A DNA stretch of 64,000 nucleotides from a virus: the IMG/VR virus record IMGVR_UViG_3300045988_111426. One strand, 5' to 3'. A program made the position numbers and the translations under genes. Each line of letters begins with the position of its first letter. The stretch's first letter is position 1. This document shows positions 1 through 64,000 of the stretch, in pieces. Under the pieces are notes generated by a model. That model worked only from the letters and a program-made list of their open reading frames with translations. It was not told the origin of the DNA and searched no databases.

Positions 1-157
1 CAGATGCTTCCTTCGAAATCGTACGAGCAATAGCTTCACGGAAAGAAGCCTGCTTGGCAGATGCCTTGGTAGCCTGCTTTGCAGAAGGATTCGATGCGCT
101 TTCGAATGCCTTTCTTGCACCAGCTGAATATCGCTTTAGTGATTTATTTCTAAGCAT
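1..157 (-). CDS. hypothetical protein, N-terminal part only (gene runs off left edge)
   Basis: ATG at 157..155, open to position 1. Own translation MLRNKSLKRYSAGARKAFESASNPSAKQATKASAKQ... Late-promoter-like motif at 188-203 upstream. Confidence 0.3.
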   Translation of the reverse strand, partial: MLRNKSLKRYSAGARKAFESASNPSAKQATKASAKQASFREAIARTISKEAS

Positions 158-192
158 AATTATTCTTGTTTTAATTCTTTTTTATGATTTCG

Positions 193-564
193 TTATTTAT
201 AAAACATACCTTCGTGTATGTTGATCGGATTGTCACCGAGAAGGTTCTTCTGTGTGAGTTTGTCTATGTAGTCATCAAGGTCTCGATATCTCCCAACGAC
301 GATATCTTCCCGACCACATTCACCTTCGATAATACCGAGCATTTCGGAATATGATAGAAGACAATAACGAATGCCGTTGAGTTCTATCATATAACCGTTA
401 GTTTCACCGAAGAAGACCTTATCTCCGACTTTCACATCTTTGTATTTCTCGTTACCACATACGACAACACCAACATTTCTCGGAGAATCGAAATCGAGGA
501 GCGCATCTTTACACAATTCTTCTACAAGAAAGTTGTTTCTTGTTAACTTGATTGATTTTTCCAT
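193..564 (-). CDS. GroES-fold co-chaperonin-like protein with C-terminal extension
   Basis: 'VVVCGNEKYKDVKVGDKVFFGETNGYMIELNGIRYCLLSYSEMLGIIE' parallels the GroES pattern 'VVAVG...VKVGDKVLFGKYAGTEV..DGEEYLIL.E.DILAVIE' (by eye). Confidence 0.4.
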   Translation of the reverse strand: MEKSIKLTRNNFLVEELCKDALLDFDSPRNVGVVVCGNEKYKDVKVGDKVFFGETNGYMIELNGIRYCLLSYSEMLGIIEGECGREDIVVGRYRDLDDYIDKLTQKNLLGDNPINIHEGMFYK

Positions 565-570
565 TCTTTT

Positions 571-2178
571 TTATTTGGAATACTCTATTGCAATGTTTAC
601 GGAGGACATTTCGTTTGGTGTCGTGAAAGTGTCCTTGTAAGAGATACCTTGAGAATCGGTAAAACCTCCACGAAGGGCTGCGATCTGTGATGGTCTCAAA
701 GAAATATTGCCCATTTCGTCCACATCGCCTTCATACTCTGGAACAAACACCACTTTGACGCTATCAACACCAACAATTCCGTCGATTTGGGAAACTATGT
801 CAGAATGGGTTATCTTTGTCAGCTTCTGTGAATCGAGAAGATAAGCAGAAAGTGCATGACGAATGTCGGATTGTACACGTTCAAAGTCCGTGGGCTTTCC
901 CTTCACTTCTCGGAAAAGTTCAACATAAAGATAAACCACAAATCTTCTGATCTCTGGATCGACAATGCTTATTGAAATGTCCAGAGATTTGTTACCATAC
1001 GACTTTATCGTGTTTATCAGTTTCTCCTTTTCATTTTCCTTTATAAAAAGGTGATCAGTTTCGAAATCGAAGTAGTCTTCGTTTCGAAGTATGAGTGATT
1101 TGAGCTTTGGAACAAGAACGACGGAATACTCATTGTGATGATTCACTTCTCTTTTGAAAACATCTATCAGAGAGAAGTAATTCATACGACGGAAGAAGTT
1201 CTCTATTGTTCGTTTATCGTGTATTACGAAGTTGCGAGAAATGTTTGGTGCGAGAATCTTTGTCATTTCTATTGGTTCTGAATCTGCACCAAATGATGGA
1301 TTGACCTCATTGACAGCAACAAAGATATCGGACATGTTTATCTCGTTTCCATAAGTGTCAAAGCAAGTGTCATTCAAGGAAAACAAGACAGTATCTTCAA
1401 AAACGTTCCCAATTGAACCACTCGTAGTGATGTAGTCCACTCTTATTTCTGCACCGAGCGGAGGTACTTCGTTATGTGATGCCTTCCCGAAGATGACATC
1501 AATCCCCGAAGTCATCCCAGTTTTCACCAAACATCCGCATTCTCCGTAAGGTATGTCGTAAAGTGAATCGTACTGAGGATATTCTTTTCCATTTACAGTA
1601 ACAATAACGAAGTCATTATCAAACATGTTCCACTGGGATGCATGAACTTCGAATGACTGAATGTCTTCACCTGTCCCTGTAAACGATTGATATTCGAGTT
1701 TTCCCTCTATTATGTTCAGAGAAACGTCTACTCTCTTTTGTATGTCGAAGATCTCGTAATCTTTACCAAGATCAAGCATGTAAATCAGACCATTCTGCAA
1801 GCATGTCAGCTTTGAATAGTTCGGTATAAAAACACGATTCCCAGTTATGAGATTCGTTTTTGCATCTGGCTTGACTTTCAGATTTATAACACCAGTTGCA
1901 GATTTCCCACGATAAGCGTTATAGCCTTGAAGTCTGGCCAAGCCATAAACGGATGATTGTCTGTTTGCAGTGTGGAAGTTTGTTTGATTTGCGGAATCCG
2001 TGATATAATAATAAATGTTCTGCATGTGGTTCTGCAAAACAATGAGAATCTGACCAAATGGGGATGAATACGAGAATGAACGAATATCAGTCTTGTACTT
2101 TTGGATTAGGAAGTTTATGGTGTCGTTGAGTGTGTCGTATGCCTTTATTCTCAATTTTGATAAGAAATCCGCAATCAT
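571..2178 (-). CDS. baseplate wedge protein (Baseplate_J / T4 gp6-like), tentative
   Basis: 535 aa. 'LARLQGYNAYRGKSATGVINLKV' resembles the Baseplate_J core (by eye). Late-promoter-like motif at 2190-2205 upstream. Confidence 0.35.
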   Translation of the reverse strand: MIADFLSKLRIKAYDTLNDTINFLIQKYKTDIRSFSYSSPFGQILIVLQNHMQNIYYYITDSANQTNFHTANRQSSVYGLARLQGYNAYRGKSATGVINLKVKPDAKTNLITGNRVFIPNYSKLTCLQNGLIYMLDLGKDYEIFDIQKRVDVSLNIIEGKLEYQSFTGTGEDIQSFEVHASQWNMFDNDFVIVTVNGKEYPQYDSLYDIPYGECGCLVKTGMTSGIDVIFGKASHNEVPPLGAEIRVDYITTSGSIGNVFEDTVLFSLNDTCFDTYGNEINMSDIFVAVNEVNPSFGADSEPIEMTKILAPNISRNFVIHDKRTIENFFRRMNYFSLIDVFKREVNHHNEYSVVLVPKLKSLILRNEDYFDFETDHLFIKENEKEKLINTIKSYGNKSLDISISIVDPEIRRFVVYLYVELFREVKGKPTDFERVQSDIRHALSAYLLDSQKLTKITHSDIVSQIDGIVGVDSVKVVFVPEYEGDVDEMGNISLRPSQIAALRGGFTDSQGISYKDTFTTPNEMSSVNIAIEYSK

Positions 2179-2226
2179 TCTTTTCCGAGTTTCTTTTATT
2201 TAACCGTCAAATAAAAGAAAAGTACG

Positions 2227-2934
2227 ATGGAGCTTGTATCAGAAACGATAATGAGGATGTCTCAATCTGTGCCTTATTCTACCATAGTCAGTAGATCAAA
2301 GAAGTGGTTTGATGATGTTTATGTGATGAAAGAGAAGAAACCTGCGGAAGAATCTCGAACACCTATTCCAAAGATCGGAAAGATTTACACGTGGTTCTAT
2401 GATCCATTAACTAAGGACGAAATGGACTTCTTCTCGTGGTGTCCACTAACTTTCATAATAGGTTACAAAGTGACCTCGGGAGGTCATCTTCTTCCATATG
2501 GAATAAACCTGTCGTTTATACCTCCGTCGATGCGTATAAAAATCCTCGACACGATAATAAGGCTTTGGAATACGCAAGTCATAAATCCTAACATAGAAAA
2601 GATAAAAGCGGGAGAAACACCGATATTGGACATTCCTCTTTATTATGATGTCGCAAAGAAAGTCCTGCAAAATAGTGGTTTTGAGTTTGCAATCAGATCA
2701 TACAGGCTTGAAAGATTCCAATCCTCACCAATGATTGTTTCGTATGAAGATTGGTACAAGATTTGCACATTTCCGATAAGATATATCGAGAAAATGCAGA
2801 TAAGAGCGATCTATTGGAGATATTGGAGAAGTCTTGATGGAAGTGGTATAGGAAAGCACAAAAATGTGGAAATTGTAAAAACAAAGATAAAAGAAGTACA
2901 AGACTATGTGAAGAAAAGAGAATCAAGGAAATGA
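2227..2934 (+). CDS. hypothetical protein (weak resemblance to T4 gp2-type DNA end protector)
   Basis: 235-aa plus-strand ORF, divergent from the baseplate gene. It ends at a convergent hairpin terminator (3008-3041). The 'IGKIYTWFYDPLTKDEMDFFSWCPL..YGINLSFIPPSMRIKIL' pattern is recalled from memory only. Confidence 0.45.
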   Translation: MELVSETIMRMSQSVPYSTIVSRSKKWFDDVYVMKEKKPAEESRTPIPKIGKIYTWFYDPLTKDEMDFFSWCPLTFIIGYKVTSGGHLLPYGINLSFIPPSMRIKILDTIIRLWNTQVINPNIEKIKAGETPILDIPLYYDVAKKVLQNSGFEFAIRSYRLERFQSSPMIVSYEDWYKICTFPIRYIEKMQIRAIYWRYWRSLDGSGIGKHKNVEIVKTKIKEVQDYVKKRESRK

Positions 2935-3007
2935 CGGAGAGGTATTTTCCTTGCGCTCTGATATTCACAGAGGTAGTTCGGTAAGGAGAAACATCCTCAA
3001 ACACAAG

Positions 3008-3041
3008 GAGAGGGCAAGGAAATAGTTTTCCTTGCCCTCTC
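3008..3041. terminator. perfect 15-bp hairpin at a convergent gene junction
   Basis: gagagggcaaggaaa-tagt-tttccttgccctctc, between the stop of 2227..2934 (+) and the stop of 3081..3494 (-). Arms belong to the TTTCCTTGC repeat family. Confidence 0.65.
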
Positions 3042-3080
3042 TGATTTCGTGTTATGAATCTTTCCTTCTACTATTACTGG

Positions 3081-3494
3081 TTAATAAGCGAGGAAGTAAT
3101 AACCGTTGTGTTCGAAGTAGTCGCCCATAAGAAGGTCACGTCTGAAACTATCGTAGTCGAAGTAACGATAAATCGTGTCTGGATTAGCTGCACCTTCAAT
3201 ACATGGGTCGATGTAGAGTTCGTTTACCATATCTTCAAATCCATCATCATCACACTGGTAGTTTTCTTCTGCCTTCTCGATGAGCGCATCAGCAAGTTCC
3301 TTCTGCAAGTCGATTTCTGAGTAGTAGTCATCATAGTCTTCTGAGATTTCGAATTCCCCTGCTTCCTTTTCGTCGTCGTATTCGAAGTCAATATCGACTT
3401 CAACATTACAATAGCCACTTTCAAAGTAGGCGATCACTGCGTCATAGTCGATGTGGCAGTTGTCCTTGATGTATTCTCTAATAGTCGTCGTCAT
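3081..3494 (-). CDS. ArdA-like acidic anti-restriction protein paralogue 1
   Basis: 137 aa, D/E-rich. C-terminus 'IYRYFDYDSFRRDLLMGDYFEHNGYYF' matches the ArdA C-terminal motif (Tn916 Orf18 '..YIDYQAYGRDLDLSGTFISTNHGIF', recalled). Confidence 0.55.
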   Translation of the reverse strand: MTTTIREYIKDNCHIDYDAVIAYFESGYCNVEVDIDFEYDDEKEAGEFEISEDYDDYYSEIDLQKELADALIEKAEENYQCDDDGFEDMVNELYIDPCIEGAANPDTIYRYFDYDSFRRDLLMGDYFEHNGYYFLAY

Positions 3495-3512
3495 AATCTT
3501 TTGTTTTTTAGA

Positions 3513-3526
3513 TTTCGTTATTTAAA
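3513..3526 (-). promoter_or_regulatory. late-promoter-like motif (minus strand TTTAAATAACGAAA)
   Basis: About 20 nt upstream of the ATG at 3494. It directly follows the 3528-3584 hairpin. Confidence 0.4.
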
Positions 3527-3527
3527 T

Positions 3528-3584
3528 GAACGAGGGGGGGGGTCACGTAATAAAAGATAACTACGTGACCCCCCCCCCTCGTTC
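3528..3584 (-). terminator. 22-bp stem hairpin containing G9/C10 homopolymer tracts
   Basis: gaacga-G9-tcacgta / tacgtga-C10-tcgttc with a 12-nt loop, in the only long spacer of the ArdA-like array. Confidence 0.55.
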
Positions 3585-3614
3585 GATTCTTTTACGTTTA
3601 TTAGTTTCTCTCGA

Positions 3615-3995
3615 CTAATGTCCGATGAACCAATAACCATTGTGTTCGAAGAAACCATCTACAAAAAGATGTTCTCTGAACTTATCATAATCGAAGAAGC
3701 GATAAATCCCCTTCGGATCAGCTCCATCACCGATGTATGAATCGATATAGTGATCGTTCACCATGTCTTCAAACGAAGCTTCATCACATTGATAAACGCT
3801 TTCTGCCTTATCAATGAGTTTATCTGCGAGTTCCTTCTGAATATCGATTTCCATGGCTTCGAATCCTCCTGCTTCCTTTTCGTCGTATTCGAAGTCGATA
3901 TCGATACCACTGACACTGGTATCATATTCGTAATAGGCGATTACTGCTTCGTAAGGAATATGGCAGTTGTCTTTGATATAGTCTCTGATAGTCAT
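3615..3995 (-). CDS. ArdA-like acidic protein paralogue 2
   Basis: 126 aa. 'MTIRDYIKDNCHIPYEAVIAYY..' and C-terminus 'IYRFFDYDKFREHLFVDGFFEHNGYWF'. Closely related to paralogue 1. Confidence 0.55.
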   Translation of the reverse strand: MTIRDYIKDNCHIPYEAVIAYYEYDTSVSGIDIDFEYDEKEAGGFEAMEIDIQKELADKLIDKAESVYQCDEASFEDMVNDHYIDSYIGDGADPKGIYRFFDYDKFREHLFVDGFFEHNGYWFIGH

Positions 3996-4007
3996 TTTTT
4001 CGTATTT

Positions 4008-4343
4008 TTAGAATGATGAGAACACGTAGTTGTCTTTTACTGTGTAGCCACGATCAATGAGCATCTGCTTATACGATTCATAATCGAAGAACTCTCGGAT
4101 GTAGCTGATGTCGCTCATGTTCTTCAACATTGGGATGATGAAAAATCTGTCGACAGTATCTTCGAGGTTTTCTTCAAGACAGAAGAACTCGATATCTGCA
4201 GTTTCGACGAAATATTCCACTTTCTTTTCAAACTGAGAATAATCGTCTTCAAGAGAGAATCCAAATCTGTCACCGAACAACTCGTAAAATTTGAGATACA
4301 TCTTCGATTCGAAGAGACCTTCTAAGTATTCTTTAATTGTCAT
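4008..4343 (-). CDS. ArdA-like acidic protein paralogue 3 (divergent)
   Basis: 111 aa. 'MTIKEYL..' leader and C-terminus 'IREFFDYESYKQMLIDRGYTVKDNYVF'. Confidence 0.4.
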   Translation of the reverse strand: MTIKEYLEGLFESKMYLKFYELFGDRFGFSLEDDYSQFEKKVEYFVETADIEFFCLEENLEDTVDRFFIIPMLKNMSDISYIREFFDYESYKQMLIDRGYTVKDNYVFSSF

Positions 4344-4361
4344 ATTTCTCTTTTCTTCTTA

Positions 4362-4754
4362 TTACCACTCTTCAGCTCTGAAGTGATAACCGTTATCTTC
4401 ATACCAATCACCCATTTCATCAAGCGTATGATAGAAATGTGTCCATGGGTCTTCTTCCCATTTCTCTCTCCATTCTTGGAGTTCTTCATCATCCTCAAGA
4501 TCATCACCATAGCACTCATCGAAGTATCTCAGAGCATCTTCCTTAGAGTTGATTGGATATTCAGCTATGGCACGGTCACGTGCCTGTTCTACGAGTTCTT
4601 CGGTCTCATCTTGAAAGTCTTCATATTCGTCGTTCTCTATATCGAGATCACGAAGATCTTCACCTACGTCGATATCTTCTGTTCCAGCACATGCGATGTA
4701 CGCAAAGACGAGATCTGCGTCGGGTAGCGTCTTGATATATTCTTCTACAGTCAT
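4362..4754 (-). CDS. ArdA-like acidic protein paralogue 4
   Basis: 130 aa. 'MTVEEYIKTLPDADLVFAYIAC' and C-terminus '..DEMGDWYEDNGYHF'. Very acidic. Confidence 0.45.
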   Translation of the reverse strand: MTVEEYIKTLPDADLVFAYIACAGTEDIDVGEDLRDLDIENDEYEDFQDETEELVEQARDRAIAEYPINSKEDALRYFDECYGDDLEDDEELQEWREKWEEDPWTHFYHTLDEMGDWYEDNGYHFRAEEW

Positions 4755-4769
4755 GTTTCTTTTTCTTTT

Positions 4770-5159
4770 TTACATGTTATAAGTGTCCATGAAGTAGTAA
4801 CCATCTTGTTCAAACCAAGGACATATTTCATCAATCGATTGGAAGAACTTAGTCCACGGATCTTTTTCCCATATTGCCTTATATTCTAAGTATTCTGGAT
4901 CGTTGCCACTACCATCACCAACGCAAGTCTTGAGATACTCGTAGATGTCTTCCTCAGTTCTTACTGGATATGGGTACATGCAATTATTGAATGATCCGTA
5001 TATGAGCTTATCGGCTTTATCTTTGACATCTTCGTATTCATCGTTGTCGATATCAATATCCACGGTTTCTTTTCCATACTTCCCATCTTTGACACATTCG
5101 ATATACGCAAAGATGAGACCTGCGTCTTCAAGTGTGTTGATGTATTCTCTTACAGTCAT
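4770..5159 (-). CDS. ArdA-like acidic protein paralogue 5
   Basis: 129 aa. 'MTVREYINTLEDAGLIFAYIEC' and C-terminus '..DEICPWFEQDGYYF'. Confidence 0.45.
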   Translation of the reverse strand: MTVREYINTLEDAGLIFAYIECVKDGKYGKETVDIDIDNDEYEDVKDKADKLIYGSFNNCMYPYPVRTEEDIYEYLKTCVGDGSGNDPEYLEYKAIWEKDPWTKFFQSIDEICPWFEQDGYYFMDTYNM

Positions 5160-5184
5160 TTTCTTATTATTTCTTTATGTTTTA

Positions 5185-5586
5185 TTACCAAGCACCAACC
5201 ACGAAATAATAACCGTTGTATTCAGCCCAGTTATCACTCATCGTATCGAGCAATTGATGGAGCATTCCGAGTGGGTCATCTTCGAATCTCTTTCTTCCTT
5301 CTTGGATATCTACGTCTGGATCATTTTCATGACCATGACAAGTTTCATCGTAGTATCTGAGAATATCTCCTTCGGATGTGATTGGGTAGTCGGTGAGTGC
5401 ACGATCACGAGCTTCTTCTACAAATGCATCGATGTAGTCTTTGACATCTTCGTACTGTTTGTGGAATATGAAAATGTCAAAATCTTCAAATTCCGCACCT
5501 GTGAGATATTCGAAGATGATGCAATTGATATACGCAAAGATGAGATCTTTGTCGGGTAACGATTCGACATATTCTTCTGCGGTCAT
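5185..5586 (-). CDS. ArdA-like acidic protein paralogue 6
   Basis: 133 aa. 'MTAEEYVESLPDKDLIFAYINC' and C-terminus '..MSDNWAEYNGYYF'. Confidence 0.45.
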   Translation of the reverse strand: MTAEEYVESLPDKDLIFAYINCIIFEYLTGAEFEDFDIFIFHKQYEDVKDYIDAFVEEARDRALTDYPITSEGDILRYYDETCHGHENDPDVDIQEGRKRFEDDPLGMLHQLLDTMSDNWAEYNGYYFVVGAW

Positions 5587-5628
5587 ATTTGTTTCTTATT
5601 AAGATTGTTTCTTTATTTGTTGCGGAAG

Positions 5629-6039
5629 CTATCCACGTTCGTAATCTTTTTCCATCATGTAGAAAAAGTAACCGTCGTGTTCGAACATGCCGTCTTCCAC
5701 AAGATCTTCGAAATAGGCGACCATCATTGCGTTTTCGTCACCACCATACATTTGAAGGACATCTTCGTAATCACCTCCTTCTCGGAGAAGTTCGATACAT
5801 CCGTCGTTTTTGACGAACTCTACCATTTCCTCCTCATTAGTGGCGTAACACATGAACGTCGTACGAGCATTCTTGATTATTTCATCGATATGTTTGGAGA
5901 CATCTTCGTATTCCAGTTTCAAGAACTTGTCGACATCTTTAGTTCCGACTTTGTCCTCGTATTGGTGTATCACACAGGCGACATATGCTCGGATGATGTC
6001 TCTGTCTTCGAGTTGATTGATGTATGATTTGATCGTCAT
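5629..6039 (-). CDS. ArdA-like acidic protein paralogue 7
   Basis: 136 aa. 'MTIKSYINQLEDRDIIRAYVAC' and C-terminus '..LVEDGMFEHDGYFF'. Confidence 0.4.
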   Translation of the reverse strand: MTIKSYINQLEDRDIIRAYVACVIHQYEDKVGTKDVDKFLKLEYEDVSKHIDEIIKNARTTFMCYATNEEEMVEFVKNDGCIELLREGGDYEDVLQMYGGDENAMMVAYFEDLVEDGMFEHDGYFFYMMEKDYERG

Positions 6040-6044
6040 TGTCG

Positions 6045-6269
6045 TTATTCTTCAGAGTTTACTTCTTCTGATTCCGATTCTGTTATGGTGTCTATACCAT
6101 CTCTTACGAACTTTTGTATTTTCCCAAAACTGATCGTGTCGTCGTCATCAATGTCAATGGAGAGATCTTTTTCAAACCATCCATTGTTCCGAACATATTT
6201 CAAGATATCAGAAACTGAGATTTTTCCTATAGACTTACAAATGTCTATTATACAATCCTTGATCGTCAT
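6045..6269 (-). CDS. short acidic protein sharing the array's N-terminal leader
   Basis: 74 aa. 'MTIKDCI..' leader and acidic tail 'ESESEEVNSEE'; lacks the C-terminal ArdA-type motif. Late-promoter-like motif at 6299-6312 upstream. Confidence 0.4.
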   Translation of the reverse strand: MTIKDCIIDICKSIGKISVSDILKYVRNNGWFEKDLSIDIDDDDTISFGKIQKFVRDGIDTITESESEEVNSEE

Positions 6270-6298
6270 AATCGTCTTTCAACACCGAGGTATAAAGG

Positions 6299-6312
6299 TT
6301 TCGTTATTTAAA
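6299..6312 (-). promoter_or_regulatory. late-promoter-like motif (TTTAAATAACGAAA)
   Basis: 30 nt upstream of the ATG at 6269, at the head of the acidic-protein array. Confidence 0.4.
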
Positions 6313-6325
6313 AGACGATATGTTT

Positions 6326-6541
6326 TCAGAACGACCACGTGTCGCTACCTTCAGCATTTTCACCTACGCCAATAACTATTGTGGGTTCTGGTTCTGATAT
6401 CTGGAAGTTGTAGTGGATGAGGTTGTCTTTTGATGATCTCGCATCTATGAAGTCCGATATCGAAATCACTAACAATCCGAATATTGCGGTTATTATTATC
6501 GAGATTACGGCTATTACTACGTTTTGCTTTAAATCGTCCAT
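6326..6541 (-). CDS. small single-pass membrane protein
   Basis: 71 aa with hydrophobic segment 'VVIAVISIIITAIFGLLVISI'. Confidence 0.45.
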   Translation of the reverse strand: MDDLKQNVVIAVISIIITAIFGLLVISISDFIDARSSKDNLIHYNFQISEPEPTIVIGVGENAEGSDTWSF

Positions 6542-6566
6542 TTTTCTTGTTAGTATCGTCGTGGTT

Positions 6567-6689
6567 TTACATGAAGAAACTCATGATGACCATAACACAC
6601 GATACAATGAAAACGATCATGGACATGATCAAGATGAGGAAAAGTGATGCACCGATCACTACTAACGTATTTAAGATCTTACGGATCAT
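6567..6689 (-). CDS. 40-aa hydrophobic micro-protein (below ORF-track cutoff)
   Basis: Own translation MIRKILNTLVVIGASLFLILIMSMIVFIVSCVMVIMSFFM*. ATG at 6689..6687. Confidence 0.35.
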   Translation of the reverse strand: MIRKILNTLVVIGASLFLILIMSMIVFIVSCVMVIMSFFM

Positions 6690-6732
6690 TTTGTGGGGTT
6701 GTTATTTGTTGTTCTTCTTGTTTCTTTCGTCG

Positions 6733-6794
6733 TTTTTATATGTTGTGGATGGTGGCCAGATTTTCTCATCACCACCCTCCACAACATATAAAAA
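6733..6794 (-). terminator. 23-bp stem hairpin (one mismatch)
   Basis: tttttatatgttgtggatggtgg / ccaccctccacaacatataaaaa, with A/T runs on both flanks. Confidence 0.55.
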
Positions 6795-6826
6795 ACGTTT
6801 CTATTTCTTCTAACCTTCTAATCTTC

Positions 6827-6943
6827 TCAGATGAGAATGATCGATTGAATAATCACCATCACGAGCATCAAGACAATAGTCGCAATTATGCCGTTGGTGA
6901 CTATTTTCGTCACGTCAACATTCTTCTTTCTTTTCTTGTTCAT
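6827..6943 (-). CDS. 38-aa single-TM micro-protein, ATGA-coupled to primase stop
   Basis: Own translation MNKKRKKNVDVTKIVTNGIIATIVLMLVMVIIQSIILI*. Its ATG (6943..6941) overlaps the TGA (6942..6940) of the upstream gene. Confidence 0.4.
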   Translation of the reverse strand: MNKKRKKNVDVTKIVTNGIIATIVLMLVMVIIQSIILI

Positions 6944-8118
6944 ATGTAAAGTGTATCAAATTCATCATTACCAAAGTACTTCTCCAAGACACCCATATTG
7001 AAGTTTGGGAATTTTCTGACTATGTCGTTCATATCTTTGCACGTGTAAGCAATATCTGGGAAATCTTCTGCAAACTTTGCCCACAAGAAGGTGTTGTAAC
7101 CACCATTTATCAGTTCCAATGACTTCTTTTTGCCTGCCATATCAAGGAGCGTATTATCGGTGATGTAGTATGCGCTCTTGTTATAGACAAAGTTTGAAAG
7201 TCCCCAACATGCGATCGAATTGTCCACGAAGTAGGCATCGAAAGTCCCTTCAAGAATGTTGTATCTTCGAGAGAAGTCAATATGCAACGAGTTCCATATC
7301 ATTGATATCTTGTCAAACTTCACGGAAAGCTCTTCGAAACCCTTCGGCTGAAGCTGGAAAATGTCAGTCCATATTTTAGACCATGACATCGTTGTAAACC
7401 TTCTCCGTGACTTCGGAGAGAGGTGCTTGATCTGCACACCTATCACATCACGCATATTCTTCGCAAGATTGAAAACATAAAGGTCTTCATACTTCTCGTT
7501 ATATGCAAACGTCCTCAATCTGTTTTCGTAAAGATCGGTTTTATCGGTGATCACTGCTCTTTTTCGGAGATATTCGATGAGCGCAGGTGATCTTCTGACT
7601 TCTCGGAGATGTTTTGCGCCCATTATCTCTTCTCTTGGAAATGCGTAATCGTTGACTTCTGGGACTTGCGTCGATATGTGACCATCTTTGTCGATAATGT
7701 CACGACCAGTGACTTTGATCGATTTGTCGGTTTTCGCAAGACCACTTTTCATGAAGTCCTCGAAAACTCGCTTGATGTGAGAAAGTTCTACATGCGTGAA
7801 ACTGTACTGAAGTCCGTACTCATGTATGAGATTGTACAAAGAGCCAAACGGCTTGTGACAATCGTTGTAGCATTTATAAGAGTAGTTTTGGAAGTATATG
7901 TGAAATCTCCTCTTGTATGAACTGCTACCATCTCCACAATGTGGACATCCACAATTAATATCACGGCTTGTCATACTTATCTTCGCTTTGTATGACGTAC
8001 CGAACTTGGATACGAGCACAGACTTGAACAAAGGGATGAACTTTCTTATGAACTCGTCATGAGAAAACGACTCTGTTTCCGTAGAAAAATCGAAGATTCC
8101 TTGCACATTTTCCATCAT
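6940..8118 (-). CDS. DNA primase (T4 gp61-like, CHC2-type zinc finger)
   Basis: 'CPHCGDGSSSYKRRFHIYFQNYSYKCYNDCHKPFGSLYNLI' matches the primase Zn-ribbon pattern. Adjacent to the SSB gene. Confidence 0.6.
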   Translation of the reverse strand: MMENVQGIFDFSTETESFSHDEFIRKFIPLFKSVLVSKFGTSYKAKISMTSRDINCGCPHCGDGSSSYKRRFHIYFQNYSYKCYNDCHKPFGSLYNLIHEYGLQYSFTHVELSHIKRVFEDFMKSGLAKTDKSIKVTGRDIIDKDGHISTQVPEVNDYAFPREEIMGAKHLREVRRSPALIEYLRKRAVITDKTDLYENRLRTFAYNEKYEDLYVFNLAKNMRDVIGVQIKHLSPKSRRRFTTMSWSKIWTDIFQLQPKGFEELSVKFDKISMIWNSLHIDFSRRYNILEGTFDAYFVDNSIACWGLSNFVYNKSAYYITDNTLLDMAGKKKSLELINGGYNTFLWAKFAEDFPDIAYTCKDMNDIVRKFPNFNMGVLEKYFGNDEFDTLYI

Positions 8119-8130
8119 TCATCTTATACA

Positions 8131-8168
8131 GAAGCCCCCTTGAACATTTTCACATCCAAGGGGGCTTC
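8131..8168 (-). terminator. 12-bp stem hairpin after the SSB gene
   Basis: gaagcccccttg / caagggggcttc with a 14-nt loop. Confidence 0.5.
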
Positions 8169-8196
8169 AAGCTTCAACTAAACATCAATCAATTAG

Positions 8197-9339
8197 CTAT
8201 TCAAAGTCGAGATCGTCATCGATATCTTCCATCATGTCAGAGATCGATGGTTGCTTATCAGTCGGCTTCTTTGCAGGTGCAGGCTTTTCAGCTTCTTCCT
8301 TGAGGGACTTGAACTTGGACATCGTAGAGGAAGCTGGTTCTTCTCGTCGTGGAGATTTCTTCACTGGTTCTTCGACTACCTGTTCTTCGACTTCGATATC
8401 TTCATCATCGTACTTCTCTGTGGACACGACAGATTCACGGACTGCATCGGGAATGAATGGCTTCCCATAACATGCTTGATAAGCCATACCGAACCACTTA
8501 TCGTCATCAATGACATCACGGACTGCTCGATTGAGACGTTCAACATCGTCTTCCGTCATCTTCTGGAACATCGTCTGTGAAAGATCGGGAGACTTTTCCT
8601 TGAGGAAGTTGAAGATCTCCTGCTTGTCCTCATTAGAATCGGTCATTTCTCGTCCATCAATCGTGATTGCGGAACGATCATCGACGAATCTCGACTGCAT
8701 GTAGGTGTTAAGCTCTTGACCTTGATCATTCTGACCCTTGGAAAGAACCATGATGAATTCCTTACCATTGAGAGGATCGAATGGGATGATTGGATTGATC
8801 CCAAGAGCTGGGTTACCGTTGATGAGTTGCATGATCTTTTCATAGATCACACCACCGTATCTGAAGATCTTTACCGATCCTTCGAGTTCGGGATGTTGTG
8901 TGTCCTTGATGACCTGCACCAAAGAGTAGTGGTAGGTGTTGCGCTTCAACTGCTTTGCATTCTTCTTGACGATTGCAGGAGCATCTGATCTGTAGATCTT
9001 GCTCTTATCGTAGCCGAACATCATGAACGCTACAGATGCGATATCCTTCGCCTTAGGCTCGTTCGATGGTGCATCGATGTAGCACTTCTGCCCAGGGTTA
9101 TCTGGATCGGGAACGTAGTAGACGTGCTTTACTACGATGTTCGTGCGCTCTCCGTTGGGGGCGACGTTGACATTTGGTAGGAATCTCAGCTTTGACTGAT
9201 AGATGTTGTCCTTTACATTCTCGTCGTCGATGCGAGGAGAGTAAAAGTCTGGGTTGGAGAATTGGGTGGTTTCCTTCTGCTTGAAGTCATCGGACTTCAT
9301 ATCGAAAATCCCACCAAAATCAAAAACTTCGTTGCTCAT
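8197..9339 (-). CDS. single-stranded DNA-binding protein (T4 gp32-like)
   Basis: 'KLRFLPN...' and 'VKIFRYGGVIYEKIMQLI' parallel gp32 'VIRFLPS' and 'KVFKYRFGKKIWDKI'. Acidic tail 'DIDDDLDFE'. Start moved to the ATG at 9339 (MSNEVFDF). Confidence 0.7.
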   Translation of the reverse strand: MSNEVFDFGGIFDMKSDDFKQKETTQFSNPDFYSPRIDDENVKDNIYQSKLRFLPNVNVAPNGERTNIVVKHVYYVPDPDNPGQKCYIDAPSNEPKAKDIASVAFMMFGYDKSKIYRSDAPAIVKKNAKQLKRNTYHYSLVQVIKDTQHPELEGSVKIFRYGGVIYEKIMQLINGNPALGINPIIPFDPLNGKEFIMVLSKGQNDQGQELNTYMQSRFVDDRSAITIDGREMTDSNEDKQEIFNFLKEKSPDLSQTMFQKMTEDDVERLNRAVRDVIDDDKWFGMAYQACYGKPFIPDAVRESVVSTEKYDDEDIEVEEQVVEEPVKKSPRREEPASSTMSKFKSLKEEAEKPAPAKKPTDKQPSISDMMEDIDDDLDFE

Positions 9340-9417
9340 AATAATGATTGACTGATGATGTTGTTTAAAAGTTCTGTTTTCGAGTTTCTTATGAATCTGA
9401 CACAAACCATAGTTTCT

Positions 9418-11007
9418 TTAGATTATCGATTCATCGATTTCCATGACGATGTTGTCAGAGATCATAAACATGATAGCGACTGATATCGAGTTCTCGATAC
9501 AGTTTTTTATGACACGTGCCGAGTCAATGATACCGTCAGAGATCGAGTTGTACGACTTCTGACGTTTCTTGGCATCGTAACCGTATTCGTCGTCTTCCTT
9601 TACAAAGTAGAGGATTGATGATTCTTCTTCCTCTGATATGCACGAGTTGTCCATGATCTTCTTGAACACTGATTCAAGACCTGTTTTCATAATGTGGAAC
9701 GTGTCCAGTGAAGGATCAAGCGCAGAGATTAGTCTTAGGTACGTGATACCACAACCTGCAACTATTCCGTCCTTGTATGCCGATCTGATAGCACAAATCG
9801 CATCTTCAAGTCTGTCCTTGTGTTCATAGACCTCAGATTCAGAATTCCCACCGACCTTAATGACGGCAACTGATGATCTCAAGGTGGCTATTCTCTTCTC
9901 GATCCATTCCTTGTCTTCCTCGTCAGAATCCATCAGAGACTTTAGGTTCGAGATATGCTCTTCGACTGCAGACGATACACTTTCCTTGTCATTTCTGATC
10001 GTCGTGGTGTTTTTATCCACAAAGACGCTTCGACCGCAAGAGAAGTACTCTTCTGTAAACGAAAGAGGGGTGACGGACTGGTCTCCCACCATAAGTGGCT
10101 TCATACCAAGCGAAATGGAGAGGTCAGTGAGATATTCTTCACGCTTCTGTCCATAGTACGGAGGATTGACAAGACAGATGTTCATCTTTCCACTCTGATT
10201 ATTGGCGATCAATGTGGAAAGTGCTTCACCTTCGATGTTTTCCGCAATGATCAGCAGATCACGGACACCTGTACCGTAGATTCTTGAAAGCGCATTGAGC
10301 ATCGTCTTACCATCTTGGATCTTGTGATTTGTGATGAAGATTGCACAATCGTCAGATTCGAACGACATCTTTGACTTATCATTTACGAAATAATGAGACT
10401 GCCAACCACCGTCAAATCGGAATCCAGATTCGATCGAATAGGTTATATCAGAAAGCTGTGATTGTTCAAGAACGATTATCCCATCTTTGCCGATCTTCCC
10501 ATAAATCTCCGAAAGAAGACCTGCAAGTTTCTCATCGTTGTTCGTGGAGATCTTTGCGATATCGAAGACCTGCTGAATATCGACGATCGGTGTGGCAATT
10601 TCTCGAAGCTTTTCAATGAGGACATCCTTCATCTTTTCCATTTCGTGACGAAGTCGGTGAACATCGATCTCGGGATTCTCATTTAGAAGTCCGTCGATGA
10701 GTTTCATCATCGTATACGCCATCACAACAGAAGACGTTGTTCCATCACCTGCATCAACTGCAGTTCGCATTGATGCTTGCTTTACGAGCTGACAACCTAT
10801 GTTGTGCCAATAATTCTGTAGCTTCATCTTTCTTGCTACAGTCACACCGTCTTTAGTGACCTGTGGCACATCGTACGTGTTGTGCTTGATGATGACATTC
10901 CGACCACCAGGTCCCAGAGTAGACCCAACAACGTCGTGGATCGTCTTTGCACCAACGAGGATCAGCTCTCTGGCTTCTGATCCACTTTTTACATCTACAG
11001 CGTTCAT
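9418..11007 (-). CDS. groL: GroEL-type chaperonin
   Basis: 'TLGPGGRNVII', 'VTKDGVTVA' and 'DGTTSSVV' are colinear with GroEL 'TLGPKGRNVV', 'ITKDGVSVA' and 'DGTTTATV'. 529 aa. Confidence 0.9.
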   Translation of the reverse strand: MNAVDVKSGSEARELILVGAKTIHDVVGSTLGPGGRNVIIKHNTYDVPQVTKDGVTVARKMKLQNYWHNIGCQLVKQASMRTAVDAGDGTTSSVVMAYTMMKLIDGLLNENPEIDVHRLRHEMEKMKDVLIEKLREIATPIVDIQQVFDIAKISTNNDEKLAGLLSEIYGKIGKDGIIVLEQSQLSDITYSIESGFRFDGGWQSHYFVNDKSKMSFESDDCAIFITNHKIQDGKTMLNALSRIYGTGVRDLLIIAENIEGEALSTLIANNQSGKMNICLVNPPYYGQKREEYLTDLSISLGMKPLMVGDQSVTPLSFTEEYFSCGRSVFVDKNTTTIRNDKESVSSAVEEHISNLKSLMDSDEEDKEWIEKRIATLRSSVAVIKVGGNSESEVYEHKDRLEDAICAIRSAYKDGIVAGCGITYLRLISALDPSLDTFHIMKTGLESVFKKIMDNSCISEEEESSILYFVKEDDEYGYDAKKRQKSYNSISDGIIDSARVIKNCIENSISVAIMFMISDNIVMEIDESII

Positions 11008-11016
11008 TCAGTCTGT

Positions 11017-11274
11017 TTATCTTACAATGATTAATATTTCGTGTTCCTCTACTACCTTGAACTTATCTCCCTCAATAAGCACCTCAATACCAGAGAATTT
11101 GTTGACGATCACTTTATCCCCAACTTTTACTTCTGTGACACCCATCCCAACATTGGAGACTACGCCTGCAGTCTGGTCTACATCGTTGTGTTGTACCAGC
11201 TCGAAGCCATCGATCTGCTTTTCGACCTCATTGAGCTTTATGAGGATCTTTTTTCCTAAAAGTTTTATTTCCAT
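11017..11274 (-). CDS. groS: GroES-type co-chaperonin
   Basis: 85 aa; 'KILIKL..AGVVSNVG..VKVGDKVIVNKFSGIEVLIEGDKFKVVEEHEILIIV'. Starts 10 nt after... the groL stop lies 10 nt downstream of it (gene order groS then groL in transcription). Confidence 0.8.
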   Translation of the reverse strand: MEIKLLGKKILIKLNEVEKQIDGFELVQHNDVDQTAGVVSNVGMGVTEVKVGDKVIVNKFSGIEVLIEGDKFKVVEEHEILIIVR

Positions 11275-11281
11275 TTCTTTC

Positions 11282-12778
11282 TTAATGTCCGAAGTTATCT
11301 TTTAATATCTGCTTTAAGTGATTAATATCTGCTTTGATTTCTGCCTCTTTGTGTTTTGCTTCTACTCGTTTGTTGAACATGTTCGAGATCATGGTTCGAA
11401 TTGCGGAATCTCTGTTTTTTGAGTAAACTGCACCACTTGATGAATAACACATCGATTCGTCAAGTTCGTGCTGTTCACCCATCTTGTCCACGTAGGTTTT
11501 TCCCTTATCATCGGTATGACCGAGGTAAACATCTTCACCAACGTTCAACATCTGCATAATTGAGGGGAACAGTGATTCGTAGTCATAGATGACAATCCCA
11601 TCATAAACACCAATACCTGGTTGTAAGACGAATCCTGCACTGTAAGTTTCACCTTCGGGAATCTGCTTGTCATAATCCTTTACAAACACTTTGTTGTAAT
11701 GCTTGTAATAGTAGTCACACAAGAGTGTTTCAATCCCTACACTGACGAACATAGACTGTGCAACTTCGACACGTAGAAGATTTGCAAGAACGCTCATTGA
11801 TTCGAATGTTCTACACTTCTTATCGATCAATGCCACGAGGAACGTATCGATGATACCATAAAGCACGTAACGTTCATAGTCCTTCTCATAGAGTTCCATC
11901 AGAGTTTCGGAATGATGGATCTTCTTGACACCAAGGATCTCCGATGCGATAAAGTCGAGTGACATTGATGACTTCTGCTTAATCGATCTATCAAAGAACT
12001 CAAAGATTTGCATGTAGTCGATGATTGGTCGATGAAGAGGAAGTTCGATTTCAATCTTAGATGAATGATCAAACTTGTCTTTCGCAATCGTCGAGTAAAG
12101 CATTCTCTTCGGGGAGAGAATTGTAGGATCAATGTTCGTCTTCTTACATCTGTTGACGAGATATCTTGTATCGAACTTCAAGACGTTCCATCCGAAAATA
12201 CACGGCATCCGTGTTGCGTGATTCTCGACGAAGTCTTTGTTCATTGTGAACTCATCGGGGTAGTAAATGTAACGGAACTTATACCTCTGATGAAGTGTTT
12301 TATCGGTGATTTGTGAAAGATAGTCGTTGATCTTCTGTTCGATAGAGTCGATTTGTGTCTGTGAAAGTGGCTTGATCCCCATGACAGTACCATTCCCGAA
12401 TTCGTCACAATACTGATGCGTGAAGATTCTCCCTACAGGATTTCCAGCATCTGGGAAGTCATCAAAAACTTCCGTTTCGATATCCCAGAAGAACTTACGA
12501 GGTTGATTGTTTGAGAAAATCTTCGCTTGTAAACGTTCTGGTAGAGACAATAAGAACTCGATCTTGCGATATTTGTCGAGATAGGACTTACGTTCCTTTT
12601 TCACAGGGAATCCGTCTTGGGACACGTAAGTCTTATCTCGGAACTTATCATCTTCGGTTGTCTTTGTCCATACGTACTTTTCACGATCATCTATTGTTAT
12701 GTCAGATATCGCAATGTTTCCGTTTTCGTCGAAATAAGACACCGACATCTTGTCTCTGATCTGTTTACAATTGATCAT
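11282..12778 (-). CDS. family-B DNA polymerase, N-terminal half (3'-5' exonuclease plus motif A)
   Basis: ExoI 'FWDIETEV', ExoII 'FGWNVLKFDTRYL', ExoIII 'YGIIDTFLV', motif A 'YDYESLFPSIM'. The ORF stops before motif B. Confidence 0.85.
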   Translation of the reverse strand: MINCKQIRDKMSVSYFDENGNIAISDITIDDREKYVWTKTTEDDKFRDKTYVSQDGFPVKKERKSYLDKYRKIEFLLSLPERLQAKIFSNNQPRKFFWDIETEVFDDFPDAGNPVGRIFTHQYCDEFGNGTVMGIKPLSQTQIDSIEQKINDYLSQITDKTLHQRYKFRYIYYPDEFTMNKDFVENHATRMPCIFGWNVLKFDTRYLVNRCKKTNIDPTILSPKRMLYSTIAKDKFDHSSKIEIELPLHRPIIDYMQIFEFFDRSIKQKSSMSLDFIASEILGVKKIHHSETLMELYEKDYERYVLYGIIDTFLVALIDKKCRTFESMSVLANLLRVEVAQSMFVSVGIETLLCDYYYKHYNKVFVKDYDKQIPEGETYSAGFVLQPGIGVYDGIVIYDYESLFPSIMQMLNVGEDVYLGHTDDKGKTYVDKMGEQHELDESMCYSSSGAVYSKNRDSAIRTMISNMFNKRVEAKHKEAEIKADINHLKQILKDNFGH

Positions 12779-12807
12779 TTTCTCCGTGTTGTTTTTTGTC
12801 CTCTTTC

Positions 12808-13458
12808 TTATCGTCTCCGTCTATACATTCGTTCTATGTTGTCTTGGTGGAACTTTGGAAGAGAATCAAAAAACGCTTCATGGTCTGTTATCTTAAAGTA
12901 TTCGCAATAGATGCAAAAATAGAGCTTATGATCGAAATCGAAATCTATCATTTTCCGATAGACGACATCATAAAGATCAGAACGGTCATTCTTAAAGAAC
13001 GAGTTCATCAGCTTTTCGTATGGCTTCAGATGACTCTTATCTTCACGAGAGAAAGTACAATAATCGTCAGATACAACAACATCACCATTATGAAGTACAA
13101 AGTTTATCATAAATGGTGATGTTTTATCGAGATGACAAACGTTGTCGCCACATCTCACATGATTCATATCGAACGATCGTACGTACGAGAATCGCTTATG
13201 CTTGTTGATGATCGACTGCAATGATGAATAGAACTTTTCACAGAAGTTCTGTCTTGTTCTATATTCATCGGGGTTATAAATGTCATCAAGGAATTGATCT
13301 TGATAATCTTGATCAGCAGAGAAAGAAGTACCACAAGAGTTCTCCTTGTACATGTTACCACCAGTCTTCGACTGCGGTATGAAGAGCACATCCTCCTCCT
13401 GCTGTTCATCTTCTATCTTCGCCTTCGATGAGACATTGTTAGTAGTTGTTTTGTCCAT
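12808..13458 (-). CDS. hypothetical Cys/His-rich protein
   Basis: Start trimmed to the ATG at 13458 (MDKTTTNN), because the longer ORF overlaps the TerL nuclease ORF. Contains 'HVRCGDNVCHLDK' and 'YFCIYCEYF'. Confidence 0.45.
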   Translation of the reverse strand: MDKTTTNNVSSKAKIEDEQQEEDVLFIPQSKTGGNMYKENSCGTSFSADQDYQDQFLDDIYNPDEYRTRQNFCEKFYSSLQSIINKHKRFSYVRSFDMNHVRCGDNVCHLDKTSPFMINFVLHNGDVVVSDDYCTFSREDKSHLKPYEKLMNSFFKNDRSDLYDVVYRKMIDFDFDHKLYFCIYCEYFKITDHEAFFDSLPKFHQDNIERMYRRRR

Positions 13459-13462
13459 ATGT

Positions 13463-14281
13463 TTAATCGTAATAGTCTGATATGTCGAGTTCGTCATTTC
13501 TTTCGGCTTGTTTCCCGAGCTTCTTGTCGACCAGTTTCCAAAACTCGCTTGTGCAATTTTCACTGACAATCTCCACGAGTTCTGACCATTCTTCGATATC
13601 TCGAATGTTTACAACGTTTACACACGTCATAACACAATCGTCATGCCCCGAGCTTGCACGATATGAAGACGATTTTTCTGATCGTGCAAATGTCATAGCT
13701 TCTTGAATAGTCATAAACTCAGTAAGAACAAGCTGATTGTTCTTGAGCTGATCAGAGAATATCTTACAAGAATGTTGCTTTCGGGGTTCTGTTTGATATA
13801 TCCCAACTCTGAAAGTTCGGGCATTATCATCTCGGGCATTATAGAGAAACTTGCAGAATATGACATCTTCGTCGAGTTCATTCTGTTCTCCATAAATGTT
13901 CATTAGTGTGTTTCGGAAGTAGTTCCCTTCAAAGTTGTTCTCGATAACGATCTTCAAATTATCCTGCACCATGTAACCGTTTATGAAATGATACAGCCAA
14001 TTTGCACATTCTGGTGTTTCTACCATGTTCGATCTAAACATGGCGACTTGTACCAACTTGAAGAATGATTCTTCGTCGTTGAAGATCTTCACACCTTCAA
14101 TTTCTAAAGGTGTCATCGGTAGGACTTGGAAGAAGTTGATAATCGTGTAGTCACCACCTTTTCCCTCTGCAATGTCTATCGATAGAACGAATGCGTTGCG
14201 TTCATCTTTAAACCATTGAAGTTCGAATGATGGGTGAATGAAAAAGTACTGGTCGTATTCAAGGAGAACATCTTCAACCAT
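13463..14281 (-). CDS. terL: terminase large subunit, C-terminal nuclease domain (separate ORF)
   Basis: 'VLSIDIAEGKGGDYTIINFFQV' parallels T4 gp17 '[21 protein letters not shown]'. 'SSGHDDCVMTCVN' parallels 'EGYHDDLVMSLV'. Confidence 0.75.
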   Translation of the reverse strand: MVEDVLLEYDQYFFIHPSFELQWFKDERNAFVLSIDIAEGKGGDYTIINFFQVLPMTPLEIEGVKIFNDEESFFKLVQVAMFRSNMVETPECANWLYHFINGYMVQDNLKIVIENNFEGNYFRNTLMNIYGEQNELDEDVIFCKFLYNARDDNARTFRVGIYQTEPRKQHSCKIFSDQLKNNQLVLTEFMTIQEAMTFARSEKSSSYRASSGHDDCVMTCVNVVNIRDIEEWSELVEIVSENCTSEFWKLVDKKLGKQAERNDELDISDYYD

Positions 14282-14338
14282 TCTTCTGCCGTCTATCTTT
14301 TAATTTTTATAAATTAAAAACCTCTACAATTTTCATCA

Positions 14339-15475
14339 CTATAAAGACCCATCTTGGGAGAACACACCATTTACGAACTTCTTCTGATATTTCCCGAGCT
14401 TCTTGAGGACAGCCGTTGAAAGTAGAAGTGTCGATCCGCTCATAAACGAGTTACCATACTCTTGGTTAAAGTCGGCTTCAGAACCAAGGTCGGCAATCTG
14501 ATCAAGTCTCCATTGTTCGTCTCTGCCTTCGACCTCCCACCAGTCTATTCTTATTGGGTTGAAGTTGTTCTTACCATCGAGTGCATCTTGATAAAGCTGA
14601 TAGAACTTGTTCATACCTCTTGCCGTGCTGGTGATGATCATCTTCGACTTCTTACTTGCAGAAAGTGTAGGATAAACTACACGGAAGAACTCGTTGATGA
14701 TGTTTGGTTCAATAAGTGCAAACTCGTCAGCATAAAGGAGGTCGGCAGTTTCACCTGCACCAGAGTTCTCCGTGGCAGTTTCACCGATCAGTTTACAACC
14801 GTTGTCCCATTTCTTCTTGGATACGTTATCGACTTCAATCCCGAGCTTCATATAGAACGGAAGATGCATGAAGATCGAGTTTATCTTGTCAACAAGCTCA
14901 TCAACCTTGTCTGCGTTAGCACTAGTACAAAGAACAGTCTTGTCGTAGTTAGTCAAGATATACCATGCAATGAAAATGCCCGACATTACAGAGTTGTGAG
15001 AAAGTATGCCGTCAGAGAAATATGATAAAGTCTCATCCACGACAGACAGGTCGAACACGATCTGCTGATGAGACTTCTTGAGTGAAGAGACTTTCCGTGC
15101 ACCATCCATTGTCATTAAGATATCACCTAAAGAGAGATCTCGGACTTTCGTAGGTTGATAGCTTTCAAGTGAACTCTTGGAAGAATAGATGAGGTGATTA
15201 ACAGATCCACTGACTGAGTATTCACCTGCACCAACCTCCACGATGTCATGTACGGCTTTCAAATGAACAGAAGAAAGTGGCTTCCAACCGTTTATAGTGA
15301 GTGTTTCGTGGTTATCAAGTACAACTGAATCGATTATTCCGTCATCGTTTATTGGAAATCTCCAAAGTTTGTATCGTATTATTGTGAGGAAGATTATCAG
15401 TTTGTCGAGGATGTATTGCATGAAGTCTTTGAAAAATACAGATGAATGAGGATGCACTTGTTCGTACACCCTCAT
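14339..15475 (-). CDS. terL: Hint/intein domain fused to the terminase ATPase domain, which lacks Walker A
   Basis: Intein blocks 'SGSVNHLIY' (B) and 'VFDLSVVDETLSYFSDGILSHN|S' (F/G). The following 'SVMSGIFIAWYIL...LLYADEFALIEP...MIITSTARGMNKFY' is colinear with gp17 'TTVVAIFLAHFV...MIYIDECAFIPN...IIITTTPNGLNHFY'. No 'RQxGK' P-loop precedes it. Confidence 0.8.
   Translation of the reverse strand: MRVYEQVHPHSSVFFKDFMQYILDKLIIFLTIIRYKLWRFPINDDGIIDSVVLDNHETLTINGWKPLSSVHLKAVHDIVEVGAGEYSVSGSVNHLIYSSKSSLESYQPTKVRDLSLGDILMTMDGARKVSSLKKSHQQIVFDLSVVDETLSYFSDGILSHNSVMSGIFIAWYILTNYDKTVLCTSANADKVDELVDKINSIFMHLPFYMKLGIEVDNVSKKKWDNGCKLIGETATENSGAGETADLLYADEFALIEPNIINEFFRVVYPTLSASKKSKMIITSTARGMNKFYQLYQDALDGKNNFNPIRIDWWEVEGRDEQWRLDQIADLGSEADFNQEYGNSFMSGSTLLLSTAVLKKLGKYQKKFVNGVFSQDGSL
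14993..15328 (-). mobile_element. mini-intein / Hint module (aa ~50-161) at the TerL P-loop site
   Basis: C-terminal 'SHN' followed by a +1 Ser. No endonuclease domain. The N-terminal boundary is uncertain (possible block A 'SVVLDNHETLTINGWKPL'). Confidence 0.6.
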
Positions 15476-15499
15476 TCATCTTATAAATTGTTACCTATC

Positions 15500-16327
15500 T
15501 TATTTTTTGTTGATATCGAACTTTTCAGCGATAACAACGCACGTGGTTCTTAGCGTTTTATTCTCGACGATTAGGAACTTTGTATCTCTGCCCATTGCTT
15601 TCACGAACGCACAATCATAGACGTTTGTCGAGGAAAGATGCTTGAAGAGAATAGCAGGGAAGACAAAATCACCTGTGAATGAACCGTCTGTTGGAATATC
15701 AATGTTCCAACGATCTTCATATGACATAATCGTTGTCTGACCATCTTCAAACTTCACTCTAAACTTCGAGATCTCCTTGACCTTTGCCGATGCCTGTGAT
15801 TCAGAAGCGTACTTCATCAGTTTCTTCACGTCCGTCACGTCATTCTGAGAAAGACCAAAGAATGACAAGCGTTCTGTGCTTTGGAGCAGATTTTCCCAGA
15901 TGTCCTTCTGAAGATACGGAACAAGAGAAATGTCCGCCATTGGCATTCTTGAAGATTTTCTCTTGGATTTCACTTCAAGTTTCACCACAACAAGCGATTC
16001 TCCCTTTTCGTCACACGAAAGATTAATCGAGACCTGCTCATCATCCGTGTAGATTTTCAGAAGTTCGACAAACTTCTTGATTTCGATGAACGGAATCTTG
16101 ATGTGGCTATATTCCGACTTTGAGACAATCTCTTGGCACATGACATCGAAGTCTGATTCTACGACTTTCACGAAGTCACGTGTGATTGTATGACCACGAG
16201 AGACGATCTCATGCTTCCCATCTTCTGTTTTGTAGATATCAATCACCTGCTTCGACTTTATGTCGATGTCGTTGAAGAAGCTGATAAATGCTTCTATGTT
16301 GATGTTCCGAATTGTTACAATGATCAT
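15500..16327 (-). CDS. hypothetical protein (possible sliding-clamp-like)
   Basis: 275 aa within a replication/packaging context. Assignment rests only on size and a two-lobed pattern by eye. Confidence 0.25.
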   Translation of the reverse strand: MIIVTIRNINIEAFISFFNDIDIKSKQVIDIYKTEDGKHEIVSRGHTITRDFVKVVESDFDVMCQEIVSKSEYSHIKIPFIEIKKFVELLKIYTDDEQVSINLSCDEKGESLVVVKLEVKSKRKSSRMPMADISLVPYLQKDIWENLLQSTERLSFFGLSQNDVTDVKKLMKYASESQASAKVKEISKFRVKFEDGQTTIMSYEDRWNIDIPTDGSFTGDFVFPAILFKHLSSTNVYDCAFVKAMGRDTKFLIVENKTLRTTCVVIAEKFDINKK

Positions 16328-16329
16328 GG

Positions 16330-16785
16330 CTACTTTCCTATGTGTTGAGATTGATGATGATGGCTGATGTGGCTGATGTTGATATCGATCGATACGTCTT
16401 GCTTTATCTTCATCAAGAATTGTTCTATTCTCTTTTTTTCTTCTGCCTTATTACGTGTACCGAAGTTGTAATTCTTACCACGACCTTCGGGATATCTTTC
16501 ACGGATCTTGATGAGATTTGCTTCCATGACATCATCAATCGTGACACCAAGGAAATGACAAATGTTCATGAAGTAGAACAGAACATCACCGAGTTCGTCT
16601 ACGAGATCAACCTTCGAGATCTCCTTAGAATGGAACACTGCCTTCTTGACTATATCAGCAAATTCACCAGATTCTGACATAAGTGCCATTGTCATGTGAA
16701 TGAAGTCGAGAACCTTGTTGTTTGTAGGATTCTCGTTGAAGCAAGAAACGACAAATTGCTCGTATTCTTTTACTTTTTCATCCAT
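16330..16785 (-). CDS. mazG: MazG-like nucleoside triphosphate pyrophosphohydrolase
   Basis: 'MALMSESGEFADIVKK...LVDELGDVLFYFMNICHFLGVTIDDVMEANLIKIRERY' fits the all-alpha NTP-PPase pattern. The track start at 16800 is TTG; an ATG lies at 16785. His-rich tail. Confidence 0.75.
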   Translation of the reverse strand: MDEKVKEYEQFVVSCFNENPTNNKVLDFIHMTMALMSESGEFADIVKKAVFHSKEISKVDLVDELGDVLFYFMNICHFLGVTIDDVMEANLIKIRERYPEGRGKNYNFGTRNKAEEKKRIEQFLMKIKQDVSIDINISHISHHHQSQHIGK

Positions 16786-16832
16786 TTTTATTGTTATCAA
16801 TATGACTGATTTGTGGTATTCTTATATATGAC

Positions 16833-16865
16833 GAGGTCGCCATATCTTCTCGACATAGCGACCTC
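16833..16865 (-). terminator. 8-bp GC-rich hairpin
   Basis: gaggtcgc / gcgacctc, between 16907..17434 and mazG. Confidence 0.4.
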
Positions 16866-16906
16866 AAACTAATCAATCAAATCAATCAACAAAACCGACG
16901 AGATTT

Positions 16907-17434
16907 TTACTTCTTCGTCGATTTGCGTGCGGTAGTCTTCTTTTCCTTTGGTTCTTCTACCTTTTCTTCAGCCTTTTCTTCTACTTCCTTTGTGTCTTCG
17001 GTCTTTTCTTCCTTAGAATCGTCTTCAGCCTTTTCCGTAGTTTCTTCTGCGGTTTCCGTAGTTTCTTCTACCTTTTCCGTTTCGGTTTCGGTCTGTTCTT
17101 CTTCAATGTCTTCACCTTCCACCTTTATGGCGTGGAGCTGATGACCACCGAGGATACGGTTATACTTCAGTTCGAACGAATAACCATCAATAACTACAGA
17201 CGGACACAGAGCCATGAAGAGATTCGTCTGTGATTCCGTGACGAAGAGATGATTAAGAGATGAGAATGTCTTACCATCAAGCCACTTAGGGCTTTCAAGT
17301 TCACTCGTTATAAACTCTGCAACACCATCGGTGTTGAATTCACCATTGACAGGTGTAAACCAAAAGCCGTTAGATTCGATGCTTCTATCATCGATCTTTG
17401 ACTTCGTGATCTTGATATTACTAAGTTCAAACAT
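16907..17434 (-). CDS. hypothetical protein with E/T/K-rich low-complexity tail
   Basis: 175 aa with tail 'EEEQTETETEKVEETTETAEETTEKAEDDSKEEK...'. Late-promoter-like motif at 17460-17474 upstream. Confidence 0.5.
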   Translation of the reverse strand: MFELSNIKITKSKIDDRSIESNGFWFTPVNGEFNTDGVAEFITSELESPKWLDGKTFSSLNHLFVTESQTNLFMALCPSVVIDGYSFELKYNRILGGHQLHAIKVEGEDIEEEQTETETEKVEETTETAEETTEKAEDDSKEEKTEDTKEVEEKAEEKVEEPKEKKTTARKSTKK

Positions 17435-17459
17435 GTTTCGTTTCTTTTTTGATCAAAAA

Positions 17460-17474
17460 TTCTCATTATTTAAA
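17460..17474 (-). promoter_or_regulatory. late-promoter-like motif variant (TTTAAATAATGAGAA)
   Basis: 26 nt upstream of the ATG at 17434. Confidence 0.35.
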
Positions 17475-17512
17475 AGTATAAGAAGAAAAACCAATCAGAA
17501 AGATCAATCGAT

Positions 17513-17983
17513 ATGGAAGAGAATAATAGCAAAGCGTGGGATATTTACAGCACGTTAGAAGTTGATGAAAACGGAATACCAATCACGACACCTTCTGAGA
17601 GTGTTAGAGAGGTTATCAATGAAGAACCTCGTCAGACGATAATGCTTCATAGAAACGAGATCGAAGAAGAAGATAACAGTCAGAAGATCGTATATGAAAG
17701 TGGTGACGAATCTCACGCCATCAAGCTCCCTCCAAGGAAACTGAACCTTCCGAATGAGGTCATAGGAATAGTCAAGAATGGTGTAAAGTCCACCATTTCT
17801 TTCAACATTATGGTTGAAATCGACATGATACCCGAGAGCATCATCGACTTTTTATCAGAGTCTTACAACATACCGAAAGAAGATGTCGTGAAAGACATCG
17901 TTGAACTTTCTTTTGATGAAGATGATGCAAAAAAGATCCTCTCCGAAGGAATAATAAAGGAACTCTGGAAAGAAGAAAAATAA
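17513..17983 (+). CDS. hypothetical acidic protein (plus strand)
   Basis: 156-aa ORF filling the gap between two minus-strand genes. No minus-strand alternative exists. Confidence 0.45.
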   Translation: MEENNSKAWDIYSTLEVDENGIPITTPSESVREVINEEPRQTIMLHRNEIEEEDNSQKIVYESGDESHAIKLPPRKLNLPNEVIGIVKNGVKSTISFNIMVEIDMIPESIIDFLSESYNIPKEDVVKDIVELSFDEDDAKKILSEGIIKELWKEEK

Positions 17984-17986
17984 CGG

Positions 17987-18622
17987 CTACGATTTGATAG
18001 CCATTGAACGGATAGTTTTTCTTATCATCTCCGTTCTTGATTGTGTCGAAGAGAGGTCACCAGAACATCTCTTCGACACAACGTTTGTACCAAACACGAT
18101 CTCACCATCCTTTTCTTCTGTCTGTGGCTGTGTAGTCATGTTCGTTGTTCTGATTGGTGTTGTGGATTCCGAAACCATCTGAGGATTGGACTGTCGTATA
18201 AGTTCCATTATCCTCTTCTTATCCTTCTCTGCAACACTTCGATTGAGTTCTCGTTGAGATTCGTTCTCTTTAGGAGAAGATGAAGCCGACTTCTTTATAG
18301 CTTCGACTGCTGTTTGTCTGTTCGGTGTTATGAACGTGAAAGTCCCATCCATTGAATAAGGATTCGAGACGTGGTTGTAATGCATCAAGATATCGGCATC
18401 GTCTTCTGATCCCATAAGAATTCTCGAGACAAGATGAGGTCTACCGCTCAAATCTTCAGAAATCGTCGATATCTGTAAAGTGTAGTCCATAGGAACAGTC
18501 TTTGAAAACGATTCAGAACAAAGATCGATGATTTCTTCATCATCAATCCTTATCGTCTGCTTTGCTTCCAATGACTGGTAAGATATCGGCTTTAGTGAAG
18601 GTATTACGAGCTGGTAGTCCAT
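17987..18622 (-). CDS. hypothetical protein (LysM / tail-protein-X-like motif by eye)
   Basis: Start trimmed to the ATG at 18622, because the 18-bp hairpin 18633-18683 lies inside the longer ORF. 'HLVSRILMGSEDDADILMHYNHVSNPYSMDGTFTFITP'. Confidence 0.4.
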   Translation of the reverse strand: MDYQLVIPSLKPISYQSLEAKQTIRIDDEEIIDLCSESFSKTVPMDYTLQISTISEDLSGRPHLVSRILMGSEDDADILMHYNHVSNPYSMDGTFTFITPNRQTAVEAIKKSASSSPKENESQRELNRSVAEKDKKRIMELIRQSNPQMVSESTTPIRTTNMTTQPQTEEKDGEIVFGTNVVSKRCSGDLSSTQSRTEMIRKTIRSMAIKS

Positions 18623-18632
18623 ATACAAAAAT

Positions 18633-18683
18633 CGGTGAAGTCCTTTTGTTATGTAACTACCTACCAACAAAAGGACTTCACCG
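18633..18683 (-). terminator. perfect 18-bp hairpin after purB
   Basis: cggtgaagtccttttgtt / aacaaaaggacttcaccg with a 15-nt loop. Confidence 0.65.
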
Positions 18684-18701
18684 ACGAGTTTTCGTTTTTC
18701 T

Positions 18702-19973
18702 CTAAAGCTCTATGAACTTCTTGATTTCATCATACTCAATACCGAGAGTTTTTAGAGCTTTCTTGAAGTCGTAGAGTGTCATCGAACTTCCTCTAAACAC
18801 ACGCTTCGATTCTTCATATGCGTCTTCATCTCCCTTCAACTTCAAGTAGAGCTGTACGATTTCAGAGAACACTTGATAATTCTCCTCGAGATCATCTTTT
18901 ATCTTCTCCTCGTTCACCTCGAGCGACTTCAAGCCATTTGCAAACGAAGAGAATCCAAGATAAAGATAAGACAGAGTTTCGGGGATCATTCTTATGACCA
19001 CTGAATCGGAGAGATCACGATGCATTCTTGATTTCGATAACTTATTAATGTAAAACTCGAAGTCTTTCTGACATCTACAGAAGCATCCTTCCGCATTTTC
19101 AAACTTGATGGGGTTGACCTTGTGGGGCATAGCGGAAGATCCACAATAACCTTCGTCTACCTTCAGTTTGAAATAACCATCCGAGCACATTTGCCAAATC
19201 TGTTGAATGTCGCTAATGATTCTTGAAATGGCCAGATTCCAATCAGAGAATCTTTCACAGAACGATTCCCATCTGTCGGTTTGTGTCGCTTCTTCTCCAC
19301 TAATGGTGAACCTGCCGAACTTCTTGACAAACGAATCCATAAGTTCTGCAACTCTCCGAGGATCAATATCGAAAAGTCTCGATATTGCGAAGTTGTTACC
19401 GACAGCACCAGAGAACTTGACAACTGAATAGCCATTTGTACGTTGTCTAAACTTCAAGACATCATACCGCCATTTATAAACGTCATCTTTCAAAAGATGA
19501 GGAACTGCAGATTGTCCATGAGTCTTTGATAGAGACCAAATGCCCCTTGTCTCTCTATGAAGATTTGTGAGGATTCCTTCGACATAGTTTACCGAACGAT
19601 CAATGACTTCCATTGCTTCTTGCATGAGGATAGACATTGACAAGGAAACTATGTCTTGTGAAGTCAGTCCGAAGTGAACATAAACCGAACCCGACGTTTT
19701 TCTTTGTAAGACATTAATAACTGCCTTGACATCGTGCTTGGTTACACTTTCCTCTTCAAGAATCTCGTTGTAGACAGAACTGTCGAACTTGCAGTTTTTT
19801 CTGATGATGTCTTCGTTTACTTCTATGTTTGCTATCTCTTTTAAGAAGTAAAGAAGATATTCGACTTCGACATTCCACATCGTCTTATAGTACCTTTCGG
19901 AATTAAAGACCTTTGACATGTTCTGTATGACATCCGAATACCTGTGATCGAGAGGAGATACGTTCCGTTGCAT
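18702..19973 (-). CDS. purB: adenylosuccinate lyase
   Basis: 'SPLDHRYS', 'HFGLTSQDI' and the fumarate-lyase signature 'GSSAMPHKVNPIKFENAEG'. Start set to the ATG at 19973 (MQRNVSPLD). Confidence 0.85.
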   Translation of the reverse strand: MQRNVSPLDHRYSDVIQNMSKVFNSERYYKTMWNVEVEYLLYFLKEIANIEVNEDIIRKNCKFDSSVYNEILEEESVTKHDVKAVINVLQRKTSGSVYVHFGLTSQDIVSLSMSILMQEAMEVIDRSVNYVEGILTNLHRETRGIWSLSKTHGQSAVPHLLKDDVYKWRYDVLKFRQRTNGYSVVKFSGAVGNNFAISRLFDIDPRRVAELMDSFVKKFGRFTISGEEATQTDRWESFCERFSDWNLAISRIISDIQQIWQMCSDGYFKLKVDEGYCGSSAMPHKVNPIKFENAEGCFCRCQKDFEFYINKLSKSRMHRDLSDSVVIRMIPETLSYLYLGFSSFANGLKSLEVNEEKIKDDLEENYQVFSEIVQLYLKLKGDEDAYEESKRVFRGSSMTLYDFKKALKTLGIEYDEIKKFIEL

Positions 19974-20052
19974 TTTGATTGATTGATTGGGGTGAAAATA
20001 TTCGTCGATATTCCAGAGCACAAGGAAAGTACCTTCCTTAAGCTCGGAGAGC

Positions 20053-20451
20053 CTATTTTATGAGGAATGTGGTGATCGCCACTGCAGAAGAAAGAAGTCC
20101 AACATATTTCCAAAATGCTGACTTTTGTCTTTCCTTCTTCAGAGATTTTTCATAAATCTCCACCATCTTCTTATGGTTTGATATGATAGTGTCATTTTTC
20201 ATCATCATCTCGTCATATTTGCGGAGCTGTTCAAGCTGGTTTTCGATGATGAGTGTCTTGTTGTCCACGACTTCTCTCAAAGACTGCATAATCGAATCCT
20301 TCATTGCGGAGATCTCAAGAAGTTGCTTATGTTGATCAAACATGTGGTTGATTATGACAGCATCTTTCTTCGAGATTTCTATGTTCTGCGCACGTGATCC
20401 AAATGTACAACAGAGAAGCATCACTATCGAGAAGCTAATTATTCTTTTCAT
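20053..20451 (-). CDS. secreted or lipoprotein-like coiled-coil protein with C-terminal TM
   Basis: Signal-like 'MKRIISFSIVMLLCCTFGSRAQ', a coiled-coil middle, and a 'VGLLSSAVAITTFLI' anchor. Confidence 0.45.
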   Translation of the reverse strand: MKRIISFSIVMLLCCTFGSRAQNIEISKKDAVIINHMFDQHKQLLEISAMKDSIMQSLREVVDNKTLIIENQLEQLRKYDEMMMKNDTIISNHKKMVEIYEKSLKKERQKSAFWKYVGLLSSAVAITTFLIK

Positions 20452-20836
20452 ATTCTTGGATGTTTTGTCTTAGTTCTTGTTCGACTTCGAACACGTCTTT
20501 GGAGAAATTCAGCTTCTTTGCTCGCATTGCGCTCTCTGCTTTCCTTAGTGAAAATGTCTTCGTGTCGACGACATTTTCAAGTGAATCGATCTTTTTTGAA
20601 GATATCTCGTTTTGTAGGGAAAGTGAATCGATCTGCGCCTTCAACTTTCGAACATCGTGTTCATAGACAGAGTTCGTGTATTTCAACGAATCGATTATCT
20701 CGTGAGGTTTGTTTTCACTTCCTATGTTTGCAATACGCATAATTGCGACAATGAAGTAGATCGTGGTGATTACAAAGAAAACTATCGTAGAAATCCGTAA
20801 TATCTTCTTAATGTTTGTGCAGTTATCTTTTGTCAT
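20435..20836 (-). CDS. N-terminal-TM coiled-coil membrane protein (i-spanin-like topology)
   Basis: TM segment 'ISTIVFFVITTIYFIVAIM', then coiled coil. Overlaps the next gene by 17 nt. Confidence 0.45.
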   Translation of the reverse strand: MTKDNCTNIKKILRISTIVFFVITTIYFIVAIMRIANIGSENKPHEIIDSLKYTNSVYEHDVRKLKAQIDSLSLQNEISSKKIDSLENVVDTKTFSLRKAESAMRAKKLNFSKDVFEVEQELRQNIQEYEKNN

Positions 20837-20880
20837 AATGAAGATTTTCGAAATGGTATGGGCTTGTGTTTTTTATTAAT

Positions 20881-20889
20881 CTTATAACA
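20881..20889 (-). promoter_or_regulatory. extended -10-like element (minus strand TGTTATAAG)
   Basis: Immediately downstream of hairpin 20892-20933 and about 45 nt upstream of the ATG at 20836. Confidence 0.3.
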
Positions 20890-20891
20890 AG

Positions 20892-20933
20892 AATGAGGGT
20901 CATTGTGTGCTTATCGTCACAATGACCCTCATT
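20892..20933 (-). terminator. perfect 16-bp hairpin after the PurA-family gene
   Basis: aatgagggtcattgtg / cacaatgaccctcatt with a 10-nt loop. Confidence 0.6.
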
Positions 20934-20958
20934 TATCGAATTGTTCTTGAAGAAGAGG

Positions 20959-22380
20959 TTATTCTTCTACAGCGACAAAGTCGTCGGATTCACGACCAGT
21001 CCCCAGTACAGAAAGCACAACCTTCTTATCATCACCCACAAGCTTGTTGATGGTGTCGATTTCTCCGAACATATTCTTGGAGAGCCAATCTTCTACCTTT
21101 GTTGTGATCTTTTCACGTTCTCCGTCCATTTCGCCATCTACCCAGTTGACGAAGTTGATGACAATATGAGTTTTACCATTTGGAGAGAGATTGTAGAGAA
21201 TGCCGTCGTGCAGAAGGCTCTTATCGAACTCGAAGACTCTTCGGGGGAGCTTGGTAAGTGACGTGCATTTTACATCATCTGGAATCGTCTTCCCATAGTT
21301 CTTTTCGACATCTTCCCACGTGATTTCTCGCTGGTGACTTTCTTCGTTCCAGATTGGAGAATAACCAGTACCGCTGAATGATTCGATGACTTCGTATTCA
21401 AGATATGGGAACTCACGCATTTCGTAGAAGTTGATGAATTCCTTACGTGTGACGATAGAAACGTGATCATCTCCTTCGATGAAGTCGAACAGATGCTTAT
21501 GAGCGTAGTACTTGAGCGTCGATTCCGAGTTCTTGTGAAGTCGGACAACTGGCTTCCCACCAATAAGGCGATACTTCTTGTTGTTGATCTTGATCGGATA
21601 AGTTCTACCATTCAAGATAACGTCACCTGCGAAGAATGGAGGAAGATTCATATCATCCAAAGCTGCACTGATCGTCACGTTTCGACTTGTTGAGTTCTGC
21701 TTGTTATAGCCGAGACCATACGAAAGTGGGAAACCTTGACCAATTTGCAGAAGGACTGATCCTCCATTGATCATAAACGTCATAAGACGCTTTTCGACAT
21801 CACAGATGAACTGCTTGAGTTCTGGGACTTGGTAAGCATAAGTCACCGTCTTGTTTCGAACGACCTTCTTTGCACGAACTGCACCAGATCCAGAGCAAGT
21901 AGATCCGCCTGCGATTGTGCCGTCATGATCAGACGACGAGTAGTTACCATCGATATCGCAAAGACCCTTTTCATAGTCTTCATCGATCTTGGTGATGATC
22001 CCTGCCTTGGGGTGGATGAAGAGCTTATCGAGAGGAAGACCGCTCATCTTGATTTCCTCGAAGAGACGTTCAACGGAGAACGACGCACCGTGACCGATAG
22101 CAACGAACTCGAGCTTTTCGTGGAGGTAGGCAGATGAAGGGAGAACTTCAAACATCATCTTCTTGCCGTCATCGTAGACCCAATGCGATGCATTTGCAGA
22201 GTTCGTAGTACAGACTGCAAGACGCTTATCACCAGTGCCGAACGAGGTGTTCTTCACGATCAGAGATTCACATTTGCCCTTGCCAGATGAACCTGCAGAA
22301 TAACCATCCAACAAGAACGTGATCTTTCCCTTTTCGAACATGTGATCAAACATGCCTACTTGATGCTTCTTGGCTTTCAT
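20959..22380 (-). CDS. divergent adenylosuccinate-synthetase-family enzyme (PurA/PurZ-like)
   Basis: Colinear with PurA by eye. P-loop 'GSSGKGK' (PurA GDEGKGK), 'NSANASH' (GGHNAGH), 'GGSTCSGSGA' (GTTGRGIGP), 'LLQIGQGFPLSYG' (MFEGAQGTLLDIDHG). Carries a large insertion before the C-terminal third. Confidence 0.65.
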   Translation of the reverse strand: MKAKKHQVGMFDHMFEKGKITFLLDGYSAGSSGKGKCESLIVKNTSFGTGDKRLAVCTTNSANASHWVYDDGKKMMFEVLPSSAYLHEKLEFVAIGHGASFSVERLFEEIKMSGLPLDKLFIHPKAGIITKIDEDYEKGLCDIDGNYSSSDHDGTIAGGSTCSGSGAVRAKKVVRNKTVTYAYQVPELKQFICDVEKRLMTFMINGGSVLLQIGQGFPLSYGLGYNKQNSTSRNVTISAALDDMNLPPFFAGDVILNGRTYPIKINNKKYRLIGGKPVVRLHKNSESTLKYYAHKHLFDFIEGDDHVSIVTRKEFINFYEMREFPYLEYEVIESFSGTGYSPIWNEESHQREITWEDVEKNYGKTIPDDVKCTSLTKLPRRVFEFDKSLLHDGILYNLSPNGKTHIVINFVNWVDGEMDGEREKITTKVEDWLSKNMFGEIDTINKLVGDDKKVVLSVLGTGRESDDFVAVEE

Positions 22381-22504
22381 TTGTTCTTTATTAAGTTTGA
22401 TTTGACTAATTCGTTCTTTCCATTTTTATATCGAAGATACTCATCAGTGTTCGTCAGTATCGATTCCGTCGACATTTCCGATATTTTCAGTATTTTTATA
22501 CGAA

Positions 22505-22538
22505 ATGGGCTGGCCTATGTTTCCAAAGACCAGCCCAT
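22505..22538 (-). terminator. 9-bp hairpin after the HU gene
   Basis: atgggctgg / ccagcccat. Confidence 0.4.
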
Positions 22539-22576
22539 CCGTTCATTGCGAATTCGTTTATCTCCTTTTCTTTCTA

Positions 22577-22840
22577 CTAAAGTTCTACAGACTTTGACAT
22601 CTTGAACTTACCGACCTTCTTTGCAGGTACTGTCATCTTTTCCTTAGTACCAGGCTTGAAGGCTTCACGCTCTGGGCGAACTCTGGATGAGTACGTACCG
22701 AAGCCAACGAAGGTCACTGGCTCATCCTTCTTAAGACTTTCGATGATAGTCTTGTGATAAGCACCGATGATGGCTTCTACCTGCGTCTTAGTTGCACCAG
22801 TCTGCTCTGCGAGAGCTGTGATGAATTCTTTCTTAGTCAT
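22577..22840 (-). CDS. hup: HU/IHF-family DNA-binding protein
   Basis: 'MTKKEFITALAEQTGATKTQVEAIIGAYHKTIIESLKKDEPVTFVGFGTY...PGTKEKMTVPAKKVGKFK' fits the HU pattern. Confidence 0.85.
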   Translation of the reverse strand: MTKKEFITALAEQTGATKTQVEAIIGAYHKTIIESLKKDEPVTFVGFGTYSSRVRPEREAFKPGTKEKMTVPAKKVGKFKMSKSVEL

Positions 22841-22861
22841 ATTTGGATTGAAATTAAAAAG

Positions 22862-23149
22862 TTACATTTGCTTGTCTTGACACGTTTCCATGAGCTTCAG
22901 AACAAGGTCAAATCGTTCTTGACCTCTCACGAAGATCATGTGGCTCGTACCCTGTGAAGTAGAGAACATACAAGATACGACATTTGGATTCAGTGAATTG
23001 TAGTTTGCCACTACGTTGTATGCACGACCTGTGACATTATTGGACACCACACCACTGTTGTAACCGAGGAGATTGCCATTGACTGTGACATTTCCCAGTT
23101 CTTGTTTTACCAACACCTTAAGGATTGATAAAAGGTTGAGTTTATTCAT
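22862..23149 (-). CDS. hypothetical protein
   Basis: 95-aa ORF whose start overlaps the stop of the upstream gene by 8 nt. Confidence 0.45.
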   Translation of the reverse strand: MNKLNLLSILKVLVKQELGNVTVNGNLLGYNSGVVSNNVTGRAYNVVANYNSLNPNVVSCMFSTSQGTSHMIFVRGQERFDLVLKLMETCQDKQM

Positions 23150-24227
23150 AAGATAAAACTTGTAAATCGATCTTTTTTCTTGTTATATTTCTGAAAGATA
23201 CGTTGTTTCCTTGAGGTCTTATGAAACCGAAGCTGTGATAAACGTCGTGTTCTCGGAGAGCACCACACGTGATCGAACAGTTGAACGATTCATCATACTT
23301 CTTGTAGATCTTTTCTACAGAGACCTCTTGAAGAAGACCTTCGGTTTCTGAGTTGTTTTCGACAACGATAGAAATCCCACGGAACTCTGCTACAGAGAAC
23401 TTTGATTGGAACATGTCGTGCTCTAATCGAACATCTTCTTCACTTCCAAGAGCAGTGTACTTTCTCAGAATAGCTCCGTTGTCGCATAGCTTCTCCCACG
23501 TTTCCCGACTGTAAAGGAATCTAACCGATTCAACACCATCAATCGGGTAGTCCATGTTTGGTGAGAGCATAAAAACTCGTGACTTCTTGGAGATGTTGCA
23601 CTCAGTGTCGATTTTCCCACCTCCACTGAACTTACCACCAACTTCTATCATATTCACCTTCAGATCGTACTCATTCGACATTTCGTCATATTCGTAGTGA
23701 ATGTCGAACTTTAGCTGTGTGTGAAGATACTCGAAAGTGATATCCTCGGCATCACCGACATATTTTCCAGACTTTGAGAGATACCTCTGAAAGCTCACGA
23801 GCTGTGATTGCGCATTTCTACCGCCTTCCCCCTCATTCACACTTTCTGAAGACGGAGGAAACACAACACCCACATTCAGACGAACAATCGAAGATTCATC
23901 TTTGGGGTCGATAACTTCCACATTCACATCGAAGTGTAAAGTCTGCTTGCTTCGAATCTGTGCATCGTTCATATGTGCAACAGATCCACCGAAACATGTG
24001 AAGATCACGTTCTTGAATGAAGGGATTGTCACTTGTTCATATGGATCAATCGTGATTATCGTCGATGACGATCTTTCACACTTTACAGAGAACTCGGACA
24101 TATCAAGGAAAGTTCTTCCGAAACTGTCCATAAACGAGTTATTCGAGAAAACGATAGACCGTTCTCTTGTTTTTATCTTTGGGTTAAGGATGTAGGAAGG
24201 ATCGTTCCCACTTAAAACATTAGCCAT
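23142..24227 (-). CDS. hypothetical protein
   Basis: 361-aa ORF with no recognisable motifs. Overlap-coupled on both sides. Confidence 0.55.
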   Translation of the reverse strand: MANVLSGNDPSYILNPKIKTRERSIVFSNNSFMDSFGRTFLDMSEFSVKCERSSSTIITIDPYEQVTIPSFKNVIFTCFGGSVAHMNDAQIRSKQTLHFDVNVEVIDPKDESSIVRLNVGVVFPPSSESVNEGEGGRNAQSQLVSFQRYLSKSGKYVGDAEDITFEYLHTQLKFDIHYEYDEMSNEYDLKVNMIEVGGKFSGGGKIDTECNISKKSRVFMLSPNMDYPIDGVESVRFLYSRETWEKLCDNGAILRKYTALGSEEDVRLEHDMFQSKFSVAEFRGISIVVENNSETEGLLQEVSVEKIYKKYDESFNCSITCGALREHDVYHSFGFIRPQGNNVSFRNITRKKIDLQVLSYE

Positions 24228-24697
24228 ACAAATTCTGCTATTTCTTTATTATAAATTGCGACGATTATAGAGAAAATGAAGACAAGGATTCTCCAAAGAT
24301 CAAGACCATAAATGATCGGCTTGAACTTTACGAGATAAATCGTTCTTTCTTTATCATTTTCTTCACTTACAAACTGTTCACGTGAAGAACTTACAAGACC
24401 ATAAAGATTCTGAACTTGTAATGATTCTTCGATCAGTTGTAAATGGCTTATGATGTAGCTCATATGATCTGCCTTTCTCACTTCATCTGGTATAACCACA
24501 AAAACATAAAGCACGTTGAACATTGTCTTTCTGACATTCTTCACGTCTTGTCCGTCGATTTTCATCCTGTACCTTAGTTGAATCGTTTCATTTTCGACGA
24601 TGTTTGTGAAACAATCTGAAGTGTACTTGTAGAGTTTGATCGTCTTATAGAACAAGAGGATGAAAGAGACGATTATGATGAGAAACGTGATAATCAT
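24212..24697 (-). CDS. membrane protein (N- and C-terminal TM segments)
   Basis: 'MIITFLIIIVSFILLFY' and 'LWRILVFIFSIIVAIY'. Confidence 0.5.
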   Translation of the reverse strand: MIITFLIIIVSFILLFYKTIKLYKYTSDCFTNIVENETIQLRYRMKIDGQDVKNVRKTMFNVLYVFVVIPDEVRKADHMSYIISHLQLIEESLQVQNLYGLVSSSREQFVSEENDKERTIYLVKFKPIIYGLDLWRILVFIFSIIVAIYNKEIAEFVWLMF

Positions 24698-24728
24698 TCT
24701 TACAGGTTTTTTATTATCTTATAAAAAT

Positions 24729-24760
24729 CGACCTCCGTGGTTTTTATCCCACGGAGGTCG
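24729..24760 (-). terminator. rho-independent terminator after nrdJ
   Basis: cgacctccgtgg / ccacggaggtcg, followed on the minus strand by ATTTTTAT. Confidence 0.7.
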
Positions 24761-24787
24761 ACGACACAATCAATAATCAATGCAAAA

Positions 24788-26830
24788 CTAAACAGACTTC
24801 ACTTCACAAGCCCCACCTGCGCAAGCGTATTCGAATTGAGTAGTCTTGATGTCTTCGATATAAACCTTGGAAAGATCGAGATTTGTCGGGAATTTCTCGA
24901 GCATCTGTTCATATTCTTCCTTGGTGATATCTTGGAATGGTGCTTGCTTGTAAGTACCTCCGTCGAAAGGTAGAATCGTAAGACCAGAGTAGGAATTTCG
25001 ATTGTCCCACATCCATTCGATGACCTTATCGATTTCACCATCTTTGACATAGACAGTCGACGAGACGTTGTGCTTGTTTGCTCCAGAGATGTGACCTGGT
25101 GCTATCCAGTTTTCGTTGAATCTCTTGATTCTCTCGAGGAGGTCGAAGGTGGATTCCGTTCTGAAGATGCAATCGTGGTTGGCACGCATTGGAACAGAGA
25201 ACACGGCTTTGTCCTTATCAGAATATTCATCATCGAGGAAATCTGGAGCGTTGATCTTCAGATAAGTGTAAACTGGATCAGACTTCAGAATTCGGATATT
25301 GCGAACGTAGTATTCAGCATGAGCAGAGTGAATCCCACTTCCGAACACACCAGCAACGATCGTTGATGTTCCTTCGGGCTTGATCGTGGTGACTCTTTGT
25401 GCTTCATTTACACCGATCAGTTTTGCTACTCTCTTGTTTTCTTCCACCGCACACAATGCAGCTTCGGTCTCATTGAGAGAAAGAATAGTTCCCGATGCAA
25501 TACCTGTCAAAGATACCCCCAGAAGTGCTTCCTTTTCGGTCTGTTCCTTCCACTTTGGGCGGAGGTAGTGAAAGTTCGTGTAACCTGCTTGGAGAGTTCC
25601 AATGAATGATGCCACTCGTGCACGACGATTGAACTCTTCCTGCGTACGAATATCGTAGGCAACGATCGTTGAAAGATTACAGAACTGACAGTCGTTGAGC
25701 GCAATCTCGCCACATGGGTTCGAGATCATGTCATAGTCATTCGTCCAGAAAAGACCTGGTTCTCCAGACTTGTTCGAATCTGCGATTCTCATCAACTTCT
25801 CGAGTTCTTCACGTGTGGTATCATCACGATGAAGTACTGCAGAGTTGTTACTCATTGCTCTCTGAGGATGCACGTAGTACCAACTTGCAGAGAGATTCTT
25901 GCAGATGTTGTCAAAGTCCCAAGAATTGTCAAAGTCACCGAACTTCTTGCGAACAGTGATAACTCGTGATTCATCACCATAGAAGTCGTCGATGTTCTTC
26001 GGTTCTACCTTGATGTACCAGTTCTTATCATCCTCAGATTCAACAACAGCACTTCGAAGTGGAACATTTGACTTTGCAGTCATAATTGCTTCATCATCCT
26101 TATCGAAGAACATGATCATTGCAGCCATTCTCACCCCACCACTTACTACGGCATCGCCGATGAAGCAAGAAATATCAAGACATTCAAGAGGTGTGAGCTT
26201 TCGACCAACTGCTGTCTTGAAGACCTTGTCGATCTGTTCGATTGACTTCTTGAGTCTTTCATGACCTGGTGCATAGCAGTTCAACTTCTTGATGATTGAT
26301 CCCTTTGGGCGGATGTCACGATAGTCGAACTCTGGGTAAGGATTCCCACGAAGATAAGAGTAACAGAGCATACGAACGGCATCTGCCCAACCTTCGATAG
26401 AATCTGAGATGAGGAAACGCTTCTTCTTGGTTGGTTTCTTGACTTCTGGGAGATTGTCGATGTGTCGCTTTTGGATAGAAACACCGATTCCTGTCCCACT
26501 CAAGAGAATGTGCATGATCTCTGAGAAGCACTTTGTATCATTAAGAAGAAGTGCAGAACAGTTGTATATTCGTGTTGGATTATACGAGATTGGGAGACCA
26601 CCGAACTGGATCGATCTCATTGATGGGAACACCTTCTTTGAGTACACCATCTTCATGTTCTCACGGATCTCTCCCTCAAGATGAGGATAGTCATTGATGA
26701 ACATCTTCTCCAGTTCTGCCACACATTCTTCCCAAGTCTGCTTTCTATGTTCCTCTGGGACAATGTTCGCATACTTCGAATGCACGACGAGATCACTCAA
26801 GAACTCGTTAGCGATTTCTGATTTTGACAT
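24788..26830 (-). CDS. nrdJ: class II (cobalamin-dependent) ribonucleotide reductase
   Basis: Active-site 'NPCGEIALNDCQFCNLST' and C-terminal redox tail 'YACAGGACEVKSV'. 680 aa. Confidence 0.75.
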   Translation of the reverse strand: MSKSEIANEFLSDLVVHSKYANIVPEEHRKQTWEECVAELEKMFINDYPHLEGEIRENMKMVYSKKVFPSMRSIQFGGLPISYNPTRIYNCSALLLNDTKCFSEIMHILLSGTGIGVSIQKRHIDNLPEVKKPTKKKRFLISDSIEGWADAVRMLCYSYLRGNPYPEFDYRDIRPKGSIIKKLNCYAPGHERLKKSIEQIDKVFKTAVGRKLTPLECLDISCFIGDAVVSGGVRMAAMIMFFDKDDEAIMTAKSNVPLRSAVVESEDDKNWYIKVEPKNIDDFYGDESRVITVRKKFGDFDNSWDFDNICKNLSASWYYVHPQRAMSNNSAVLHRDDTTREELEKLMRIADSNKSGEPGLFWTNDYDMISNPCGEIALNDCQFCNLSTIVAYDIRTQEEFNRRARVASFIGTLQAGYTNFHYLRPKWKEQTEKEALLGVSLTGIASGTILSLNETEAALCAVEENKRVAKLIGVNEAQRVTTIKPEGTSTIVAGVFGSGIHSAHAEYYVRNIRILKSDPVYTYLKINAPDFLDDEYSDKDKAVFSVPMRANHDCIFRTESTFDLLERIKRFNENWIAPGHISGANKHNVSSTVYVKDGEIDKVIEWMWDNRNSYSGLTILPFDGGTYKQAPFQDITKEEYEQMLEKFPTNLDLSKVYIEDIKTTQFEYACAGGACEVKSV

Positions 26831-26850
26831 ACGGTTTAGTTTTGTATTAA

Positions 26851-27579
26851 TTATTGATGATGATGAGATTCTTCAAGCTTTGGGATTAATGACCAATAGT
26901 TGAACTTCTTATGTTTTGTGGATTTGTGCTTCTTGAAGATGAAGAAAGTCGATGTGAACTTTCGAGCGTGCAACTGCTTGGTCATAAATGGTGAGATCAT
27001 TCTCGACTTTGCACCAAGAACGAAGGTGTCTTCGGTGACAAACCCTGCTCTCTCGGCACACATGAACGAGAAAAACTCAGTATTGTGGTTGATACCGCCA
27101 TAAATCGTGTTCTGTGTCTTGAAGAGAAGCGTACCACCGACCTTCAGCACACGATAAGCTTCATTGATCCAGAACCAGTACGTTTCATACATGTCGTCTG
27201 GAGTGTGAAAACCTTGGAATCTGTTGAACATCTTCGATCCAGTTTCATCAGTCACCGACGTGTCTGGCTTTGTTGGTCTGACGATAAACGGCAGATCGAT
27301 CATCATTGATTCGATCGAGAGATCATCAATGGGAAGTGGCTTTAAGGGTTCTATATTCTGGACATCTTCCGAAAGTGGAAAAACATCAAACTTTAGTCGA
27401 GGTTGTTCAATGACAATCTCACGAGTTTCTCCATCTGTTTCCTTCACTTTGAACTTTCCATAGAAAGCACCTTTGGAATAAGTGATGTCGCAATCGATAG
27501 GCTTTCCGTCGAGATACAACTTCTGGATGTTGTCCAGTATCTCGTGTTGGTTATAACCGAGGTTTTTGATAATGTCCAT
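26851..27579 (-). CDS. putative SAM-dependent DNA methyltransferase
   Basis: 'MMIDLPF' (DPPY-like motif IV) and 'AYRVLKVGGTLLFK'. No clear FxGxG motif seen. His-rich tail. Confidence 0.45.
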   Translation of the reverse strand: MDIIKNLGYNQHEILDNIQKLYLDGKPIDCDITYSKGAFYGKFKVKETDGETREIVIEQPRLKFDVFPLSEDVQNIEPLKPLPIDDLSIESMMIDLPFIVRPTKPDTSVTDETGSKMFNRFQGFHTPDDMYETYWFWINEAYRVLKVGGTLLFKTQNTIYGGINHNTEFFSFMCAERAGFVTEDTFVLGAKSRMISPFMTKQLHARKFTSTFFIFKKHKSTKHKKFNYWSLIPKLEESHHHQ

Positions 27580-27713
27580 TTTTGAATTGATTGTTGTCTG
27601 TCGAATGTTAACTATTGATTATTGGTTGTTGGTTTGTCTTACGATCGACCTGCCATATTTCCTATCATACGGAAATGGAGAGTGGTTCATAGGCATTTAT
27701 GATTTTCAGAGAC

Positions 27714-27787
27714 GTATTTCCCTTGATCTCGAAACCATCTTCGAAGGCTTTCATACCTCCAGTGGATTCAGAAATCAAGGGAAATAC
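27714..27787 (-). repeat. 14-bp inverted repeat, variant of the TTTCCTTG family
   Basis: gtatttcccttgat / atcaagggaaatac with a 46-nt loop, in the 27580-27814 spacer. Confidence 0.45.
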
Positions 27788-27814
27788 CAAGGAGAGCCAA
27801 GGAGAGTATCTTCC

Positions 27815-28027
27815 TTAGTACACGAGTTTCTTATCCTTCATTGATCTTACGATTCTGACTGGGATAAAGCACTCTACTTTATCATTTCTGAAGACACCAC
27901 AGAGTTCACCACTTGAACTCTGTGTTTTCCCGACATACGTGAAAACACAACCATTGTACGAGATTTGGTCATTCGGTGATAACAAGCCATCACTCGTCAC
28001 GATATAACCGCTGTACTTCTTGTCCAT
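27815..28027 (-). CDS. hypothetical small protein
   Basis: 70-aa ORF in the nucleotide-metabolism operon. Confidence 0.4.
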   Translation of the reverse strand: MDKKYSGYIVTSDGLLSPNDQISYNGCVFTYVGKTQSSSGELCGVFRNDKVECFIPVRIVRSMKDKKLVY

Positions 28028-28040
28028 ATTTGTTCGGTTT

Positions 28041-28910
28041 TTATGGAGCGTACATCAGAGGATGACGAGAATAGAAGTTGACATCTGCTATAATATCACC
28101 ACGTTTCAGAGAAAGGGACTTCTTTCCGATTAGTGTCATATAAACGATGAAATCATCATCAACAATGTCCCACCCTGCAATCATCAGTCCATTGTTCATA
28201 AACATAGACGGAACGACATCTACACTTACAAGCGTTCCCAAAGGTAACTCATAAACACGAAGATCAGTCCTTACAGCGATTCTATCATTCGCCACTATCT
28301 TCACTGTATCATCTCCAAGAATCGCAGGTGGATTTTTACCGACGTATTCAAGAACATCAACGAATCTGGCCACCAAGAGTTCTTCACTTTTGCGGTTCAT
28401 GACCACCACATCTCCCAAACGATCATAGACTTCGTGAACAATCGGTTGATAGTTCTTCTCATAGAAACCGATCTGATTTCGATGAACGAGTGTGAAAGCC
28501 GTCAAGAGATCATAAGGGAAGACTGTGTCGTATTCGTGACAGTCATCTGGGACTTTCGTGAGGTGGATTTGCGACACGTATCTTCTGAAGAGATTCCACA
28601 TTTCTGCACCACCAATCACGAACACATCCTTCTGACGATTTTCGGAAGATTCACAGAAAGCTTTGAGCATTTCCATCGATTTGAAAACGTGAACACCTTC
28701 GATAGAAATGTCGTCTCGTGATAGGACAATGTTTAGTCTTCCTTCAAGTGGCTTTCCGATCTCTTCATATGTCTTCCTGCCCATGATGACAATGTTTCCC
28801 ATCGTCATTTCACGGAACAGATTCATATCTTCTCGGATTCTGAACAGAAGTTTGCCGTCGTTTCCAACAGCGAAGTTCTTATCAACACTGGCTATGAACT
28901 TTACTTTCAT
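28041..28910 (-). CDS. dihydrofolate reductase fused to a dUTPase-like beta-barrel domain
   Basis: The N-terminal half carries 'GNDGKLLFRIREDMNLFREMTMGNIVIMGRKTYEEIGKPLEGRLNIVLSR' and 'VFVIGGAEMW' (DHFR). The C-terminal half carries 'AVRTDLRVYELPLGT..VVPSMFMNNGLMIAGWDIVDDDFIVYMTLIGKKSLSLKRGDIIADVNF' (dUTPase motifs 1-4 pattern, no motif 5). Confidence 0.7.
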   Translation of the reverse strand: MKVKFIASVDKNFAVGNDGKLLFRIREDMNLFREMTMGNIVIMGRKTYEEIGKPLEGRLNIVLSRDDISIEGVHVFKSMEMLKAFCESSENRQKDVFVIGGAEMWNLFRRYVSQIHLTKVPDDCHEYDTVFPYDLLTAFTLVHRNQIGFYEKNYQPIVHEVYDRLGDVVVMNRKSEELLVARFVDVLEYVGKNPPAILGDDTVKIVANDRIAVRTDLRVYELPLGTLVSVDVVPSMFMNNGLMIAGWDIVDDDFIVYMTLIGKKSLSLKRGDIIADVNFYSRHPLMYAP

Positions 28911-28926
28911 GATGATTTATTCTTCA

Positions 28927-29982
28927 TTAAAAGCCATCACAGCAACATTCCGACATGTCACCACCATCGTTGCCAATACAACGTTCGTCTTTTAGTGATC
29001 GACGACGATCTTCTTTGCTTTCGTAGTTGTCCCAACCATCGACTTTTTCACATGGGAATTCCTTATGTGCCACTTTCAAGAACTCGTGTTCACCTCTAAT
29101 AGCCAACACAGCAATCGTCTGATCTTTGTGTATAGTGACAGGTTTCGATCCCATGTTTACAAGACCAACACAGACAACACCATCAGTAATACTCGATGAT
29201 TCCACCGAGATTCCGTTATAGACAAAGTAGTGTAAGATTGTCTTGATATCGACATAAACGTTCTTGGGGATTCTGTAAATCTCGATATCGGTCTTCATGA
29301 AAACTCTGTCACCTTTGTGTAAAACTATGGAATCCCGATGATCAGACTTTCTTCTTACAGTTTCACCAAAGCCGTTGACGTGAACTCTTGGTTCTCGTGC
29401 ACAAACACCATAACAACCAAAACCATCGACACTTGCTGTACACATGAAGACGTTGTCTTTGAACTCGTAATCGGTGACTTTCACGAAGTCATTGAGATGG
29501 TGTTCCCAGACAACGTTCGAAGACCGACGAATATCGAGGATCATCTTCTGAGGGATGTCGGAGAGTTCGTATCTATCGTGAGATTCTGATCCACTCACTT
29601 CCACCATCTTGATTCTGTCGACATGACCTACAAAGCTTCTTGCGATGTGGATGTTGTCGACCATTACGTAAACATCACGATATATGTCAAACTTCGTACC
29701 GAGCATGTCGATGAAATCTCGTATAGATTCTGCACGAACAAACCCTTCACGATTGAAGTTCTTGTTCTGGGTGATGACAACATTTATGCGGTTTGGAAGC
29801 GGTGATATGAGAGTGGAACATGTGTCCTCATCAAAGACTATGATGTTTCCAGTGGTGATCTTTCCGATATAGTCTCGAAGATCCGTGTTGGAGGGTGAAG
29901 ATAGCAGTTTCTGGGCGTTGATTGTCCTCGCTTTGTCGTTGACAAATAGGATCATTTCGATTTCGGTCTTGTTCTTCTTCAT
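28927..29982 (-). CDS. degenerate DHFR-like::dUTPase-like fusion paralogue with Cys-rich tail
   Basis: 'GNIIVFDEDT..PNRINVVITQ' (decayed DHFR pattern), then 'GDRVFMKTDIEIYRIP...SSSITDGVVCVGLVNMGSKPVTIHKDQTIAVLAI'. Tail 'MSECCCDGF'. Confidence 0.5.
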   Translation of the reverse strand: MKKNKTEIEMILFVNDKARTINAQKLLSSPSNTDLRDYIGKITTGNIIVFDEDTCSTLISPLPNRINVVITQNKNFNREGFVRAESIRDFIDMLGTKFDIYRDVYVMVDNIHIARSFVGHVDRIKMVEVSGSESHDRYELSDIPQKMILDIRRSSNVVWEHHLNDFVKVTDYEFKDNVFMCTASVDGFGCYGVCAREPRVHVNGFGETVRRKSDHRDSIVLHKGDRVFMKTDIEIYRIPKNVYVDIKTILHYFVYNGISVESSSITDGVVCVGLVNMGSKPVTIHKDQTIAVLAIRGEHEFLKVAHKEFPCEKVDGWDNYESKEDRRRSLKDERCIGNDGGDMSECCCDGF

Positions 29983-30010
29983 CTTTGTTTGTGGTTGATT
30001 ATGATTGCGA

Positions 30011-30976
30011 TTATGAGTGTTTGATCAGTTTAGTTCCCCATTTGCTGGTTTCCATATTCTCTGAGAAGTCGTTATTACAACCTATGAGTTTGTAGTCTCC
30101 GATTATGTGAACATTACCAACCACTTTCTTATAGTCCAAAACTACACGATGTGGTGAATTGTTGACAAAAGAAAGGATAATGTCACCATCGGAGATTTTG
30201 CACGACTGCATAACAAAACCGAGAGCACGGAAACGAGTATTTTCCACAACACGGATATCAGTTTCGGACGGTATTCTGTACATCTTGAAATCTGTGACGA
30301 TCGAAAACGTGTCACCTCCTTCGATGATTGTCGACAGTCCATTCGAAAGTATTCTGTTTACAGGTTCACCTTCGGAATTCACATGTGAAAGAACGTCCCA
30401 ACAGTAAAGTTCACAACCTTTGTCTTTGGAGACATAACTGTTGCAAATGACAACATTGTCTGCGAATTCACGTTCTTGATGGATTATTCCGTTGGGGAAT
30501 TCTGAGTAGTTTGTCATCTTACACACTTTGTGGACATCTTCCAAGAGTGGTCTCGTCATTTCCTCGTTCCATTTCTCATCAGTGACGAGGAAGTGGATTT
30601 TGGAAACGTATTGAACAAGCGATGACCATGCGTCATATCCACCAATCACGAAGACCTTTTCATTTCTCCCACGAAGGAAATCACAAAGATGTTTGTATGA
30701 ACAGATGAACTTTGTATCTTCGGTGTCTTCATGTTCATAATCAAAGAGAACGATTGACGGAACTCTAAAGTTTGATCTTTCCATCATTTCGTAGTACTCT
30801 CCGTCCATCACGATTATTGCGCCTTCACGAGTGTCATTTATCAACTTTCTCAGTGATTCTCTATACTTCTCATCTGTGAACGGATTCGTATAATCGTTGA
30901 CACTCAAGGACTTATCGACATATGCGACGAATTCCACCTTCAGTTTTTTCCATATTGCTCCGAATTTTTTCTGCAA
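30011..30976 (-). CDS. degenerate DHFR-like::dUTPase-like fusion paralogue
   Basis: 'KVEFVAYVDKSLSV', 'VFVIGGYDAWSSL', then 'GDTFSIVTDFKMYRIP...CKISDGDIILSFVNNSPHRVVLDYKKVVGNVHI'. The track start at 30976 is TTG. Confidence 0.5.
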   Translation of the reverse strand: MQKKFGAIWKKLKVEFVAYVDKSLSVNDYTNPFTDEKYRESLRKLINDTREGAIIVMDGEYYEMMERSNFRVPSIVLFDYEHEDTEDTKFICSYKHLCDFLRGRNEKVFVIGGYDAWSSLVQYVSKIHFLVTDEKWNEEMTRPLLEDVHKVCKMTNYSEFPNGIIHQEREFADNVVICNSYVSKDKGCELYCWDVLSHVNSEGEPVNRILSNGLSTIIEGGDTFSIVTDFKMYRIPSETDIRVVENTRFRALGFVMQSCKISDGDIILSFVNNSPHRVVLDYKKVVGNVHIIGDYKLIGCNNDFSENMETSKWGTKLIKHS

Positions 30977-31011
30977 TGTTCTGAGTTTTTCTGCATAGCT
31001 TGCTTGAGTTT

Positions 31012-31797
31012 TTAAACACTCACATCCGCCTTGATCGTAGGATGATGAACGTAGTTCTTGATTACGATTTGATCGATGAGATTTGCGGAGATATTGTCAA
31101 TGTCGATATCTCCCACGATTTCTATCTCTGGGAGTTCGTATGGTTTTCGGGATAGTTGGAGCTTTACTTGATCCAAGTGATTCTTGTAGATGTGAAGATC
31201 TCCAAACGAATGGATAAATCGATGAGGTTTCTTGTCACAGATCTTTGCAACAATGTAAAGCAGAAGTGAGTATTGAGCAAGATTGAATGGAACACCCAAG
31301 AAGAGATCGGCAGATCTTTGATAAAGCTTTAATGAAAGCCTGTCACCTTCGACATAGAACTGGAAGAAACAATGACAAGGAGGAAGTGCCATTTCCGAGA
31401 GTTCTTGAGGATTCCAAGCCGAGACGATTATTCTTCGTGAATCTGGATTGTTCCGAATTTGGTCGATTGCTTCTCGAATCTGATCAACCCCTCCGAAATC
31501 TCTCCATTGCTTTCCATAGATCTTTCCAAGGTCTCCGTTTTCATCTGCCCATTCATCCCAGATCGTCACACCATTGTCTCGGAGGAACTTCACGTTTGTA
31601 TCACCACGGAGCATCCAAGCAAGTTCGAATATGACACTTCTCATATGGATTCTCTTCGTGGTGAGGATTGGGAATTTTTCACTTACGTCATATTCCACTT
31701 GATGACCAAACACAGAGATTGTTCCAGTTCCAGTTCTGTCCGTTCTTTCTGTCCCGTTTTCGAGAACGTACTTGAGCAAATCGAGATAAGTCTGCAT
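31012..31797 (-). CDS. thyA: thymidylate synthase
   Basis: 'DRTGTGT', '[14 protein letters not shown]', '[19 protein letters not shown]' (Asn retained), and canonical C-terminus '[11 protein letters not shown]'. Confidence 0.9.
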
Positions 31798-31843
31798 TGT
31801 CTTTGATTGTTATTGATGTTGATGATGATTGTTCGTATACGTT

Positions 31844-31879
31844 AAGACCTCACCTTTCTTATATCAAAGGTGAGGTCTT
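31844..31879 (-). terminator. perfect 14-bp hairpin
   Basis: aagacctcaccttt / aaaggtgaggtctt with an 8-nt loop. Confidence 0.6.
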
Positions 31880-31907
31880 GGGCACAAACTAAAATAAAGA
31901 ATAGCAA

Positions 31908-33311
31908 CTATCTACTTCTCTTTTTCTTATAGTCTTCGATGAGCTTTGTCACGTAGGATTCAGCGTCGAATTCTCCCGAAAGCATTGATAGAATCTGAGG
32001 TGAATAACCACTGACGAAGACGTTTCCATCTTTGCTAACAGTTGGTAGTGTGACATTGTCCACTGAGAGATTCCACCAGATCATCTTCACACCCTTCTGA
32101 TTGAGAGTATCAAGATGCGTCGCATTTCTATCATAGGAATCGTCGAACTGCATATCACTAAGAACAAGGACATATTCGGGCAGATCTTCCGTTATGTTGT
32201 TCAGATTTCGAAGAACTGCTTCGAAATTCGTGCAAGTACAGTCACCGAACGATTCGAGGATCGCCATATCACGAACATAGGAGAAATCCTCATCTTTTGT
32301 CAATTTCATGATCCGAGAATCGTCCGAGAAGACGATGAAGTGATTACGGAGATAATCAGAATGGTGTGAAACATAGTGACCAATTGAACGTGCCTTACCA
32401 ATTGAATCGAATCTGTCGAACATTGATCCAGAGCCGTCAATGATTGGGATGATCTTCCCAAAGTTCATAGATCCCAGAGCCTTGAAAGCTTCTGTATAGA
32501 ACGTGTCATGTTCCATCCCCTTCTCACTGGGATTTATCTTTCCGTCATATGCCGTGTAACGATAATCAAAGCCATTGAATGCAGTGTTTCGATATGACCT
32601 TAGTAAGTCGTATGGCGTGGAAACGGACTGATTCATCTTGGTTTTCCCAGATTTTAGTTCCTCGAGATACTTCTTGAAGTTTTCATCCTTGAAGAATTCC
32701 TTCTTATGTCGAAGCATAGAAAGTGAAGGAACATGTGAGTAATCATCTGGGAATTCTCCACGTGATCTCACAGATTCGACAGTCATAGGGGATGCGCACC
32801 ATCCACGATAGATTGTCTTCGAAATCTTCTGTCTTCGAAGTTCGTTTCTGATGATCTTGAACTTCTTGGATCTCTCACGAGGAAGCCACTTTTTCAGAAG
32901 TTCGTAATTACCACGGATAGAATCGTTGTCCATGGCTTCCTTGATGTACCCCACGACCTCCTTGGGGGTGTGAGTGTACAAGATATCATCAGCACGACCA
33001 ACCTCGATCACATCATCGATCGAAATGTTCTGAATTTTCAAGAGAACACGACCGATTTCTCTTTCACCAATCCCCATACGAGGATCTCTGATATACATTG
33101 AGAAGAAGCGGTTGAACTCACTCTTTTCAAGGAACTCGGGATAATCGACAATGATCAGTTTCTCTACTTCTGCAAGTCCCTTGTACTTTGCGATTTCACG
33201 GATCTTTTGAAGTCTGAACAAGAAATCGACATAAGGATTTCCGATGTATCTCTTATAGGCTCTGTCACCATTCGTCGTTCTCGTCTCGTTGAATGCATCG
33301 AAGATGTTCAT
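31908..33311 (-). CDS. DUF2828-like protein with vWA (MIDAS) domain
   Basis: 'TTNGDRAY..GNPYVDFLF' (as in DUF2828 'TENG...SGNPCLDFFF', recalled), MIDAS 'IIDGSGSM', and 'VLVLSDMQFDD'. Start trimmed to the ATG at 33311. Confidence 0.55.
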   Translation of the reverse strand: MNIFDAFNETRTTNGDRAYKRYIGNPYVDFLFRLQKIREIAKYKGLAEVEKLIIVDYPEFLEKSEFNRFFSMYIRDPRMGIGEREIGRVLLKIQNISIDDVIEVGRADDILYTHTPKEVVGYIKEAMDNDSIRGNYELLKKWLPRERSKKFKIIRNELRRQKISKTIYRGWCASPMTVESVRSRGEFPDDYSHVPSLSMLRHKKEFFKDENFKKYLEELKSGKTKMNQSVSTPYDLLRSYRNTAFNGFDYRYTAYDGKINPSEKGMEHDTFYTEAFKALGSMNFGKIIPIIDGSGSMFDRFDSIGKARSIGHYVSHHSDYLRNHFIVFSDDSRIMKLTKDEDFSYVRDMAILESFGDCTCTNFEAVLRNLNNITEDLPEYVLVLSDMQFDDSYDRNATHLDTLNQKGVKMIWWNLSVDNVTLPTVSKDGNVFVSGYSPQILSMLSGEFDAESYVTKLIEDYKKKRSR

Positions 33312-33385
33312 AATCGTTTGATTGAGATTGATCTTTATTTGTTGTTTGTGATTGTTTGTGATTGATTGCTTAGCGATTAATGTTT

Positions 33386-33416
33386 CGGTCATCTTATCTT
33401 TACGACAAGATGACCG
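33386..33416 (-). terminator. 10-bp hairpin inside the discarded N-terminal ORF extension
   Basis: cggtcatctt / aagatgaccg. Confidence 0.4.
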
Positions 33417-33442
33417 TTTCTTCTTTTGTTTTCCCTTCTTCT

Positions 33443-33775
33443 TTAAGCTATGATCTGATCTTCCAAGGTGTCAATGAGTTGTAGCATTTCCCTGTAATGA
33501 TCGATGTTTTTAAGGTTCATTGGATCTTCTTCTACAATTTCCAAAAGATCTCCGAATCTGTCATCAATCGCAATGTCGACGTTTTCACCGTCTTCCATGT
33601 CGTTGTAGATGTAAGTTGGCAGTTCCTTTAGTCTGTTATAGATTTCGATTATCAGTTCGAATTCCTCATCGGTCTTCTTCTTTGAGAAGTAAGACATTGG
33701 AATCTTGTTTTGGATCTTGAACATTCTCTTGACGTAATCTTTCACAGAGAAGTAGTCATCCAGCAGTGTAGTCAT
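33443..33775 (-). CDS. hypothetical acidic protein
   Basis: 110-aa ORF. Confidence 0.5.
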   Translation of the reverse strand: MTTLLDDYFSVKDYVKRMFKIQNKIPMSYFSKKKTDEEFELIIEIYNRLKELPTYIYNDMEDGENVDIAIDDRFGDLLEIVEEDPMNLKNIDHYREMLQLIDTLEDQIIA

Positions 33776-33789
33776 ATTTTCACCGAGTT

Positions 33790-34413
33790 CTAAATTAAAA
33801 AATCCTTGCTTGAAAGAATAGTTGAAGTCGACACCTCAACCTCCTCTTTTATATTCCCATCGACAAGCATGTTTTTGATGCAAGCATAGTCAAGTTCAAT
33901 GACAATGTTTCTACCTTCGGAGACCATTTCCACATTCTTCCCATAGTGATAATGGAGCTTGGATGATGAACAACTGTCTGTTTCGTCCTTGTATTCCACC
34001 AAGAGGTAATGTTTTGAAGGAATGGCTTTGAGAATGACTGATTCTTGGAATTTCCAATAAGAATCGTCTATGATGTCCGTCTTCTTAATCATTTCAAGAG
34101 AAATGATCTCATCGATTATCATTTTTTCAAACACTTCCTCCGAAATGTCTACTCTGTCGAGGATCTTCTGTGATCTGAAGATGTCACGATTTTTATCATC
34201 GTAGACCACTCTTCCAAGTGTCCTTGAGAAGACGAAGTTCCCATCAAGATAATCTTCTAAAAGCAGACAGAACTTGCCGTCCAGAGAGTACCTTTTCTCG
34301 TTGAACTTTTTACCATCAAAGACAACAACGTAGTACTGACCATCTTTCAAAACAGCATAGGTTCTTATGGTCTTGTTATCGTGTCTAAGTTTTATAAGTA
34401 CTAGTTTGGGCAT
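33790..34413 (-). CDS. hypothetical protein, paralogue A
   Basis: 207 aa. 'ISEEVFEKMIIDEIISLEMIKKTDIIDDSYWKFQESVIL' aligns with the neighbouring gene. Confidence 0.55.
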   Translation of the reverse strand: MPKLVLIKLRHDNKTIRTYAVLKDGQYYVVVFDGKKFNEKRYSLDGKFCLLLEDYLDGNFVFSRTLGRVVYDDKNRDIFRSQKILDRVDISEEVFEKMIIDEIISLEMIKKTDIIDDSYWKFQESVILKAIPSKHYLLVEYKDETDSCSSSKLHYHYGKNVEMVSEGRNIVIELDYACIKNMLVDGNIKEEVEVSTSTILSSKDFLI

Positions 34414-34424
34414 GGTCGATTCGG

Positions 34425-35039
34425 TTACTTAAAGTTGAGGTATTCGTTATTGTAAATGCTGGAAACTGTCATCTTTGTACTTTCGACAAGAAGACCATTC
34501 ACGAGGATCTTCAAATCTTTGCCATGTCTGTCGATAACGATGATGTCGTCGGAATACTTGAAAATCTGTGGTGTTCTACAGTTTTCAAAGTTTACGAAAC
34601 CTTCGGAAATCCGCTTTCCATTTTCATCAAAACTGGTAACTGATAGATTCTCACCAATCCCCGAAGTGACAAGTATCTCATCTTCAAACTTCCAAAGGTC
34701 AGAATAAGGAATTGTCTCAGTGACGTAAATCTCCAGAAGTGTGAAGAGCGAGCCATCGATCAGCTCGTCAAATGTTTCTTCCGAAAAGCTCAATCTGTAA
34801 AGAAATCTATCAGATGTCTTTGTTCCGTCTCTCCTCTCTATGAGAAGTTTGATCATTGGAACGACAACTGCGCTTCCTCCGATATATTCGATAGTCCCAG
34901 CACATGAAAGGAACTTCTTCTTGTCGATCTGGGGCTGATAGTCGTTGAATCTGTCCATGTCGATACGGACTGTGAAGAATCTCTCTCCGATCTTCGCCAC
35001 GTATGACTTCAAACTTTGAAGGTAGACGATTTTTACCAT
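34425..35039 (-). CDS. hypothetical protein, paralogue B
   Basis: 204 aa. 'FSEETFDELIDGSLFTLLEIYVTETIPYSDLWKFEDEILV'. Confidence 0.55.
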   Translation of the reverse strand: MVKIVYLQSLKSYVAKIGERFFTVRIDMDRFNDYQPQIDKKKFLSCAGTIEYIGGSAVVVPMIKLLIERRDGTKTSDRFLYRLSFSEETFDELIDGSLFTLLEIYVTETIPYSDLWKFEDEILVTSGIGENLSVTSFDENGKRISEGFVNFENCRTPQIFKYSDDIIVIDRHGKDLKILVNGLLVESTKMTVSSIYNNEYLNFK

Positions 35040-35845
35040 AATGTTTCTTCTTTCTGAGATTTGTGGAAGAACCTTTCATACAGGTTCGGATTCTCCCAGT
35101 CTCTTATAACAGATGACATGCAGAGATTTTTGATGTTGTGATAAATTGATAGGTTCTCTTTGTCAAGTGTATCGTTGTCGATTATCGATTGCATCCACTC
35201 TTCACGAAAAACCCATGGAAATCTTTTCCCATTCTGATAGTAGATTTGGTCTTGACCAAGCGAGGAACATGAAATGTACTCAATTCCCGAGAAATCGGTC
35301 TTGTGGTGAAATCCGAGAAGTGGTTCAATTTCTAACCACAATCTTGTGTTGGGAGAAATCTTCAAAGATGCTCGCAGAAGATCCACTCTATGACGAAAGC
35401 CATCATTTTCCACAGATGTTCCAATTATGACGTTATCTGGGAGCGGTTTCTGATAATAGTCTCTGAGGAACTTGTAATAACGCCCAGCATTCTTCGATAA
35501 TAGAAAGAAAACGTGTTGTGGGAAATCTCCGAAAGTGTCAAACACACAAGCAATGTCCTTGTCTTCGATCGACGGACTTAAAAAGTCACCCATTATCGAA
35601 CCGATGTAGATTTCAGAGACTTCTGATGGACTTATGAAATCTCGGAGGTGCTTTGTGTTTATCTTTGGTTGTAGGAAAAACTGATCCGCATAACCTCTGG
35701 CAGGGAACATCTTATAACGAACATAGCAATATGGACAAGACGACTTTTCCGTGGGGACGATGATCGAATCGTCAAATGGGTCTCCACAAGTCCCTTCCTT
35801 CTTCCCAAAGACATCACATCCGTAGACAAAGTTCAAAGTTCTCAT
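35033..35845 (-). CDS. DUF5131 (phage Gp37/Gp68) family protein
   Basis: 'CPYCY', 'IYIGSIMGDFLSPSIEDKDIACVF..FPQHVFFLLSKNAGRY' and 'NVIIGTSVEN...RLWLEIEPLLG' follow the family pattern 'GC.NCYA / IFV.SMSDLFH / H.FQ.LTKRP / NVWLGVSVEN / EPLLG'. Confidence 0.6.
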   Translation of the reverse strand: MRTLNFVYGCDVFGKKEGTCGDPFDDSIIVPTEKSSCPYCYVRYKMFPARGYADQFFLQPKINTKHLRDFISPSEVSEIYIGSIMGDFLSPSIEDKDIACVFDTFGDFPQHVFFLLSKNAGRYYKFLRDYYQKPLPDNVIIGTSVENDGFRHRVDLLRASLKISPNTRLWLEIEPLLGFHHKTDFSGIEYISCSSLGQDQIYYQNGKRFPWVFREEWMQSIIDNDTLDKENLSIYHNIKNLCMSSVIRDWENPNLYERFFHKSQKEETLW

Positions 35846-35851
35846 TCCTCT

Positions 35852-37054
35852 TTACCAAAGTGGATCGAAAGCGATCAATGAAACAGGCAATGCTTGTACA
35901 CCAATCGAAGTGATTATCTTGTTAAGTGGTGAAAGATAAAGCATTTCGAACTGCTTGGAATAATCGATTGGATAAAGGAACTCATAACAAGGGTCTCCGT
36001 TGACAAATGCGAAGACATCACTTCGGGGATCTGTTGAATAGTAGTATTGAATCTTCATCCCCGATCTGATCTGTTGATATTTGTGTTTATACTTCGACTT
36101 TGTAAGTTCGGCATTATAAACACTCGAAGCTCTGATCTGAATTGTTACCCCCTTGACGTATTCGAAGACACCATCTTTTGCAGTTATCACATATTTCTCA
36201 TAACCATTAACTCTCTGAGAGATTGCAACATCTTCCACGTTTGCACTTTCAAATTTTGATTTTTGCATTTTGACGTGGTCGATGAAATCTCGAAGATTCA
36301 GTTCTCGGTGTTGCAAGATATAGTGAACTGTCTCACGGAGAAGTTCTCGGACAAACTTTGGTGTCGATGACTTGTTAATATCGAGACCTTTGACTTCTAC
36401 GTTTTCAAGTGGCTTGAAATAAACGCCTTCTTCCCAAGAGATATTCTTGATGTACTTCTTCTTCGATGTCCACAAGACGTTGTGGCAGATCATCTCAAAA
36501 GCAAGCTTCATTGAACGTTGTCCATCAATCTTCTGCTGGAATCCGTTGAACTTGCGGATATAACCAACGAGCATATCTTTGACACAATCATTCAGATCGT
36601 TTTCACCAATATCAAAGACGAATTCTTCAAGAGTTCCCTTGTAATCGGTCTTGTCCATGATGTCCTTGTAACGGATAAACACGGAATCTGTGTCGGCATA
36701 GTTCACCGCATTGAAATCGATCGGATCACACTTTGTAATCCCCATCTTTGCATGCAGTTCCCGATGATTTGGGAATCTCTGTTGGAAATACCTATTGAAG
36801 AAGAGAATGGTGTAACGGATCACATGAGAAGATTGCTCAGACACGGATCTTGCAATTTCTCTATCGTAGAGGATAAATGAATGATAACCAAGAACACCAT
36901 AGATTGAGTTGAGAGCAACTTTCGAGACTTTGTTAATTGTTGACTGATAACTTGCTTCTCTCTCAAGTCTGGATATTTCCATCAGAATCTCCTCTTCTGT
37001 GACATTCTGTCCTTTCTTCAAGGATGAGTGGTTAAGTTCTATCTCAAGGATCAT
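35852..37054 (-). CDS. family-B DNA polymerase, C-terminal half (motifs B and C, KKKY, thumb)
   Basis: Motif B 'KVALNSIYGVLG', motif C 'YADTDSVFI', and 'TSKKKYIKN'. Begins with its own ATG. Confidence 0.85.
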   Translation of the reverse strand: MILEIELNHSSLKKGQNVTEEEILMEISRLEREASYQSTINKVSKVALNSIYGVLGYHSFILYDREIARSVSEQSSHVIRYTILFFNRYFQQRFPNHRELHAKMGITKCDPIDFNAVNYADTDSVFIRYKDIMDKTDYKGTLEEFVFDIGENDLNDCVKDMLVGYIRKFNGFQQKIDGQRSMKLAFEMICHNVLWTSKKKYIKNISWEEGVYFKPLENVEVKGLDINKSSTPKFVRELLRETVHYILQHRELNLRDFIDHVKMQKSKFESANVEDVAISQRVNGYEKYVITAKDGVFEYVKGVTIQIRASSVYNAELTKSKYKHKYQQIRSGMKIQYYYSTDPRSDVFAFVNGDPCYEFLYPIDYSKQFEMLYLSPLNKIITSIGVQALPVSLIAFDPLW

Positions 37055-37217
37055 TGGGGATCTTGTTGTAGAGTTGTTGGCTGACTATTGATTGATCAGT
37101 AGATGTTGATCAGTTGATGATTGTTGATGTCGGATGTCTATTCACATTTCCTATAATCAAGAGAGGTCATGGGTTATGTTCGGGAGGATTTTGGAGGTGA
37201 TCTCTTTTTAAAGTTTC

Positions 37218-37444
37218 GTACGTATACGCAGGAATTCCAACAGTTTTATATGCGTGTCACCTAACACGCTAGCGGTACCATTGGTAGAAACTGGAGATTT
37301 TTAATCAGAGAAATAAAGATATTTCTGCGCTCAATGTATGGTTTGTAGAAACCTATGCACTAGCGTGCATAGTTTGTTCTCCAAACCAGTTGTTAATGCT
37401 TCGCATTAACGTTAAAAGTAATTAAAAATAATCGCACGCATATA
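37218..37444. other. structured non-coding segment (candidate ncRNA or origin hairpins)
   Basis: Long-range 10-bp complementarity between 37247-37256 and 37435-37444 encloses local hairpins at 37340-37353, 37353-37372 (8 bp, loop tagc), 37392-37410 (8 bp) and 37309-37326. Confidence 0.3.
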
Positions 37445-37645
37445 CGAGTATACACCCACGAATACACACCCACGAGTTACACGAATAAGCATGCGGTTTG
37501 TGACAACTGAGCCGATAATCAGCCAAGAATCCTCCAAAGTCATAGGTAGTCTTCAAAGAATCAGTCATAGTCTTTCAATGATCCTTTAATCTTTGGTCTT
37601 AGTCTTTGATGATTTCCAACAGTCGTCATAATCTTTCAATGATCA

Positions 37646-37681
37646 GTCTTTGTCTTTGTCTTTGTCTTTGTCTTTGTCTTT
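37646..37681. repeat. (GTCTTT)6 hexanucleotide tandem repeat
   Basis: Six perfect consecutive GTCTTT units. Confidence 0.9.
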
Positions 37682-38271
37682 CCATAACCCTTCATAGTCT
37701 TTGACAATAGTCCACAGTCTTCCAATGATCATCATTATCCTTCAAAGATACTCTTCTGATTAAAGAGAGGTACTTTCCTTGCACTCTGATACACTTTCCG
37801 CTATTTCTACCCCACTGAATATCTTCGAGGACAAGGAAGATACCAAGAAGACAATCGAAGATAATCAGTCATAGTCTTCCAATAGTCCTTTGATGATTGC
37901 CTTTGTCTTTCAATGATTGTCCATAATCAGTCATAGTCTTCCAATGATCCTTTGACAATCATTCATTATTGTCATTGTCTATTCATAGTCTTTCAAGAGT
38001 ACTCTTCTGATTACAGAAAGGCACTTTCCTTGCATTCTGACCCATTTGACGCTATTTTCACCCCACTTGATCAGTTTGAATCAAAGAAAGACATAAAGAA
38101 GACAATCGTCGATAATCAATAGTCTTTCGATAATCAGCCTTTGTCTTTAATTGTCTTTCATAGTCTTTGATGATGATCATTGTCTCCCGACGAGAGTCCA
38201 TAATCCCCAAGAATATGTCTTCTGATTACAGGAAGGTACTTTCCTTGCACTCTGACCCATTTTCCGCTATT

Positions 38272-38300
38272 TTCATATTCTTGAATCACTTCGAGGACAA
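38272..38300 (-). promoter_or_regulatory. sigma70-like promoter inside an inverted-repeat cassette (TTGTCC-N17-TATGAA)
   Basis: The -35 lies in the right arm. Same geometry as 44123-44151 and 52757-52785. Confidence 0.35.
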
Positions 38301-38481
38301 GGAAAGTACCTTCCTTTAAAGCATATCAATTGGATAACACGTCTTCGGATAATGATGAATAGTGAACGATTGTTTCTCATCTATCCATTTTTGTTGATCT
38401 TCCGATAAAAACAACCATTTCTCACCCATTATAAGACGTATGAAGTAGATTTGTTGATGTCATAAGAATACAAAGAAGACA

Positions 38482-39039
38482 ATGAAGTCATTAGAACAGT
38501 TTCGCAATATGGTCTTGAATCACGATATCTTCATATTGATCGAAGGTAGACAAGCATTGATCAAAAATGTCGATCTTGATTTATACTCTCGACGTGGTGA
38601 TTTAGTGGTTTCGTATCAAGACATAATAATCAACGACGAAGGTATAAAGACAGAGAACCACGAGGAAACTGTTCTATTCATTCGTGATGGTCTCTTTTGT
38701 GAAGACTACTACATCGTGGAATCCGATCCAGTGTTCTATAAGCAGTTTTCTATAAAGACACGCAACAAGATGAAGATTCTCGATATGCGAGATATTGCCG
38801 TTGTTCACGATCTCTCTTCAAAATCTCCAGAGGAAATAATGAACGTTTATAAGATGATTCGTGAAGAGATTCTTCTTTACACGTTCTTCAATCCTTCTAT
38901 CTTCCATAAAAATCCTTACCCATCTTTAGAATATAAGATGCCAAATGAAAAGATTATCGAAAAGTCAGATGAATCATTGAGAAATCTGGATGGTCTGATC
39001 GATTCTGCAAGATCAATTCATTGGTTCTTAAGTTTCTAA
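38482..39039 (+). CDS. hypothetical protein
   Basis: 185-aa first gene of the plus-strand island. Confidence 0.55.
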   Translation: MKSLEQFRNMVLNHDIFILIEGRQALIKNVDLDLYSRRGDLVVSYQDIIINDEGIKTENHEETVLFIRDGLFCEDYYIVESDPVFYKQFSIKTRNKMKILDMRDIAVVHDLSSKSPEEIMNVYKMIREEILLYTFFNPSIFHKNPYPSLEYKMPNEKIIEKSDESLRNLDGLIDSARSIHWFLSF

Positions 39040-39055
39040 CAGAGAGGAAAAAGTC

Positions 39056-39586
39056 ATGAAGAAGATAGCTTTCGTTGGTAAATCTGCAGTTGGTAAGAAT
39101 CACTTCTTAAACATCTTTACCGCTCTTGGATACAAACCAGCAATAGGTCATACTACAAGAGCACCAAGAGAGGGGGAACAAGAAGGTAAAGATTATCACT
39201 TTGTCTCTAAGGAAGAGTTTGCGGAGATGATCTTGAAGGACGAGTTCATCCAGTTCATGCAGTTCCAAGGAGAATATTACGGAACTACTTTCACAGAATT
39301 CAGAAATTGTGACTTCTTCATCACTTCACCAACTGGTCTTGAGTACATTCCCGACAATCTTCGCTCAAATATAACAATAGCTGAACTCATCTGTGAAAAG
39401 ACAGTCACAATCCTCAGAAGACAGATTCGTGATGCATCCCAAGATACCACTTCGAGAGATGAGAATGACGACAAGCTCTTTGAAAACTTTGATCAGAAAA
39501 TGAAAGATCTCGGTTATAATCACGTGAAGATCGACACTGCAACAGCAATCGAAAAGTTCTACGCTCACAGCTTTGATGTATGCTAA
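39056..39586 (+). CDS. gmk: guanylate-kinase-like nucleoside monophosphate kinase
   Basis: P-loop 'GKSAVGKN', 'GHTTRAPREGEQEGKDYHFVSKEEF' and 'GEYYGT', matching Gmk 'SHTTR.PR.GE..G..Y.FV' and 'YYGT'. Confidence 0.75.
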   Translation: MKKIAFVGKSAVGKNHFLNIFTALGYKPAIGHTTRAPREGEQEGKDYHFVSKEEFAEMILKDEFIQFMQFQGEYYGTTFTEFRNCDFFITSPTGLEYIPDNLRSNITIAELICEKTVTILRRQIRDASQDTTSRDENDDKLFENFDQKMKDLGYNHVKIDTATAIEKFYAHSFDVC

Positions 39587-40284
39587 TACTTGATAACAGT
39601 AAAGACTACTACGACTACATCCAAGGCGTTTATGGCGTGGATAGAAAGATTGTGTTTGATAGGCATGCTTTCAACTTACAGCACGAAGATGTTCGTTTTT
39701 CTTGTCACGACAATCTTGCTTACTTTCTTGTAGAAGTTGCAACAACGTGGTATATGCTCAGAGTTGATGTTGATCCCGAGAGAGATTCTTTAAGGGGGGA
39801 GCACCCTTTCCAAAGATTGAGTTTTTATCACAAAGACATACGTTCTCTTTCTCTCATCTGTACAAAGGAAATCGATGAAAAGGAGAAACTTTCCGATAGT
39901 GTTTCGTTCTTACTCAACATTGACAACGCCCATACCGTTTTCTCGATGTTCATGTCTTATATGATCACCCACGGTAGAAAATACGGCTTTGGGGATGAGC
40001 GTATAGACTACGACGACATGTTCAGATCTCTGTTCGAAATGTCAGCGTCTGAGATAGTACCGAAGGTGGCCAGATTTGGATTTGAAAGCTACTTCCACTG
40101 TAAAAATCCACTCTTGAAGTGCATCAACTTCGGTGGGATTGTTCCTCCAGAGGAGATGTTCATCAAGATCCAAAACTTCCTCTCGGCACAAATCAAAGAT
40201 GGTGTCGAAGTGAAGATGACAGATGAACAGAAGATTGTCGGGTATGGATTCGACAAGAAGACATCTTTCAGGAAGAGAAAATAA
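39580..40284 (+). CDS. hypothetical protein
   Basis: 234-aa ORF overlapping the gmk-like stop by 7 nt. Basic tail 'GFDKKTSFRKRK'. Confidence 0.55.
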   Translation: MLILDNSKDYYDYIQGVYGVDRKIVFDRHAFNLQHEDVRFSCHDNLAYFLVEVATTWYMLRVDVDPERDSLRGEHPFQRLSFYHKDIRSLSLICTKEIDEKEKLSDSVSFLLNIDNAHTVFSMFMSYMITHGRKYGFGDERIDYDDMFRSLFEMSASEIVPKVARFGFESYFHCKNPLLKCINFGGIVPPEEMFIKIQNFLSAQIKDGVEVKMTDEQKIVGYGFDKKTSFRKRK

Positions 40285-40373
40285 GGATTCTATTCATACT
40301 TTCCATAGACAGCGAGAGGACTGTGGTCAATTTCGAGATCACAGCCCTCTCCAATTTTTCAAGAGTGAAAGTT

Positions 40374-43300
40374 TTAGTCTTCTTGATACTTCATCTTTAT
40401 CGTTATGTCAAATGAGAAGATGTCATCGATGAACTTTTGTATGAGGTCAAAGCCGATAACTTTCTCATAGACCACGTTCTTGACACCATCTTCACCATTT
40501 ACACGCCCTTCACCTTGAGATCCATCACCATAATAGTCCGTCATTCTACATTCGAAGATGATCGGTATTCTGATTTCTGAATTGTTGATGATTAACCCTT
40601 TGTTGTAGATGTTCGTGTTGGTGCTTATCGCTTTCGGATTCTGAGGTGAAAGATAAACATAAGCACCACAGGTGTCTTTCCCGACGAGATATCTGTCATC
40701 GTGGTGGAAACCAATCTTGGAAGATTCACCGATTATCGATTTCACCGAGTTCGACTTGAAAGATGCACTCTGAACACTCTTCGCAATGATGTCTTTGATC
40801 GTGGATTTGTGTTCACTTTCCACACCACTTATGTTCTTGAAGAGTGGGTGATCTTTATGGAAGCAGAAATCTGTGAGATAGCCGTTTCCATCCACGAGTT
40901 TTCCATCAACAATCTTTGCGATGAACTGAGTCTCTGGTTTCCCTGTGGTTGCGTAATCTCCAAAGTTCAGCTCTTTTCTTTCTTCATTAAGCTTCTTTTC
41001 TGATGCATTCATCCCAGTCGTCGATTTCTTCCATTTTTCTACGATGCTGTCTTGAAGTGCAAGATCACGTGATCTCTGATAAACGAACTGTCCCTTCATC
41101 TGTGGAGATCCAAATGGAAGTCGATGTTCACCTTCACCATCGGTTTTAAAGCCGATGCAAGGGAAGTCATAGCGACGATAGCCGTAAGTCTTCTCATCGT
41201 GAACGTATCCACTCATGTCCTCGGTGACTGGTGTGTTAAAACCTGGGACATAAGACAAGAGTTCGGCATCTATCGACTTTGGATTTCTTATGCTCAAGTA
41301 GTATGTCTTCTGAATAATCGATCCCTTTGAGTTCGATTCAGTTTCATTCTTGTAATAACCAGCGAAGATCTTCACATGGTCATTGTTCTCAATGTTCATG
41401 ATCTTTTCCTCATTGCTATCAAGAATGGATATTTGAAGAGGAGAGTTCTTGATCCCATATCTTGATTCGATAGAGTCAATCGTTCTCTTCATCTCATCAA
41501 GAACCTGCATCACAGATTTCTGTTTGTTTTCACCATCAGTGAAGTAGTCCGTCGATATGTTACGTGAAGAATGGTGGAACATCTTCTCTCCCGATGTGTG
41601 GGAATCTGAAAGGTGATCATAAACACCAATTGATGTGAGTTCCTTCTCTATCATCGTGAGCATGTTGTCATCACCAATCCCTTCGAAAATCTTGGAAGAT
41701 GTGTCGACGAGATGCTGTGGGAATTCAACAATGACAGGTGATGACCATTCCGACATGTTGATAACTGTAGGATAGCCAGCTTCAGAGATCGAACGTACTC
41801 GGATTTCTACGTACTCATTTTTGGATATTGGAATGTCTACTTGATTTGGATTAATGCTATCAGCATCGAGTTCGTTCTCAGATTTCCATTCATACGCCCC
41901 AGTTGCAAGATTGTAGATTTTCTCTCTCTGATTCATTGGGAGCGTATTCCAATTCGAGTAGTACGCTTTGAGTTTCTCACCACTTGGGAGAATGTAGTCG
42001 ATCGTTTCTACGTTTGATTCTGTATTATCAGTTCGAAGATATCGATACTGACATTCAAACTTGATAATGTCGTAAGACACACCGTTATAAACCGTAGGTT
42101 CTGGTATAGCAAAAAACCCTCTGATTCTGTACTTTGGCTTGAATTCCTCAGAATCCCGAGTATACGTAAGGATGTCATTAACCAGAGAATAGAAAGTACT
42201 TACGAGGTTCTTTCTTTGCTTGTAATTCTCATCTATCGACTTCTGAAGTTTCTCACGTAGATTTTTATCGACAGTAGAACCCATCTCGTCTTTGAGTTTC
42301 ACTATCGATTTGTCGATGATTTCGATTTGGCTCTTTACGTTTTCCTTCTCGGCATATTTCTCTCTTACCTTCGTCTCGAACTGGTTTATTCTATGTGAAT
42401 TGATCAGCTTCACTTGCAGGTTTTTGGCTTCAAGGGAGGGGGTGTTCGGCTTCACATAAACATCCTTCTTCGCCGAAGAACCTCGGAGATTGTTGATTTT
42501 CTCTTCGACTTGAACGTCGGGTTTCACATAGACATTACAAGATCCCCATTCATCTGAAGCTATCCACTTCTGATTTATCGGTTTGATGAAGAGAATGAAT
42601 GGTTCTGATGAATGAAGCTCTACTGGGACAATTGTTCCAAACTCGTCTTCAATATCGATCTTGATCGTATCACCAATGGATACTTGTTCAAGACCATAAA
42701 CCGTGTTAAATCGGACATAACCAGTGGACTTGTCAATTTCCGAAACTGACCAAAGAGTGTTCTTACCAACAGTAAACTTTGATCCAACGGAAACTGATCT
42801 CGTAATTGTCACATCACCATCGATCGATTCTGTATACGAGAGATTCTGTCCAGATCCATTATCAAGAAGATAACCATCCTCGGAAATGTCCGATATCTTG
42901 AAATCTCGGGTGATGTTTCGTGATCTTGGTTTGACACAAACGATCGATTCTTGTTCTTTATATTTCTTCGCCGTAGAATGAAGATGTTTGAGGATATTCT
43001 CGTATTTCGTACCTGCAGAGAAATCATAACCATCGACGAAAAGCTTCTTTATCTGTACATGGGTGAAATCGTACTTATACTCTTCGACCTGCTTCGAAAT
43101 GTCAATATCAATAAACGTTGATTTTTCACCTTTGAGGTTTTCACGTGTGTATAATGACTTCGAAATGATGTCGTCCGTGATCGTTATCTCATTTGGTGTA
43201 AATCTCTTGATGTTTATAAGTTGTCTTCGAACGCCATCTTGTGTAACAACGTACGCCTGCATCTCACCATCTGCCACTATGTTCCTTATGTTCTTGTCGA

Positions 43301-43493
43301 TTCTTTCAAGTCTTCGGATGATGTGGGACAGAGAAGGTACGTCGAACGATTCTTTGCCGTTCTCAAGGATGTATTCTATTCTAACAGTATCAGATTCATC
43401 GATCATCATCTTTTGGAGGGCGTTGATTATCTCCAAAGACGTGATGTCATGTCTCGCTACATTCTCTAAAAACTTGTCTATACTGTTTGACAT
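40374..43493 (-). CDS. large virion structural protein (baseplate or fibre candidate)
   Basis: 1039 aa with a late-promoter-like motif at 43515-43529 upstream. No motif-level assignment. Confidence 0.4.
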   Translation of the reverse strand: MSNSIDKFLENVARHDITSLEIINALQKMMIDESDTVRIEYILENGKESFDVPSLSHIIRRLERIDKNIRNIVADGEMQAYVVTQDGVRRQLINIKRFTPNEITITDDIISKSLYTRENLKGEKSTFIDIDISKQVEEYKYDFTHVQIKKLFVDGYDFSAGTKYENILKHLHSTAKKYKEQESIVCVKPRSRNITRDFKISDISEDGYLLDNGSGQNLSYTESIDGDVTITRSVSVGSKFTVGKNTLWSVSEIDKSTGYVRFNTVYGLEQVSIGDTIKIDIEDEFGTIVPVELHSSEPFILFIKPINQKWIASDEWGSCNVYVKPDVQVEEKINNLRGSSAKKDVYVKPNTPSLEAKNLQVKLINSHRINQFETKVREKYAEKENVKSQIEIIDKSIVKLKDEMGSTVDKNLREKLQKSIDENYKQRKNLVSTFYSLVNDILTYTRDSEEFKPKYRIRGFFAIPEPTVYNGVSYDIIKFECQYRYLRTDNTESNVETIDYILPSGEKLKAYYSNWNTLPMNQREKIYNLATGAYEWKSENELDADSINPNQVDIPISKNEYVEIRVRSISEAGYPTVINMSEWSSPVIVEFPQHLVDTSSKIFEGIGDDNMLTMIEKELTSIGVYDHLSDSHTSGEKMFHHSSRNISTDYFTDGENKQKSVMQVLDEMKRTIDSIESRYGIKNSPLQISILDSNEEKIMNIENNDHVKIFAGYYKNETESNSKGSIIQKTYYLSIRNPKSIDAELLSYVPGFNTPVTEDMSGYVHDEKTYGYRRYDFPCIGFKTDGEGEHRLPFGSPQMKGQFVYQRSRDLALQDSIVEKWKKSTTGMNASEKKLNEERKELNFGDYATTGKPETQFIAKIVDGKLVDGNGYLTDFCFHKDHPLFKNISGVESEHKSTIKDIIAKSVQSASFKSNSVKSIIGESSKIGFHHDDRYLVGKDTCGAYVYLSPQNPKAISTNTNIYNKGLIINNSEIRIPIIFECRMTDYYGDGSQGEGRVNGEDGVKNVVYEKVIGFDLIQKFIDDIFSFDITIKMKYQED

Positions 43494-43514
43494 AATGTCG
43501 AAGTCTTTTTTTAA

Positions 43515-43529
43515 TTTGTGTTATTTACC
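43515..43529 (-). promoter_or_regulatory. late-promoter-like motif variant (GGTAAATAACACAAA)
   Basis: About 22 nt upstream of the ATG at 43493. Confidence 0.3.
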
Positions 43530-43568
43530 TTTCCGAAAAAGTATATAAACTAATCAAAATCCGCTTTT

Positions 43569-43985
43569 ATGATACATTATAACAGTAAGTTAATACGATT
43601 TCTCCTGCCCAAGGGTTATAGTGCTATGATGTTGTTTGGTCATGTGTTTATCAGATCAACGAAGAATGATGCCGATAGCGTCATCGTGAACCACGAACTA
43701 ATACACGTAGAACAATGGAAAGAACTAACGTTTGCAGTATTCGCAATTCTTAATGTTCCTTTCATAGGTAGCATCAATATCAAGTACACGATCCTCACGA
43801 TGCTTCTTGCGTTCTGTGCGTTCTATGTGTGGTATTTCTTGGAATATCTCATCAGACTTGCGATAAAGAAGAACCACGACGAAGCTTACATGAACATATC
43901 CTTTGAAAAGGAAGCTTATCTGAATGAGGGGAAACCGAGATACTTAGAAAACCGAGACTACTTCTCATTTATCAAGTATCTCTAA
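43569..43985 (+). CDS. membrane protein with HExxH metallopeptidase-like motif
   Basis: 'VNHELIHVEQW', followed by hydrophobic segments 'LTFAVFAILNVPFIG' and 'ILTMLLAFCAFYVWYFL'. Confidence 0.4.
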   Translation: MIHYNSKLIRFLLPKGYSAMMLFGHVFIRSTKNDADSVIVNHELIHVEQWKELTFAVFAILNVPFIGSINIKYTILTMLLAFCAFYVWYFLEYLIRLAIKKNHDEAYMNISFEKEAYLNEGKPRYLENRDYFSFIKYL

Positions 43986-44004
43986 GGGAGAAAAAGAAAA
44001 TTGT

Positions 44005-44115
44005 AAAAAGAAGAAAAGGTGGCTATCGGAGATGATCTCTCTGATAGCCACCTTCTTTATAAACATACTCTTCTGATTAAAGAGAGGTACTTTCCTTGCA
44101 CTCTGACAGATTCTC
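44005..44115 (-). ncRNA. candidate ~105-nt small RNA (promoter 44123-44151 to terminator 44017-44054)
   Basis: A sigma70-like promoter followed about 100 nt later, on the minus strand, by stem AAGGTGGCTATC/GATAGCCACCTT plus TTCTTCTTTTT. No ORF of 60 aa or more. Confidence 0.25.
44017..44054. terminator. bidirectional hairpin terminator
   Basis: aaggtggctatc / gatagccacctt. A T-run follows on the minus strand and a weaker one on the plus strand, after 43569..43985. Confidence 0.65.
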
Positions 44116-44122
44116 TCGTGTT

Positions 44123-44151
44123 TTCATATTCTTGAATAGTTTCGAATGCAA
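44123..44151 (-). promoter_or_regulatory. sigma70-like promoter in an inverted-repeat cassette (TTGCAT-N17-TATGAA)
   Basis: Read on the minus strand. Confidence 0.35.
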
Positions 44152-44221
44152 GGGAAGTGTGTTCGAAAGCTTAAATCAAAGAGAGGTACTTTCCTTGCGC
44201 TCGAAGATGTTCCATCGTGTT

Positions 44222-44249
44222 TTCATAATCTTGAAAGAAAAGAGCGCAA
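44222..44249 (-). promoter_or_regulatory. sigma70-like promoter in an inverted-repeat cassette (TTGCGC-N16-TATGAA)
   Basis: Read on the minus strand; tandem to the previous cassette. Confidence 0.3.
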
Positions 44250-44262
44250 GGGAAATACACTC

Positions 44263-44310
44263 GAGAGCCTTGTATGAGTAGTTTTTGTTACTAGTCCACA
44301 CAAGGCTCTC
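44263..44310 (-). terminator. 11-bp hairpin after 44342..45937
   Basis: gagagccttgt / acaaggctctc with a 26-nt loop. Confidence 0.45.
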
Positions 44311-44341
44311 TCTTTATATTGATGTTAAAAATCGTGGGTCT

Positions 44342-45937
44342 TTATATTCCGAGTTTTGCTTTTGTTCTTTCGATCACAGCGTTGAATCTCTTCACGTCTT
44401 GGGATGCGACATTTACAAGATAAGGCAAGGTGTCAGACTTGTTTTCATAATCCCCATCATCGACCACGTTCTTGATATACTTCTTGTAGTCCGATGTTGA
44501 TCGATAACCGTCGATCTTGTAGGCAATGTTCACCAGAGAGTTGTAGAATGAATCGACAAGCTTTCTATCATCTTTGATAACGTTTATTATGGAGAAAGCA
44601 TCACTAATGTTTGCGACATCTTCGGCTTCATTTACCTTGAAGATTTTCTTGAGGACATCTCTTGATCCGTTTGTGATATCATATCTCTTACGTTCTCCAC
44701 AACTTTCCACGATGAGGGTCTTTGTTTTATGATTTCGGAAACCAGTGACCACAGGTCGGATCTTCATTCCTTCGTGTTCAAACACTCTCCCTTCATTGAC
44801 CTGTATCTCGTTGCGATCATCATCAAGGAAGACCTGATCGATTTCTCCTATGTTCTCCTCGATTTCGTTAATGATGTTATCTACGATTTCCTTAGACTTG
44901 TCATCATCGCTCTTCTTCTGGATGTACTCACGCTTCCCAAGCAGAATGTAGTAGATTTCCATGATTCTCTCGTTCTCACGGATATCTTCTGGGAGACTTT
45001 CGATTTTTTCAATCTGTTCATTCAGAACTGAGATTTCCTTCTGAAGATCCGCATCGACATCTTCTACAATGTCTTCGACATCATCATCTTCTCCGTCTTC
45101 GTCCTTATTCATCTGTCTACCTGCTGGTTTATCATCTTCACCACTTGCTCTGCCTTCAAGTGCTTCCATGACGGAAACTGGGGATTGAAGAAGAGGTGTG
45201 ATATCAACACCATAGTACTCAAAGATCGTGTCGATAACATCTTGAGTTACTCTAAAAGTGTTCTCTGTTCCTGCGACATAGTCAATAACAATTGCATAGT
45301 CACCCGAATCAGAGTTCATAATACAAATCCACGTGTCACTTTCATCGGTGGCAGTCATTATAACATAACCGATGTAATCTCTGAATGAGAGATCTTCATA
45401 GACCTTCGCATCAACAGTTGGTGGGATTGAATCAACAGAGTAAATCGGTTCTACTAAAGTCACTCTATCGAGAGTGTTGAGAACATCAGTAGCAATTTTG
45501 TCTCCATAGTACTCTTTGAGAAGTCTCAGAAGTCGTAAAGACGTTCCATCACCATATAGTACGTCATTTCTGAAATCTTCTGTAAGGATTCCGTTCTCGT
45601 CGATTATTGTCAGATATTCGATAGAAGGCACGCTATACGATCTGAACAATTCAAGGACATGTTGGAAGTCGTATTCTGTTTCAAGATTGTCACCGAGTTC
45701 AATCACTCTATCACAGAGTTCTCTCGCTTTATCGACGTTTTTCTCATCTTCGGATTCCAGTTTTTTGTCGACAATATCTACAACATGTTCGAGGTCTTCA
45801 TAGTTGTATGCAATCTGTTCAATGGTGTCACCACTTTCGAAGAGGAAATATTCATCATCTTCAAAGATTCTCACTGGTTTAGATTTGTGTTCGAGGATTC
45901 GCTTTCCTTGTTTGTATGATTTGTTCCAATTGTTCAT
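44342..45937 (-). CDS. hypothetical acidic protein
   Basis: 531 aa with a D/E-rich centre ('GEDDKPAGRQMNKDEDGEDDDVEDIVEDVDAD'). Motif 45952-45965 lies upstream. Confidence 0.55.
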   Translation of the reverse strand: MNNWNKSYKQGKRILEHKSKPVRIFEDDEYFLFESGDTIEQIAYNYEDLEHVVDIVDKKLESEDEKNVDKARELCDRVIELGDNLETEYDFQHVLELFRSYSVPSIEYLTIIDENGILTEDFRNDVLYGDGTSLRLLRLLKEYYGDKIATDVLNTLDRVTLVEPIYSVDSIPPTVDAKVYEDLSFRDYIGYVIMTATDESDTWICIMNSDSGDYAIVIDYVAGTENTFRVTQDVIDTIFEYYGVDITPLLQSPVSVMEALEGRASGEDDKPAGRQMNKDEDGEDDDVEDIVEDVDADLQKEISVLNEQIEKIESLPEDIRENERIMEIYYILLGKREYIQKKSDDDKSKEIVDNIINEIEENIGEIDQVFLDDDRNEIQVNEGRVFEHEGMKIRPVVTGFRNHKTKTLIVESCGERKRYDITNGSRDVLKKIFKVNEAEDVANISDAFSIINVIKDDRKLVDSFYNSLVNIAYKIDGYRSTSDYKKYIKNVVDDGDYENKSDTLPYLVNVASQDVKRFNAVIERTKAKLGI

Positions 45938-45951
45938 ATCGATCAGAAACG

Positions 45952-45965
45952 TTTGCTTATTTAGA
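45952..45965 (-). promoter_or_regulatory. late-promoter-like motif variant (TCTAAATAAGCAAA)
   Basis: About 15 nt upstream of the ATG at 45937. Overlaps the stop of the upstream gene. Confidence 0.3.
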
Positions 45966-46806
45966 TTTCTTCACCTGCCCAGAAATCTTCTGTTTGTTCG
46001 TGTGTCTTTATCTCGGAAGATGAGGGGACAATATTAATTGGATATTTCCGAGTTCCATTTCCACCGATCACCACCTTCGTGTTGATGAAAGTTACCTTTG
46101 CTTGGTTCTTCTTCATCATTATCGTGGTCTCATCAATGATAGGTCTGACAGTGTCGAGCTTCAAGGCAAGCTTCATCATTGGTAGTTTATCATTCGCATT
46201 AGACTTGAAAGACAAATTCTTCTCCATCTGTGCGTTCTCGGGGAAAGTCACTGTACAAGGCAGTCCTTGGAAACCTTTGTATCTGAAATAGAACATGTTC
46301 GCTTTCCAGAGCTTTTCAATAAAAGCGTCATAGATCTTCATTCGTTCTATTTCAGAAGATGCTTTGATTTCAATGCTGACGTTGAATTGTTCGGGGACAA
46401 AGTTTGTACGTGCCGAGAATGTTTCCGTAGAAACACCCATTTCGTTTTCGACATCCATCACAAACTCTGCACGTTCATAACCGCCCGACATCTGGTTTGG
46501 TTGAAGTCCAGCACTTTCAAAAGTGAAGACACCGTATGGAACTTTACGATACTGTCCTTCTACTATCTTTTTGTAGTCATCTTCTGTCAAGTCGTCTTGT
46601 AACCATTCATATTGATGAGGATCAAGGAACATATCGGAAAGATACTGCTGATCGACAGAACCATAGAAGATCTTGACGGTTTTGAGGATTTCTTCACCAT
46701 CTTTCACCTCGACGATCTTTATCACATCATACAAGAACTTTGATAAGGCAACGATGATGTTTCGCATGAAAACATCATCGTTGTTCTTCTTCACTATAAA
46801 GTCCAT
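45961..46806 (-). CDS. virion-module protein of unknown role (tail tube/completion candidate by position only)
   Basis: 281-aa ORF directly after the portal gene. Confidence 0.3.
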   Translation of the reverse strand: MDFIVKKNNDDVFMRNIIVALSKFLYDVIKIVEVKDGEEILKTVKIFYGSVDQQYLSDMFLDPHQYEWLQDDLTEDDYKKIVEGQYRKVPYGVFTFESAGLQPNQMSGGYERAEFVMDVENEMGVSTETFSARTNFVPEQFNVSIEIKASSEIERMKIYDAFIEKLWKANMFYFRYKGFQGLPCTVTFPENAQMEKNLSFKSNANDKLPMMKLALKLDTVRPIIDETTIMMKKNQAKVTFINTKVVIGGNGTRKYPINIVPSSSEIKTHEQTEDFWAGEEI

Positions 46807-46812
46807 TAGTTT

Positions 46813-48483
46813 TTAACCTTCTTGTTTTTCTTTGTTTTTCTCTGCTTCCTTGATTCTTTCGTTCTCTTCCCATTCTTCCTCGGTGAAGACCTTGAACTTC
46901 GTCACGTAAAGGAACTTCTGTGAGAACAGCATTCCACCATCTTCGCCCTTTATGTTTTCATAGTTTTTGACGAGTTCATATCTTGCACGCATGATCTCTG
47001 CCTGTCGAGATTCTTCAAAGAGGAAGTTCGTGTTGAAAGTGAAACCGATGCTCGACTTCAATGATTGGAAAGCTACGAGATCCTTACAATCAAGAAGAGA
47101 CTGTATGTAAATCGGCTTCTTGAGGACTTCTGCGAACGATGCTCTTATTCTGTTTATGAAGTTTGCATAGGACATGTCCTCATAAGTGACACTATCCGCC
47201 TTGAAGATTATCGCTCTCGAGTTCGATTGATCTCTGTCGTATCTGTTCAGTGGAATACGAGAATCTTTTCGAAGTGCTCGGTTGAAATAGTCCACGACCT
47301 TCATCGATGAAAGATCTGGCCCACTGCTCTGCAGAACATCAACTTGAGGAGATTGACCGTTTCGATTTGGGAAGACAATGTTACGTGAGTAGTTAATTCT
47401 TGGTTCTCCGTTAATAGTGACTTCCCCAGTCATAGCATTTACAAACAGATCTTCTTGGTAGTTGTTTGTTACCTTTCGAAGTGCTTCCTTTGCCTTATCT
47501 CTCGTCTTGTTGGCGATCGGTATTACCATCTTGAGCTTGTATTGCGAGTTCATGATAAACCATCCAACAGTAGAATCTTCAAGTTTTCTCTTGAGGTTGA
47601 AGTTTCTTATAAGTCTTTCAACATAGGAAACGTTTCCAGACGTTGATTCATCATAATAAGAGATTCTGATGACTTGGTTGTCAGAAAGGTAGCTTCCGTT
47701 TTCTGCATAGAACCAATAAACCTTTCCAGATTCGTTATCTATTATCTTCTCCAGTTTTGCAGGGTCTAACTCAACAAAACCGATGATTTTCATTGGTACA
47801 ACATCTTCACCATCTTCACCGTTCTGCATAGACATTGAAGACGATAGGTTGTAGATTTCTTCATACTTTCTTAAAGCTCTTTCCTCTCTCTTTCTCTCTG
47901 CAACGAGTGTTGATCTTTTTACATCGTTCTTCATATGAGATATCGATTCATTCACTGATCGAATTTTCCCCTTTATGGATTCGATCTTTGATATGATCTC
48001 TGATTTCTTCTCATATTCATACACGATTTCATAGGCAATAGCACCATCGACGAGATAAGATCTGAACTTCTTCCAAAGGTTGTTAGATTGGTCGAACTTG
48101 AGCATGCTGTAAATCTCGTCGAAGTTCTTCTTGATAACAGAAACGTGATAGGCGAGTAGCTTCTCTTCTCTTATGTTTATCGAACAAGCCATCCCGAACT
48201 CATCGGGGATTATTGAATCGTCACATACGCTATCAAGAATGTACTCTATTTCGTTATATGATGCGAACTTACGATAAACATCTCTCTTACTTTCGTAGGA
48301 CATATCCTCGTAAGGATCATGACTTTCTCTTTGTTTGTCGTCATAGATGTCATCGTCATCACCATCTTTTGCGATTGACTTCGTTCTCGCTATTATAGAA
48401 TAATCAATTCCGATATCTGATATCGATTTCGCATACTTTGAAATGAGACCAGCAACGAATCCATTGCTTTTTCTTCTTTGCAT
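46813..48483 (-). CDS. portal protein (T4 gp20-like)
   Basis: 'SYVERLIRNFNLKRKLEDSTVGWFIMNS..VIPIANKTRDKAKEALRKVTNNYQEDLFVNAMTGEV' parallels gp20 '[59 protein letters not shown]'. Confidence 0.8.
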   Translation of the reverse strand: MQRRKSNGFVAGLISKYAKSISDIGIDYSIIARTKSIAKDGDDDDIYDDKQRESHDPYEDMSYESKRDVYRKFASYNEIEYILDSVCDDSIIPDEFGMACSINIREEKLLAYHVSVIKKNFDEIYSMLKFDQSNNLWKKFRSYLVDGAIAYEIVYEYEKKSEIISKIESIKGKIRSVNESISHMKNDVKRSTLVAERKREERALRKYEEIYNLSSSMSMQNGEDGEDVVPMKIIGFVELDPAKLEKIIDNESGKVYWFYAENGSYLSDNQVIRISYYDESTSGNVSYVERLIRNFNLKRKLEDSTVGWFIMNSQYKLKMVIPIANKTRDKAKEALRKVTNNYQEDLFVNAMTGEVTINGEPRINYSRNIVFPNRNGQSPQVDVLQSSGPDLSSMKVVDYFNRALRKDSRIPLNRYDRDQSNSRAIIFKADSVTYEDMSYANFINRIRASFAEVLKKPIYIQSLLDCKDLVAFQSLKSSIGFTFNTNFLFEESRQAEIMRARYELVKNYENIKGEDGGMLFSQKFLYVTKFKVFTEEEWEENERIKEAEKNKEKQEG

Positions 48484-48492
48484 AAGAGAATA

Positions 48493-48506
48493 TTTCGTTA
48501 TTTAAA
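48493..48506 (-). promoter_or_regulatory. late-promoter-like motif (TTTAAATAACGAAA)
   Basis: 10 nt upstream of the portal ATG at 48483. Confidence 0.4.
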
Positions 48507-48536
48507 AAACCTATCTGACCGTCGTTAGGGAAAATC

Positions 48537-48570
48537 GTGATGGCTACCGTCTCCCGACGACAGCCATCAC
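48537..48570 (-). terminator. stem-loop 1 of 3 with conserved loop (minus strand GTCGGGAGA)
   Basis: gtgatggct / agccatcac; loop contains tctcccgac. Confidence 0.5.
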
Positions 48571-48667
48571 ATCCATTTTAAGCTAATTCCTTCTTGTTAC
48601 TAAAATCAGATCAACGATCTTATATTCTTGTGAATGTGACTGTTTTCTCAATGTTTCAAAAAACTCA

Positions 48668-48701
48668 GTCGGGGCTATCATCTCCCGACGATAACCCCGA
48701 C
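48668..48701 (-). terminator. stem-loop 2 of 3 with conserved loop
   Basis: gtcggggctatc / gataaccccgac. The single C/A mismatch on the plus strand becomes a G-U pair in minus-strand RNA. Loop atctcccgac. Confidence 0.5.
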
Positions 48702-48777
48702 ATAACAACTTAACAACAGCTATGTTTACATTTTCCGAAGTTCTTATAAATCACGGAAATAGAGTGGTTTATGAAGA

Positions 48778-48813
48778 GATTGGGCTGTCGAGATTTCTCC
48801 CAACAGCCCAATC
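48778..48813 (-). terminator. stem-loop 3 of 3 with conserved loop
   Basis: gattgggctgt / acagcccaatc; loop contains tctcccaac. Confidence 0.5.
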
Positions 48814-48856
48814 CACAAAGTTTAATAACAACTATGGTCTTCAGTTCCCAAAGTTC

Positions 48857-51800
48857 TTATATTATGGTAAAGCCTGTTTGATTCACCGATCTTCCTTTAA
48901 GGGTGATTCTGTTGATGAACTTCTTGGAAACACCAGTGATAGTGACTTCAACGTCAATAAGAACACCATCGTTGTCGACCAGCCACCCAGGGTTGTTGGT
49001 TCTATCAATGGTTATCTTAAAGCTTTCGATTGCACGATAAGCATCACGAAGAGAACCATAGTAACCATTGAGGATAGTTCTAATCGTTGCTCTCATCGTG
49101 TCATCGTTATAATCATAAACATAAGGATCGATGAGTCGTTTCGTTTCCTCAGTTATGGTTATAAGAAGGTCACGAGCGTGAATGTTGTTGAGTGCAGACG
49201 TAAATCTCTGATAACCAGTTTCGTTACCGTAGATTATCGGAGAGCCGTTCTTGATGATGATTGGGTTGATACCAAACTCGATAAGAGAACGGAAATCGTC
49301 AGATCCAAGACGGAAGTCAACACCCGAAACACCTTCACCAGTTATTGCACCACGGATGATACCTGCAGAAGGCTTGTATTCGTCCGTTGTCCCAAACTTG
49401 CGCATGAAGCAAGATGCAACATAGCTTGCAGGTGGGATAGACGACGTAGAACCATCACTCTCCGTAACTGAAACGTTTGGGAAGAAGAATGCTGAGTGTG
49501 ATGCACCCTGTTCCTCTTCGGGGAGAGAGAACAGCCATTCAGGAGATTCTGCCTTGTTCCCACCTTCGACGATATATCTGACTTCTACCGAAGGAGAAGG
49601 GTTAGTCGAAGTTGGTGATGCCGTGAATCTTGGGTTCTTGTGCTTCTTGAACTCATCGACACGAGGAATGTTGATGATCGCCATGCAGATATCACGCTTC
49701 TTGGCAATTTCTGAAATGTAGCTCTTGCACTTTGGTTCAATACCACCATTGAAAGTATCAACGATATATCGGAACGAGATCGCTTCTGGATCAGAAAGTG
49801 CCTTGCCAATGTTGGTTTCAGAGATCACTGAATAAATCTCACGAATGGACTTGTTTGATCCATCTGGGATAGACTTCGGATTGATCTGGAACCCATCAAG
49901 AGAGAACACCTTGTAGAACTTCGTGAGTTCGTGAACAGAAACCTCTCTGTAGAAGCGACCCTCACCGATTGCACCATCAAGTTCAACAATGAAGAACTTC
50001 TTGCCATTAACGAGTTCCTGCTTGATCGATACCACGTTCTGCACGCTTTCAGAAGTCTTGATCTTGTCCCCGATTTCGATAGGGTTCTTTTCGAACACCT
50101 TCTGCTCGACGACAAACGTCTTCTGGGACTTGATAGACGATAGATCAAGCGAGATCTTCTGAATGTTCTCCATATTGAACGTTGCATCCTTGTAGAATGT
50201 CTTGATCAGTTCAACATCTTGATAGGAGAGCTTGTTTGACTTGTCGGTGACTACATCAAGGACATTCTCGATCTTGTTACCATAGTCGAACTCACCAATC
50301 GTTATCTTCGGTGCAGAATTGAGGAAGAGTGATTCTTCGCTTCCAACAGCGGTGACATAGAACTCATAACAACCAACGCTAACACTATCCGAAATCTCAC
50401 GTGACTTCTGATCGTAATTGATAGCCACCACGTCATCGTTTATGCTTGAACCTTCTGCCCATACACGAGCAGTACCGTTCTCGATAGAACCAATATGAAT
50501 GTCTTCAAGGAACAGCCATTTGTTCTTATCGGTGTCATCTTCAACGTAAATGTTGCCGTCACCATAGACCGAAATCGTTGCACGAAGGTCAGTATCCTTC
50601 ACGTCAGACTGTTCTCTCGTGAGAGTAGCAACATTCGTGTTACCTGTGGCGTTCTTGATAACATCACCAGTCGTCTTGTCATAGGTGTCGAACACGTCGT
50701 GGCGTGCCGTCGTCAGAACTGCGGTGTTTATTTCTGCGAGATTCTTGGTGGTGGGGATGATTTCAACTTTACCACCATCTGCCTTCACTGCATTGAAACC
50801 GATCTTCTTGGCATATGCCACGACATCATCTGCGTTCTTTGCAGGAGATCCATCGATGAAGACCGCATTCTCGTTCTCTACAACCTTGAAAGTTGCCTTC
50901 CCGAGAGGGAACGAGACGATTTCATCGAACACAAGACGAACATCACCTGCTTCAGTGATTTCGAGCTTTGATTCAACTGCGGTGTCGTTAGTGTACTTGT
51001 GGAGAATACCGTCAACACGCTTACGATCTTCAGAATGTGATGAATCGTGCTCTGGTGCGGTGTACTTCCGCTTCACCTTCACATGTGGACGAGTACCCAT
51101 CTTGACAATCTTGAGAAGTTTTGCGTACATTTCGTCTTCCTTGTCGGTGAAGAGGAAAGTCTTATCATCGATCTTTTCAAACTTGGACAGTGAAATCTCG
51201 TCGATGACCATCTCTTCCGAGAACACACGTGGCTCGATTACTGTTCTCTGACCAAACGACTTCGACACGTGAGAAAGCATCTCCAGAGAATCGGCAGGAT
51301 TCTGGATAATTGAAGAACAAACAACATCAATCTGTCGTTCGTGCATGTTGTACTGCTTGTCTTCGATCTGCTCTCTGTCAATTGCACAAACAACACCGTG
51401 AGAAATCGTCGACGAGTTGATCATCTGCTCAATGTAGAGATTTTCACCATTCTTCGTTCTGAAGTCTGGGATCAGTGACCCAACGGTTCTGAACTTGATG
51501 GCGATATCTTGACGACGCAGGAAATCTTCAAGCTTGTCTGCCTGCAGAAGACCTCCTTCAAACAGTCCCTTGAATCTAACATCAAAATCAGAAATCTGAG
51601 AATAATCACCAACAATGGCGATAACTTCGATGATGTAGTCGTTGACTGATGTCTCGGGGTCAAGGTACGCTGGAACATTACCATCATACCATTCCTTGAG
51701 CTTCATATCATAACCTCGAAGTTCTGCCTTCTTGATAATGAATGAGAGTTTTTGCTGTGAAAGGTTTACAAGATTAAAAATTGACTTATCACGTCTATTT

Positions 51801-52282
51801 GCGAGAACATTCTCTGCAGAAGGAATAAACCAGTCATCCTTCTTGAAGAATGAAGAATACAACTTCGTCGTCTTGCCGATGTTCTTGATCTGTGGTTCAG
51901 TGGATAGCGAGAGGAAATCGACCTTGTCTGCATCTTCTGCAGGAGTACCATCTTCCTTCAGCGTATCATTGAACTTCACGAGATTAAGCGCAATGACTGG
52001 TGTATTCTTGAGAAGTACTTCTATTGATTTGTGGAAGAATGATCCTTTCCTTTCAAGCGACTTATCACGTGCGCCATACAGATTTCTCAAAGTCTCCACA
52101 TCACCTGCTTCGATAAGGAATGGTCTATTGAACCATCCAACTTTTGAAAAACCTGGTACAAGGACAGAGATTCTACCAGGTGCGTTGTATGACGTTACCG
52201 ATTCATCAGAAATCATGGTAAAGACACCAGCACCTTTGAACTTTGTCTTCAAATCAGAAAGACTAACAGTTGCTCTTGCCAT
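48857..52282 (-). CDS. contractile tail sheath protein with large insertion domains
   Basis: N-terminus 'GAGVFTMISDESV..GRISVLVPGFSKVGWFNRPFLI'. C-terminal 'LIEFGINPIIIKNGSPIIYGNETGY..SALNNIHARDLLITITEETKRLIDPYVYDYNDDTMRATI' fits the sheath C-domain pattern. 1141 aa. Confidence 0.7.
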   Translation of the reverse strand: MARATVSLSDLKTKFKGAGVFTMISDESVTSYNAPGRISVLVPGFSKVGWFNRPFLIEAGDVETLRNLYGARDKSLERKGSFFHKSIEVLLKNTPVIALNLVKFNDTLKEDGTPAEDADKVDFLSLSTEPQIKNIGKTTKLYSSFFKKDDWFIPSAENVLANRRDKSIFNLVNLSQQKLSFIIKKAELRGYDMKLKEWYDGNVPAYLDPETSVNDYIIEVIAIVGDYSQISDFDVRFKGLFEGGLLQADKLEDFLRRQDIAIKFRTVGSLIPDFRTKNGENLYIEQMINSSTISHGVVCAIDREQIEDKQYNMHERQIDVVCSSIIQNPADSLEMLSHVSKSFGQRTVIEPRVFSEEMVIDEISLSKFEKIDDKTFLFTDKEDEMYAKLLKIVKMGTRPHVKVKRKYTAPEHDSSHSEDRKRVDGILHKYTNDTAVESKLEITEAGDVRLVFDEIVSFPLGKATFKVVENENAVFIDGSPAKNADDVVAYAKKIGFNAVKADGGKVEIIPTTKNLAEINTAVLTTARHDVFDTYDKTTGDVIKNATGNTNVATLTREQSDVKDTDLRATISVYGDGNIYVEDDTDKNKWLFLEDIHIGSIENGTARVWAEGSSINDDVVAINYDQKSREISDSVSVGCYEFYVTAVGSEESLFLNSAPKITIGEFDYGNKIENVLDVVTDKSNKLSYQDVELIKTFYKDATFNMENIQKISLDLSSIKSQKTFVVEQKVFEKNPIEIGDKIKTSESVQNVVSIKQELVNGKKFFIVELDGAIGEGRFYREVSVHELTKFYKVFSLDGFQINPKSIPDGSNKSIREIYSVISETNIGKALSDPEAISFRYIVDTFNGGIEPKCKSYISEIAKKRDICMAIINIPRVDEFKKHKNPRFTASPTSTNPSPSVEVRYIVEGGNKAESPEWLFSLPEEEQGASHSAFFFPNVSVTESDGSTSSIPPASYVASCFMRKFGTTDEYKPSAGIIRGAITGEGVSGVDFRLGSDDFRSLIEFGINPIIIKNGSPIIYGNETGYQRFTSALNNIHARDLLITITEETKRLIDPYVYDYNDDTMRATIRTILNGYYGSLRDAYRAIESFKITIDRTNNPGWLVDNDGVLIDVEVTITGVSKKFINRITLKGRSVNQTGFTII

Positions 52283-52298
52283 ATGTTTTTAATTATCG

Positions 52299-52325
52299 TT
52301 TCTATTTATATTTCGTTATTTAACC
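52299..52325 (-). promoter_or_regulatory. two tandem late-promoter-like motifs (TATAAATAGAAA and GGTTAAATAACGAAA)
   Basis: 17-43 nt upstream of the sheath ATG at 52282. Confidence 0.45.
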
Positions 52326-52346
52326 ACTTTGTAGGCGGAAAAACGG

Positions 52347-52386
52347 AAGAGCCGATGATCTTTCTATCAATCAAGATCATCGGCTC
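52347..52386 (-). terminator. perfect 15-bp hairpin upstream of the sheath promoter
   Basis: agagccgatgatctt / aagatcatcggctct with a 10-nt loop. Confidence 0.6.
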
Positions 52387-52411
52387 TCACCTGCTTTGTG
52401 TTTCCAATTTT

Positions 52412-52672
52412 TCAATCGTTTACAACATTGTCATTGTTTATTTCCATGTTCCTCACAACAGTGTCCATCGCCACTGTCGAATCTGTATTCTGAACGTATA
52501 TCGTATCAACCAGAGTTATCGTGTCTTGTCCGCTTCTACTATCGTAAAAAGTTATGGATTTGGAAGATAAGAATGACATCACTGAAACTATCATAAACGT
52601 TATAAAGCAACTACACATGACGAACATTGTTGCATTGATAACTATCTGTCTAAACCAACGATTCCCTATCAT
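52412..52672 (-). CDS. small membrane protein
   Basis: 86 aa with hydrophobic 'VINATMFVMCSCFITFMIVSVMSFL'. Confidence 0.45.
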   Translation of the reverse strand: MIGNRWFRQIVINATMFVMCSCFITFMIVSVMSFLSSKSITFYDSRSGQDTITLVDTIYVQNTDSTVAMDTVVRNMEINNDNVVND

Positions 52673-52720
52673 TATTATTCTCGTGTTTTTGATTTATGTA
52701 CTTTTCGAGTTTTTCCGTGG

Positions 52721-52794
52721 TACTTTCCTTGCACTCGAAGACATCTTCTGTTGTTTTCATACCTTTGAGCATCTTCGACTGCAAGGAAAGTACT
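52721..52794 (-). terminator. 22-bp stem (one mismatch) inverted-repeat cassette after the tape-measure gene
   Basis: gtactttccttgcactcgaaga / tcttcgactgcaaggaaagtac. Contains promoter-like TTGCAG-N17-TATGAA (52757-52785) on the minus strand. Confidence 0.55.
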
Positions 52795-52816
52795 CTTCTT
52801 GTATCAAGAGGGCACT

Positions 52817-55800
52817 TTAGCCAATCTTGCCATTCACTCTCACCTTAGCATTACCATCCATAAACAGATCCTTAAGGTCAGAAAGTATCGATGCGACTGC
52901 GTTCTGTTGGACAGCACCATCCGAGTTTCTATAACCAAGAGCATCAAGGATCATACCCATCGACTGGATGATCTTATCAATCTGTCGAGTTCGGAGCTGT
53001 TCTGGAGTTTCCCCTGCTTTTCTATCGACCTTCATTGTTTCCTTGTTCGATTTCTCGATCTTGAAACCAGTGGATGATTGGTAACTTGCGAAAGATCCTC
53101 CCGAAGGCTTTGAAAGTGAAGGGAATGAGTATGCGGATCTCGATCTGTTCTGTTCGAACGAGTTCGCCTTGTCAATCACAGATTCTATCGACTTCCAATC
53201 TGCAGAGACATCCTTCATATCTTTACCGAACTTCGTGAGTATCTTCGTGAACTCAGAGAATGGCTTGATGAACTTCGAGAATGTGTCAACTTTGTGGGGC
53301 GTGAGGAACGAGAATCCTTCGTTGATCATCTGTAGTGTCTTCTTGAGTGTAGCACCCATTCTGAGTGACGAGATATCGGCATCTTTAATCGATGAGTAGT
53401 TTTTAATCGTGTTTACAAGCATATTCAACGGTTCATTGAACATCTTCACTGCATCAACACCCTTTTGAAGATCACTATCTGCTATCCCAAAGATTCCAGT
53501 TCCCTTATCGGCATCTTCTGCAAGAGACATGAACACTTGAGGTATCGTGGTAAGTATCCCTTCGATATTCTTCTGTATTGCCGTCCTCTCTTCATCCGAG
53601 ATCTTCGTTGTCTTCCACTTCACGACACCATCATAAAGAGGGATGAGTGCTTCGCCTATCCCCTTGACGTAGTCGATCCCTCTCTGGACTGTGGTCTTAA
53701 GGATCATCCCCATGAAACCAGTAGGAATCACATCCTTGTCCTGCTCACCGAATTGTGAGACAAGAGCAGGAAGAACACCCATGATTGTTTGGAGATTTGA
53801 AGTTATTCTTTCAACATCTGCCGACGTGAGTTTTGCGTCTCTCCATTTTCGGACACCATCTGCGAGACTGTTTATTGCATTGCCGAGGTCGCCTGTATAT
53901 TCAAGTCCTCGTTCAACTGATGACTTTTGGAACAATCCAAGGAAACCTGCGTTTATAACCTCATCCTTGTCAATCGCACCGAAGTCCGCAATCTTTCGGG
54001 GGAGAACACCAAGGATTGTTCTTATGTTCGTGTCGATCTGTTCCACATCAGAAGAAGAGAGCTTCATCTCTGCCCATTTCTTCACACCATCTGCAAGATC
54101 TCCAAGAGAATCCCCGAGTTTGGCGGTAAATCTTAGACCATTACGAACTTCACGAAGTGAGAAAGTCTGGCCATTGAGATATTCGAACTTTCTCTTCTCT
54201 TCTACATCTTTCTCTGACTTTCTGAGAATCCCCCAAAGATTCCACATGTCGTCGTCATCATCAAAAAATCTCCCCATTGGAGCGATCGATGCAGGGATGA
54301 TCCCAAGAATCGACTTGATATTATCCGCAATCTTCTGCCCATCCCCCTCGTCGATCTTCATCTCTGTCCACTTTCGGACACCATCTGCAAGATCGATCAT
54401 TGCCGAAGACATTCTACTTGCAGAGGTGATCGAACCTTGGATCTTGAACCAGTTCGTGTCGATGTCGTACATCTTCTTGATTGCATCGGGAGAAGTTGCA
54501 ATGATCACCGAGTGCATGATGTTCTTGAACATCTCCCCAATGTTGCGAGAAATGTCGATGAGCTTCGAAGTGTCTCCAAGCGAGGAGAACTTGACCATTG
54601 ATGTGGAGAATGTGTCGACGATACTTGCAACATCTCTCAAAGATCCAAGTCGGAAAGTGTCAAGGAAAGAAAGTTCAGAAAGTGCGTCGGAAGCTCCCTT
54701 CGCAAGAATCGTCATCGACTTTGAGAAGTTGGAGACATCATCGACTTGAACTTTGGATTTGCTTATACCTTCGAAGACCTTCGTAAATGGAAGAAGTGAT
54801 GCACCAACTGCACCAAGAGCGACAGATCCAAGAAGAATAAGAGGTGAAGCAATTCCGAACATGCTCATAGGAACAACAAGTTCCTTGATAAACTCTGGGA
54901 GGTGCTTTATCAGTGCATCACCGCTCTTTTCCATTGCTTCTCCGACCATCTTCAACGGAAGGGCAAAGGTGAGCAATGAAAGTCCAACGAGTGCCATAGC
55001 ACCTGCACCAAGAGCGATATAACCGAAGAACATACCTGCAACACCCCAAATTGTGGCAAGACCAGACGCAAGTCCCATGAAGATCAGTGCACCCTTCCAA
55101 CTCTTCATTGCAACCATAGATGAGAAAGCAATCGATGCACTGACAAGATAAACTGACAAGGACATCAGTGACATTGCAAGAGCACCTTTCGATATTGTCA
55201 CCCAAGATTTACCGATGAAGTGATAAACGACGGCAAGTGCCGAAAGTGATAAGGCAAGAATACCAACATTTACAAAGTCAATCCCTACCTGTGACACACC
55301 ATAAAGAGAAAGTGCACCAAGGACAAGGGAAGCGGACATGAAAGCGATTGCCTTTGCGCCAGAGACTATTCGTCTCGAGTTTCGAGAATTACCAAAGTAC
55401 ATGAACAATCTCGACATTCCGTACATTGTAGCACTGGTGATTGCCAGACCCCATACGAGCTGTCGAACATCGATCTGTCGCATTATGAGCGTCGTAAGTG
55501 CCATTGAACCTGCAAATGCGAGAACGGAAAGTCCCATCTTTGCAATCCCGACTGCACCTCGATTTAGTCCTTCTGCATTGTTCGCTATGAATTGTAGCTC
55601 TTTCCTCAAGAACTTGACGACAAACTTAAAGATCGTCATACCTGGTACAGCAAGAACAAGAAGCGGTGATGCAATGAAGATTCTCCACGCAAACTTACGG
55701 ATCCCAGTACCAATGCTCGAGAGCATGTCCCCAGTTGCCTTCATTTTCGAAGCATCACCATTCTTCATCACCTCCGAGAAGCTCTTGACAAATTCTCCAA

Positions 55801-56653
55801 GCGAGTTCATTATTCTTTGGATTCTTCTCTGTGAAGGCATCTTCGACTTTGACAGAGAATCCATGAAAGGTTTGAGGTGAACAGAGAAGACGGACATCGA
55901 TTCAGCAATCGCTTTTGTGTTTTCAATAGAAACATCCTTAAGGTCTTGCATGTTGAAGATCGATATCGCTTTCTTGATTGCTCTTATCTTTCTATCGGTA
56001 ATATTTCTCGAATCTATCTCCGCAACGCCACGAGTATAATCGACAACAAACATTGATGCTTTCGAGAAAGTGTCCAAAGACTGCTTGTCGAGTTTTTCAA
56101 CGGCATCTTTGATACCCTTCATCAGAACACTTATCGACTTATTGAATGTCGCTATATTCTTGACGTATCTCTTGTTTACACTTGTGTTGATAGAAGATAC
56201 GAAAAGGTTGATTGATTGGCTTATCTGATCAAGCGTTCTCATATCTGCACCAAGCTGTGCACCACCAACTGGGGGTGTTGCCGATATCTCTGCTTTCTGC
56301 TTTGCGATCAGTTGTATTCCCTTGTCTATGGAGAACATCGTATCCATGAACAAATGACCATTCAGTCCGAACACTTTGTCCATGAGAATAGCTTGTTGTT
56401 CAATATAGAACGAAATGGTCGCCATATCGGACATTGACGTAGGAGAAGTGATGGAAGCCATCTGAGGTACAGATTCCGAAAGCTTCTTCTCTTCTTCGAG
56501 TTTTTCCTTGTAAAGTTTTGCGACCTCTTCAAGATTCGTTGATATGCTTTGGACACCATCGAAGATACCGTTAATTTTCGAAGATGAGTTTCTCTGCAAA
56601 TCTAACGATTCACCGAAGATGTCGTAGAGTATGTTAAATTGTTCAATGTCCAT
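52817..56653 (-). CDS. tail tape-measure protein
   Basis: About 1278 aa. Central block of many hydrophobic segments and four internal 'LADGV(R/K)KW..K(L/I)..(S/D)..(I)..N(I)..I(L/M)G(V/I)(L/I)P' repeats. The track start at 56659 is TTG; an ATG lies at 56653. Confidence 0.65.
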   Translation of the reverse strand: MDIEQFNILYDIFGESLDLQRNSSSKINGIFDGVQSISTNLEEVAKLYKEKLEEEKKLSESVPQMASITSPTSMSDMATISFYIEQQAILMDKVFGLNGHLFMDTMFSIDKGIQLIAKQKAEISATPPVGGAQLGADMRTLDQISQSINLFVSSINTSVNKRYVKNIATFNKSISVLMKGIKDAVEKLDKQSLDTFSKASMFVVDYTRGVAEIDSRNITDRKIRAIKKAISIFNMQDLKDVSIENTKAIAESMSVFSVHLKPFMDSLSKSKMPSQRRIQRIMNSLGEFVKSFSEVMKNGDASKMKATGDMLSSIGTGIRKFAWRIFIASPLLVLAVPGMTIFKFVVKFLRKELQFIANNAEGLNRGAVGIAKMGLSVLAFAGSMALTTLIMRQIDVRQLVWGLAITSATMYGMSRLFMYFGNSRNSRRIVSGAKAIAFMSASLVLGALSLYGVSQVGIDFVNVGILALSLSALAVVYHFIGKSWVTISKGALAMSLMSLSVYLVSASIAFSSMVAMKSWKGALIFMGLASGLATIWGVAGMFFGYIALGAGAMALVGLSLLTFALPLKMVGEAMEKSGDALIKHLPEFIKELVVPMSMFGIASPLILLGSVALGAVGASLLPFTKVFEGISKSKVQVDDVSNFSKSMTILAKGASDALSELSFLDTFRLGSLRDVASIVDTFSTSMVKFSSLGDTSKLIDISRNIGEMFKNIMHSVIIATSPDAIKKMYDIDTNWFKIQGSITSASRMSSAMIDLADGVRKWTEMKIDEGDGQKIADNIKSILGIIPASIAPMGRFFDDDDDMWNLWGILRKSEKDVEEKRKFEYLNGQTFSLREVRNGLRFTAKLGDSLGDLADGVKKWAEMKLSSSDVEQIDTNIRTILGVLPRKIADFGAIDKDEVINAGFLGLFQKSSVERGLEYTGDLGNAINSLADGVRKWRDAKLTSADVERITSNLQTIMGVLPALVSQFGEQDKDVIPTGFMGMILKTTVQRGIDYVKGIGEALIPLYDGVVKWKTTKISDEERTAIQKNIEGILTTIPQVFMSLAEDADKGTGIFGIADSDLQKGVDAVKMFNEPLNMLVNTIKNYSSIKDADISSLRMGATLKKTLQMINEGFSFLTPHKVDTFSKFIKPFSEFTKILTKFGKDMKDVSADWKSIESVIDKANSFEQNRSRSAYSFPSLSKPSGGSFASYQSSTGFKIEKSNKETMKVDRKAGETPEQLRTRQIDKIIQSMGMILDALGYRNSDGAVQQNAVASILSDLKDLFMDGNAKVRVNGKIG

Positions 56654-56659
56654 ATACAA

Positions 56660-56718
56660 AATAGCCCCCTTGCGAGTCGGTAGAGATTCGACTTATTTAC
56701 CGATTCGAGGGGGCTATT
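56660..56718 (-). terminator. 11-bp outer stem with nested inner stem
   Basis: aatagccccct / agggggctatt enclosing agtcg..cgact. Confidence 0.45.
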
Positions 56719-56728
56719 CGAGGGATTT

Positions 56729-57136
56729 TTACATGTTCCTCTCGTACACTTTCAACTCATCATTTAGAGCATCGGGGAACATTTTGAATAGCATATCGAA
56801 GTCACGTCTGTCAAGTTCGTTATGCTTCATATAAAAATTGATAACTTCCGCATCGACTGTGATCTTCTTCTCTTTTTCTTTCTCGAGTTTCTTAGTCTTT
56901 GTGAAGAGGAATTGTGGCTTTGATTTGTACCTCCTTTTCATCACTTCTCTCCAAAAGTCTACCACACGAGCATAGTTGATCTGCTCAAGGTTCATTCTGG
57001 AAGTTTCATCAATGTACATGATCGACATGAATCTCTGAATCATAAAGTAGTGCGACCTTTTATCAGATTCAGAAATCTTCTCCCATTTTCCATCATCCCA
57101 CATCGAATCGATGAGATCAAACAGCTTTATTGCCAT
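56729..57136 (-). CDS. hypothetical protein (weak gp62-like clamp-loader pattern)
   Basis: 135 aa. 'DKRSHYFMIQRFMSIMY' and position next to RNase H. By eye only. Confidence 0.3.
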   Translation of the reverse strand: MAIKLFDLIDSMWDDGKWEKISESDKRSHYFMIQRFMSIMYIDETSRMNLEQINYARVVDFWREVMKRRYKSKPQFLFTKTKKLEKEKEKKITVDAEVINFYMKHNELDRRDFDMLFKMFPDALNDELKVYERNM

Positions 57137-58179
57137 ATGTCTTGAGAATCTATAAACTGATCAAACGTTCTATTGTTCTGTGTCTTCGTTAGCTCTCCTA
57201 TAACGTACAACTCGAGTGCATCATAGTAAGCGTCGTTATAACTCTTATATGAGAGTTCGACATATCTGCGATTGATGCCGATATTCTCGGAGATCTTCTC
57301 GGAATCAGCATAATCTGGGGACTTCTGCACCTCGTCGATTATGTGCTTTGGGAGATCTGCATCTTCGAAAACATCTTCAACGGTCATCTCACCATTTACC
57401 ACCTTCTCTTCATAATACTTCTCGAAGACTTTCGATGCACGGAGGTCAGTGAACGATACTTCAGATTTTCCCTTGAGATATTTGTAAACGGAAGGGATGT
57501 TGTCGGATTTATCCCCAGACAAGACCTTTACGAACAGTGCCTTCTCGGGGATGATCTTCTCGGATCTCTGTTCAATGATCGTTCTGTTACTATCTTCGAT
57601 CACGTTTTCAGAAATCCCTAAGAAGTCATCAAGCGTGGAGATTTCCTTCTTCTTTGTCCTCTGATCAATGTAGTGCATCATCTTCGACGAATCCATGTTG
57701 AACATTGCAATGAAGCTCGTTCCATTGAACTTCACGAGTTGTTTCATATCGGAATCCGCTGTACAGATGATCACTGATTCATCAGACTTGTAGATCAGAT
57801 TCGATGAAACATAGATGAGATCATCACCTTCTGCATGAGGATAGGAGAGAACACAATAGCCGTTATCTACGAGGAATCGTTTGAACTCTGAGATGAACTT
57901 GGAGAATCCTTGACGATCGAATCTTGGTGTTGATGTCTTTCGATTTGCCTTGTAATCATCGCCACGATCAAGCTCGTATCGCCACGACTTCTCCGTAGAA
58001 TCAAAGCAGAATACAAAGTTTGTCACCCTGCTGTACTTCTTGATGACGAAGTTTATCGATTGTAAGACAGCTTGACGGAGATCATCTCTGTCCTCTTGTG
58101 TAGACAAGAAAATCTCTGATGGGGATATTGCGAACGCTGTCCTATTCGCAATATAGTTCATATCAAAAACTATCTGCAT
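57127..58179 (-). CDS. rnh: RNase H / 5'-3' flap endonuclease (T4 rnh-like)
   Basis: 'YKANRK', 'EGDDLI', 'ICTADSDMKQLV' and 'LSGDKSDNIPSV'. Confidence 0.75.
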   Translation of the reverse strand: MQIVFDMNYIANRTAFAISPSEIFLSTQEDRDDLRQAVLQSINFVIKKYSRVTNFVFCFDSTEKSWRYELDRGDDYKANRKTSTPRFDRQGFSKFISEFKRFLVDNGYCVLSYPHAEGDDLIYVSSNLIYKSDESVIICTADSDMKQLVKFNGTSFIAMFNMDSSKMMHYIDQRTKKKEISTLDDFLGISENVIEDSNRTIIEQRSEKIIPEKALFVKVLSGDKSDNIPSVYKYLKGKSEVSFTDLRASKVFEKYYEEKVVNGEMTVEDVFEDADLPKHIIDEVQKSPDYADSEKISENIGINRRYVELSYKSYNDAYYDALELYVIGELTKTQNNRTFDQFIDSQDIWQ

Positions 58180-59375
58180 TATTCCGCTATTTTGTAGTTA
58201 TAAACTGGCTTTAAGACACCTTCCACATCAACAGTTTCTGCGAGCCATGGAAGAATATCTTCAAGTTTCTTATAAGCAGAAGGTGATTCATCTATCACAT
58301 CTTCGGAAAGTGACCATGTCTGTACGCCTTCCATAGATTCCCGAAGTTCCTCAAGCGTGAGCTTTTTCTTTGCTTCTGTCCTTGACATCACACGACCTGC
58401 TCCATGAGGTGCAGAATAGTTCCAATCTGGATTTCCAATCCCACGACCGATGATTATTCCGTCACGCATGTTGATAGGGATCACAACACGTTGATCTTTA
58501 TAAGCAGAACATGCACCCTTTCGAATAATTCCGTGGTTATCGATGTAGTTATGAACACAATGCTCGATTTGAGAACTCTCTATCTTTATACCGAGATGTT
58601 CACCTATGGACATTGCGATATACATGCGACTGAGGATAGCGAATTCGACAGCAACACCAATGTCGTGGAGATAGTCGTAAAGCAATGATTCATCGAGAAT
58701 ATCGGTTGACTGCCCGATTGCTCGCATTTCCTTTACACGTTCCTCGATCTTTGTATGAAGACCGTTCTTTTTCATTTCCACAATCATCTCCTTAATCTTT
58801 TCTGACTTCGCCTTCTTGATCATTTCGACGTTCTTGGACACATAGTACTTGTAGACATGGTTGCCAAGACGACGAGATCCACTATGAATGACGAGATAAA
58901 GATCACCTACCTCTGATTTGCCGATCTCTATGAAGTGATTACCACCTCCAAGAGTGCCCAGAGTATTGGTTATCTTCTGAAACTCGTCTTGATCCACACC
59001 GCATCGCAACGAAGATATCGTCATATTGCTCATCTTCATGAAATCGTATAGAAATCCACCAAATGGTGTGTTAGACTGTGTACCCTTCTTTGCGACTAAA
59101 TCAACAAAGTCGTTCAGATCCTTGTAGTTGATATCGATCTTCCCAAGCTTTACCAAGGTCATCCCACAGCCTATGTCATTTCCCACAAGATGAGGGTTGA
59201 CCTTTCCTTGGGATGTTGTAGATGTGAAGCCAATAACACATCCTTTCCCTGCATGGACATCTGGCATAATCCTCACACTTTCTGCGGAATATGGCTCTGT
59301 GGAAACTATTGAATCGATCTGCACCTTAGTCTTCGAATCTATAACAGATGCGAAAATCTTAATGTTTGCTTCCAT
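58179..59375 (-). CDS. rtcB: RtcB-family RNA 3'-phosphate ligase
   Basis: 'MPDVHAGKGCVIGFT', 'GGGNHFIEIG', 'HSGSRRLG' and 'SAPHGAGRVMSR'. Confidence 0.9.
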   Translation of the reverse strand: MEANIKIFASVIDSKTKVQIDSIVSTEPYSAESVRIMPDVHAGKGCVIGFTSTTSQGKVNPHLVGNDIGCGMTLVKLGKIDINYKDLNDFVDLVAKKGTQSNTPFGGFLYDFMKMSNMTISSLRCGVDQDEFQKITNTLGTLGGGNHFIEIGKSEVGDLYLVIHSGSRRLGNHVYKYYVSKNVEMIKKAKSEKIKEMIVEMKKNGLHTKIEERVKEMRAIGQSTDILDESLLYDYLHDIGVAVEFAILSRMYIAMSIGEHLGIKIESSQIEHCVHNYIDNHGIIRKGACSAYKDQRVVIPINMRDGIIIGRGIGNPDWNYSAPHGAGRVMSRTEAKKKLTLEELRESMEGVQTWSLSEDVIDESPSAYKKLEDILPWLAETVDVEGVLKPVYNYKIAE

Positions 59376-59400
59376 ATGTCGAATTCTTGTTAATGATTGA

Positions 59401-59439
59401 GGGGGTTATCCGTCTTTCTTATTCGTTCAGATAACCCCC
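59401..59439 (-). terminator. 10-bp G/C-rich hairpin
   Basis: gggggttatc / gataaccccc with a 19-nt loop. Confidence 0.5.
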
Positions 59440-59467
59440 AAATGATGATTTATGTTATGAATGACTA

Positions 59468-61258
59468 CTACTTGCGGTCTTCACATTCGTGGGAGTTACC
59501 TTCTGATGATTCGATATGATAAGTTCTCGATCTCAGTAGATCGCCATCGTTGTTATATTCAGAAGTCTTGCGTTCCATGTTTTCATAGTCGTATTCTGAG
59601 AGTTCTACAACGTTACCATTCTTATCGTGCTTCTTTGACTTGATAACACGACCTTCTTCGTCGTACATTTCCCAGATGCCGATAGGATTGTTCTTCTTGT
59701 CAGTGTTGCCACGTACCTTGAGCTTTCCGCTCATGTAGCGTTCTGTGTGAACGTTATCGATGAAGAATTCCACTGCCACACCATTCACGATATGACCGTA
59801 TTGTTCGAGCTTGCCTTGTTCGTTATAGACCTCGAAGATCTTCTCGGTGTCGCTGAGATAGTTCACCATCTCATCCTTCTTGCCATTTTCGTGGTAAGTG
59901 ATCCATTCTCCCGATTTCTTTCCGTTCGTGTAAGATCCGCTCTTGTAGACCTTACCATTTTCATAGTATTCGGTGTATTCACCACAGAGAGAACCATCGA
60001 CGTAGTTCGAGACACGCTTTACCTTGCCACTTTCGAAGTATTCGATTCTCTTCACCATCTGGTAGTTTTCGAAGAATGATTCCGACTTGATTGTGTCGAG
60101 TTCACCATTTTCGTAGTATCTCGTGACGACCCCCGAGGGAATCTGACGTTCAAGGATTGCTTCTGATTCGAGTTCACGCTTGATGATCTCCTTTACTCTG
60201 TTTCGCATTCTGAAGACACGAGACTTGACTGCACCGCTGGTTTCGAATCCGTATTTGTCACGGATCTGCTCGTGGGTGAGATCATTGAAGATAAAGTCGA
60301 TAAGGACTTCAGAGTTGGGACACTTTTCGAAGAGTTCACGGCAACGTTGAATCATTCGCTTGTTCTTTGCATCTTCTGGATCTTCATCGGGGTTGAAGAT
60401 GTCTTCTGCGCTGACGATTTCGATTTCTTCGTCGTCTTCCTTGACGGTGTTGCGCTTGTGGGCGATGTCGATCATTTCCTCGTTGTCGGTATCAGAGTTT
60501 GACGTGAGCTTTGACATAGGAATAACGATGTTGGTCTGCATTCTGTTGAATCTCATAAGTGAGAGATTCTTGGCAGAGACTGCAATATAACCACTGATGG
60601 GCTTGTCATCGGAGAACCATTCGTTGTCTTCTGACTTCGAAAAGTCACGGCTTTCGAGTTCATAGATCTCTTGATAGGTCAGACCGTCGTATGATTCCAT
60701 CTTGCGAGCATATGCTTCAGCATCTTTGGATTCGAGTTCTCGGATTCTTGCTTCAAGAACTTCGATTTCTGCCTTGAATTCCTCGATTTCTGCGAGTTCC
60801 TTCGAGAATGACTTCGTTGCCTTGAAGTCCGACATTGTCACCTTCTGCTCACGGTTTTCAATCAGTCTTTCGATCTCACGGATCTTCTTTTGGATATCTG
60901 CGACCTCCTTGTTTCGTACGTACTTCCGACGAGTTCTGAACATCTCGAACATGTCGATGACGACGTTGTGAGATTCATCCTCATCGTGGAGGATCAGCAA
61001 GGATTGCTCCATTGCCTGTGGATAGAAGATTGAGAAGAACTCAGAGAAGATGCAGTTGTCCTTGTCCCCAGTCATGAACAGTCTTCCCACAGATTGTTCA
61101 CGTACCCACTTCTGCATGGTGAACTTCTTGCGGTATGCAGGGGAGAGGGCGTTGTAGAGCTTGCGTTCCATGTCCTCTACGATGTGACGACGAACTTTGA
61201 TAATGAAAGCTCTGTTGATTTCCTTGCGAAGTCCTTCGGGTGTGATGTAAGTTGCCAT
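59468..61258 (-). CDS. sigma-factor region-4-like HTH protein fused to C-terminal MORN/YwqK-type repeats
   Basis: 'CPNSEVLIDFIFNDLTHEQIRDKYGFETSGAVKSRVFRMRNRVKEIIK' fits the sigma70 r4.1/4.2 pattern. It is followed by repeats of the 'YYENGE..', 'YFESGKVK..', 'YYENGKVYKSGSYTNGKKSGEW', 'YHENGKK' type. Confidence 0.55.
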   Translation of the reverse strand: MATYITPEGLRKEINRAFIIKVRRHIVEDMERKLYNALSPAYRKKFTMQKWVREQSVGRLFMTGDKDNCIFSEFFSIFYPQAMEQSLLILHDEDESHNVVIDMFEMFRTRRKYVRNKEVADIQKKIREIERLIENREQKVTMSDFKATKSFSKELAEIEEFKAEIEVLEARIRELESKDAEAYARKMESYDGLTYQEIYELESRDFSKSEDNEWFSDDKPISGYIAVSAKNLSLMRFNRMQTNIVIPMSKLTSNSDTDNEEMIDIAHKRNTVKEDDEEIEIVSAEDIFNPDEDPEDAKNKRMIQRCRELFEKCPNSEVLIDFIFNDLTHEQIRDKYGFETSGAVKSRVFRMRNRVKEIIKRELESEAILERQIPSGVVTRYYENGELDTIKSESFFENYQMVKRIEYFESGKVKRVSNYVDGSLCGEYTEYYENGKVYKSGSYTNGKKSGEWITYHENGKKDEMVNYLSDTEKIFEVYNEQGKLEQYGHIVNGVAVEFFIDNVHTERYMSGKLKVRGNTDKKNNPIGIWEMYDEEGRVIKSKKHDKNGNVVELSEYDYENMERKTSEYNNDGDLLRSRTYHIESSEGNSHECEDRK

Positions 61259-61305
61259 GATTCGTTGATCTTTTGATTAGGGGTTAATTATGCGTTGTCT
61301 ATTGA

Positions 61306-61626
61306 TTACTTGTTGTTGTTGTTGTTCTTGCCGTTTGCAGGATCTGTTGCTTCCACTACGATGTAGCACGTGGCGAGGAAGCCGATGATGAAGATCACTA
61401 CGCCAGATGCTCCACCGACGAAGTTGCCTACGAGACCCTTCACGATTTTGCCGAGTGGGAAGAATGATTCGAGGATGAGCATGGAGATGAACGTGATTGA
61501 CATCCACTTTCTGATGGTCTTCTTTGTCTTGAAGAATTCGTTCGTTGTGGAAGCTACCTTCTTGACTGACTTGATGATGATTTCCATTGCGATGTTGATG
61601 AAATCATTGAACTTGCGATTAGTCAT
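61306..61626 (-). CDS. two-TM membrane protein
   Basis: Start trimmed to the ATG at 61626, because the longer ORF runs through the promoter/repeat block. 'WMSITFISMLILESFF' and 'GVVIFIIGFLATCYIVV'. Poly-N tail. Confidence 0.5.
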   Translation of the reverse strand: MTNRKFNDFINIAMEIIIKSVKKVASTTNEFFKTKKTIRKWMSITFISMLILESFFPLGKIVKGLVGNFVGGASGVVIFIIGFLATCYIVVEATDPANGKNNNNNK

Positions 61627-61683
61627 GATCTTTGGATCTGATTGATTTGTTGAACTGATTTTTAGCTGTTGTGTGAAAATCTT

Positions 61684-61733
61684 CACATAATAACTATAAC
61701 AAAGATCGTGCCAGAGTTTCAAAGACATGACAG
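61684..61733 (-). promoter_or_regulatory. conserved promoter block copy A (extended -10 TGTTATAGT at 61693-61701)
   Basis: About 45 nt are nearly identical to 62541-62585. Confidence 0.45.
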
Positions 61734-61743
61734 ATTTGTCAGT

Positions 61744-61900
61744 TGTCATATATTCTGTCATGTCTTCTTTAACACTTTGTAACATCTTGTATTACCTCGT
61801 GTCATATACCATAACATTTTTTAACATCTCATGGCACAAATGTCATATGGCACATGTCATATTCTGTCATGTCATAGTTGTCATGTGTTATGTTTGTCAT
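61744..61900. repeat. array of nine TGTCAT motifs
   Basis: TGTCAT at 61744, 61756, 61800, 61841, 61855, 61865, 61870, 61879 and 61895. Confidence 0.8.
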
Positions 61901-61914
61901 ATCTCGTGTTATAT

Positions 61915-61966
61915 GAAAACAAAAGCCCACCTCGGCATATGAGCGTCGAGGTGGGCTTTTGTTTTC
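61915..61966. terminator. perfect 20-bp bidirectional rho-independent terminator
   Basis: gaaaacaaaagcccacctcg / cgaggtgggcttttgttttc. Confidence 0.8.
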
Positions 61967-61981
61967 ATCTTCCTTCAGTTG

Positions 61982-62473
61982 TTATTCGAGATCGACAGCT
62001 TCGATTATCAACATCTCGTTGAGTTCACTTCTGCTTAGTGCGATTCCCTTGAGGTTGTTACTTGCTTCAAGGTAGATGCTGACTTCTTCATTTTCTGGCC
62101 AATATGACACGGAATAGTCAACAAAAGAGCCGTCAGCATAGGTCTCATTGATGACAGCAGAGTATTCTCTGACGTTGTTGAAGGATGGAGTGGTTTTCAC
62201 GAGTTCCACAAGCATCCCCTGCACAAGGTCGACGAGGTATTTGTGTGCTTCCTGCCAGTTGCTTACACCCTCAACATAGTGACCTTCGATATTCTCGAGG
62301 TACTCGTTTAAGGATTTCGGATTCTCGATTTCAAGGCGAGCTTCTGCCATATCGTAGTCACCGTAGAAGGTGTCCGATACTGCCTTGTCGTAGTCGTACT
62401 TGATGTTGTGATTAGCTGGTGTAACGCCTTCTTGTGAATTGAAGTAGTACGTGTTGTGACCTGTCATTTCCAT
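61982..62473 (-). CDS. hypothetical protein
   Basis: 163-aa ORF bracketed by promoter block B and the terminator at 61915-61966. Confidence 0.55.
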   Translation of the reverse strand: MEMTGHNTYYFNSQEGVTPANHNIKYDYDKAVSDTFYGDYDMAEARLEIENPKSLNEYLENIEGHYVEGVSNWQEAHKYLVDLVQGMLVELVKTTPSFNNVREYSAVINETYADGSFVDYSVSYWPENEEVSIYLEASNNLKGIALSRSELNEMLIIEAVDLE

Positions 62474-62540
62474 GAGTTCTGTTCTTTTGCTTTTACCTTT
62501 CGGTGGTGGATGATGATAACTGATTGATCAGAAGATCTTT

Positions 62541-62585
62541 CACGATAATTATAACAAAGATTATGCCAAGTTATCTTTGTCATGA
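62541..62585 (-). promoter_or_regulatory. conserved promoter block copy B (extended -10 TGTTATAAT at 62548-62556)
   Basis: Minus strand TTGGCATAATCTTTGTTATAATTATCGTG. Confidence 0.5.
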
Positions 62586-62641
62586 CAAGGTTGTTATATG
62601 CGCTGTCATACGTGTCATACTCATTCTGTCATCTTTGTCAT
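62578..62641. repeat. array of five TGTCAT motifs (the first is part of the palindrome TGTCATGACA)
   Basis: TGTCAT at 62578, 62604, 62613, 62627 and 62636. Confidence 0.8.
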
Positions 62642-62703
62642 ATACTGATTTACAGGAAGGTACTTTCCTTGGCTTCTCTTCCTTTTTCTAATATGAAAAC
62701 AGC

Positions 62704-62738
62704 GAGAGGTATCTCCGAGTTCAACGAAGATACCTCTC
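62704..62738 (-). terminator. 11-bp hairpin after 62773..63555
   Basis: gagaggtatct / agatacctctc with a 13-nt loop. Confidence 0.5.
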
Positions 62739-62772
62739 TGTGCTTTCGAAGGTATTTTTATATTTTTGATGT

Positions 62773-63555
62773 TTATGCGTTGTTTCTAAACGTTACGCCA
62801 CTATGTCTGTAAACCACAAGACCTTGATAGTTCTTTTCATCAACATAGACGAGTTCGACGAATTGTGGTTCATCAGATCTTTGTCCTTTGAATACAATCG
62901 ACACGTCCGTTGATTTCCCATTCATAAGTCGTATTGGTCTCAAGGGGTCAGATGAAGCTATCTGGCAAATATCCGATTCACCACATTGGAAAAGGTGCAT
63001 CGTGAAGTGCATACCCTTTTTCAGAGTTGCTGGGTTGATCAGAAGCTTCTTTTCCCCCGAAGATATCATCGAATTGTAATTCAGAAGAAGTACGGACTTT
63101 TTATTGTGAATGTCAGTACCACTATTCTGTGTGACATTCAGTACCTCGTATTGAGTGACCAGTGTTTGTTCAATATCAAAAGATGCCGAGGAGAATGATC
63201 TCGTCTTGAATGAATCACAAAACAGTCTATCAATATAAGATTCACCATCTGCAACGCTTGTAGTTCCCTTCCCTGCAACGAGCTTTGCAAATCTTGCATT
63301 ACCAAGATTGTCAATGCTGGCGATCTGTGAATTGCTCTTATCCAGTATAGAAAGTACGTCATCAATATCGGCATTGAGAACTACCTTCTTCAGTGACATT
63401 GTGCTATTCCCTGTGAGGTTAATTATACCTCGAGCAGTGTCGATGATAGAGTCATATGAGTTAAACTTTGATTCTATAATCGACAGGAAGTTGTTTATGA
63501 ACTGTGGAAGTTCTGATACGAATTCGCTTTTACTTAGTTTCTTAAAGCTATCCAT
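62773..63555 (-). CDS. hypothetical protein
   Basis: 260-aa ORF. Confidence 0.55.
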   Translation of the reverse strand: MDSFKKLSKSEFVSELPQFINNFLSIIESKFNSYDSIIDTARGIINLTGNSTMSLKKVVLNADIDDVLSILDKSNSQIASIDNLGNARFAKLVAGKGTTSVADGESYIDRLFCDSFKTRSFSSASFDIEQTLVTQYEVLNVTQNSGTDIHNKKSVLLLNYNSMISSGEKKLLINPATLKKGMHFTMHLFQCGESDICQIASSDPLRPIRLMNGKSTDVSIVFKGQRSDEPQFVELVYVDEKNYQGLVVYRHSGVTFRNNA

Positions 63556-63563
63556 CTTTTGAT

Positions 63564-63932
63564 TTATTCGTTTTTGTTGTTTATTTCTTTGTATGTGAAT
63601 CTACGACCAGCGAAAGCCCTTACTGCGATGTAGTAAATGTAAGAGAGAATGAAAAACCACATCTGAGAACCAACGCTTCTATCTCTGAAATAAGAGGTTG
63701 ATCTTCGCACCATTGATTGGAAAAGTTCGATATCGGCTTTCAATCTGTCTTCTCGAGTTCCTCCTATTTCGTAAAGCATATCGTGGACTTCACACTCTCC
63801 ACGGAAAAACTCGTGGTGTGGTGGCTTTAGGAACTTGAATATTCCTCCCATAGCACCACAACCATTCGTCTTTGTCTTGTCTATGTCTACCTCGTTAATC
63901 TTCTCCATCTCCATCTTCCCATTCTTCGTCAT
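63564..63932 (-). CDS. hypothetical protein with 'C..HD..Y' motif (DUF1353 / PLA2-like pattern, weak)
   Basis: 'ECEVHDMLYEIGGTREDRLKADIELF'. The track start at 63956 is TTG; the first ATG is at 63932. Confidence 0.3.
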   Translation of the reverse strand: MTKNGKMEMEKINEVDIDKTKTNGCGAMGGIFKFLKPPHHEFFRGECEVHDMLYEIGGTREDRLKADIELFQSMVRRSTSYFRDRSVGSQMWFFILSYIYYIAVRAFAGRRFTYKEINNKNE

Positions 63933-64000
63933 CAAGAGTGTATTTCGAAAGATCAATGTTCGCTTTCTTCTGCCAACACTTGTTCAAACAGGTTTTTATG

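What the first reader, a model, noticed from the sequence alone, without database searches (positions are those of the whole stretch)
16330..22380. PurA-family enzyme with altered active-site motifs, plus PurB and MazG: candidate 2-aminoadenine (Z-base) or related purine-modification pathway
- **Genes within 6 kb:** a MazG-type NTP pyrophosphohydrolase (16330-16785), a canonical adenylosuccinate lyase (18702-19973), and a 473-aa adenylosuccinate-synthetase homologue (20959-22380).
- **Altered motifs:** the homologue's catalytic motifs differ from PurA by eye: GDEGKGK -> GSSGKGK, GGHNAGH -> NSANASH, TTGRGIGP -> STCSGSGA. It also has a large insertion.
- **Further genes:** a guanylate-kinase-like gene lies at 39056-39586.
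- **Established parallel:** in S-2L/PhiVC8-type phages, PurZ (a PurA homologue acting on dGMP), PurB, MazZ (MazG-like) and guanylate kinase make dZTP, giving restriction-resistant Z-DNA.
- **What differs here:** this gene set fits that logic, but the synthetase is much longer than the PurZ proteins I recall. No HD-type dATPase (DatZ) is recognisable in the window, and the replicase is a split PolB. It may therefore be a distinct variant or a different purine chemistry.
Basis: partly seen in the sequence, partly recalled or inferred. Interest (0 to 1): 0.8.

Follow-up and report, generated by a model that had tools for sequence, protein, structure and literature searches.

The report
Long PurZ pathway in T4-like phage
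A ~150-kb T4-like phage from the human mouth carries a divergent, unusually long version of PurZ, the enzyme that known phages use to replace adenine with 2-aminoadenine (Z) in their DNA, together with its own copies of follow-up enzymes that known Z-phages borrow from the host; this points to a new, untested variant of the Z-DNA pathway.

Summary
The 473-aa protein is not an odd PurA. It belongs to a phage-restricted "long PurZ" clade that is monophyletic (100/100 bootstraps), sister to ATP-type PurZ (96/100) and inside the Ser-bearing PurZ/PurZ0 group (95/100).

It keeps nearly every substrate-contact residue of crystallised PurZ: S31 in place of the PurA catalytic Asp, T373, I265 at the 2'-OH-blocking position, and an N409-F410-x-N412 adenine pocket. 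Its AF2 model (pLDDT 94) best matches phiVC8 PurZ. The extra length comes from two insertions, one of variable length.

The context differs from every described Z-phage:
- T4-like myovirus with a split family-B polymerase and no PolA/DpoZ
- no MazZ/DUF550, and no datZ-mazZ-purZ cluster (0 of 59 long-family loci)
- phage-encoded PurB and guanylate kinase, which are host functions in known systems

A DatZ-like HD protein does exist, about 6 kb outside the window. Flavobacterium phage MaF61, a cultured relative, has the same gene set.

Against complete A-to-Z replacement, the genome also encodes an EcoRI-type adenine methyltransferase. No chemistry was tested. Verdict: a probable new variant of the Z-DNA pathway, confidence about 0.6.

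The parts
20959..22380 (-). Long-form PurZ-like synthetase (473 aa): predicted N6-succino-2-amino-2'-deoxyadenylate synthase (dGMP + Asp + ATP)
   Evidence: PHROG 1211 (PurZ) E 9e-24. Best PDB sequence hit is phiVC8 PurZ, E 6e-16. NJ tree: sister to PurZ, 96/100. PurZ pocket residues conserved in 39-40 of 40 family members. AF2 pLDDT 94.3; Foldseek top hit 6TNH.
21376..21579 (-). Variable insertion subdomain (aa ~268-335) directly after the invariant Ile265 loop. It is absent or short in some family members and absent in classical PurZ.
   Evidence: Alignments. Modelled with high confidence as a small beta/alpha subdomain. No significant structural match for it alone.
18702..19973 (-). Phage-encoded adenylosuccinate lyase (PurB), predicted to convert dSMP to dZMP
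   Evidence: Lyase_1 + ASL_C. NCBIfam PurB models 265/211 bits, below cut-off. SSAMPHKVNP signature. Linked to long PurZ in the window clade, L002, L033-L037, L040 and MaF61.
16330..16785 (-). MazG-type all-alpha NTP pyrophosphohydrolase; candidate supplier of dGMP and/or remover of dATP
   Evidence: Pfam MazG 40.7 bits, PHROG 229. ESGE/DELGD motifs. Syntenic in L002, L027-L032 and L040. Not homologous to MazZ/DUF550 at detectable level. Only 6 homologues found.
39056..39586 (+). Guanylate-kinase-like NMP kinase, predicted to convert dZMP to dZDP (and dGMP to dGDP)
   Evidence: Pfam Guanylate_kin 67.6 bits over aa 2-84. TIGR03263 67.7 bits, below cut-off. P-loop and TTRxPRxGE motif. GMK lies near long PurZ in L006, L041/42, L058, L062 and L064/65, and is present in MaF61.
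11282..12778 (-). Family-B DNA polymerase, N-terminal piece (exonuclease plus start of the polymerase domain)
   Evidence: Pfam DNA_pol_B_exo1/DNA_pol_B. Matches MaF61 PolB aa 16-543.
35852..37054 (-). Family-B DNA polymerase, C-terminal piece
   Evidence: Pfam DNA_pol_B. Matches MaF61 PolB aa 572-994.
22577..22840 (-). HU-type DNA-binding protein, a conserved upstream neighbour of long PurZ
   Evidence: Bac_DNA_binding gene immediately upstream of long PurZ in L002, L005, L022, L027-L032 and L044-L055.
31012..31797 (-). Thymidylate synthase ThyA (context: canonical dTMP supply, so T is not replaced)
   Evidence: Pfam Thymidylat_synt 374.7 bits.

Best explanation
The window is part of a ~150-kb T4-like myovirus from human oral metagenomes. 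It encodes a self-contained route from dGTP to dZDP.

Proposed steps:
1. A MazG-type pyrophosphohydrolase (16330-16785) supplies dGMP from dGTP and may also hydrolyse dATP.
2. [quoted passage not shown]
3. The phage's own PurB (18702-19973) removes fumarate to give dZMP.
4. The phage guanylate kinase (39056-39586) makes dZDP, and a host NDP kinase makes dZTP.
5. The split family-B polymerase incorporates dZTP opposite T.
6. A DatZ-like HD phosphohydrolase, encoded ~6 kb outside the window, may lower the dATP/dAMP pool.

The result would be virion DNA in which adenine is wholly or partly replaced by 2-aminoadenine, which protects A/T-containing restriction sites.

What is shown: gene identities, residue conservation, phylogenetic position, fold, synteny and genome-wide gene content.
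What is inferred: substrate specificities of all enzymes, polymerase tolerance of dZTP, and the presence and extent of Z in the DNA.
For: (1) PurZ signature residues are conserved in the window protein and in 39-40 of 40 family members.
- S31 replaces the PurA catalytic Asp. Ser is found in 100% of 147 phage PurZ/PurZ0 (PMC12884076), and the S14D mutation abolishes selectivity (bioRxiv 10.1101/2025.10.22.683976).
- T373 = T262/T273.
- I265 sits at the Val that clashes with a 2'-OH.
- N409-F410-x-N412 is the adenine pocket, where PurA and PurZ0 keep the guanine-binding Asp.
- W355, Y340 and P262 are also conserved (PMC8342488).

(2) Phylogeny: family monophyletic 100/100; with PurZ 96/100; with PurZ0 95/100. 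The Asp-retaining PurA-likes of other large phages (ScottMcG, pv27, Rhizobium TM3) fall elsewhere.

(3) Structure: AF2 pLDDT 94.3. The Foldseek top hit is the phiVC8 PurZ quaternary complex 6TNH (E 3e-21, TM 0.84), while long bacterial PurA scores ~0.6.

(4) PurB and GMP kinase are the enzymes that follow PurZ in the known pathway, where the host supplies them (bioRxiv 10.1101/2025.10.22.683976; PMC12783734). Here both are phage-encoded. PurB is linked to long PurZ in several subclades and in MaF61, and has diverged about as much as PurZ itself (31% vs 40% identity), which suggests long co-inheritance.

(5) A DatZ-like HD protein with the H..HD..E..D core is present in the same genome, in its sister genomes and in MaF61, where it passes the HD_3 cut-off.

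(6) The family is absent from 185,579 species genomes, so it is phage-restricted and not a recently captured host purA.

(7) Both the window phage and MaF61 have purged G/C-only palindromes (CCGG 0 observed vs 107 expected, CGCG 1 vs 87, GGCC 14 vs 70). Palindromes with 4-6 A/T letters are not avoided. This fits protection of A/T-rich sites by a base modification (PMC12944874).
Against: - No chemical evidence exists.
- The protein scores 85 bits against NCBIfam's PurZ model (cut-off 300). That is no better than the archaeal-type PurA model (82 bits).
- F12/Y21 is replaced by Ala, and the stacking Pro336 is not conserved.
- None of 59 long-family loci carries DatZ or MazZ/DUF550 within 10 kb; the only PolA-type signal is one weak DpoZ-query hit in L075 (3e-5). 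Classical PurZ loci almost always carry them.
- The MazG is not detectably related to MazZ.
- The HD protein is only subthreshold for HD_3/YfbR-like in the window phage. It could equally be a 5'-deoxynucleotidase.
- The whole genome has no PolA, and no family-B polymerase has been described in the Z-phage papers I consulted.
- The genome encodes a strongly conserved EcoRI-type N6-adenine methyltransferase (413 bits, NPPF motif). It would be largely redundant if GAATTC were fully Z-substituted, because EcoRI is not among the enzymes that still cut dZ-DNA.
- PurA-like plus PurB is also the textbook IMP->AMP branch.
- The palindrome pattern lacks a host-matched control.
Confidence: 0.6

Rival explanations
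1. Auxiliary adenine-nucleotide synthesis. The synthetase and PurB together form the ordinary IMP -> adenylosuccinate -> AMP branch (or dIMP -> dAMP). They would boost adenine nucleotides for a 59% A+T genome, and the DNA would be canonical.
For: PurA-like plus PurB is the complete canonical two-step branch. There is no Z-cluster synteny in any long-family locus. An adenine-specific methyltransferase in the genome implies adenine in the DNA. Some relatives have an adenosine/AMP-deaminase-family neighbour, which would give a purine-nucleotide-cycle-like set. Other large phages carry Asp-retaining PurA-like genes.
Against: The catalytic Asp of PurA is replaced by Ser in 40/40 family members. The GTP-binding (T/N)KxD Asp is replaced by Asn. 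The aspartate-loop Gly is Thr. All three are PurZ states and not PurA states. The family branches inside the PurZ group, away from the Asp-retaining phage PurA-likes. TIGR00184 purA scores 45 bits against a cut-off of 395. A deaminase paired with an IMP-using synthetase would be a futile cycle.
Confidence: 0.15
2. A PurZ-type enzyme with a different output from full Z-DNA. One option is partial A->Z substitution. Another is action on GMP (ribo), with phage/host RNR then reducing the product. A third is a Z-nucleotide used for something other than bulk DNA, such as a signalling or anti-defence nucleotide.
For: The enzyme is PurZ-like, but its partners differ from all known Z-phages. The EcoRI-type adenine methylase and unavoided GAATTC sites suggest some adenine remains. 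F12->Ala and the large insertion next to the ribose-proximal loop could alter sugar or base selectivity. RNR genes are present in relatives. Engineered systems without an adapted polymerase reach only partial substitution (PMC12944874, Table 2).
Against: Invariant Ile265 at the 2'-OH-clash position favours a deoxy substrate (PMC8342488). PurB, GMK and a DatZ-like HD are all present, which fits the full pathway. Palindromes with 4-6 A/T letters are unavoided genome-wide, as expected for pervasive modification.
Confidence: 0.2
3. A decayed or non-catalytic PurA relic retained for a structural or regulatory role.
For: The Pfam match is weak and partial (34 bits, aa 52-176) and below every NCBIfam cut-off.
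Against: 37 invariant and 32 nearly invariant columns across 57 sequences at ~40% identity, concentrated on catalytic and ligand-binding residues (H66, K34, R175, Q215, T231, R380, R381). The full fold is modelled with high confidence. The gene is maintained even where inteins have invaded it.
Confidence: 0.03

Closest known systems
PurZ (ATP-dependent succino-amino-deoxyadenylate synthase) of phiVC8, S-2L and SH-Ab 15497-type phages; PDB 6FM1/6TNH/7ODX
   Same: Same fold. Ser in place of the PurA Asp13, Thr in the aspartate loop, the N-F-x-N/Q adenine pocket, a hydrophobic residue against C2', the SG..Y..DQ.E(L/I)TWE loop, and the catalytic His/Lys/Arg set. It is the sister group in the tree.
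   Different: 22-31% identity. 473 aa against 343-389 aa, owing to two insertions. F12->Ala. Fails the NCBIfam PurZ cut-off (85 vs 300 bits). Never adjacent to datZ/mazZ/dpoZ. Found in 140-280-kb T4-like or jumbo contigs with family-B polymerase instead of ~40-kb sipho/podoviruses with PolA or PrimPol.
PurZ0 (GTP-dependent) of Gordonia/Arthrobacter phages; PDB 7VF6
   Same: Ser at the catalytic position and Thr in the aspartate loop; member of the same Ser-bearing group.
   Different: PurZ0 keeps the guanine-binding Asp (S[F/M]ADQ) and lacks the Tyr-containing loop. The window protein has the ATP-type pocket. PurZ0 phages use DutZ/DmtZ/DUF5664 and DpoZ-1 (PMC12884076); I did not search here for DutZ, DmtZ or DUF5664, having no reference sequences (a weak DUF550 fusion-protein query found nothing).
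Archaeal short PurA (Pyrococcus horikoshii, PDB 5K7X/2D7U)
   Same: Equally good global fold match (TM 0.86) and a similar NCBIfam score (82 bits).
   Different: Retains the catalytic Asp, Gly in the aspartate loop and a GTP-type Asp. It branches outside the Ser-bearing group.
PurA-like genes of other large myoviruses (cluster C mycobacteriophages such as ScottMcG, Vibrio phage pv27, Rhizobium phage RHph_TM3_3_6)
   Same: A PurA-superfamily gene carried by a large tailed phage.
   Different: Those keep GD(E/A)GKG with the catalytic Asp and cluster on the canonical PurA side of the tree.
Flavobacterium phage MaF61 (PQ858689), a cultured 167.8-kb myovirus
   Same: Shares ~24 proteins with the window, including long PurZ (40% identity), PurB, MazG-like, GMK, ThyA, DHFR, GroES/EL and family-B polymerase. 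It also has the HD_3-type protein homologous to the one outside the window.
   Different: PolB is unsplit, the genes are dispersed, and there is no EcoRI-type methylase. Its paper does not comment on these genes or on DNA composition (PMC13269007).

Membership tests
PurZ (2-amino-deoxyadenylosuccinate synthase) | Catalytic Asp13 of PurA replaced by Ser | tested here: met
   S31; Ser in 40/40 family members. Literature: 100% of phage PurZ/PurZ0 (PMC12884076).
PurZ (2-amino-deoxyadenylosuccinate synthase) | Thr (phiVC8 T262 / S-2L T273) at the tip of the aspartate loop, where PurA has Gly | tested here: met
   T373; 39/40 family members.
PurZ (2-amino-deoxyadenylosuccinate synthase) | ATP-type donor pocket: Asn-Phe-x-Asn/Gln plus an aromatic residue, with no guanine-binding Asp | tested here: met
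   N409-F410-V411-N412-W413, against phiVC8 NFCNY; 39/40 conserved. PurA has TKLD and PurZ0 has S(F/M)ADQ.
PurZ (2-amino-deoxyadenylosuccinate synthase) | Hydrophobic residue packed against C2' (S-2L V241), followed by an insertion that excludes ribonucleotides | tested here: met
   I265 invariant (40/40), followed by an even larger insertion. The geometry itself was not checked, because model coordinates cannot be superposed here.
PurZ (2-amino-deoxyadenylosuccinate synthase) | Aromatic residue at phiVC8 F12 / S-2L Y21 next to the 2-amino group | tested here: not met
   A29; Ala in 29/40 and Phe in 8/40. In S-2L the contact is made by backbone atoms (PMC8342488).
PurZ (2-amino-deoxyadenylosuccinate synthase) | Phylogenetic placement within the PurZ/PurZ0 group | tested here: met
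   NJ with 100 bootstraps: family+PurZ 96, +PurZ0 95. The method is distance-based only.
PurZ (2-amino-deoxyadenylosuccinate synthase) | Score above the curated NCBIfam NF038379 cut-off (300 bits) | tested here: not met
   85.1 bits over aa 30-266.
PurZ (2-amino-deoxyadenylosuccinate synthase) | Synteny with datZ and mazZ/DUF550 (the Z-cluster) | tested here: not met
   0 of 59 long-family loci, against nearly all of 20 classical PurZ loci.
PurZ (2-amino-deoxyadenylosuccinate synthase) | Catalyses dGMP + Asp + ATP -> dSMP; Z present in virion DNA | not testable with these tools
   Needs an enzyme assay and LC-MS.
Canonical PurA (adenylosuccinate synthetase) | Catalytic Asp13 and GTP-binding (N/T)KxD motif | tested here: not met
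   Ser31 and NFVN. TIGR00184 scores 45.5 bits against a cut-off of 395.55.
PurZ0 | GTP-type pocket retaining Asp (S[F/M]ADQ) and lacking the Tyr244 loop | tested here: not met
   N412 instead of Asp; Y340 loop present.
Adenylosuccinate lyase (PurB) | Lyase_1 + ASL_C domains and the SSxMPxKxNP catalytic loop | tested here: met
   The NCBIfam equivalog cut-offs are not reached (265 vs 446 bits).
MazZ ((d)GTP-specific MazG-HisE NTP-PPase of Z-phages) | Homology to MazZ-1 (S-2L) or MazZ-2/DUF550 | tested here: not met
   phmmer E = 1.4 to S-2L MazZ and no hit to DUF550. No PDB sequence hit. A generic MazG domain with metal-binding motifs is present. The AF2 model is too poor for fold comparison.
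DatZ (HD dATP triphosphohydrolase) | HD_3/YfbR-like HD domain with the H..HD..D metal site, encoded by the phage | tested here: inconclusive
   Absent from the window. Present at contig 124845-125603, outside the window: HD 18.8, HD_3 17.8 and YfbR-like 17.8 bits, all below cut-off. It is homologous (E 2.5e-22) to MaF61 ORF97, which passes HD_3. The motifs align with DatZ. Substrate unknown.
DpoZ (Z-selective family-A polymerase) | PolA-type polymerase encoded by the phage | tested here: not met
   No PolA hit in the window or in the rest of the 150-kb genome; the polymerase is a split family-B enzyme.

The most novel reading that the evidence does not exclude
A whole lineage of large T4-like and jumbo myoviruses, at least some infecting Bacteroidota, replaces adenine by 2-aminoadenine. 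The lineage includes a ~150-kb human oral phage and the cultured Flavobacterium phage MaF61. It would use an independently organised, host-independent pathway: long PurZ, its own PurB, its own GMP kinase, a non-MazZ MazG and a divergent HD hydrolase. Replication would be by a family-B polymerase. That would give a new host phylum, a new virion type and a new polymerase family for Z-DNA. In some relatives an adenosine-deaminase-family enzyme may take the place of DatZ in removing adenine nucleotides.
Probability: 0.4. Interest if true: 0.8.

Novelty: new variant of a known kind. Interest (0 to 1): 0.62.

Why it matters
In the papers I could read, Z-DNA is described only in small sipho- and podoviruses of Pseudomonadota, Cyanobacteria and Actinomycetota, replicated by PolA-type DpoZ or PrimPol and dependent on host PurB and GMP kinase.

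If this lineage makes Z-DNA, several things follow:
- The trait extends to T4-like and jumbo myoviruses, to phages related to a Flavobacterium (Bacteroidota) phage, and to the human oral virome.
- A family-B replicase can copy Z-DNA.
- A host-independent enzyme set (PurZ, PurB, GMK) becomes available for engineering dZ synthesis.

If the DNA turns out to be canonical, the family would instead show that the PurZ residue signature is not sufficient to predict Z genomes. That matters because more than 2,000 viruses have been called Z-phages from homology alone (PMC13128860).

Either outcome can be tested directly, because MaF61 is in culture.

Tried and rejected
1. Megablast of the region against the phage collection found no match.
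2. The weak Pfam N6_N4_Mtase hit at 26851-27579 was dropped because the ORF has no (D/N/S)PP(Y/F) motif.
3. MazG structure: only 6 homologues were found and the AF2 model has pLDDT 54, so I ran no fold search.
4. The MazG PDB sequence search gave only chance-level hits.
5. The word-indexed homologue search with MaF61 ORF97 (HD) returned 3 proteins and missed the window phage's own homologue. That homologue turned up only after I walked the whole genome. I had provisionally concluded that the HD gene was a MaF61 peculiarity, and that conclusion was wrong.
6. The GTDB genome scan for the long family found only weak hits (28% identity or less) in MAG contigs, so it gave no host assignment.
7. Literature searches for PurZ together with Bacteroidota, Flavobacterium, family-B polymerase, phage-encoded PurB or myovirus found nothing. 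The MaF61 paper does not discuss these genes.
8. I did not search for DutZ/DmtZ-type enzymes of the PurZ0 systems, because I had no reference sequences. About 30 ORFs outside the window were scanned with Pfam and gave no dUTPase or NDT hit, but the scan was not exhaustive.
9. The insertion subdomain has no significant structural match of its own.

Full report
**1. Observation**

The ORFs are as described.
- MazG-type pyrophosphohydrolase: 16330-16785 (-). Pfam MazG, PHROG 229.
- Adenylosuccinate lyase: 18702-19973 (-). Lyase_1 + ASL_C; SSAMPHKVNP catalytic loop.
- PurA-superfamily protein, 473 aa: 20959-22380 (-).
- Guanylate kinase: 39056-39586 (+).

The three motif changes reported by eye are real and align with E. 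coli PurA. The replicase is a family-B polymerase in two genes 23 kb apart, which map to residues 16-543 and 572-994 of the unsplit MaF61 enzyme. No HD/DatZ, MazZ or DUF550 homologue lies in the window.

**2. What the 473-aa protein is**

Generic models see only its N-terminal third: Pfam 34 bits over aa 52-176. Its best matches are all PurZ:
- PHROG 1211 ("2-aminooxy adenylosuccinate synthetase", E 9e-24).
- The phiVC8 PurZ crystal structures (E 6e-16) and S-2L PurZ, ahead of archaeal PurA.
- In the phage collection, only PurZ genes of known Z-phages, plus one full-length homologue in Flavobacterium phage MaF61.

NCBIfam places it below every cut-off: PurZ 85 bits vs 300, archaeal-type PurA 82 vs 368, TIGR00184 45 vs 395. 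So it is not a member of the curated PurZ family as currently defined.

It belongs to a family of more than 250 proteins of 400-485 aa, or 44 clusters at 50% identity with E <= 1e-30. These sit on contigs of 140-280 kb. No close member was found in 185,579 species genomes.

A bootstrapped NJ tree gives the family 100% support. It is sister to ATP-type PurZ (96%) and lies within the Ser-bearing PurZ+PurZ0 group (95%). P. horikoshii PurA falls outside that group. The Asp-retaining PurA-likes of cluster C mycobacteriophages, Vibrio phage pv27 and a Rhizobium phage fall on the canonical side.

**3. Residues**

I mapped the published determinants from PMC8342488 (sections 7-8), PMC12884076 (section 24) and bioRxiv 10.1101/2025.10.22.683976 (section 8) onto 40 family members.

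| Published determinant | Window protein | Conservation in family |
|---|---|---|
| Ser replacing PurA Asp13 | S31 | 40/40 |
| Aspartate-loop Thr | T373 | 39/40 |
| Residue that clashes with a ribose 2'-OH (Val in PurZ) | I265 | 40/40 |
| Adenine pocket (phiVC8 NFCNY) | N409-F410-x-N412 + W413 | 39/40 |
| Catalytic His and other ligand-binding residues | H66, R175, Q215, T161, T231, R380, R381 | invariant |

PurA has TKLD at the donor pocket and PurZ0 has S(F/M)ADQ, both keeping the guanine-binding Asp. The PurZ-only loop SG..Y..DQ.E(L/I)TWE is present.

Departures from PurZ: F12/Y21 -> Ala29, G51 -> Ser65, and the stacking Pro336 is not conserved.

The extra length comes from two insertions. 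One (aa ~139-155) is family-wide. The other (aa ~268-335) is variable and sits directly after the Ile265 loop.

The AF2 model is confident (pLDDT 94.3, pTM 0.92). Its best match is the phiVC8 PurZ complex with dGMP, Asp and AMPPcP (6TNH, E 3e-21, target TM 0.84). P. horikoshii PurA matches equally well at fold level, while long bacterial PurA scores about 0.6.

**4. Context**

The window is part of a T4-like myovirus. It carries gp32, gp20 portal, a T4-type terminase with an intein-like segment, GroES/GroEL, ThyA, DHFR and RtcB.

The same phage occurs in IMG/VR as contigs of 145-152 kb and in a contig labelled human oral metagenome (PRJEB6997).

The 66%-identical relative L002 keeps the order HU, PurZ, x, PurB..., MazG..., terminase.

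Across 80 IMG/VR loci, classical PurZ genes are almost always flanked by MazZ/DUF550, DatZ and DpoZ. None of the 59 long-family loci is (bar one weak PolA-type hit in L075). Instead they show PurB, GMK, HU, terminase, PolB and, in a few jumbo contigs, an adenosine-deaminase-family gene.

In known Z-phages the steps after PurZ are carried out by host PurB and host GMP kinase (bioRxiv 10.1101/2025.10.22.683976, Introduction; PMC12783734; PMC8342488). Here both are phage genes.

MaF61, a cultured 167.8-kb Flavobacterium myovirus, shares about 24 proteins with the window. These include long PurZ, PurB, a MazG-like protein, GMK, ThyA, DHFR and PolB. It also has an HD_3/YfbR-like protein, ORF97, which belongs to the two Pfam families that define DatZ.

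**5. The rest of the genome**

Outside the window there is a 252-aa homologue of MaF61 ORF97 (E 2.5e-22), about 6 kb beyond the window's left end.
- It has the H..HD..E..D core aligned with DatZ.
- Its own Pfam scores are subthreshold.
- It is conserved in every sister-genome locus that covers this region.

No PolA, MazZ, DUF550 or deaminase was found anywhere in the genome.

The genome also encodes an EcoRI-type N6-adenine methyltransferase (413 bits, NPPF motif) that is conserved in sister genomes and absent from MaF61. EcoRI is not among the enzymes that still cut dZ-DNA (PMC12944874). This gene is therefore modest evidence that adenine persists, unless its specificity or substrate differs from M.EcoRI.

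**6. Sequence-level hint**

In both the window phage and MaF61, CCGG, CGCG and GGCC are almost eliminated (0-14 observed against 70-148 expected). Several 6-mers with two A/T letters are also eliminated. Palindromes with 4-6 A/T letters are not avoided, with median O/E of 0.95-1.0.

This is what an A·T-directed protective modification would produce, because sites with 4-6 dZ are the most resistant (PMC12944874). I have no host-matched control, so I treat this as suggestive only.

**7. Interpretation**

The best-supported reading (confidence about 0.6) is a self-contained variant of the dZTP pathway:
1. MazG supplies dGMP.
2. Long PurZ makes dSMP, using ATP/dATP.
3. Phage PurB makes dZMP.
4. 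Phage GMK makes dZDP.
5. The family-B polymerase incorporates dZTP.
6. An HD hydrolase possibly lowers dATP.

Gene identity, residues, phylogeny, fold and synteny are shown. All substrate specificities and the DNA composition are inferred.

Rivals:
- Ordinary IMP->AMP auxiliary metabolism (0.15). The Asp->Ser change, the ATP pocket and the tree contradict it.
- A PurZ-type enzyme with a different outcome, such as partial substitution, a ribo substrate or a non-DNA use (0.2).
- A non-catalytic relic (0.03).

**8. Novelty**

The chemistry and the enzyme superfamily are known. More than 2,000 viruses have already been flagged by PurZ homology (PMC13128860), and I cannot exclude that some long-family members are among them.

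I found no description of the following in the accessible literature:
- this long clade
- its association with T4-like or jumbo myoviruses and family-B polymerases
- a phage-encoded PurB and GMK partnering PurZ
- the absence of the Z-cluster
- the link to a Bacteroidota phage and the human oral virome

I therefore rate it a new variant of a known kind. It is directly testable with MaF61.

Noticed in passing
whole ~150-kb genome (window plus L163, L161, L151, L145, L124, L122, L143) and MaF61 (L023-L026): Near-total purge of G/C-only palindromes, given as observed vs Markov-expected for the window phage and then MaF61: CCGG 0/107 and 1/122, CGCG 1/87 and 0/78, GGCC 14/70 and 1/148. Some 6-mers with two A/T letters are also purged (GACGTC, GAGCTC, GGATCC, GGTACC). 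Palindromes with 4-6 A/T letters are not avoided.
   Followed up: partly
outside the window: IMGVR_UViG_3300009964_000001 144843-145808 (L143:15833-16798, -): EcoRI-type N6-adenine DNA methyltransferase (PF13651, 413 bits, NPPF motif). It is conserved in at least 4 sister genomes and absent from MaF61. GAATTC is not depleted (82 observed, 65 expected).
   Followed up: partly
outside the window: contig 124845-125603 (L122:5815-6573; L113:9286-10044): 252-aa HD-superfamily protein homologous to MaF61 ORF97 (HD_3/YfbR-like), with DatZ-like H..HD..E..D motifs. It lies next to the sliding-clamp homologue, about 6 kb from the window's left end.
   Followed up: yes
window 11282-12778 and 35852-37054: The family-B DNA polymerase is split into two genes 23 kb apart on the same strand, with no intein remnant visible. 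The MaF61 orthologue is a single 994-aa protein.
   Followed up: partly
window 13463-14281 and 14339-15475; contig 12761-13222: The large terminase is encoded in pieces. ORF 14339-15475 begins with an intein-like segment ending ...SHN|S. A further TerL-like 153-aa ORF lies about 100 kb away. This may be a split-intein 'fractured gene'.
   Followed up: no
P0067, P0135-P0147 and other homologues: Several long-PurZ homologues are 750-824 aa because inteins interrupt them (Intein_splicing plus LAGLIDADG). The host gene is maintained as functional despite the invasion.
   Followed up: no
L003 9006-9998, L004 1206-2159, L075, L078, L080: An adenosine/AMP-deaminase-family gene (PF00962) lies next to or near long PurZ in several 250-280-kb jumbo-phage contigs. 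It could be an alternative way to remove adenine nucleotides. The window phage has no such gene.
   Followed up: partly
window 28041-28910, 28927-29982, 30011-30976: Three tandem DHFR-like ORFs, scoring 126, 34 and 18 bits to DHFR_1, upstream of ThyA. The second and third are long and divergent.
   Followed up: no
window 193-564, 9418-11007, 58179-59375: Phage-encoded GroES-like and GroEL-like chaperonins and an RtcB RNA ligase. MaF61 also has the chaperonin pair.
   Followed up: no
L002 806-3687: The 204-kb relative carries anaerobic ribonucleotide reductase NrdD/NrdG near the PurZ-PurB block, which fits an anaerobic host.
   Followed up: no

What the first reader, a model, noticed from the sequence alone, without database searches (positions are those of the whole stretch)
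28041..30976. Three tandem DHFR-like::dUTPase-like fusion paralogues next to thyA
- **Architecture:** three consecutive genes (289, 351 and 321 aa) share one layout. An N-terminal DHFR-fold domain is followed by a C-terminal domain whose pattern follows trimeric dUTPase motifs 1-4 ('..RTDLRVYELP..', '..PSMFMNNGLMI..', 'GWDIVDDDF', 'KRGDIIADVNF'). It lacks the glycine-rich motif 5.
- **First copy:** only this one keeps a convincing DHFR signature ('REDMNLF', 'IVIMGRKTYEEIG', 'VFVIGGAEMW').
- **Copies two and three:** these are progressively degenerate. Copy two adds a Cys-rich tail ('MSECCCDGF').
- **Context:** they sit directly upstream of a canonical ThyA (PCH Cys, Asn in 'PFNLAQY', normal C-terminus).
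- **Novelty:** I know DHFR-TS fusions, but not a DHFR-dUTPase-like fusion family expanded in triplicate.
- **Possible roles:** substrate channelling in dTMP synthesis, a regulatory or moonlighting Dut-like role, or structural virion use.
Basis: partly seen in the sequence, partly recalled or inferred. Interest (0 to 1): 0.7.

Follow-up and report, generated by a model that had tools for sequence, protein, structure and literature searches.

The report
Phage DHFR fused to dead dUTPase, triplicated
An uncultured ~150 kb phage carries, right after its thymidylate synthase gene, three tandem copies of a previously undescribed fusion of dihydrofolate reductase to a catalytically dead dUTPase-fold domain; only the last copy still looks like a working reductase.

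Summary
Three same-strand ORFs (321, 351 and 289 aa) follow thyA on the minus strand and are mutual paralogues over both halves (BLASTP 3e-14, 3e-8, 2e-11).

- **N-terminal halves:** all are DHFR-like. Pfam gives 1e-36, 3e-8 and 2e-3. The weakest copy still models as a DHFR fold (TM 0.74).
- **C-terminal halves:** these are true remote homologues of trimeric dUTPase. The AF2 model has pLDDT 87. The Foldseek top 50 are all dUTPase or dCTP deaminase. hhalign gives 95.6% probability. A family profile reaches Pfam-validated phage dUTPases at E 4e-5 among 1.8 billion proteins.
- **Lost catalysis:** every catalytic residue of motifs I-IV is replaced, motif III is shortened and motif V is absent. The domain is a pseudo-dUTPase.
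- **Which copy works:** only p289 keeps the DHFR catalytic and NADPH-binding residues. It is the orthologue of a single-copy fusion in a distant relative.
- **The other two copies:** p321 and p351 are dead in both halves. They are under purifying selection (dN/dS 0.15-0.23) but are naturally deleted in two related genomes.

The family is rare, confined to one uncultured phage clade, and annotated only as "dihydrofolate reductase". The function of the dead domains and copies is inferred, most likely oligomerisation or scaffolding. It is a new domain architecture built from known folds.

The parts
31012..31797 (-). thyA, canonical thymidylate synthase (261 aa). It is the first gene of the co-oriented array.
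   Evidence: Pfam PF00303 E 2.6e-112, full length. The catalytic-Cys context PPCHCFF and the dUMP-specifying Asn in PFNLAQY are visible in the translation. dN/dS is 0.045-0.1 against relatives.
30011..30976 (-). p321, paralogue 1 (321 aa): a dead DHFR-like domain fused to a dead dUTPase-fold domain, plus a short disordered tail. The start is TTG 30976 or GTG 30937.
   Evidence: - BLASTP to p289 gives 3e-14 over both domains.
- Pfam DHFR_1 scores only 18 bits.
- The full-length AF2 model has pLDDT 82 and pTM 0.78.
- Foldseek: B. anthracis DHFR E 6.8e-10, TM 0.74, rmsd 3.5.
- dN/dS is 0.23.
30461..30937 (-). p321 DHFR-like domain (about aa 14-172).
   Evidence: At the E. coli positions, D27 is S, G43-R44 is D-G, R57 is V/I and T113 is L; G95-G96 is kept. 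These substitutions are the same in 8 orthologues.
30077..30460 (-). p321 dUTPase-fold domain (about aa 173-300). The tail, aa 301-321, lies at 30014-30076.
   Evidence: The family profile A3 covers aa 167-320. The model shows a beta-barrel from E175 to E299, and the tail has pLDDT below 50.
28927..29982 (-). p351, paralogue 2 (351 aa): a DHFR-like domain without an NADPH site, fused to a dead dUTPase-fold domain and an acidic Cys-rich tail ending in F.
   Evidence: - Pfam DHFR_1 E 2.7e-8.
- BLASTP to p289 3e-8 and to p321 2e-11.
- A small dUTPase HMM hits it at E 4.5e-6 among the window's ORFs.
- dN/dS is 0.15.
- Its 90% cluster has 66 member sequences, many from ~150 kb contigs.
29467..29982 (-). 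p351 DHFR-like domain (about aa 1-172).
   Evidence: D27, L54 and R57 (the folate side) are kept in 7 of 8 orthologues. G43-R44 is D-E, G95-G96 is D-N or D-D, Y100 is A/M and T113 is V/I.
29068..29466 (-). p351 dUTPase-fold domain (about aa 173-305). The tail, aa 306-351, lies at 28930-29067.
   Evidence: The HMM alignment to true dUTPases covers aa 167-295. Motif I Asp is G, motif II R-S is I-L, motif III has a 4-residue deletion with the catalytic acid replaced by S and Tyr by T, and motif IV R..Q is T..V. Tails were compared.
28041..28910 (-). p289, paralogue 3 (289 aa): an apparently functional DHFR fused to a dead dUTPase-fold domain with no tail. It is the orthologue of the ancestral single-copy fusion.
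   Evidence: - Pfam DHFR_1 E 9.7e-37.
- Best solved relative is B. anthracis DHFR, E 5e-27.
- P0046, the single-copy fusion in L002, is closest to p289: 34% identity over 285 aa, E 5e-41.
- It is retained in every related locus, including the deletion variants.
28416..28910 (-). p289 DHFR domain (aa 1-165).
   Evidence: G15, D27, G43-R44-K-T46, R57, S63-R64, G95-G96 and T113 are all kept. W22 is F and Y100 is W. dN/dS is 0.11.
28044..28415 (-). p289 dUTPase-fold domain (aa 166-289).
   Evidence: AF2 pLDDT 86.6. The Foldseek PDB and viral top hits are dUTPases. hhalign gives 95.6%. Motif I Asp is V, motif II R-S is V-P, motif III is shortened by 5 residues, motif IV R..Q is I..D, and there is no motif V. 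dN/dS is 0.19.
31844..31879 (-). Conserved hairpin in the intergenic region just upstream of thyA: a 14-bp perfect stem with loop GATATAAG. It may be a boundary or regulatory element of the array.
   Evidence: It folds at -27.8 kcal/mol in its 110-nt context. The stem shows compensatory changes in L003, and a different stem with the same loop occurs in the distant L002. It is unique in the window and has no Rfam match.

Best explanation
**What it is.** This is the thymidylate-cycle module of an uncultured ~150 kb T4-like-replisome phage. ThyA makes dTMP and dihydrofolate. The last gene of the array, p289, is the working DHFR that regenerates tetrahydrofolate.

**The fusion.** In this lineage the DHFR gene became fused to a phage dUTPase gene. 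The dUTPase moiety then lost every catalytic and nucleotide-binding residue, so what remains is a jelly-roll beta-barrel.

**Most likely role (inferred).** The barrel most likely serves as an oligomerisation or docking module. All characterised members of this fold family assemble as trimers or pseudo-trimers.

**The triplication.** The fusion gene was later triplicated in tandem. The two upstream copies, p321 and p351, also lost the DHFR cofactor site. p351 keeps the folate-side residues but has acidic residues where NADPH phosphates bind. p321 lost both sides. These copies are pseudoenzymes in both halves. They are maintained by purifying selection but are dispensable. I infer that they act as accessory, regulatory or scaffolding subunits that associate with p289 or other partners through the dUTPase-like barrel and their tails.

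**Shown versus inferred.**
- Shown: the architecture, the paralogy, the dUTPase homology, the loss of motifs, the retention of DHFR residues only in p289, the purifying selection, the natural deletions, and the single-copy ancestral state.
- Inferred: DHFR activity of p289, lack of activity of the other domains, the oligomerisation or scaffold role, and co-transcription.
For: **Architecture and paralogy:**

**dUTPase homology of the C-domain**
- AF2 model, pLDDT 86.6.
- Foldseek PDB top 50 are all dUTPase or Dcd; BFVD gives the same.
- hhalign 95.6%, E 1e-8.
- The profile search reaches P0047-49 at E 3.8e-5 to 2.8e-4. Those three pass Pfam's dUTPase gathering score and sit in other phage genomes.

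**Loss of the dUTPase catalytic set**
- Alignments; tails.
- No Pfam dUTPase hit at E<=1.

**DHFR residues**
- p289 keeps the full catalytic and NADPH set in 8 of 8 orthologues. The p351 and p321 groups carry fixed substitutions.
- p321 still has the DHFR fold, TM 0.74.

**Evolution**
- A distant relative, L002, has one fusion gene directly after thyA, and it is closest to p289.
- The triple array occurs in 8 related loci as well as the window.
- dN/dS is 0.15-0.23 for all three copies and below 0.4 for each domain, against 0.04-0.1 for thyA and RNR.
- L005 and L006 (150 and 146 kb contigs) have p321 and p351 collapsed into a 248-aa chimera or a 128-aa remnant, while p289 is intact.

**Operon-like layout:** gaps are 35, 28 and 16 nt, and no minus-strand terminator-like site lies inside the array.

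**Trimer precedent:** active sites of trimeric dUTPases are built from motifs of two or three subunits, and diverged copies can form pseudo-heterotrimers (PMC12524310).
Against: - No oligomeric state could be computed or measured. The trimer or scaffold role rests only on family precedent.
- Natural loss of p321 and p351 in two genomes shows they are not needed for viability. That weakens any obligatory heterotrimer model.
- p289 carries W22F and Y100W relative to E. coli DHFR, so full activity is not guaranteed.
- dS between the compared genomes is about 1-1.9, close to saturation, so the dN/dS values are approximate.
- Whether the phage has a separate true dUTPase outside this window is unknown. 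None is present in the 64 kb.
Confidence: 0.5

Rival explanations
1. The dUTPase-like domains are not inert. They still bind a pyrimidine nucleotide (dUMP, dUTP or dTTP) without hydrolysing it. In this reading they act as allosteric sensors or substrate-handover modules that couple DHFR to ThyA, and the degenerate copies tune that regulation.
For: - The domain is fused to a dTMP-cycle enzyme and always sits next to thyA.
- The barrel is under purifying selection in all three copies, dN/dS 0.17-0.35.
- A conserved acidic patch, GWDIVDDD, occupies the motif III position in the p289 group.
- In dUTPases, uracil is read largely by backbone atoms of a hairpin (general knowledge).
Against: - The phosphate- and Mg-binding residues are all replaced by non-equivalent residues: motif I Asp, motif II Arg-Ser, motif IV Arg and Gln.
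- Motif III, which includes the uracil/deoxyribose hairpin and its Tyr, is shortened by 4-5 residues.
- Motif V is absent.
- No polar residue cluster is conserved across the three paralogues. The invariant residues are V, T, D, Y, F and G, which are core positions.
Confidence: 0.17
2. The two degenerate copies have been neofunctionalised for host takeover or counter-defence. They would bind or decoy a host factor, by analogy with staphylococcal phage Dut binding the SaPI repressor Stl, or with the herpesvirus dUTPase-related proteins. Their link to dTMP synthesis would then be only historical.
For: - They evolve faster than neighbouring core genes: 58-62% aa identity against 92-94% for thyA and RNR in the same genome pair.
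- Copy number varies between closely related genomes.
- The p351 tail is hypervariable.
- There are precedents for dUTPase folds recruited to non-enzymatic roles (PMC10868460; PMC12524310).
Against: - There is no similarity to any known defence or anti-defence family. This was not specifically scanned in PADLOC; Pfam, PHROGs and NCBIfam give only DHFR.
- The copies remain embedded and apparently co-transcribed in the nucleotide-metabolism block.
- Both domains of both copies are conserved rather than one being shed.
Confidence: 0.18
3. p321 and p351 are functionless duplicates on their way to being lost, and the C-terminal barrel of p289 is an inert passenger.
For: - Both halves of both copies have lost catalytic residues.
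- Two natural genomes have deleted most of them by recombination between the copies.
- A distant relative has a single copy, so one copy appears to suffice.
Against: - The reading frames are intact, and dN/dS is 0.15-0.23 overall and below 0.4 per domain across lineages separated by dS above 1.
- The array is present in 8 of the 10 in-clade related loci (all but L005 and L006), and in the window itself.
- The p351 cluster alone has 66 distinct member sequences.
- The substitutions in the dead sites are themselves fixed within each orthologue group.
- Both copies model as well-folded two-domain proteins.
Confidence: 0.1
4. The proteins are virion (baseplate or tail) components, as was historically claimed for T4 DHFR.
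For: Only historical precedent, from own knowledge of the T4 literature. The window also contains T4-type genes: terminase, gp32-like SSB and a split family-B polymerase.
Against: The genes lie in a nucleotide-metabolism and replication block: RNR, thyA, polB fragment, methylase, PurZ-like and PurB-like genes. They are not among structural genes. There is no PHROG structural hit.
Confidence: 0.03

Closest known systems
Chromosomal/phage type DHFR (FolA, T4 Frd; Pfam PF00186)
   Same: p289 aa 1-165 is a full-length DHFR domain (E 1e-36). It keeps the catalytic Asp, the GRKT and GG NADPH motifs, and Arg57 and Thr113. It is adjacent to thyA, as in many phages (PMC7824862).
   Different: It carries a 124-aa C-terminal dUTPase-fold domain not reported for DHFRs. 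W22 is F and Y100 is W. Two extra paralogues have lost the NADPH site, and p321 has also lost the catalytic acid.
Homotrimeric dUTPase (Dut; Pfam PF00692) / dCTP deaminase superfamily
   Same: Same jelly-roll fold and detectable sequence homology. The order and spacing of the segments corresponding to motifs I-IV are preserved.
   Different: All catalytic and ligand residues of motifs I-IV are substituted, motif III is shortened by 4-5 residues, and the Gly-rich motif V arm is absent. The Pfam model does not detect it. It is fused to DHFR.
Bifunctional DHFR-TS of protozoa and plants
   Same: DHFR is covalently joined to another protein of the dTMP pathway. Foldseek also lists DHFR-TS chains through the DHFR part.
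   Different: The partner here is a dUTPase-fold domain, not thymidylate synthase. ThyA is a separate upstream gene. The partner domain is catalytically dead, so electrostatic channelling of dihydrofolate as in DHFR-TS cannot be assumed.
Herpesvirus dUTPase-related proteins (e.g. HCMV UL82/pp71, MHV68 ORF10)
   Same: A viral dUTPase fold that was duplicated, lost dUTP binding and activity, and was kept for other functions (PMC10868460; PMC12524310).
   Different: Those are eukaryotic-virus proteins built from a duplicated-and-fused double barrel, with no DHFR. There is no detectable specific relationship; the resemblance is one of evolutionary mode only.
Drosophila virilis pseudo-heterotrimeric dUTPase and moonlighting phage Duts (phi11/80alpha-Stl, T5)
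   Same: These show that three diverged dUTPase barrels can assemble into one trimer-like body, and that phage Dut proteins can have activity-independent roles (PMC12524310).
   Different: Those proteins retain all five motifs and are active. Here the three barrels are on three separate polypeptides and are inactive, and assembly is untested.

Membership tests
Dihydrofolate reductase (PF00186, FolA type) | Significant match to the family model above the curated threshold | tested here: met
   p289 scores 126.6 bits and p351 scores 34.1 bits, against a gathering score of 25. p321 scores only 18.3 bits, below threshold. It is still homologous: BLASTP to p289 gives 3e-14, and its fold matches at TM 0.74, E 6.8e-10. 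The feature is therefore met for p289 and p351, and met for p321 only as a fold and homology match.
Dihydrofolate reductase (PF00186, FolA type) | Catalytic carboxylate (E. coli Asp27) with its Thr113 partner, and folate-binding Arg57 | tested here: met
   - p289 group: D, T and R in 8 of 8 orthologues, so the feature is met.
- p351 group: D and R are kept (7 of 8 for D) but T113 is V/I, so it is partly met.
- p321 group: S, L and V/I, so it is not met.

The B. anthracis alignment from PDB agrees.
Dihydrofolate reductase (PF00186, FolA type) | NADPH-binding motifs (G43-R44-x-T46, S63-S/R64, G95-G96) | tested here: met
   - p289 group: GRKT, SR and GG, so the feature is met.
- p351 group: D-E-D-T, T-Q/S and D-N, so it is not met.
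- p321 group: D-G-E-Y and F-(gap), with GG kept, so it is not met.
Dihydrofolate reductase (PF00186, FolA type) | NADPH-dependent reduction of dihydrofolate | not testable with these tools
   This needs an enzyme assay or folA complementation.
Trimeric dUTPase (PF00692) | Jelly-roll beta-barrel fold of the dUTPase/Dcd superfamily | tested here: met
   The AF2 model of the p289 C-domain has pLDDT 86.6. All 50 best PDB matches are dUTPase or dCTP deaminase, with E from 3.7e-4 and TM 0.5-0.6; BFVD gives the same. The full-length p321 model shows the same barrel.
Trimeric dUTPase (PF00692) | Sequence match to the family model / statistically supported homology | tested here: inconclusive
   There is no Pfam dUTPase hit at E<=1 for any copy, so the curated membership threshold is not met. 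Remote homology is nevertheless supported:
- hhalign 95.6%, E 1e-8.
- The family profile reaches true dUTPases at E 3.8e-5.
- A dUTPase HMM hits p351 at E 4.5e-6 among the window's ORFs.
Trimeric dUTPase (PF00692) | Five conserved motifs with their catalytic residues: motif I Asp, II Arg-Ser, III Asp and Tyr, IV Arg..Gln, and the V Gly-rich arm | tested here: not met
   - Motif I Asp is V, G or Y.
- Motif II R-S is V-P, I-L or N-T.
- Motif III is shortened by 4-5 residues and has no Tyr.
- Motif IV R..Q is I..D, T..V or V..N.
- Motif V is absent from all tails.

These are therefore not dUTPases in the enzymatic sense.
Trimeric dUTPase (PF00692) | Homotrimeric assembly with C-terminal strand exchange | not testable with these tools
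   Only single-chain prediction was available. This needs multimer prediction, SEC-MALS or native MS.
Bifunctional DHFR-TS | DHFR and thymidylate synthase on one polypeptide | tested here: not met
   ThyA is a separate 261-aa ORF ending 35 nt before p321. The fused partner is dUTPase-like, not TS.

The most novel reading that the evidence does not exclude
The three paralogues assemble through their dead dUTPase barrels into a 1:1:1 heterotrimer, a split version of a pseudo-heterotrimeric dUTPase. It would carry one live and two dead DHFR heads. The acidic, Cys-rich, Phe-terminated tail of p351 would mimic the acidic C-terminal tip of the phage's own gp32-like SSB, which ends ...DIDDDLDFE. That mimicry would dock the thymidylate cycle onto the replisome. 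This would be a hard-wired, genetically separable form of the T4 'dNTP synthetase complex' idea.
Probability: 0.12. Interest if true: 0.75.

Novelty: new variant of a known kind. Interest (0 to 1): 0.5.

Why it matters
- **A new architecture.** It adds a domain combination, DHFR joined to a dUTPase-fold pseudoenzyme, to the short list of covalent couplings in the thymidylate pathway, of which DHFR-TS is the classic case.
- **An unusual evolutionary pattern for a phage.** Tandem expansion into pseudoenzymes that are dead in both halves yet kept under purifying selection resembles the herpesvirus dUTPase-related proteins.
- **A tractable model.** If the barrels are assembly modules, the system could show how phages physically organise dNTP synthesis. 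One copy is active, two are dead, and natural deletion variants are already available as controls.
- **An annotation warning.** Two of the three genes are publicly labelled 'dihydrofolate reductase' although at least one of those cannot bind NADPH. The dUTPase-like domain is invisible to Pfam.

Tried and rejected
- **Close cultured relatives.** Megablast of the array against 50,697 GenBank phages found no match. tblastn with the p351 C-domain found no match even at E<=1. The RNR finds only relatives at 48% identity or less.
- **A tblastn hit to Xanthomonas phage XacN1.** It seemed to extend from DHFR into the next ORF, suggesting a similar DHFR-plus-partner pair. That ORF is an Acb1 anti-CBASS protein unrelated to the family (hhalign probability 0.3%), so the extension was spurious.
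- **Direct profile search of PDB sequences with the C-domain.** It gave only non-significant hits: dUTPases at E about 1 and an OMP decarboxylase at E 0.12. It was useful as a lead only.
- **More members of the distant single-copy lineage (P0046).**
  - The word-indexed protein search found nothing.
  - IMG/VR found nothing.
  - JGI metagenome contigs found nothing.
- **Promoter and terminator consensus scan.** Counts were at or below shuffle expectation and uninformative.
- **Rfam on the region.** Nothing credible.
- **The loop motif of the thyA-upstream hairpin.** It is not a repeated element in the window.
- **Canonical dUTPase in the window.** None was found. The rest of the ~150 kb genome could not be scanned.
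- **Multimer structure prediction of homo- versus hetero-trimers.** This was not possible with the single-chain tool.

Full report
**1. Observation**

The region holds three consecutive minus-strand ORFs:
- 30976-30011: 321 aa, here called p321.
- 29982-28927: 351 aa, p351.
- 28910-28041: 289 aa, p289.

They lie directly downstream, in the direction of transcription, of a canonical thyA at 31797-31012 (Pfam PF00303, E 2.6e-112). The gaps between the genes are 35, 28 and 16 nt, and a conserved 70-aa ORF follows after 13 nt. No minus-strand terminator-like site lies inside the array.

**2. Paralogy and the DHFR halves**

The three proteins are homologous along their whole length:
- p289 vs p321: 3e-14.
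- p289 vs p351: 3e-8.
- p351 vs p321: 2e-11.

Pfam DHFR_1 gives 126.6 bits for p289, 34.1 bits for p351 and 18.3 bits for p321, against a gathering score of 25. A full-length AF2 model of the most degenerate copy, p321, has pLDDT 82.1 and pTM 0.78. Its best PDB matches are exclusively DHFRs, the top one being B. anthracis DHFR at E 6.8e-10, TM 0.74 and rmsd 3.5 A. All three N-terminal halves therefore have the DHFR fold.

I aligned orthologues from eight genomes to E. coli FolA (reference sequence from memory; the PDB alignment agrees). The result:
- **p289 group:** keeps G15, D27, G43-R44-K-T46, R57, S63-R64, G95-G96 and T113 without exception. W22 is F and Y100 is W.
- **p351 group:** keeps the folate-side residues D27, L54 and R57. 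The NADPH phosphate-binding glycines and arginine are replaced by acidic residues: G43-R44 is D-E, and G95-G96 is D-N or D-D.
- **p321 group:** has lost D27 (S), R57 (V/I), G43-R44 (D-G) and T113 (L).

p289 is therefore the only plausible enzyme. This is an inference from residues, not a measurement.

**3. The C-terminal halves are dUTPase-fold pseudoenzymes**

Pfam and PHROGs see nothing in the C-terminal 125-180 residues. An AF2 model of the p289 C-domain, built on a 20-sequence family alignment, is confident: pLDDT 86.6 and pTM 0.81.

Fold evidence:
- Foldseek against the PDB returns only dUTPases and dCTP deaminases in the top 50. The best is EIAV dUTPase at E 3.7e-4, and TM values are 0.5-0.6.
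- The viral structure library gives the same picture after the self-hit A0A8S5VTG7.

Sequence evidence is independent and significant:
- A profile of the family, searched against 1.84 billion representative proteins, finds only the family itself, a repetitive false positive, one distant fusion protein (P0046) and three proteins at E 3.8e-5 to 2.8e-4.
- Those three proteins pass Pfam's dUTPase threshold and carry all five motifs. They are encoded in other phage genomes.
- hhalign of the family against these proteins plus E. coli Dut gives 95.6% probability, E 1e-8, over 132 columns.
- A small dUTPase HMM picks p351 out of the window's 704 ORFs at E 4.5e-6.

The alignments place the catalytic positions as follows:
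- Motif I Asp is V, G or Y.
- Motif II Arg-Ser is V-P, I-L or N-T.
- Motif III is shortened by 4-5 residues and lacks the sugar-discriminating Tyr.
- Motif IV Arg..Gln is I..D, T..V or V..N.
- No copy has the glycine-rich motif V.

The residues invariant across the family are V, T, D, Y, F and G at core positions. They are structural rather than a polar site. The domain is thus a homologue of dUTPase that fails the enzymatic definition of the family.

**4. Distribution and history**

The family is small. There are about 42 clusters at 90% identity among 5.8 billion proteins, nearly all on ~145-151 kb contigs. Six IMG/VR contigs carry it. Public names are 'MAG TPA: Dihydrofolate reductase [Ackermannviridae sp.]' (DAG97891.1 and DAG97890.1). 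No GenBank phage record matches.

Copy number across related loci:
- The full triple array is present in eight related loci, as well as in the window.
- A more distant contig, L002, has the same gene neighbourhood (DUF5131, DUF2828/DUF7788, thyA) but a single fusion gene, P0046, immediately after thyA.
- P0046 is closest to p289: 34% identity over 285 aa, E 5e-41, against 2e-10 for p351 and 3e-7 for p321.

The fusion therefore predates the triplication, and p289 is the direct descendant of the original gene.

Selection and dispensability:
- Between the window and the divergent L003, dN/dS is 0.15 for p289, 0.15 for p351 and 0.23 for p321. It is below 0.4 for each domain separately. thyA and RNR score 0.04-0.1. 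dS is near saturation, so these values are approximate.
- Two ~150 kb contigs carry natural deletions generated between the paralogues. In one, a 248-aa chimera joins the p321 N-terminus to the p351 barrel. In the other, only a 128-aa remnant is left. p289 is intact in both.

The degenerate copies are therefore selected for but dispensable.

**5. Mechanism**

What is shown is summarised in sections 1-4. The following is inferred.

ThyA plus p289 form the phage's thymidylate cycle. The dead barrel is kept because it provides a structural function. The most likely function is oligomerisation or docking, because the fold family is built around trimer or pseudo-trimer formation, with active sites shared between subunits (PMC12524310). 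p321 and p351 would be accessory subunits or adaptors using the same barrel.

Rivals are:
- a non-catalytic nucleotide sensor;
- neofunctionalisation toward host or defence interactions, with precedents in staphylococcal phage Dut-Stl and the herpesvirus dUTPase-related proteins (PMC10868460);
- neutral decay;
- a virion role.

None could be excluded by computation. Neutral decay and the virion role are disfavoured by the selection data and the gene context.

A speculative extension concerns the p351 tail. It is hypervariable, but in 9 of 10 in-clade orthologues (8 of the 9 full-length p351 copies, L003 being the exception, plus the L005 chimera) it is acidic, contains 3-5 Cys and ends in D/G-F. 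This resembles the acidic end of the phage's own gp32-like SSB...DIDDDLDFE. It could be a replisome-docking tip. T4's dNTP-synthetase-complex concept and the terminal-Phe acidic tails of SSB and T7 gp2.5 are cited from my own knowledge, not from a tool result.

**6. Comparison and novelty**

- **Relation to known families.** The array works like a phage DHFR next to ThyA. p289 passes the DHFR membership tests available here. p351 and p321 are DHFR-fold pseudoenzymes. The C-domains are members of the dUTPase superfamily by homology and fold but not of the enzyme family.
- **Literature.** Full-text searches found no DHFR-dUTPase(-like) fusion. The jumbo-phage survey reports only the usual DHFR-TS co-occurrence (PMC7824862).
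- **Rating.** I rate this a new variant of known kinds: a new domain architecture and a pseudoenzyme expansion, but not a categorically new system.

**7. Verdict**

The function of the dead parts is open. Interest is 0.5. It is a clean, previously undescribed architecture with natural genetic controls, but it is made of familiar folds, confined to one uncultured phage clade, and has no demonstrated new mechanism.

Noticed in passing
window 31844-31879 (minus strand), between the DUF2828/DUF7788 gene and thyA: A perfect 14-bp hairpin (AAGACCTCACCTTT / AAAGGTGAGGTCTT) with loop GATATAAG. The stem covaries in L003 (three compensatory changes). In the distant L002 a different 22-bp stem carries the same loop and is followed by a T-run. 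It is not repeated elsewhere in the window and has no Rfam match. It could be a terminator or regulatory element with a sequence-specific loop.
   Followed up: partly
window 20959-22380 (-) and 18702-20021 (-): A 473-aa protein matches adenylosuccinate synthetase only in its N-terminal part (Pfam E 1.7e-8). It also matches phrog_1211, '2-aminooxy adenylosuccinate synthetase', which is PurZ-like (E 8.7e-24). Next to it is an adenylosuccinate lyase (PurB-like). This hints at a 2-aminoadenine (Z-base) or other purine-modification pathway.
   Followed up: partly
window 11282-12778 (-) and 35852-37054 (-): The family-B DNA polymerase appears split into two genes about 23 kb apart. One carries the exonuclease domain plus the start of the polymerase domain, and the other carries the rest of the polymerase domain. 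The thyA/DHFR array, RNR and purine genes lie between them.
   Followed up: no
window 28930-29067 (-), p351 tail; window 8197-9405 (-), gp32-like SSB: The p351 tail is hypervariable but acidic, contains 3-5 Cys (CC-x7-C(C) or C-x11-CCC) and ends in D/G-F in 9 of 10 in-clade orthologues. The phage's gp32-like SSB ends in ...DIDDDLDFE. This may be mimicry of an SSB tip and/or a metal-binding Cys cluster.
   Followed up: partly
L005 5001-5747 and L006 5001-5387 (related ~150 kb contigs): These loci carry natural recombinant deletions between the paralogues. One is a 248-aa chimera joining p321 residues 1-47 to the p351 barrel and tail. The other is a 128-aa remnant joined at a GAI(I)V / GVVCV microhomology. 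The p289 orthologue is intact in both.
   Followed up: yes
window 30937-30996 (-), start region of p321: The first in-frame start is TTG at 30976, giving MQKKFGAIWKKLKVEF. Relatives begin MQKKLxVEF, so the window has a 6-residue insertion near the N-terminus. An identical contig was gene-called from GTG 30937, giving 308 aa. The true start is uncertain.
   Followed up: partly
window 31908-33392 (-): A 494-aa protein with DUF2828 and DUF7788 (vWA-like) domains matches phrog_850, 'RNA-binding protein' (E 1e-39). It is conserved immediately upstream of thyA in all related loci, including the distant L002.
   Followed up: no
window 9418-11007 (-): A phage-encoded GroEL/Cpn60-type chaperonin (Pfam E 2e-38) lies next to the gp32-like SSB gene.
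   Followed up: no
window 27815-28027 (-): A small 70-aa ORF lies 13 nt downstream of p289, with no family match. ORFs of 61-72 aa occupy the same position in L003, L005 and L006, so it may be the last gene of the same transcription unit.
   Followed up: no
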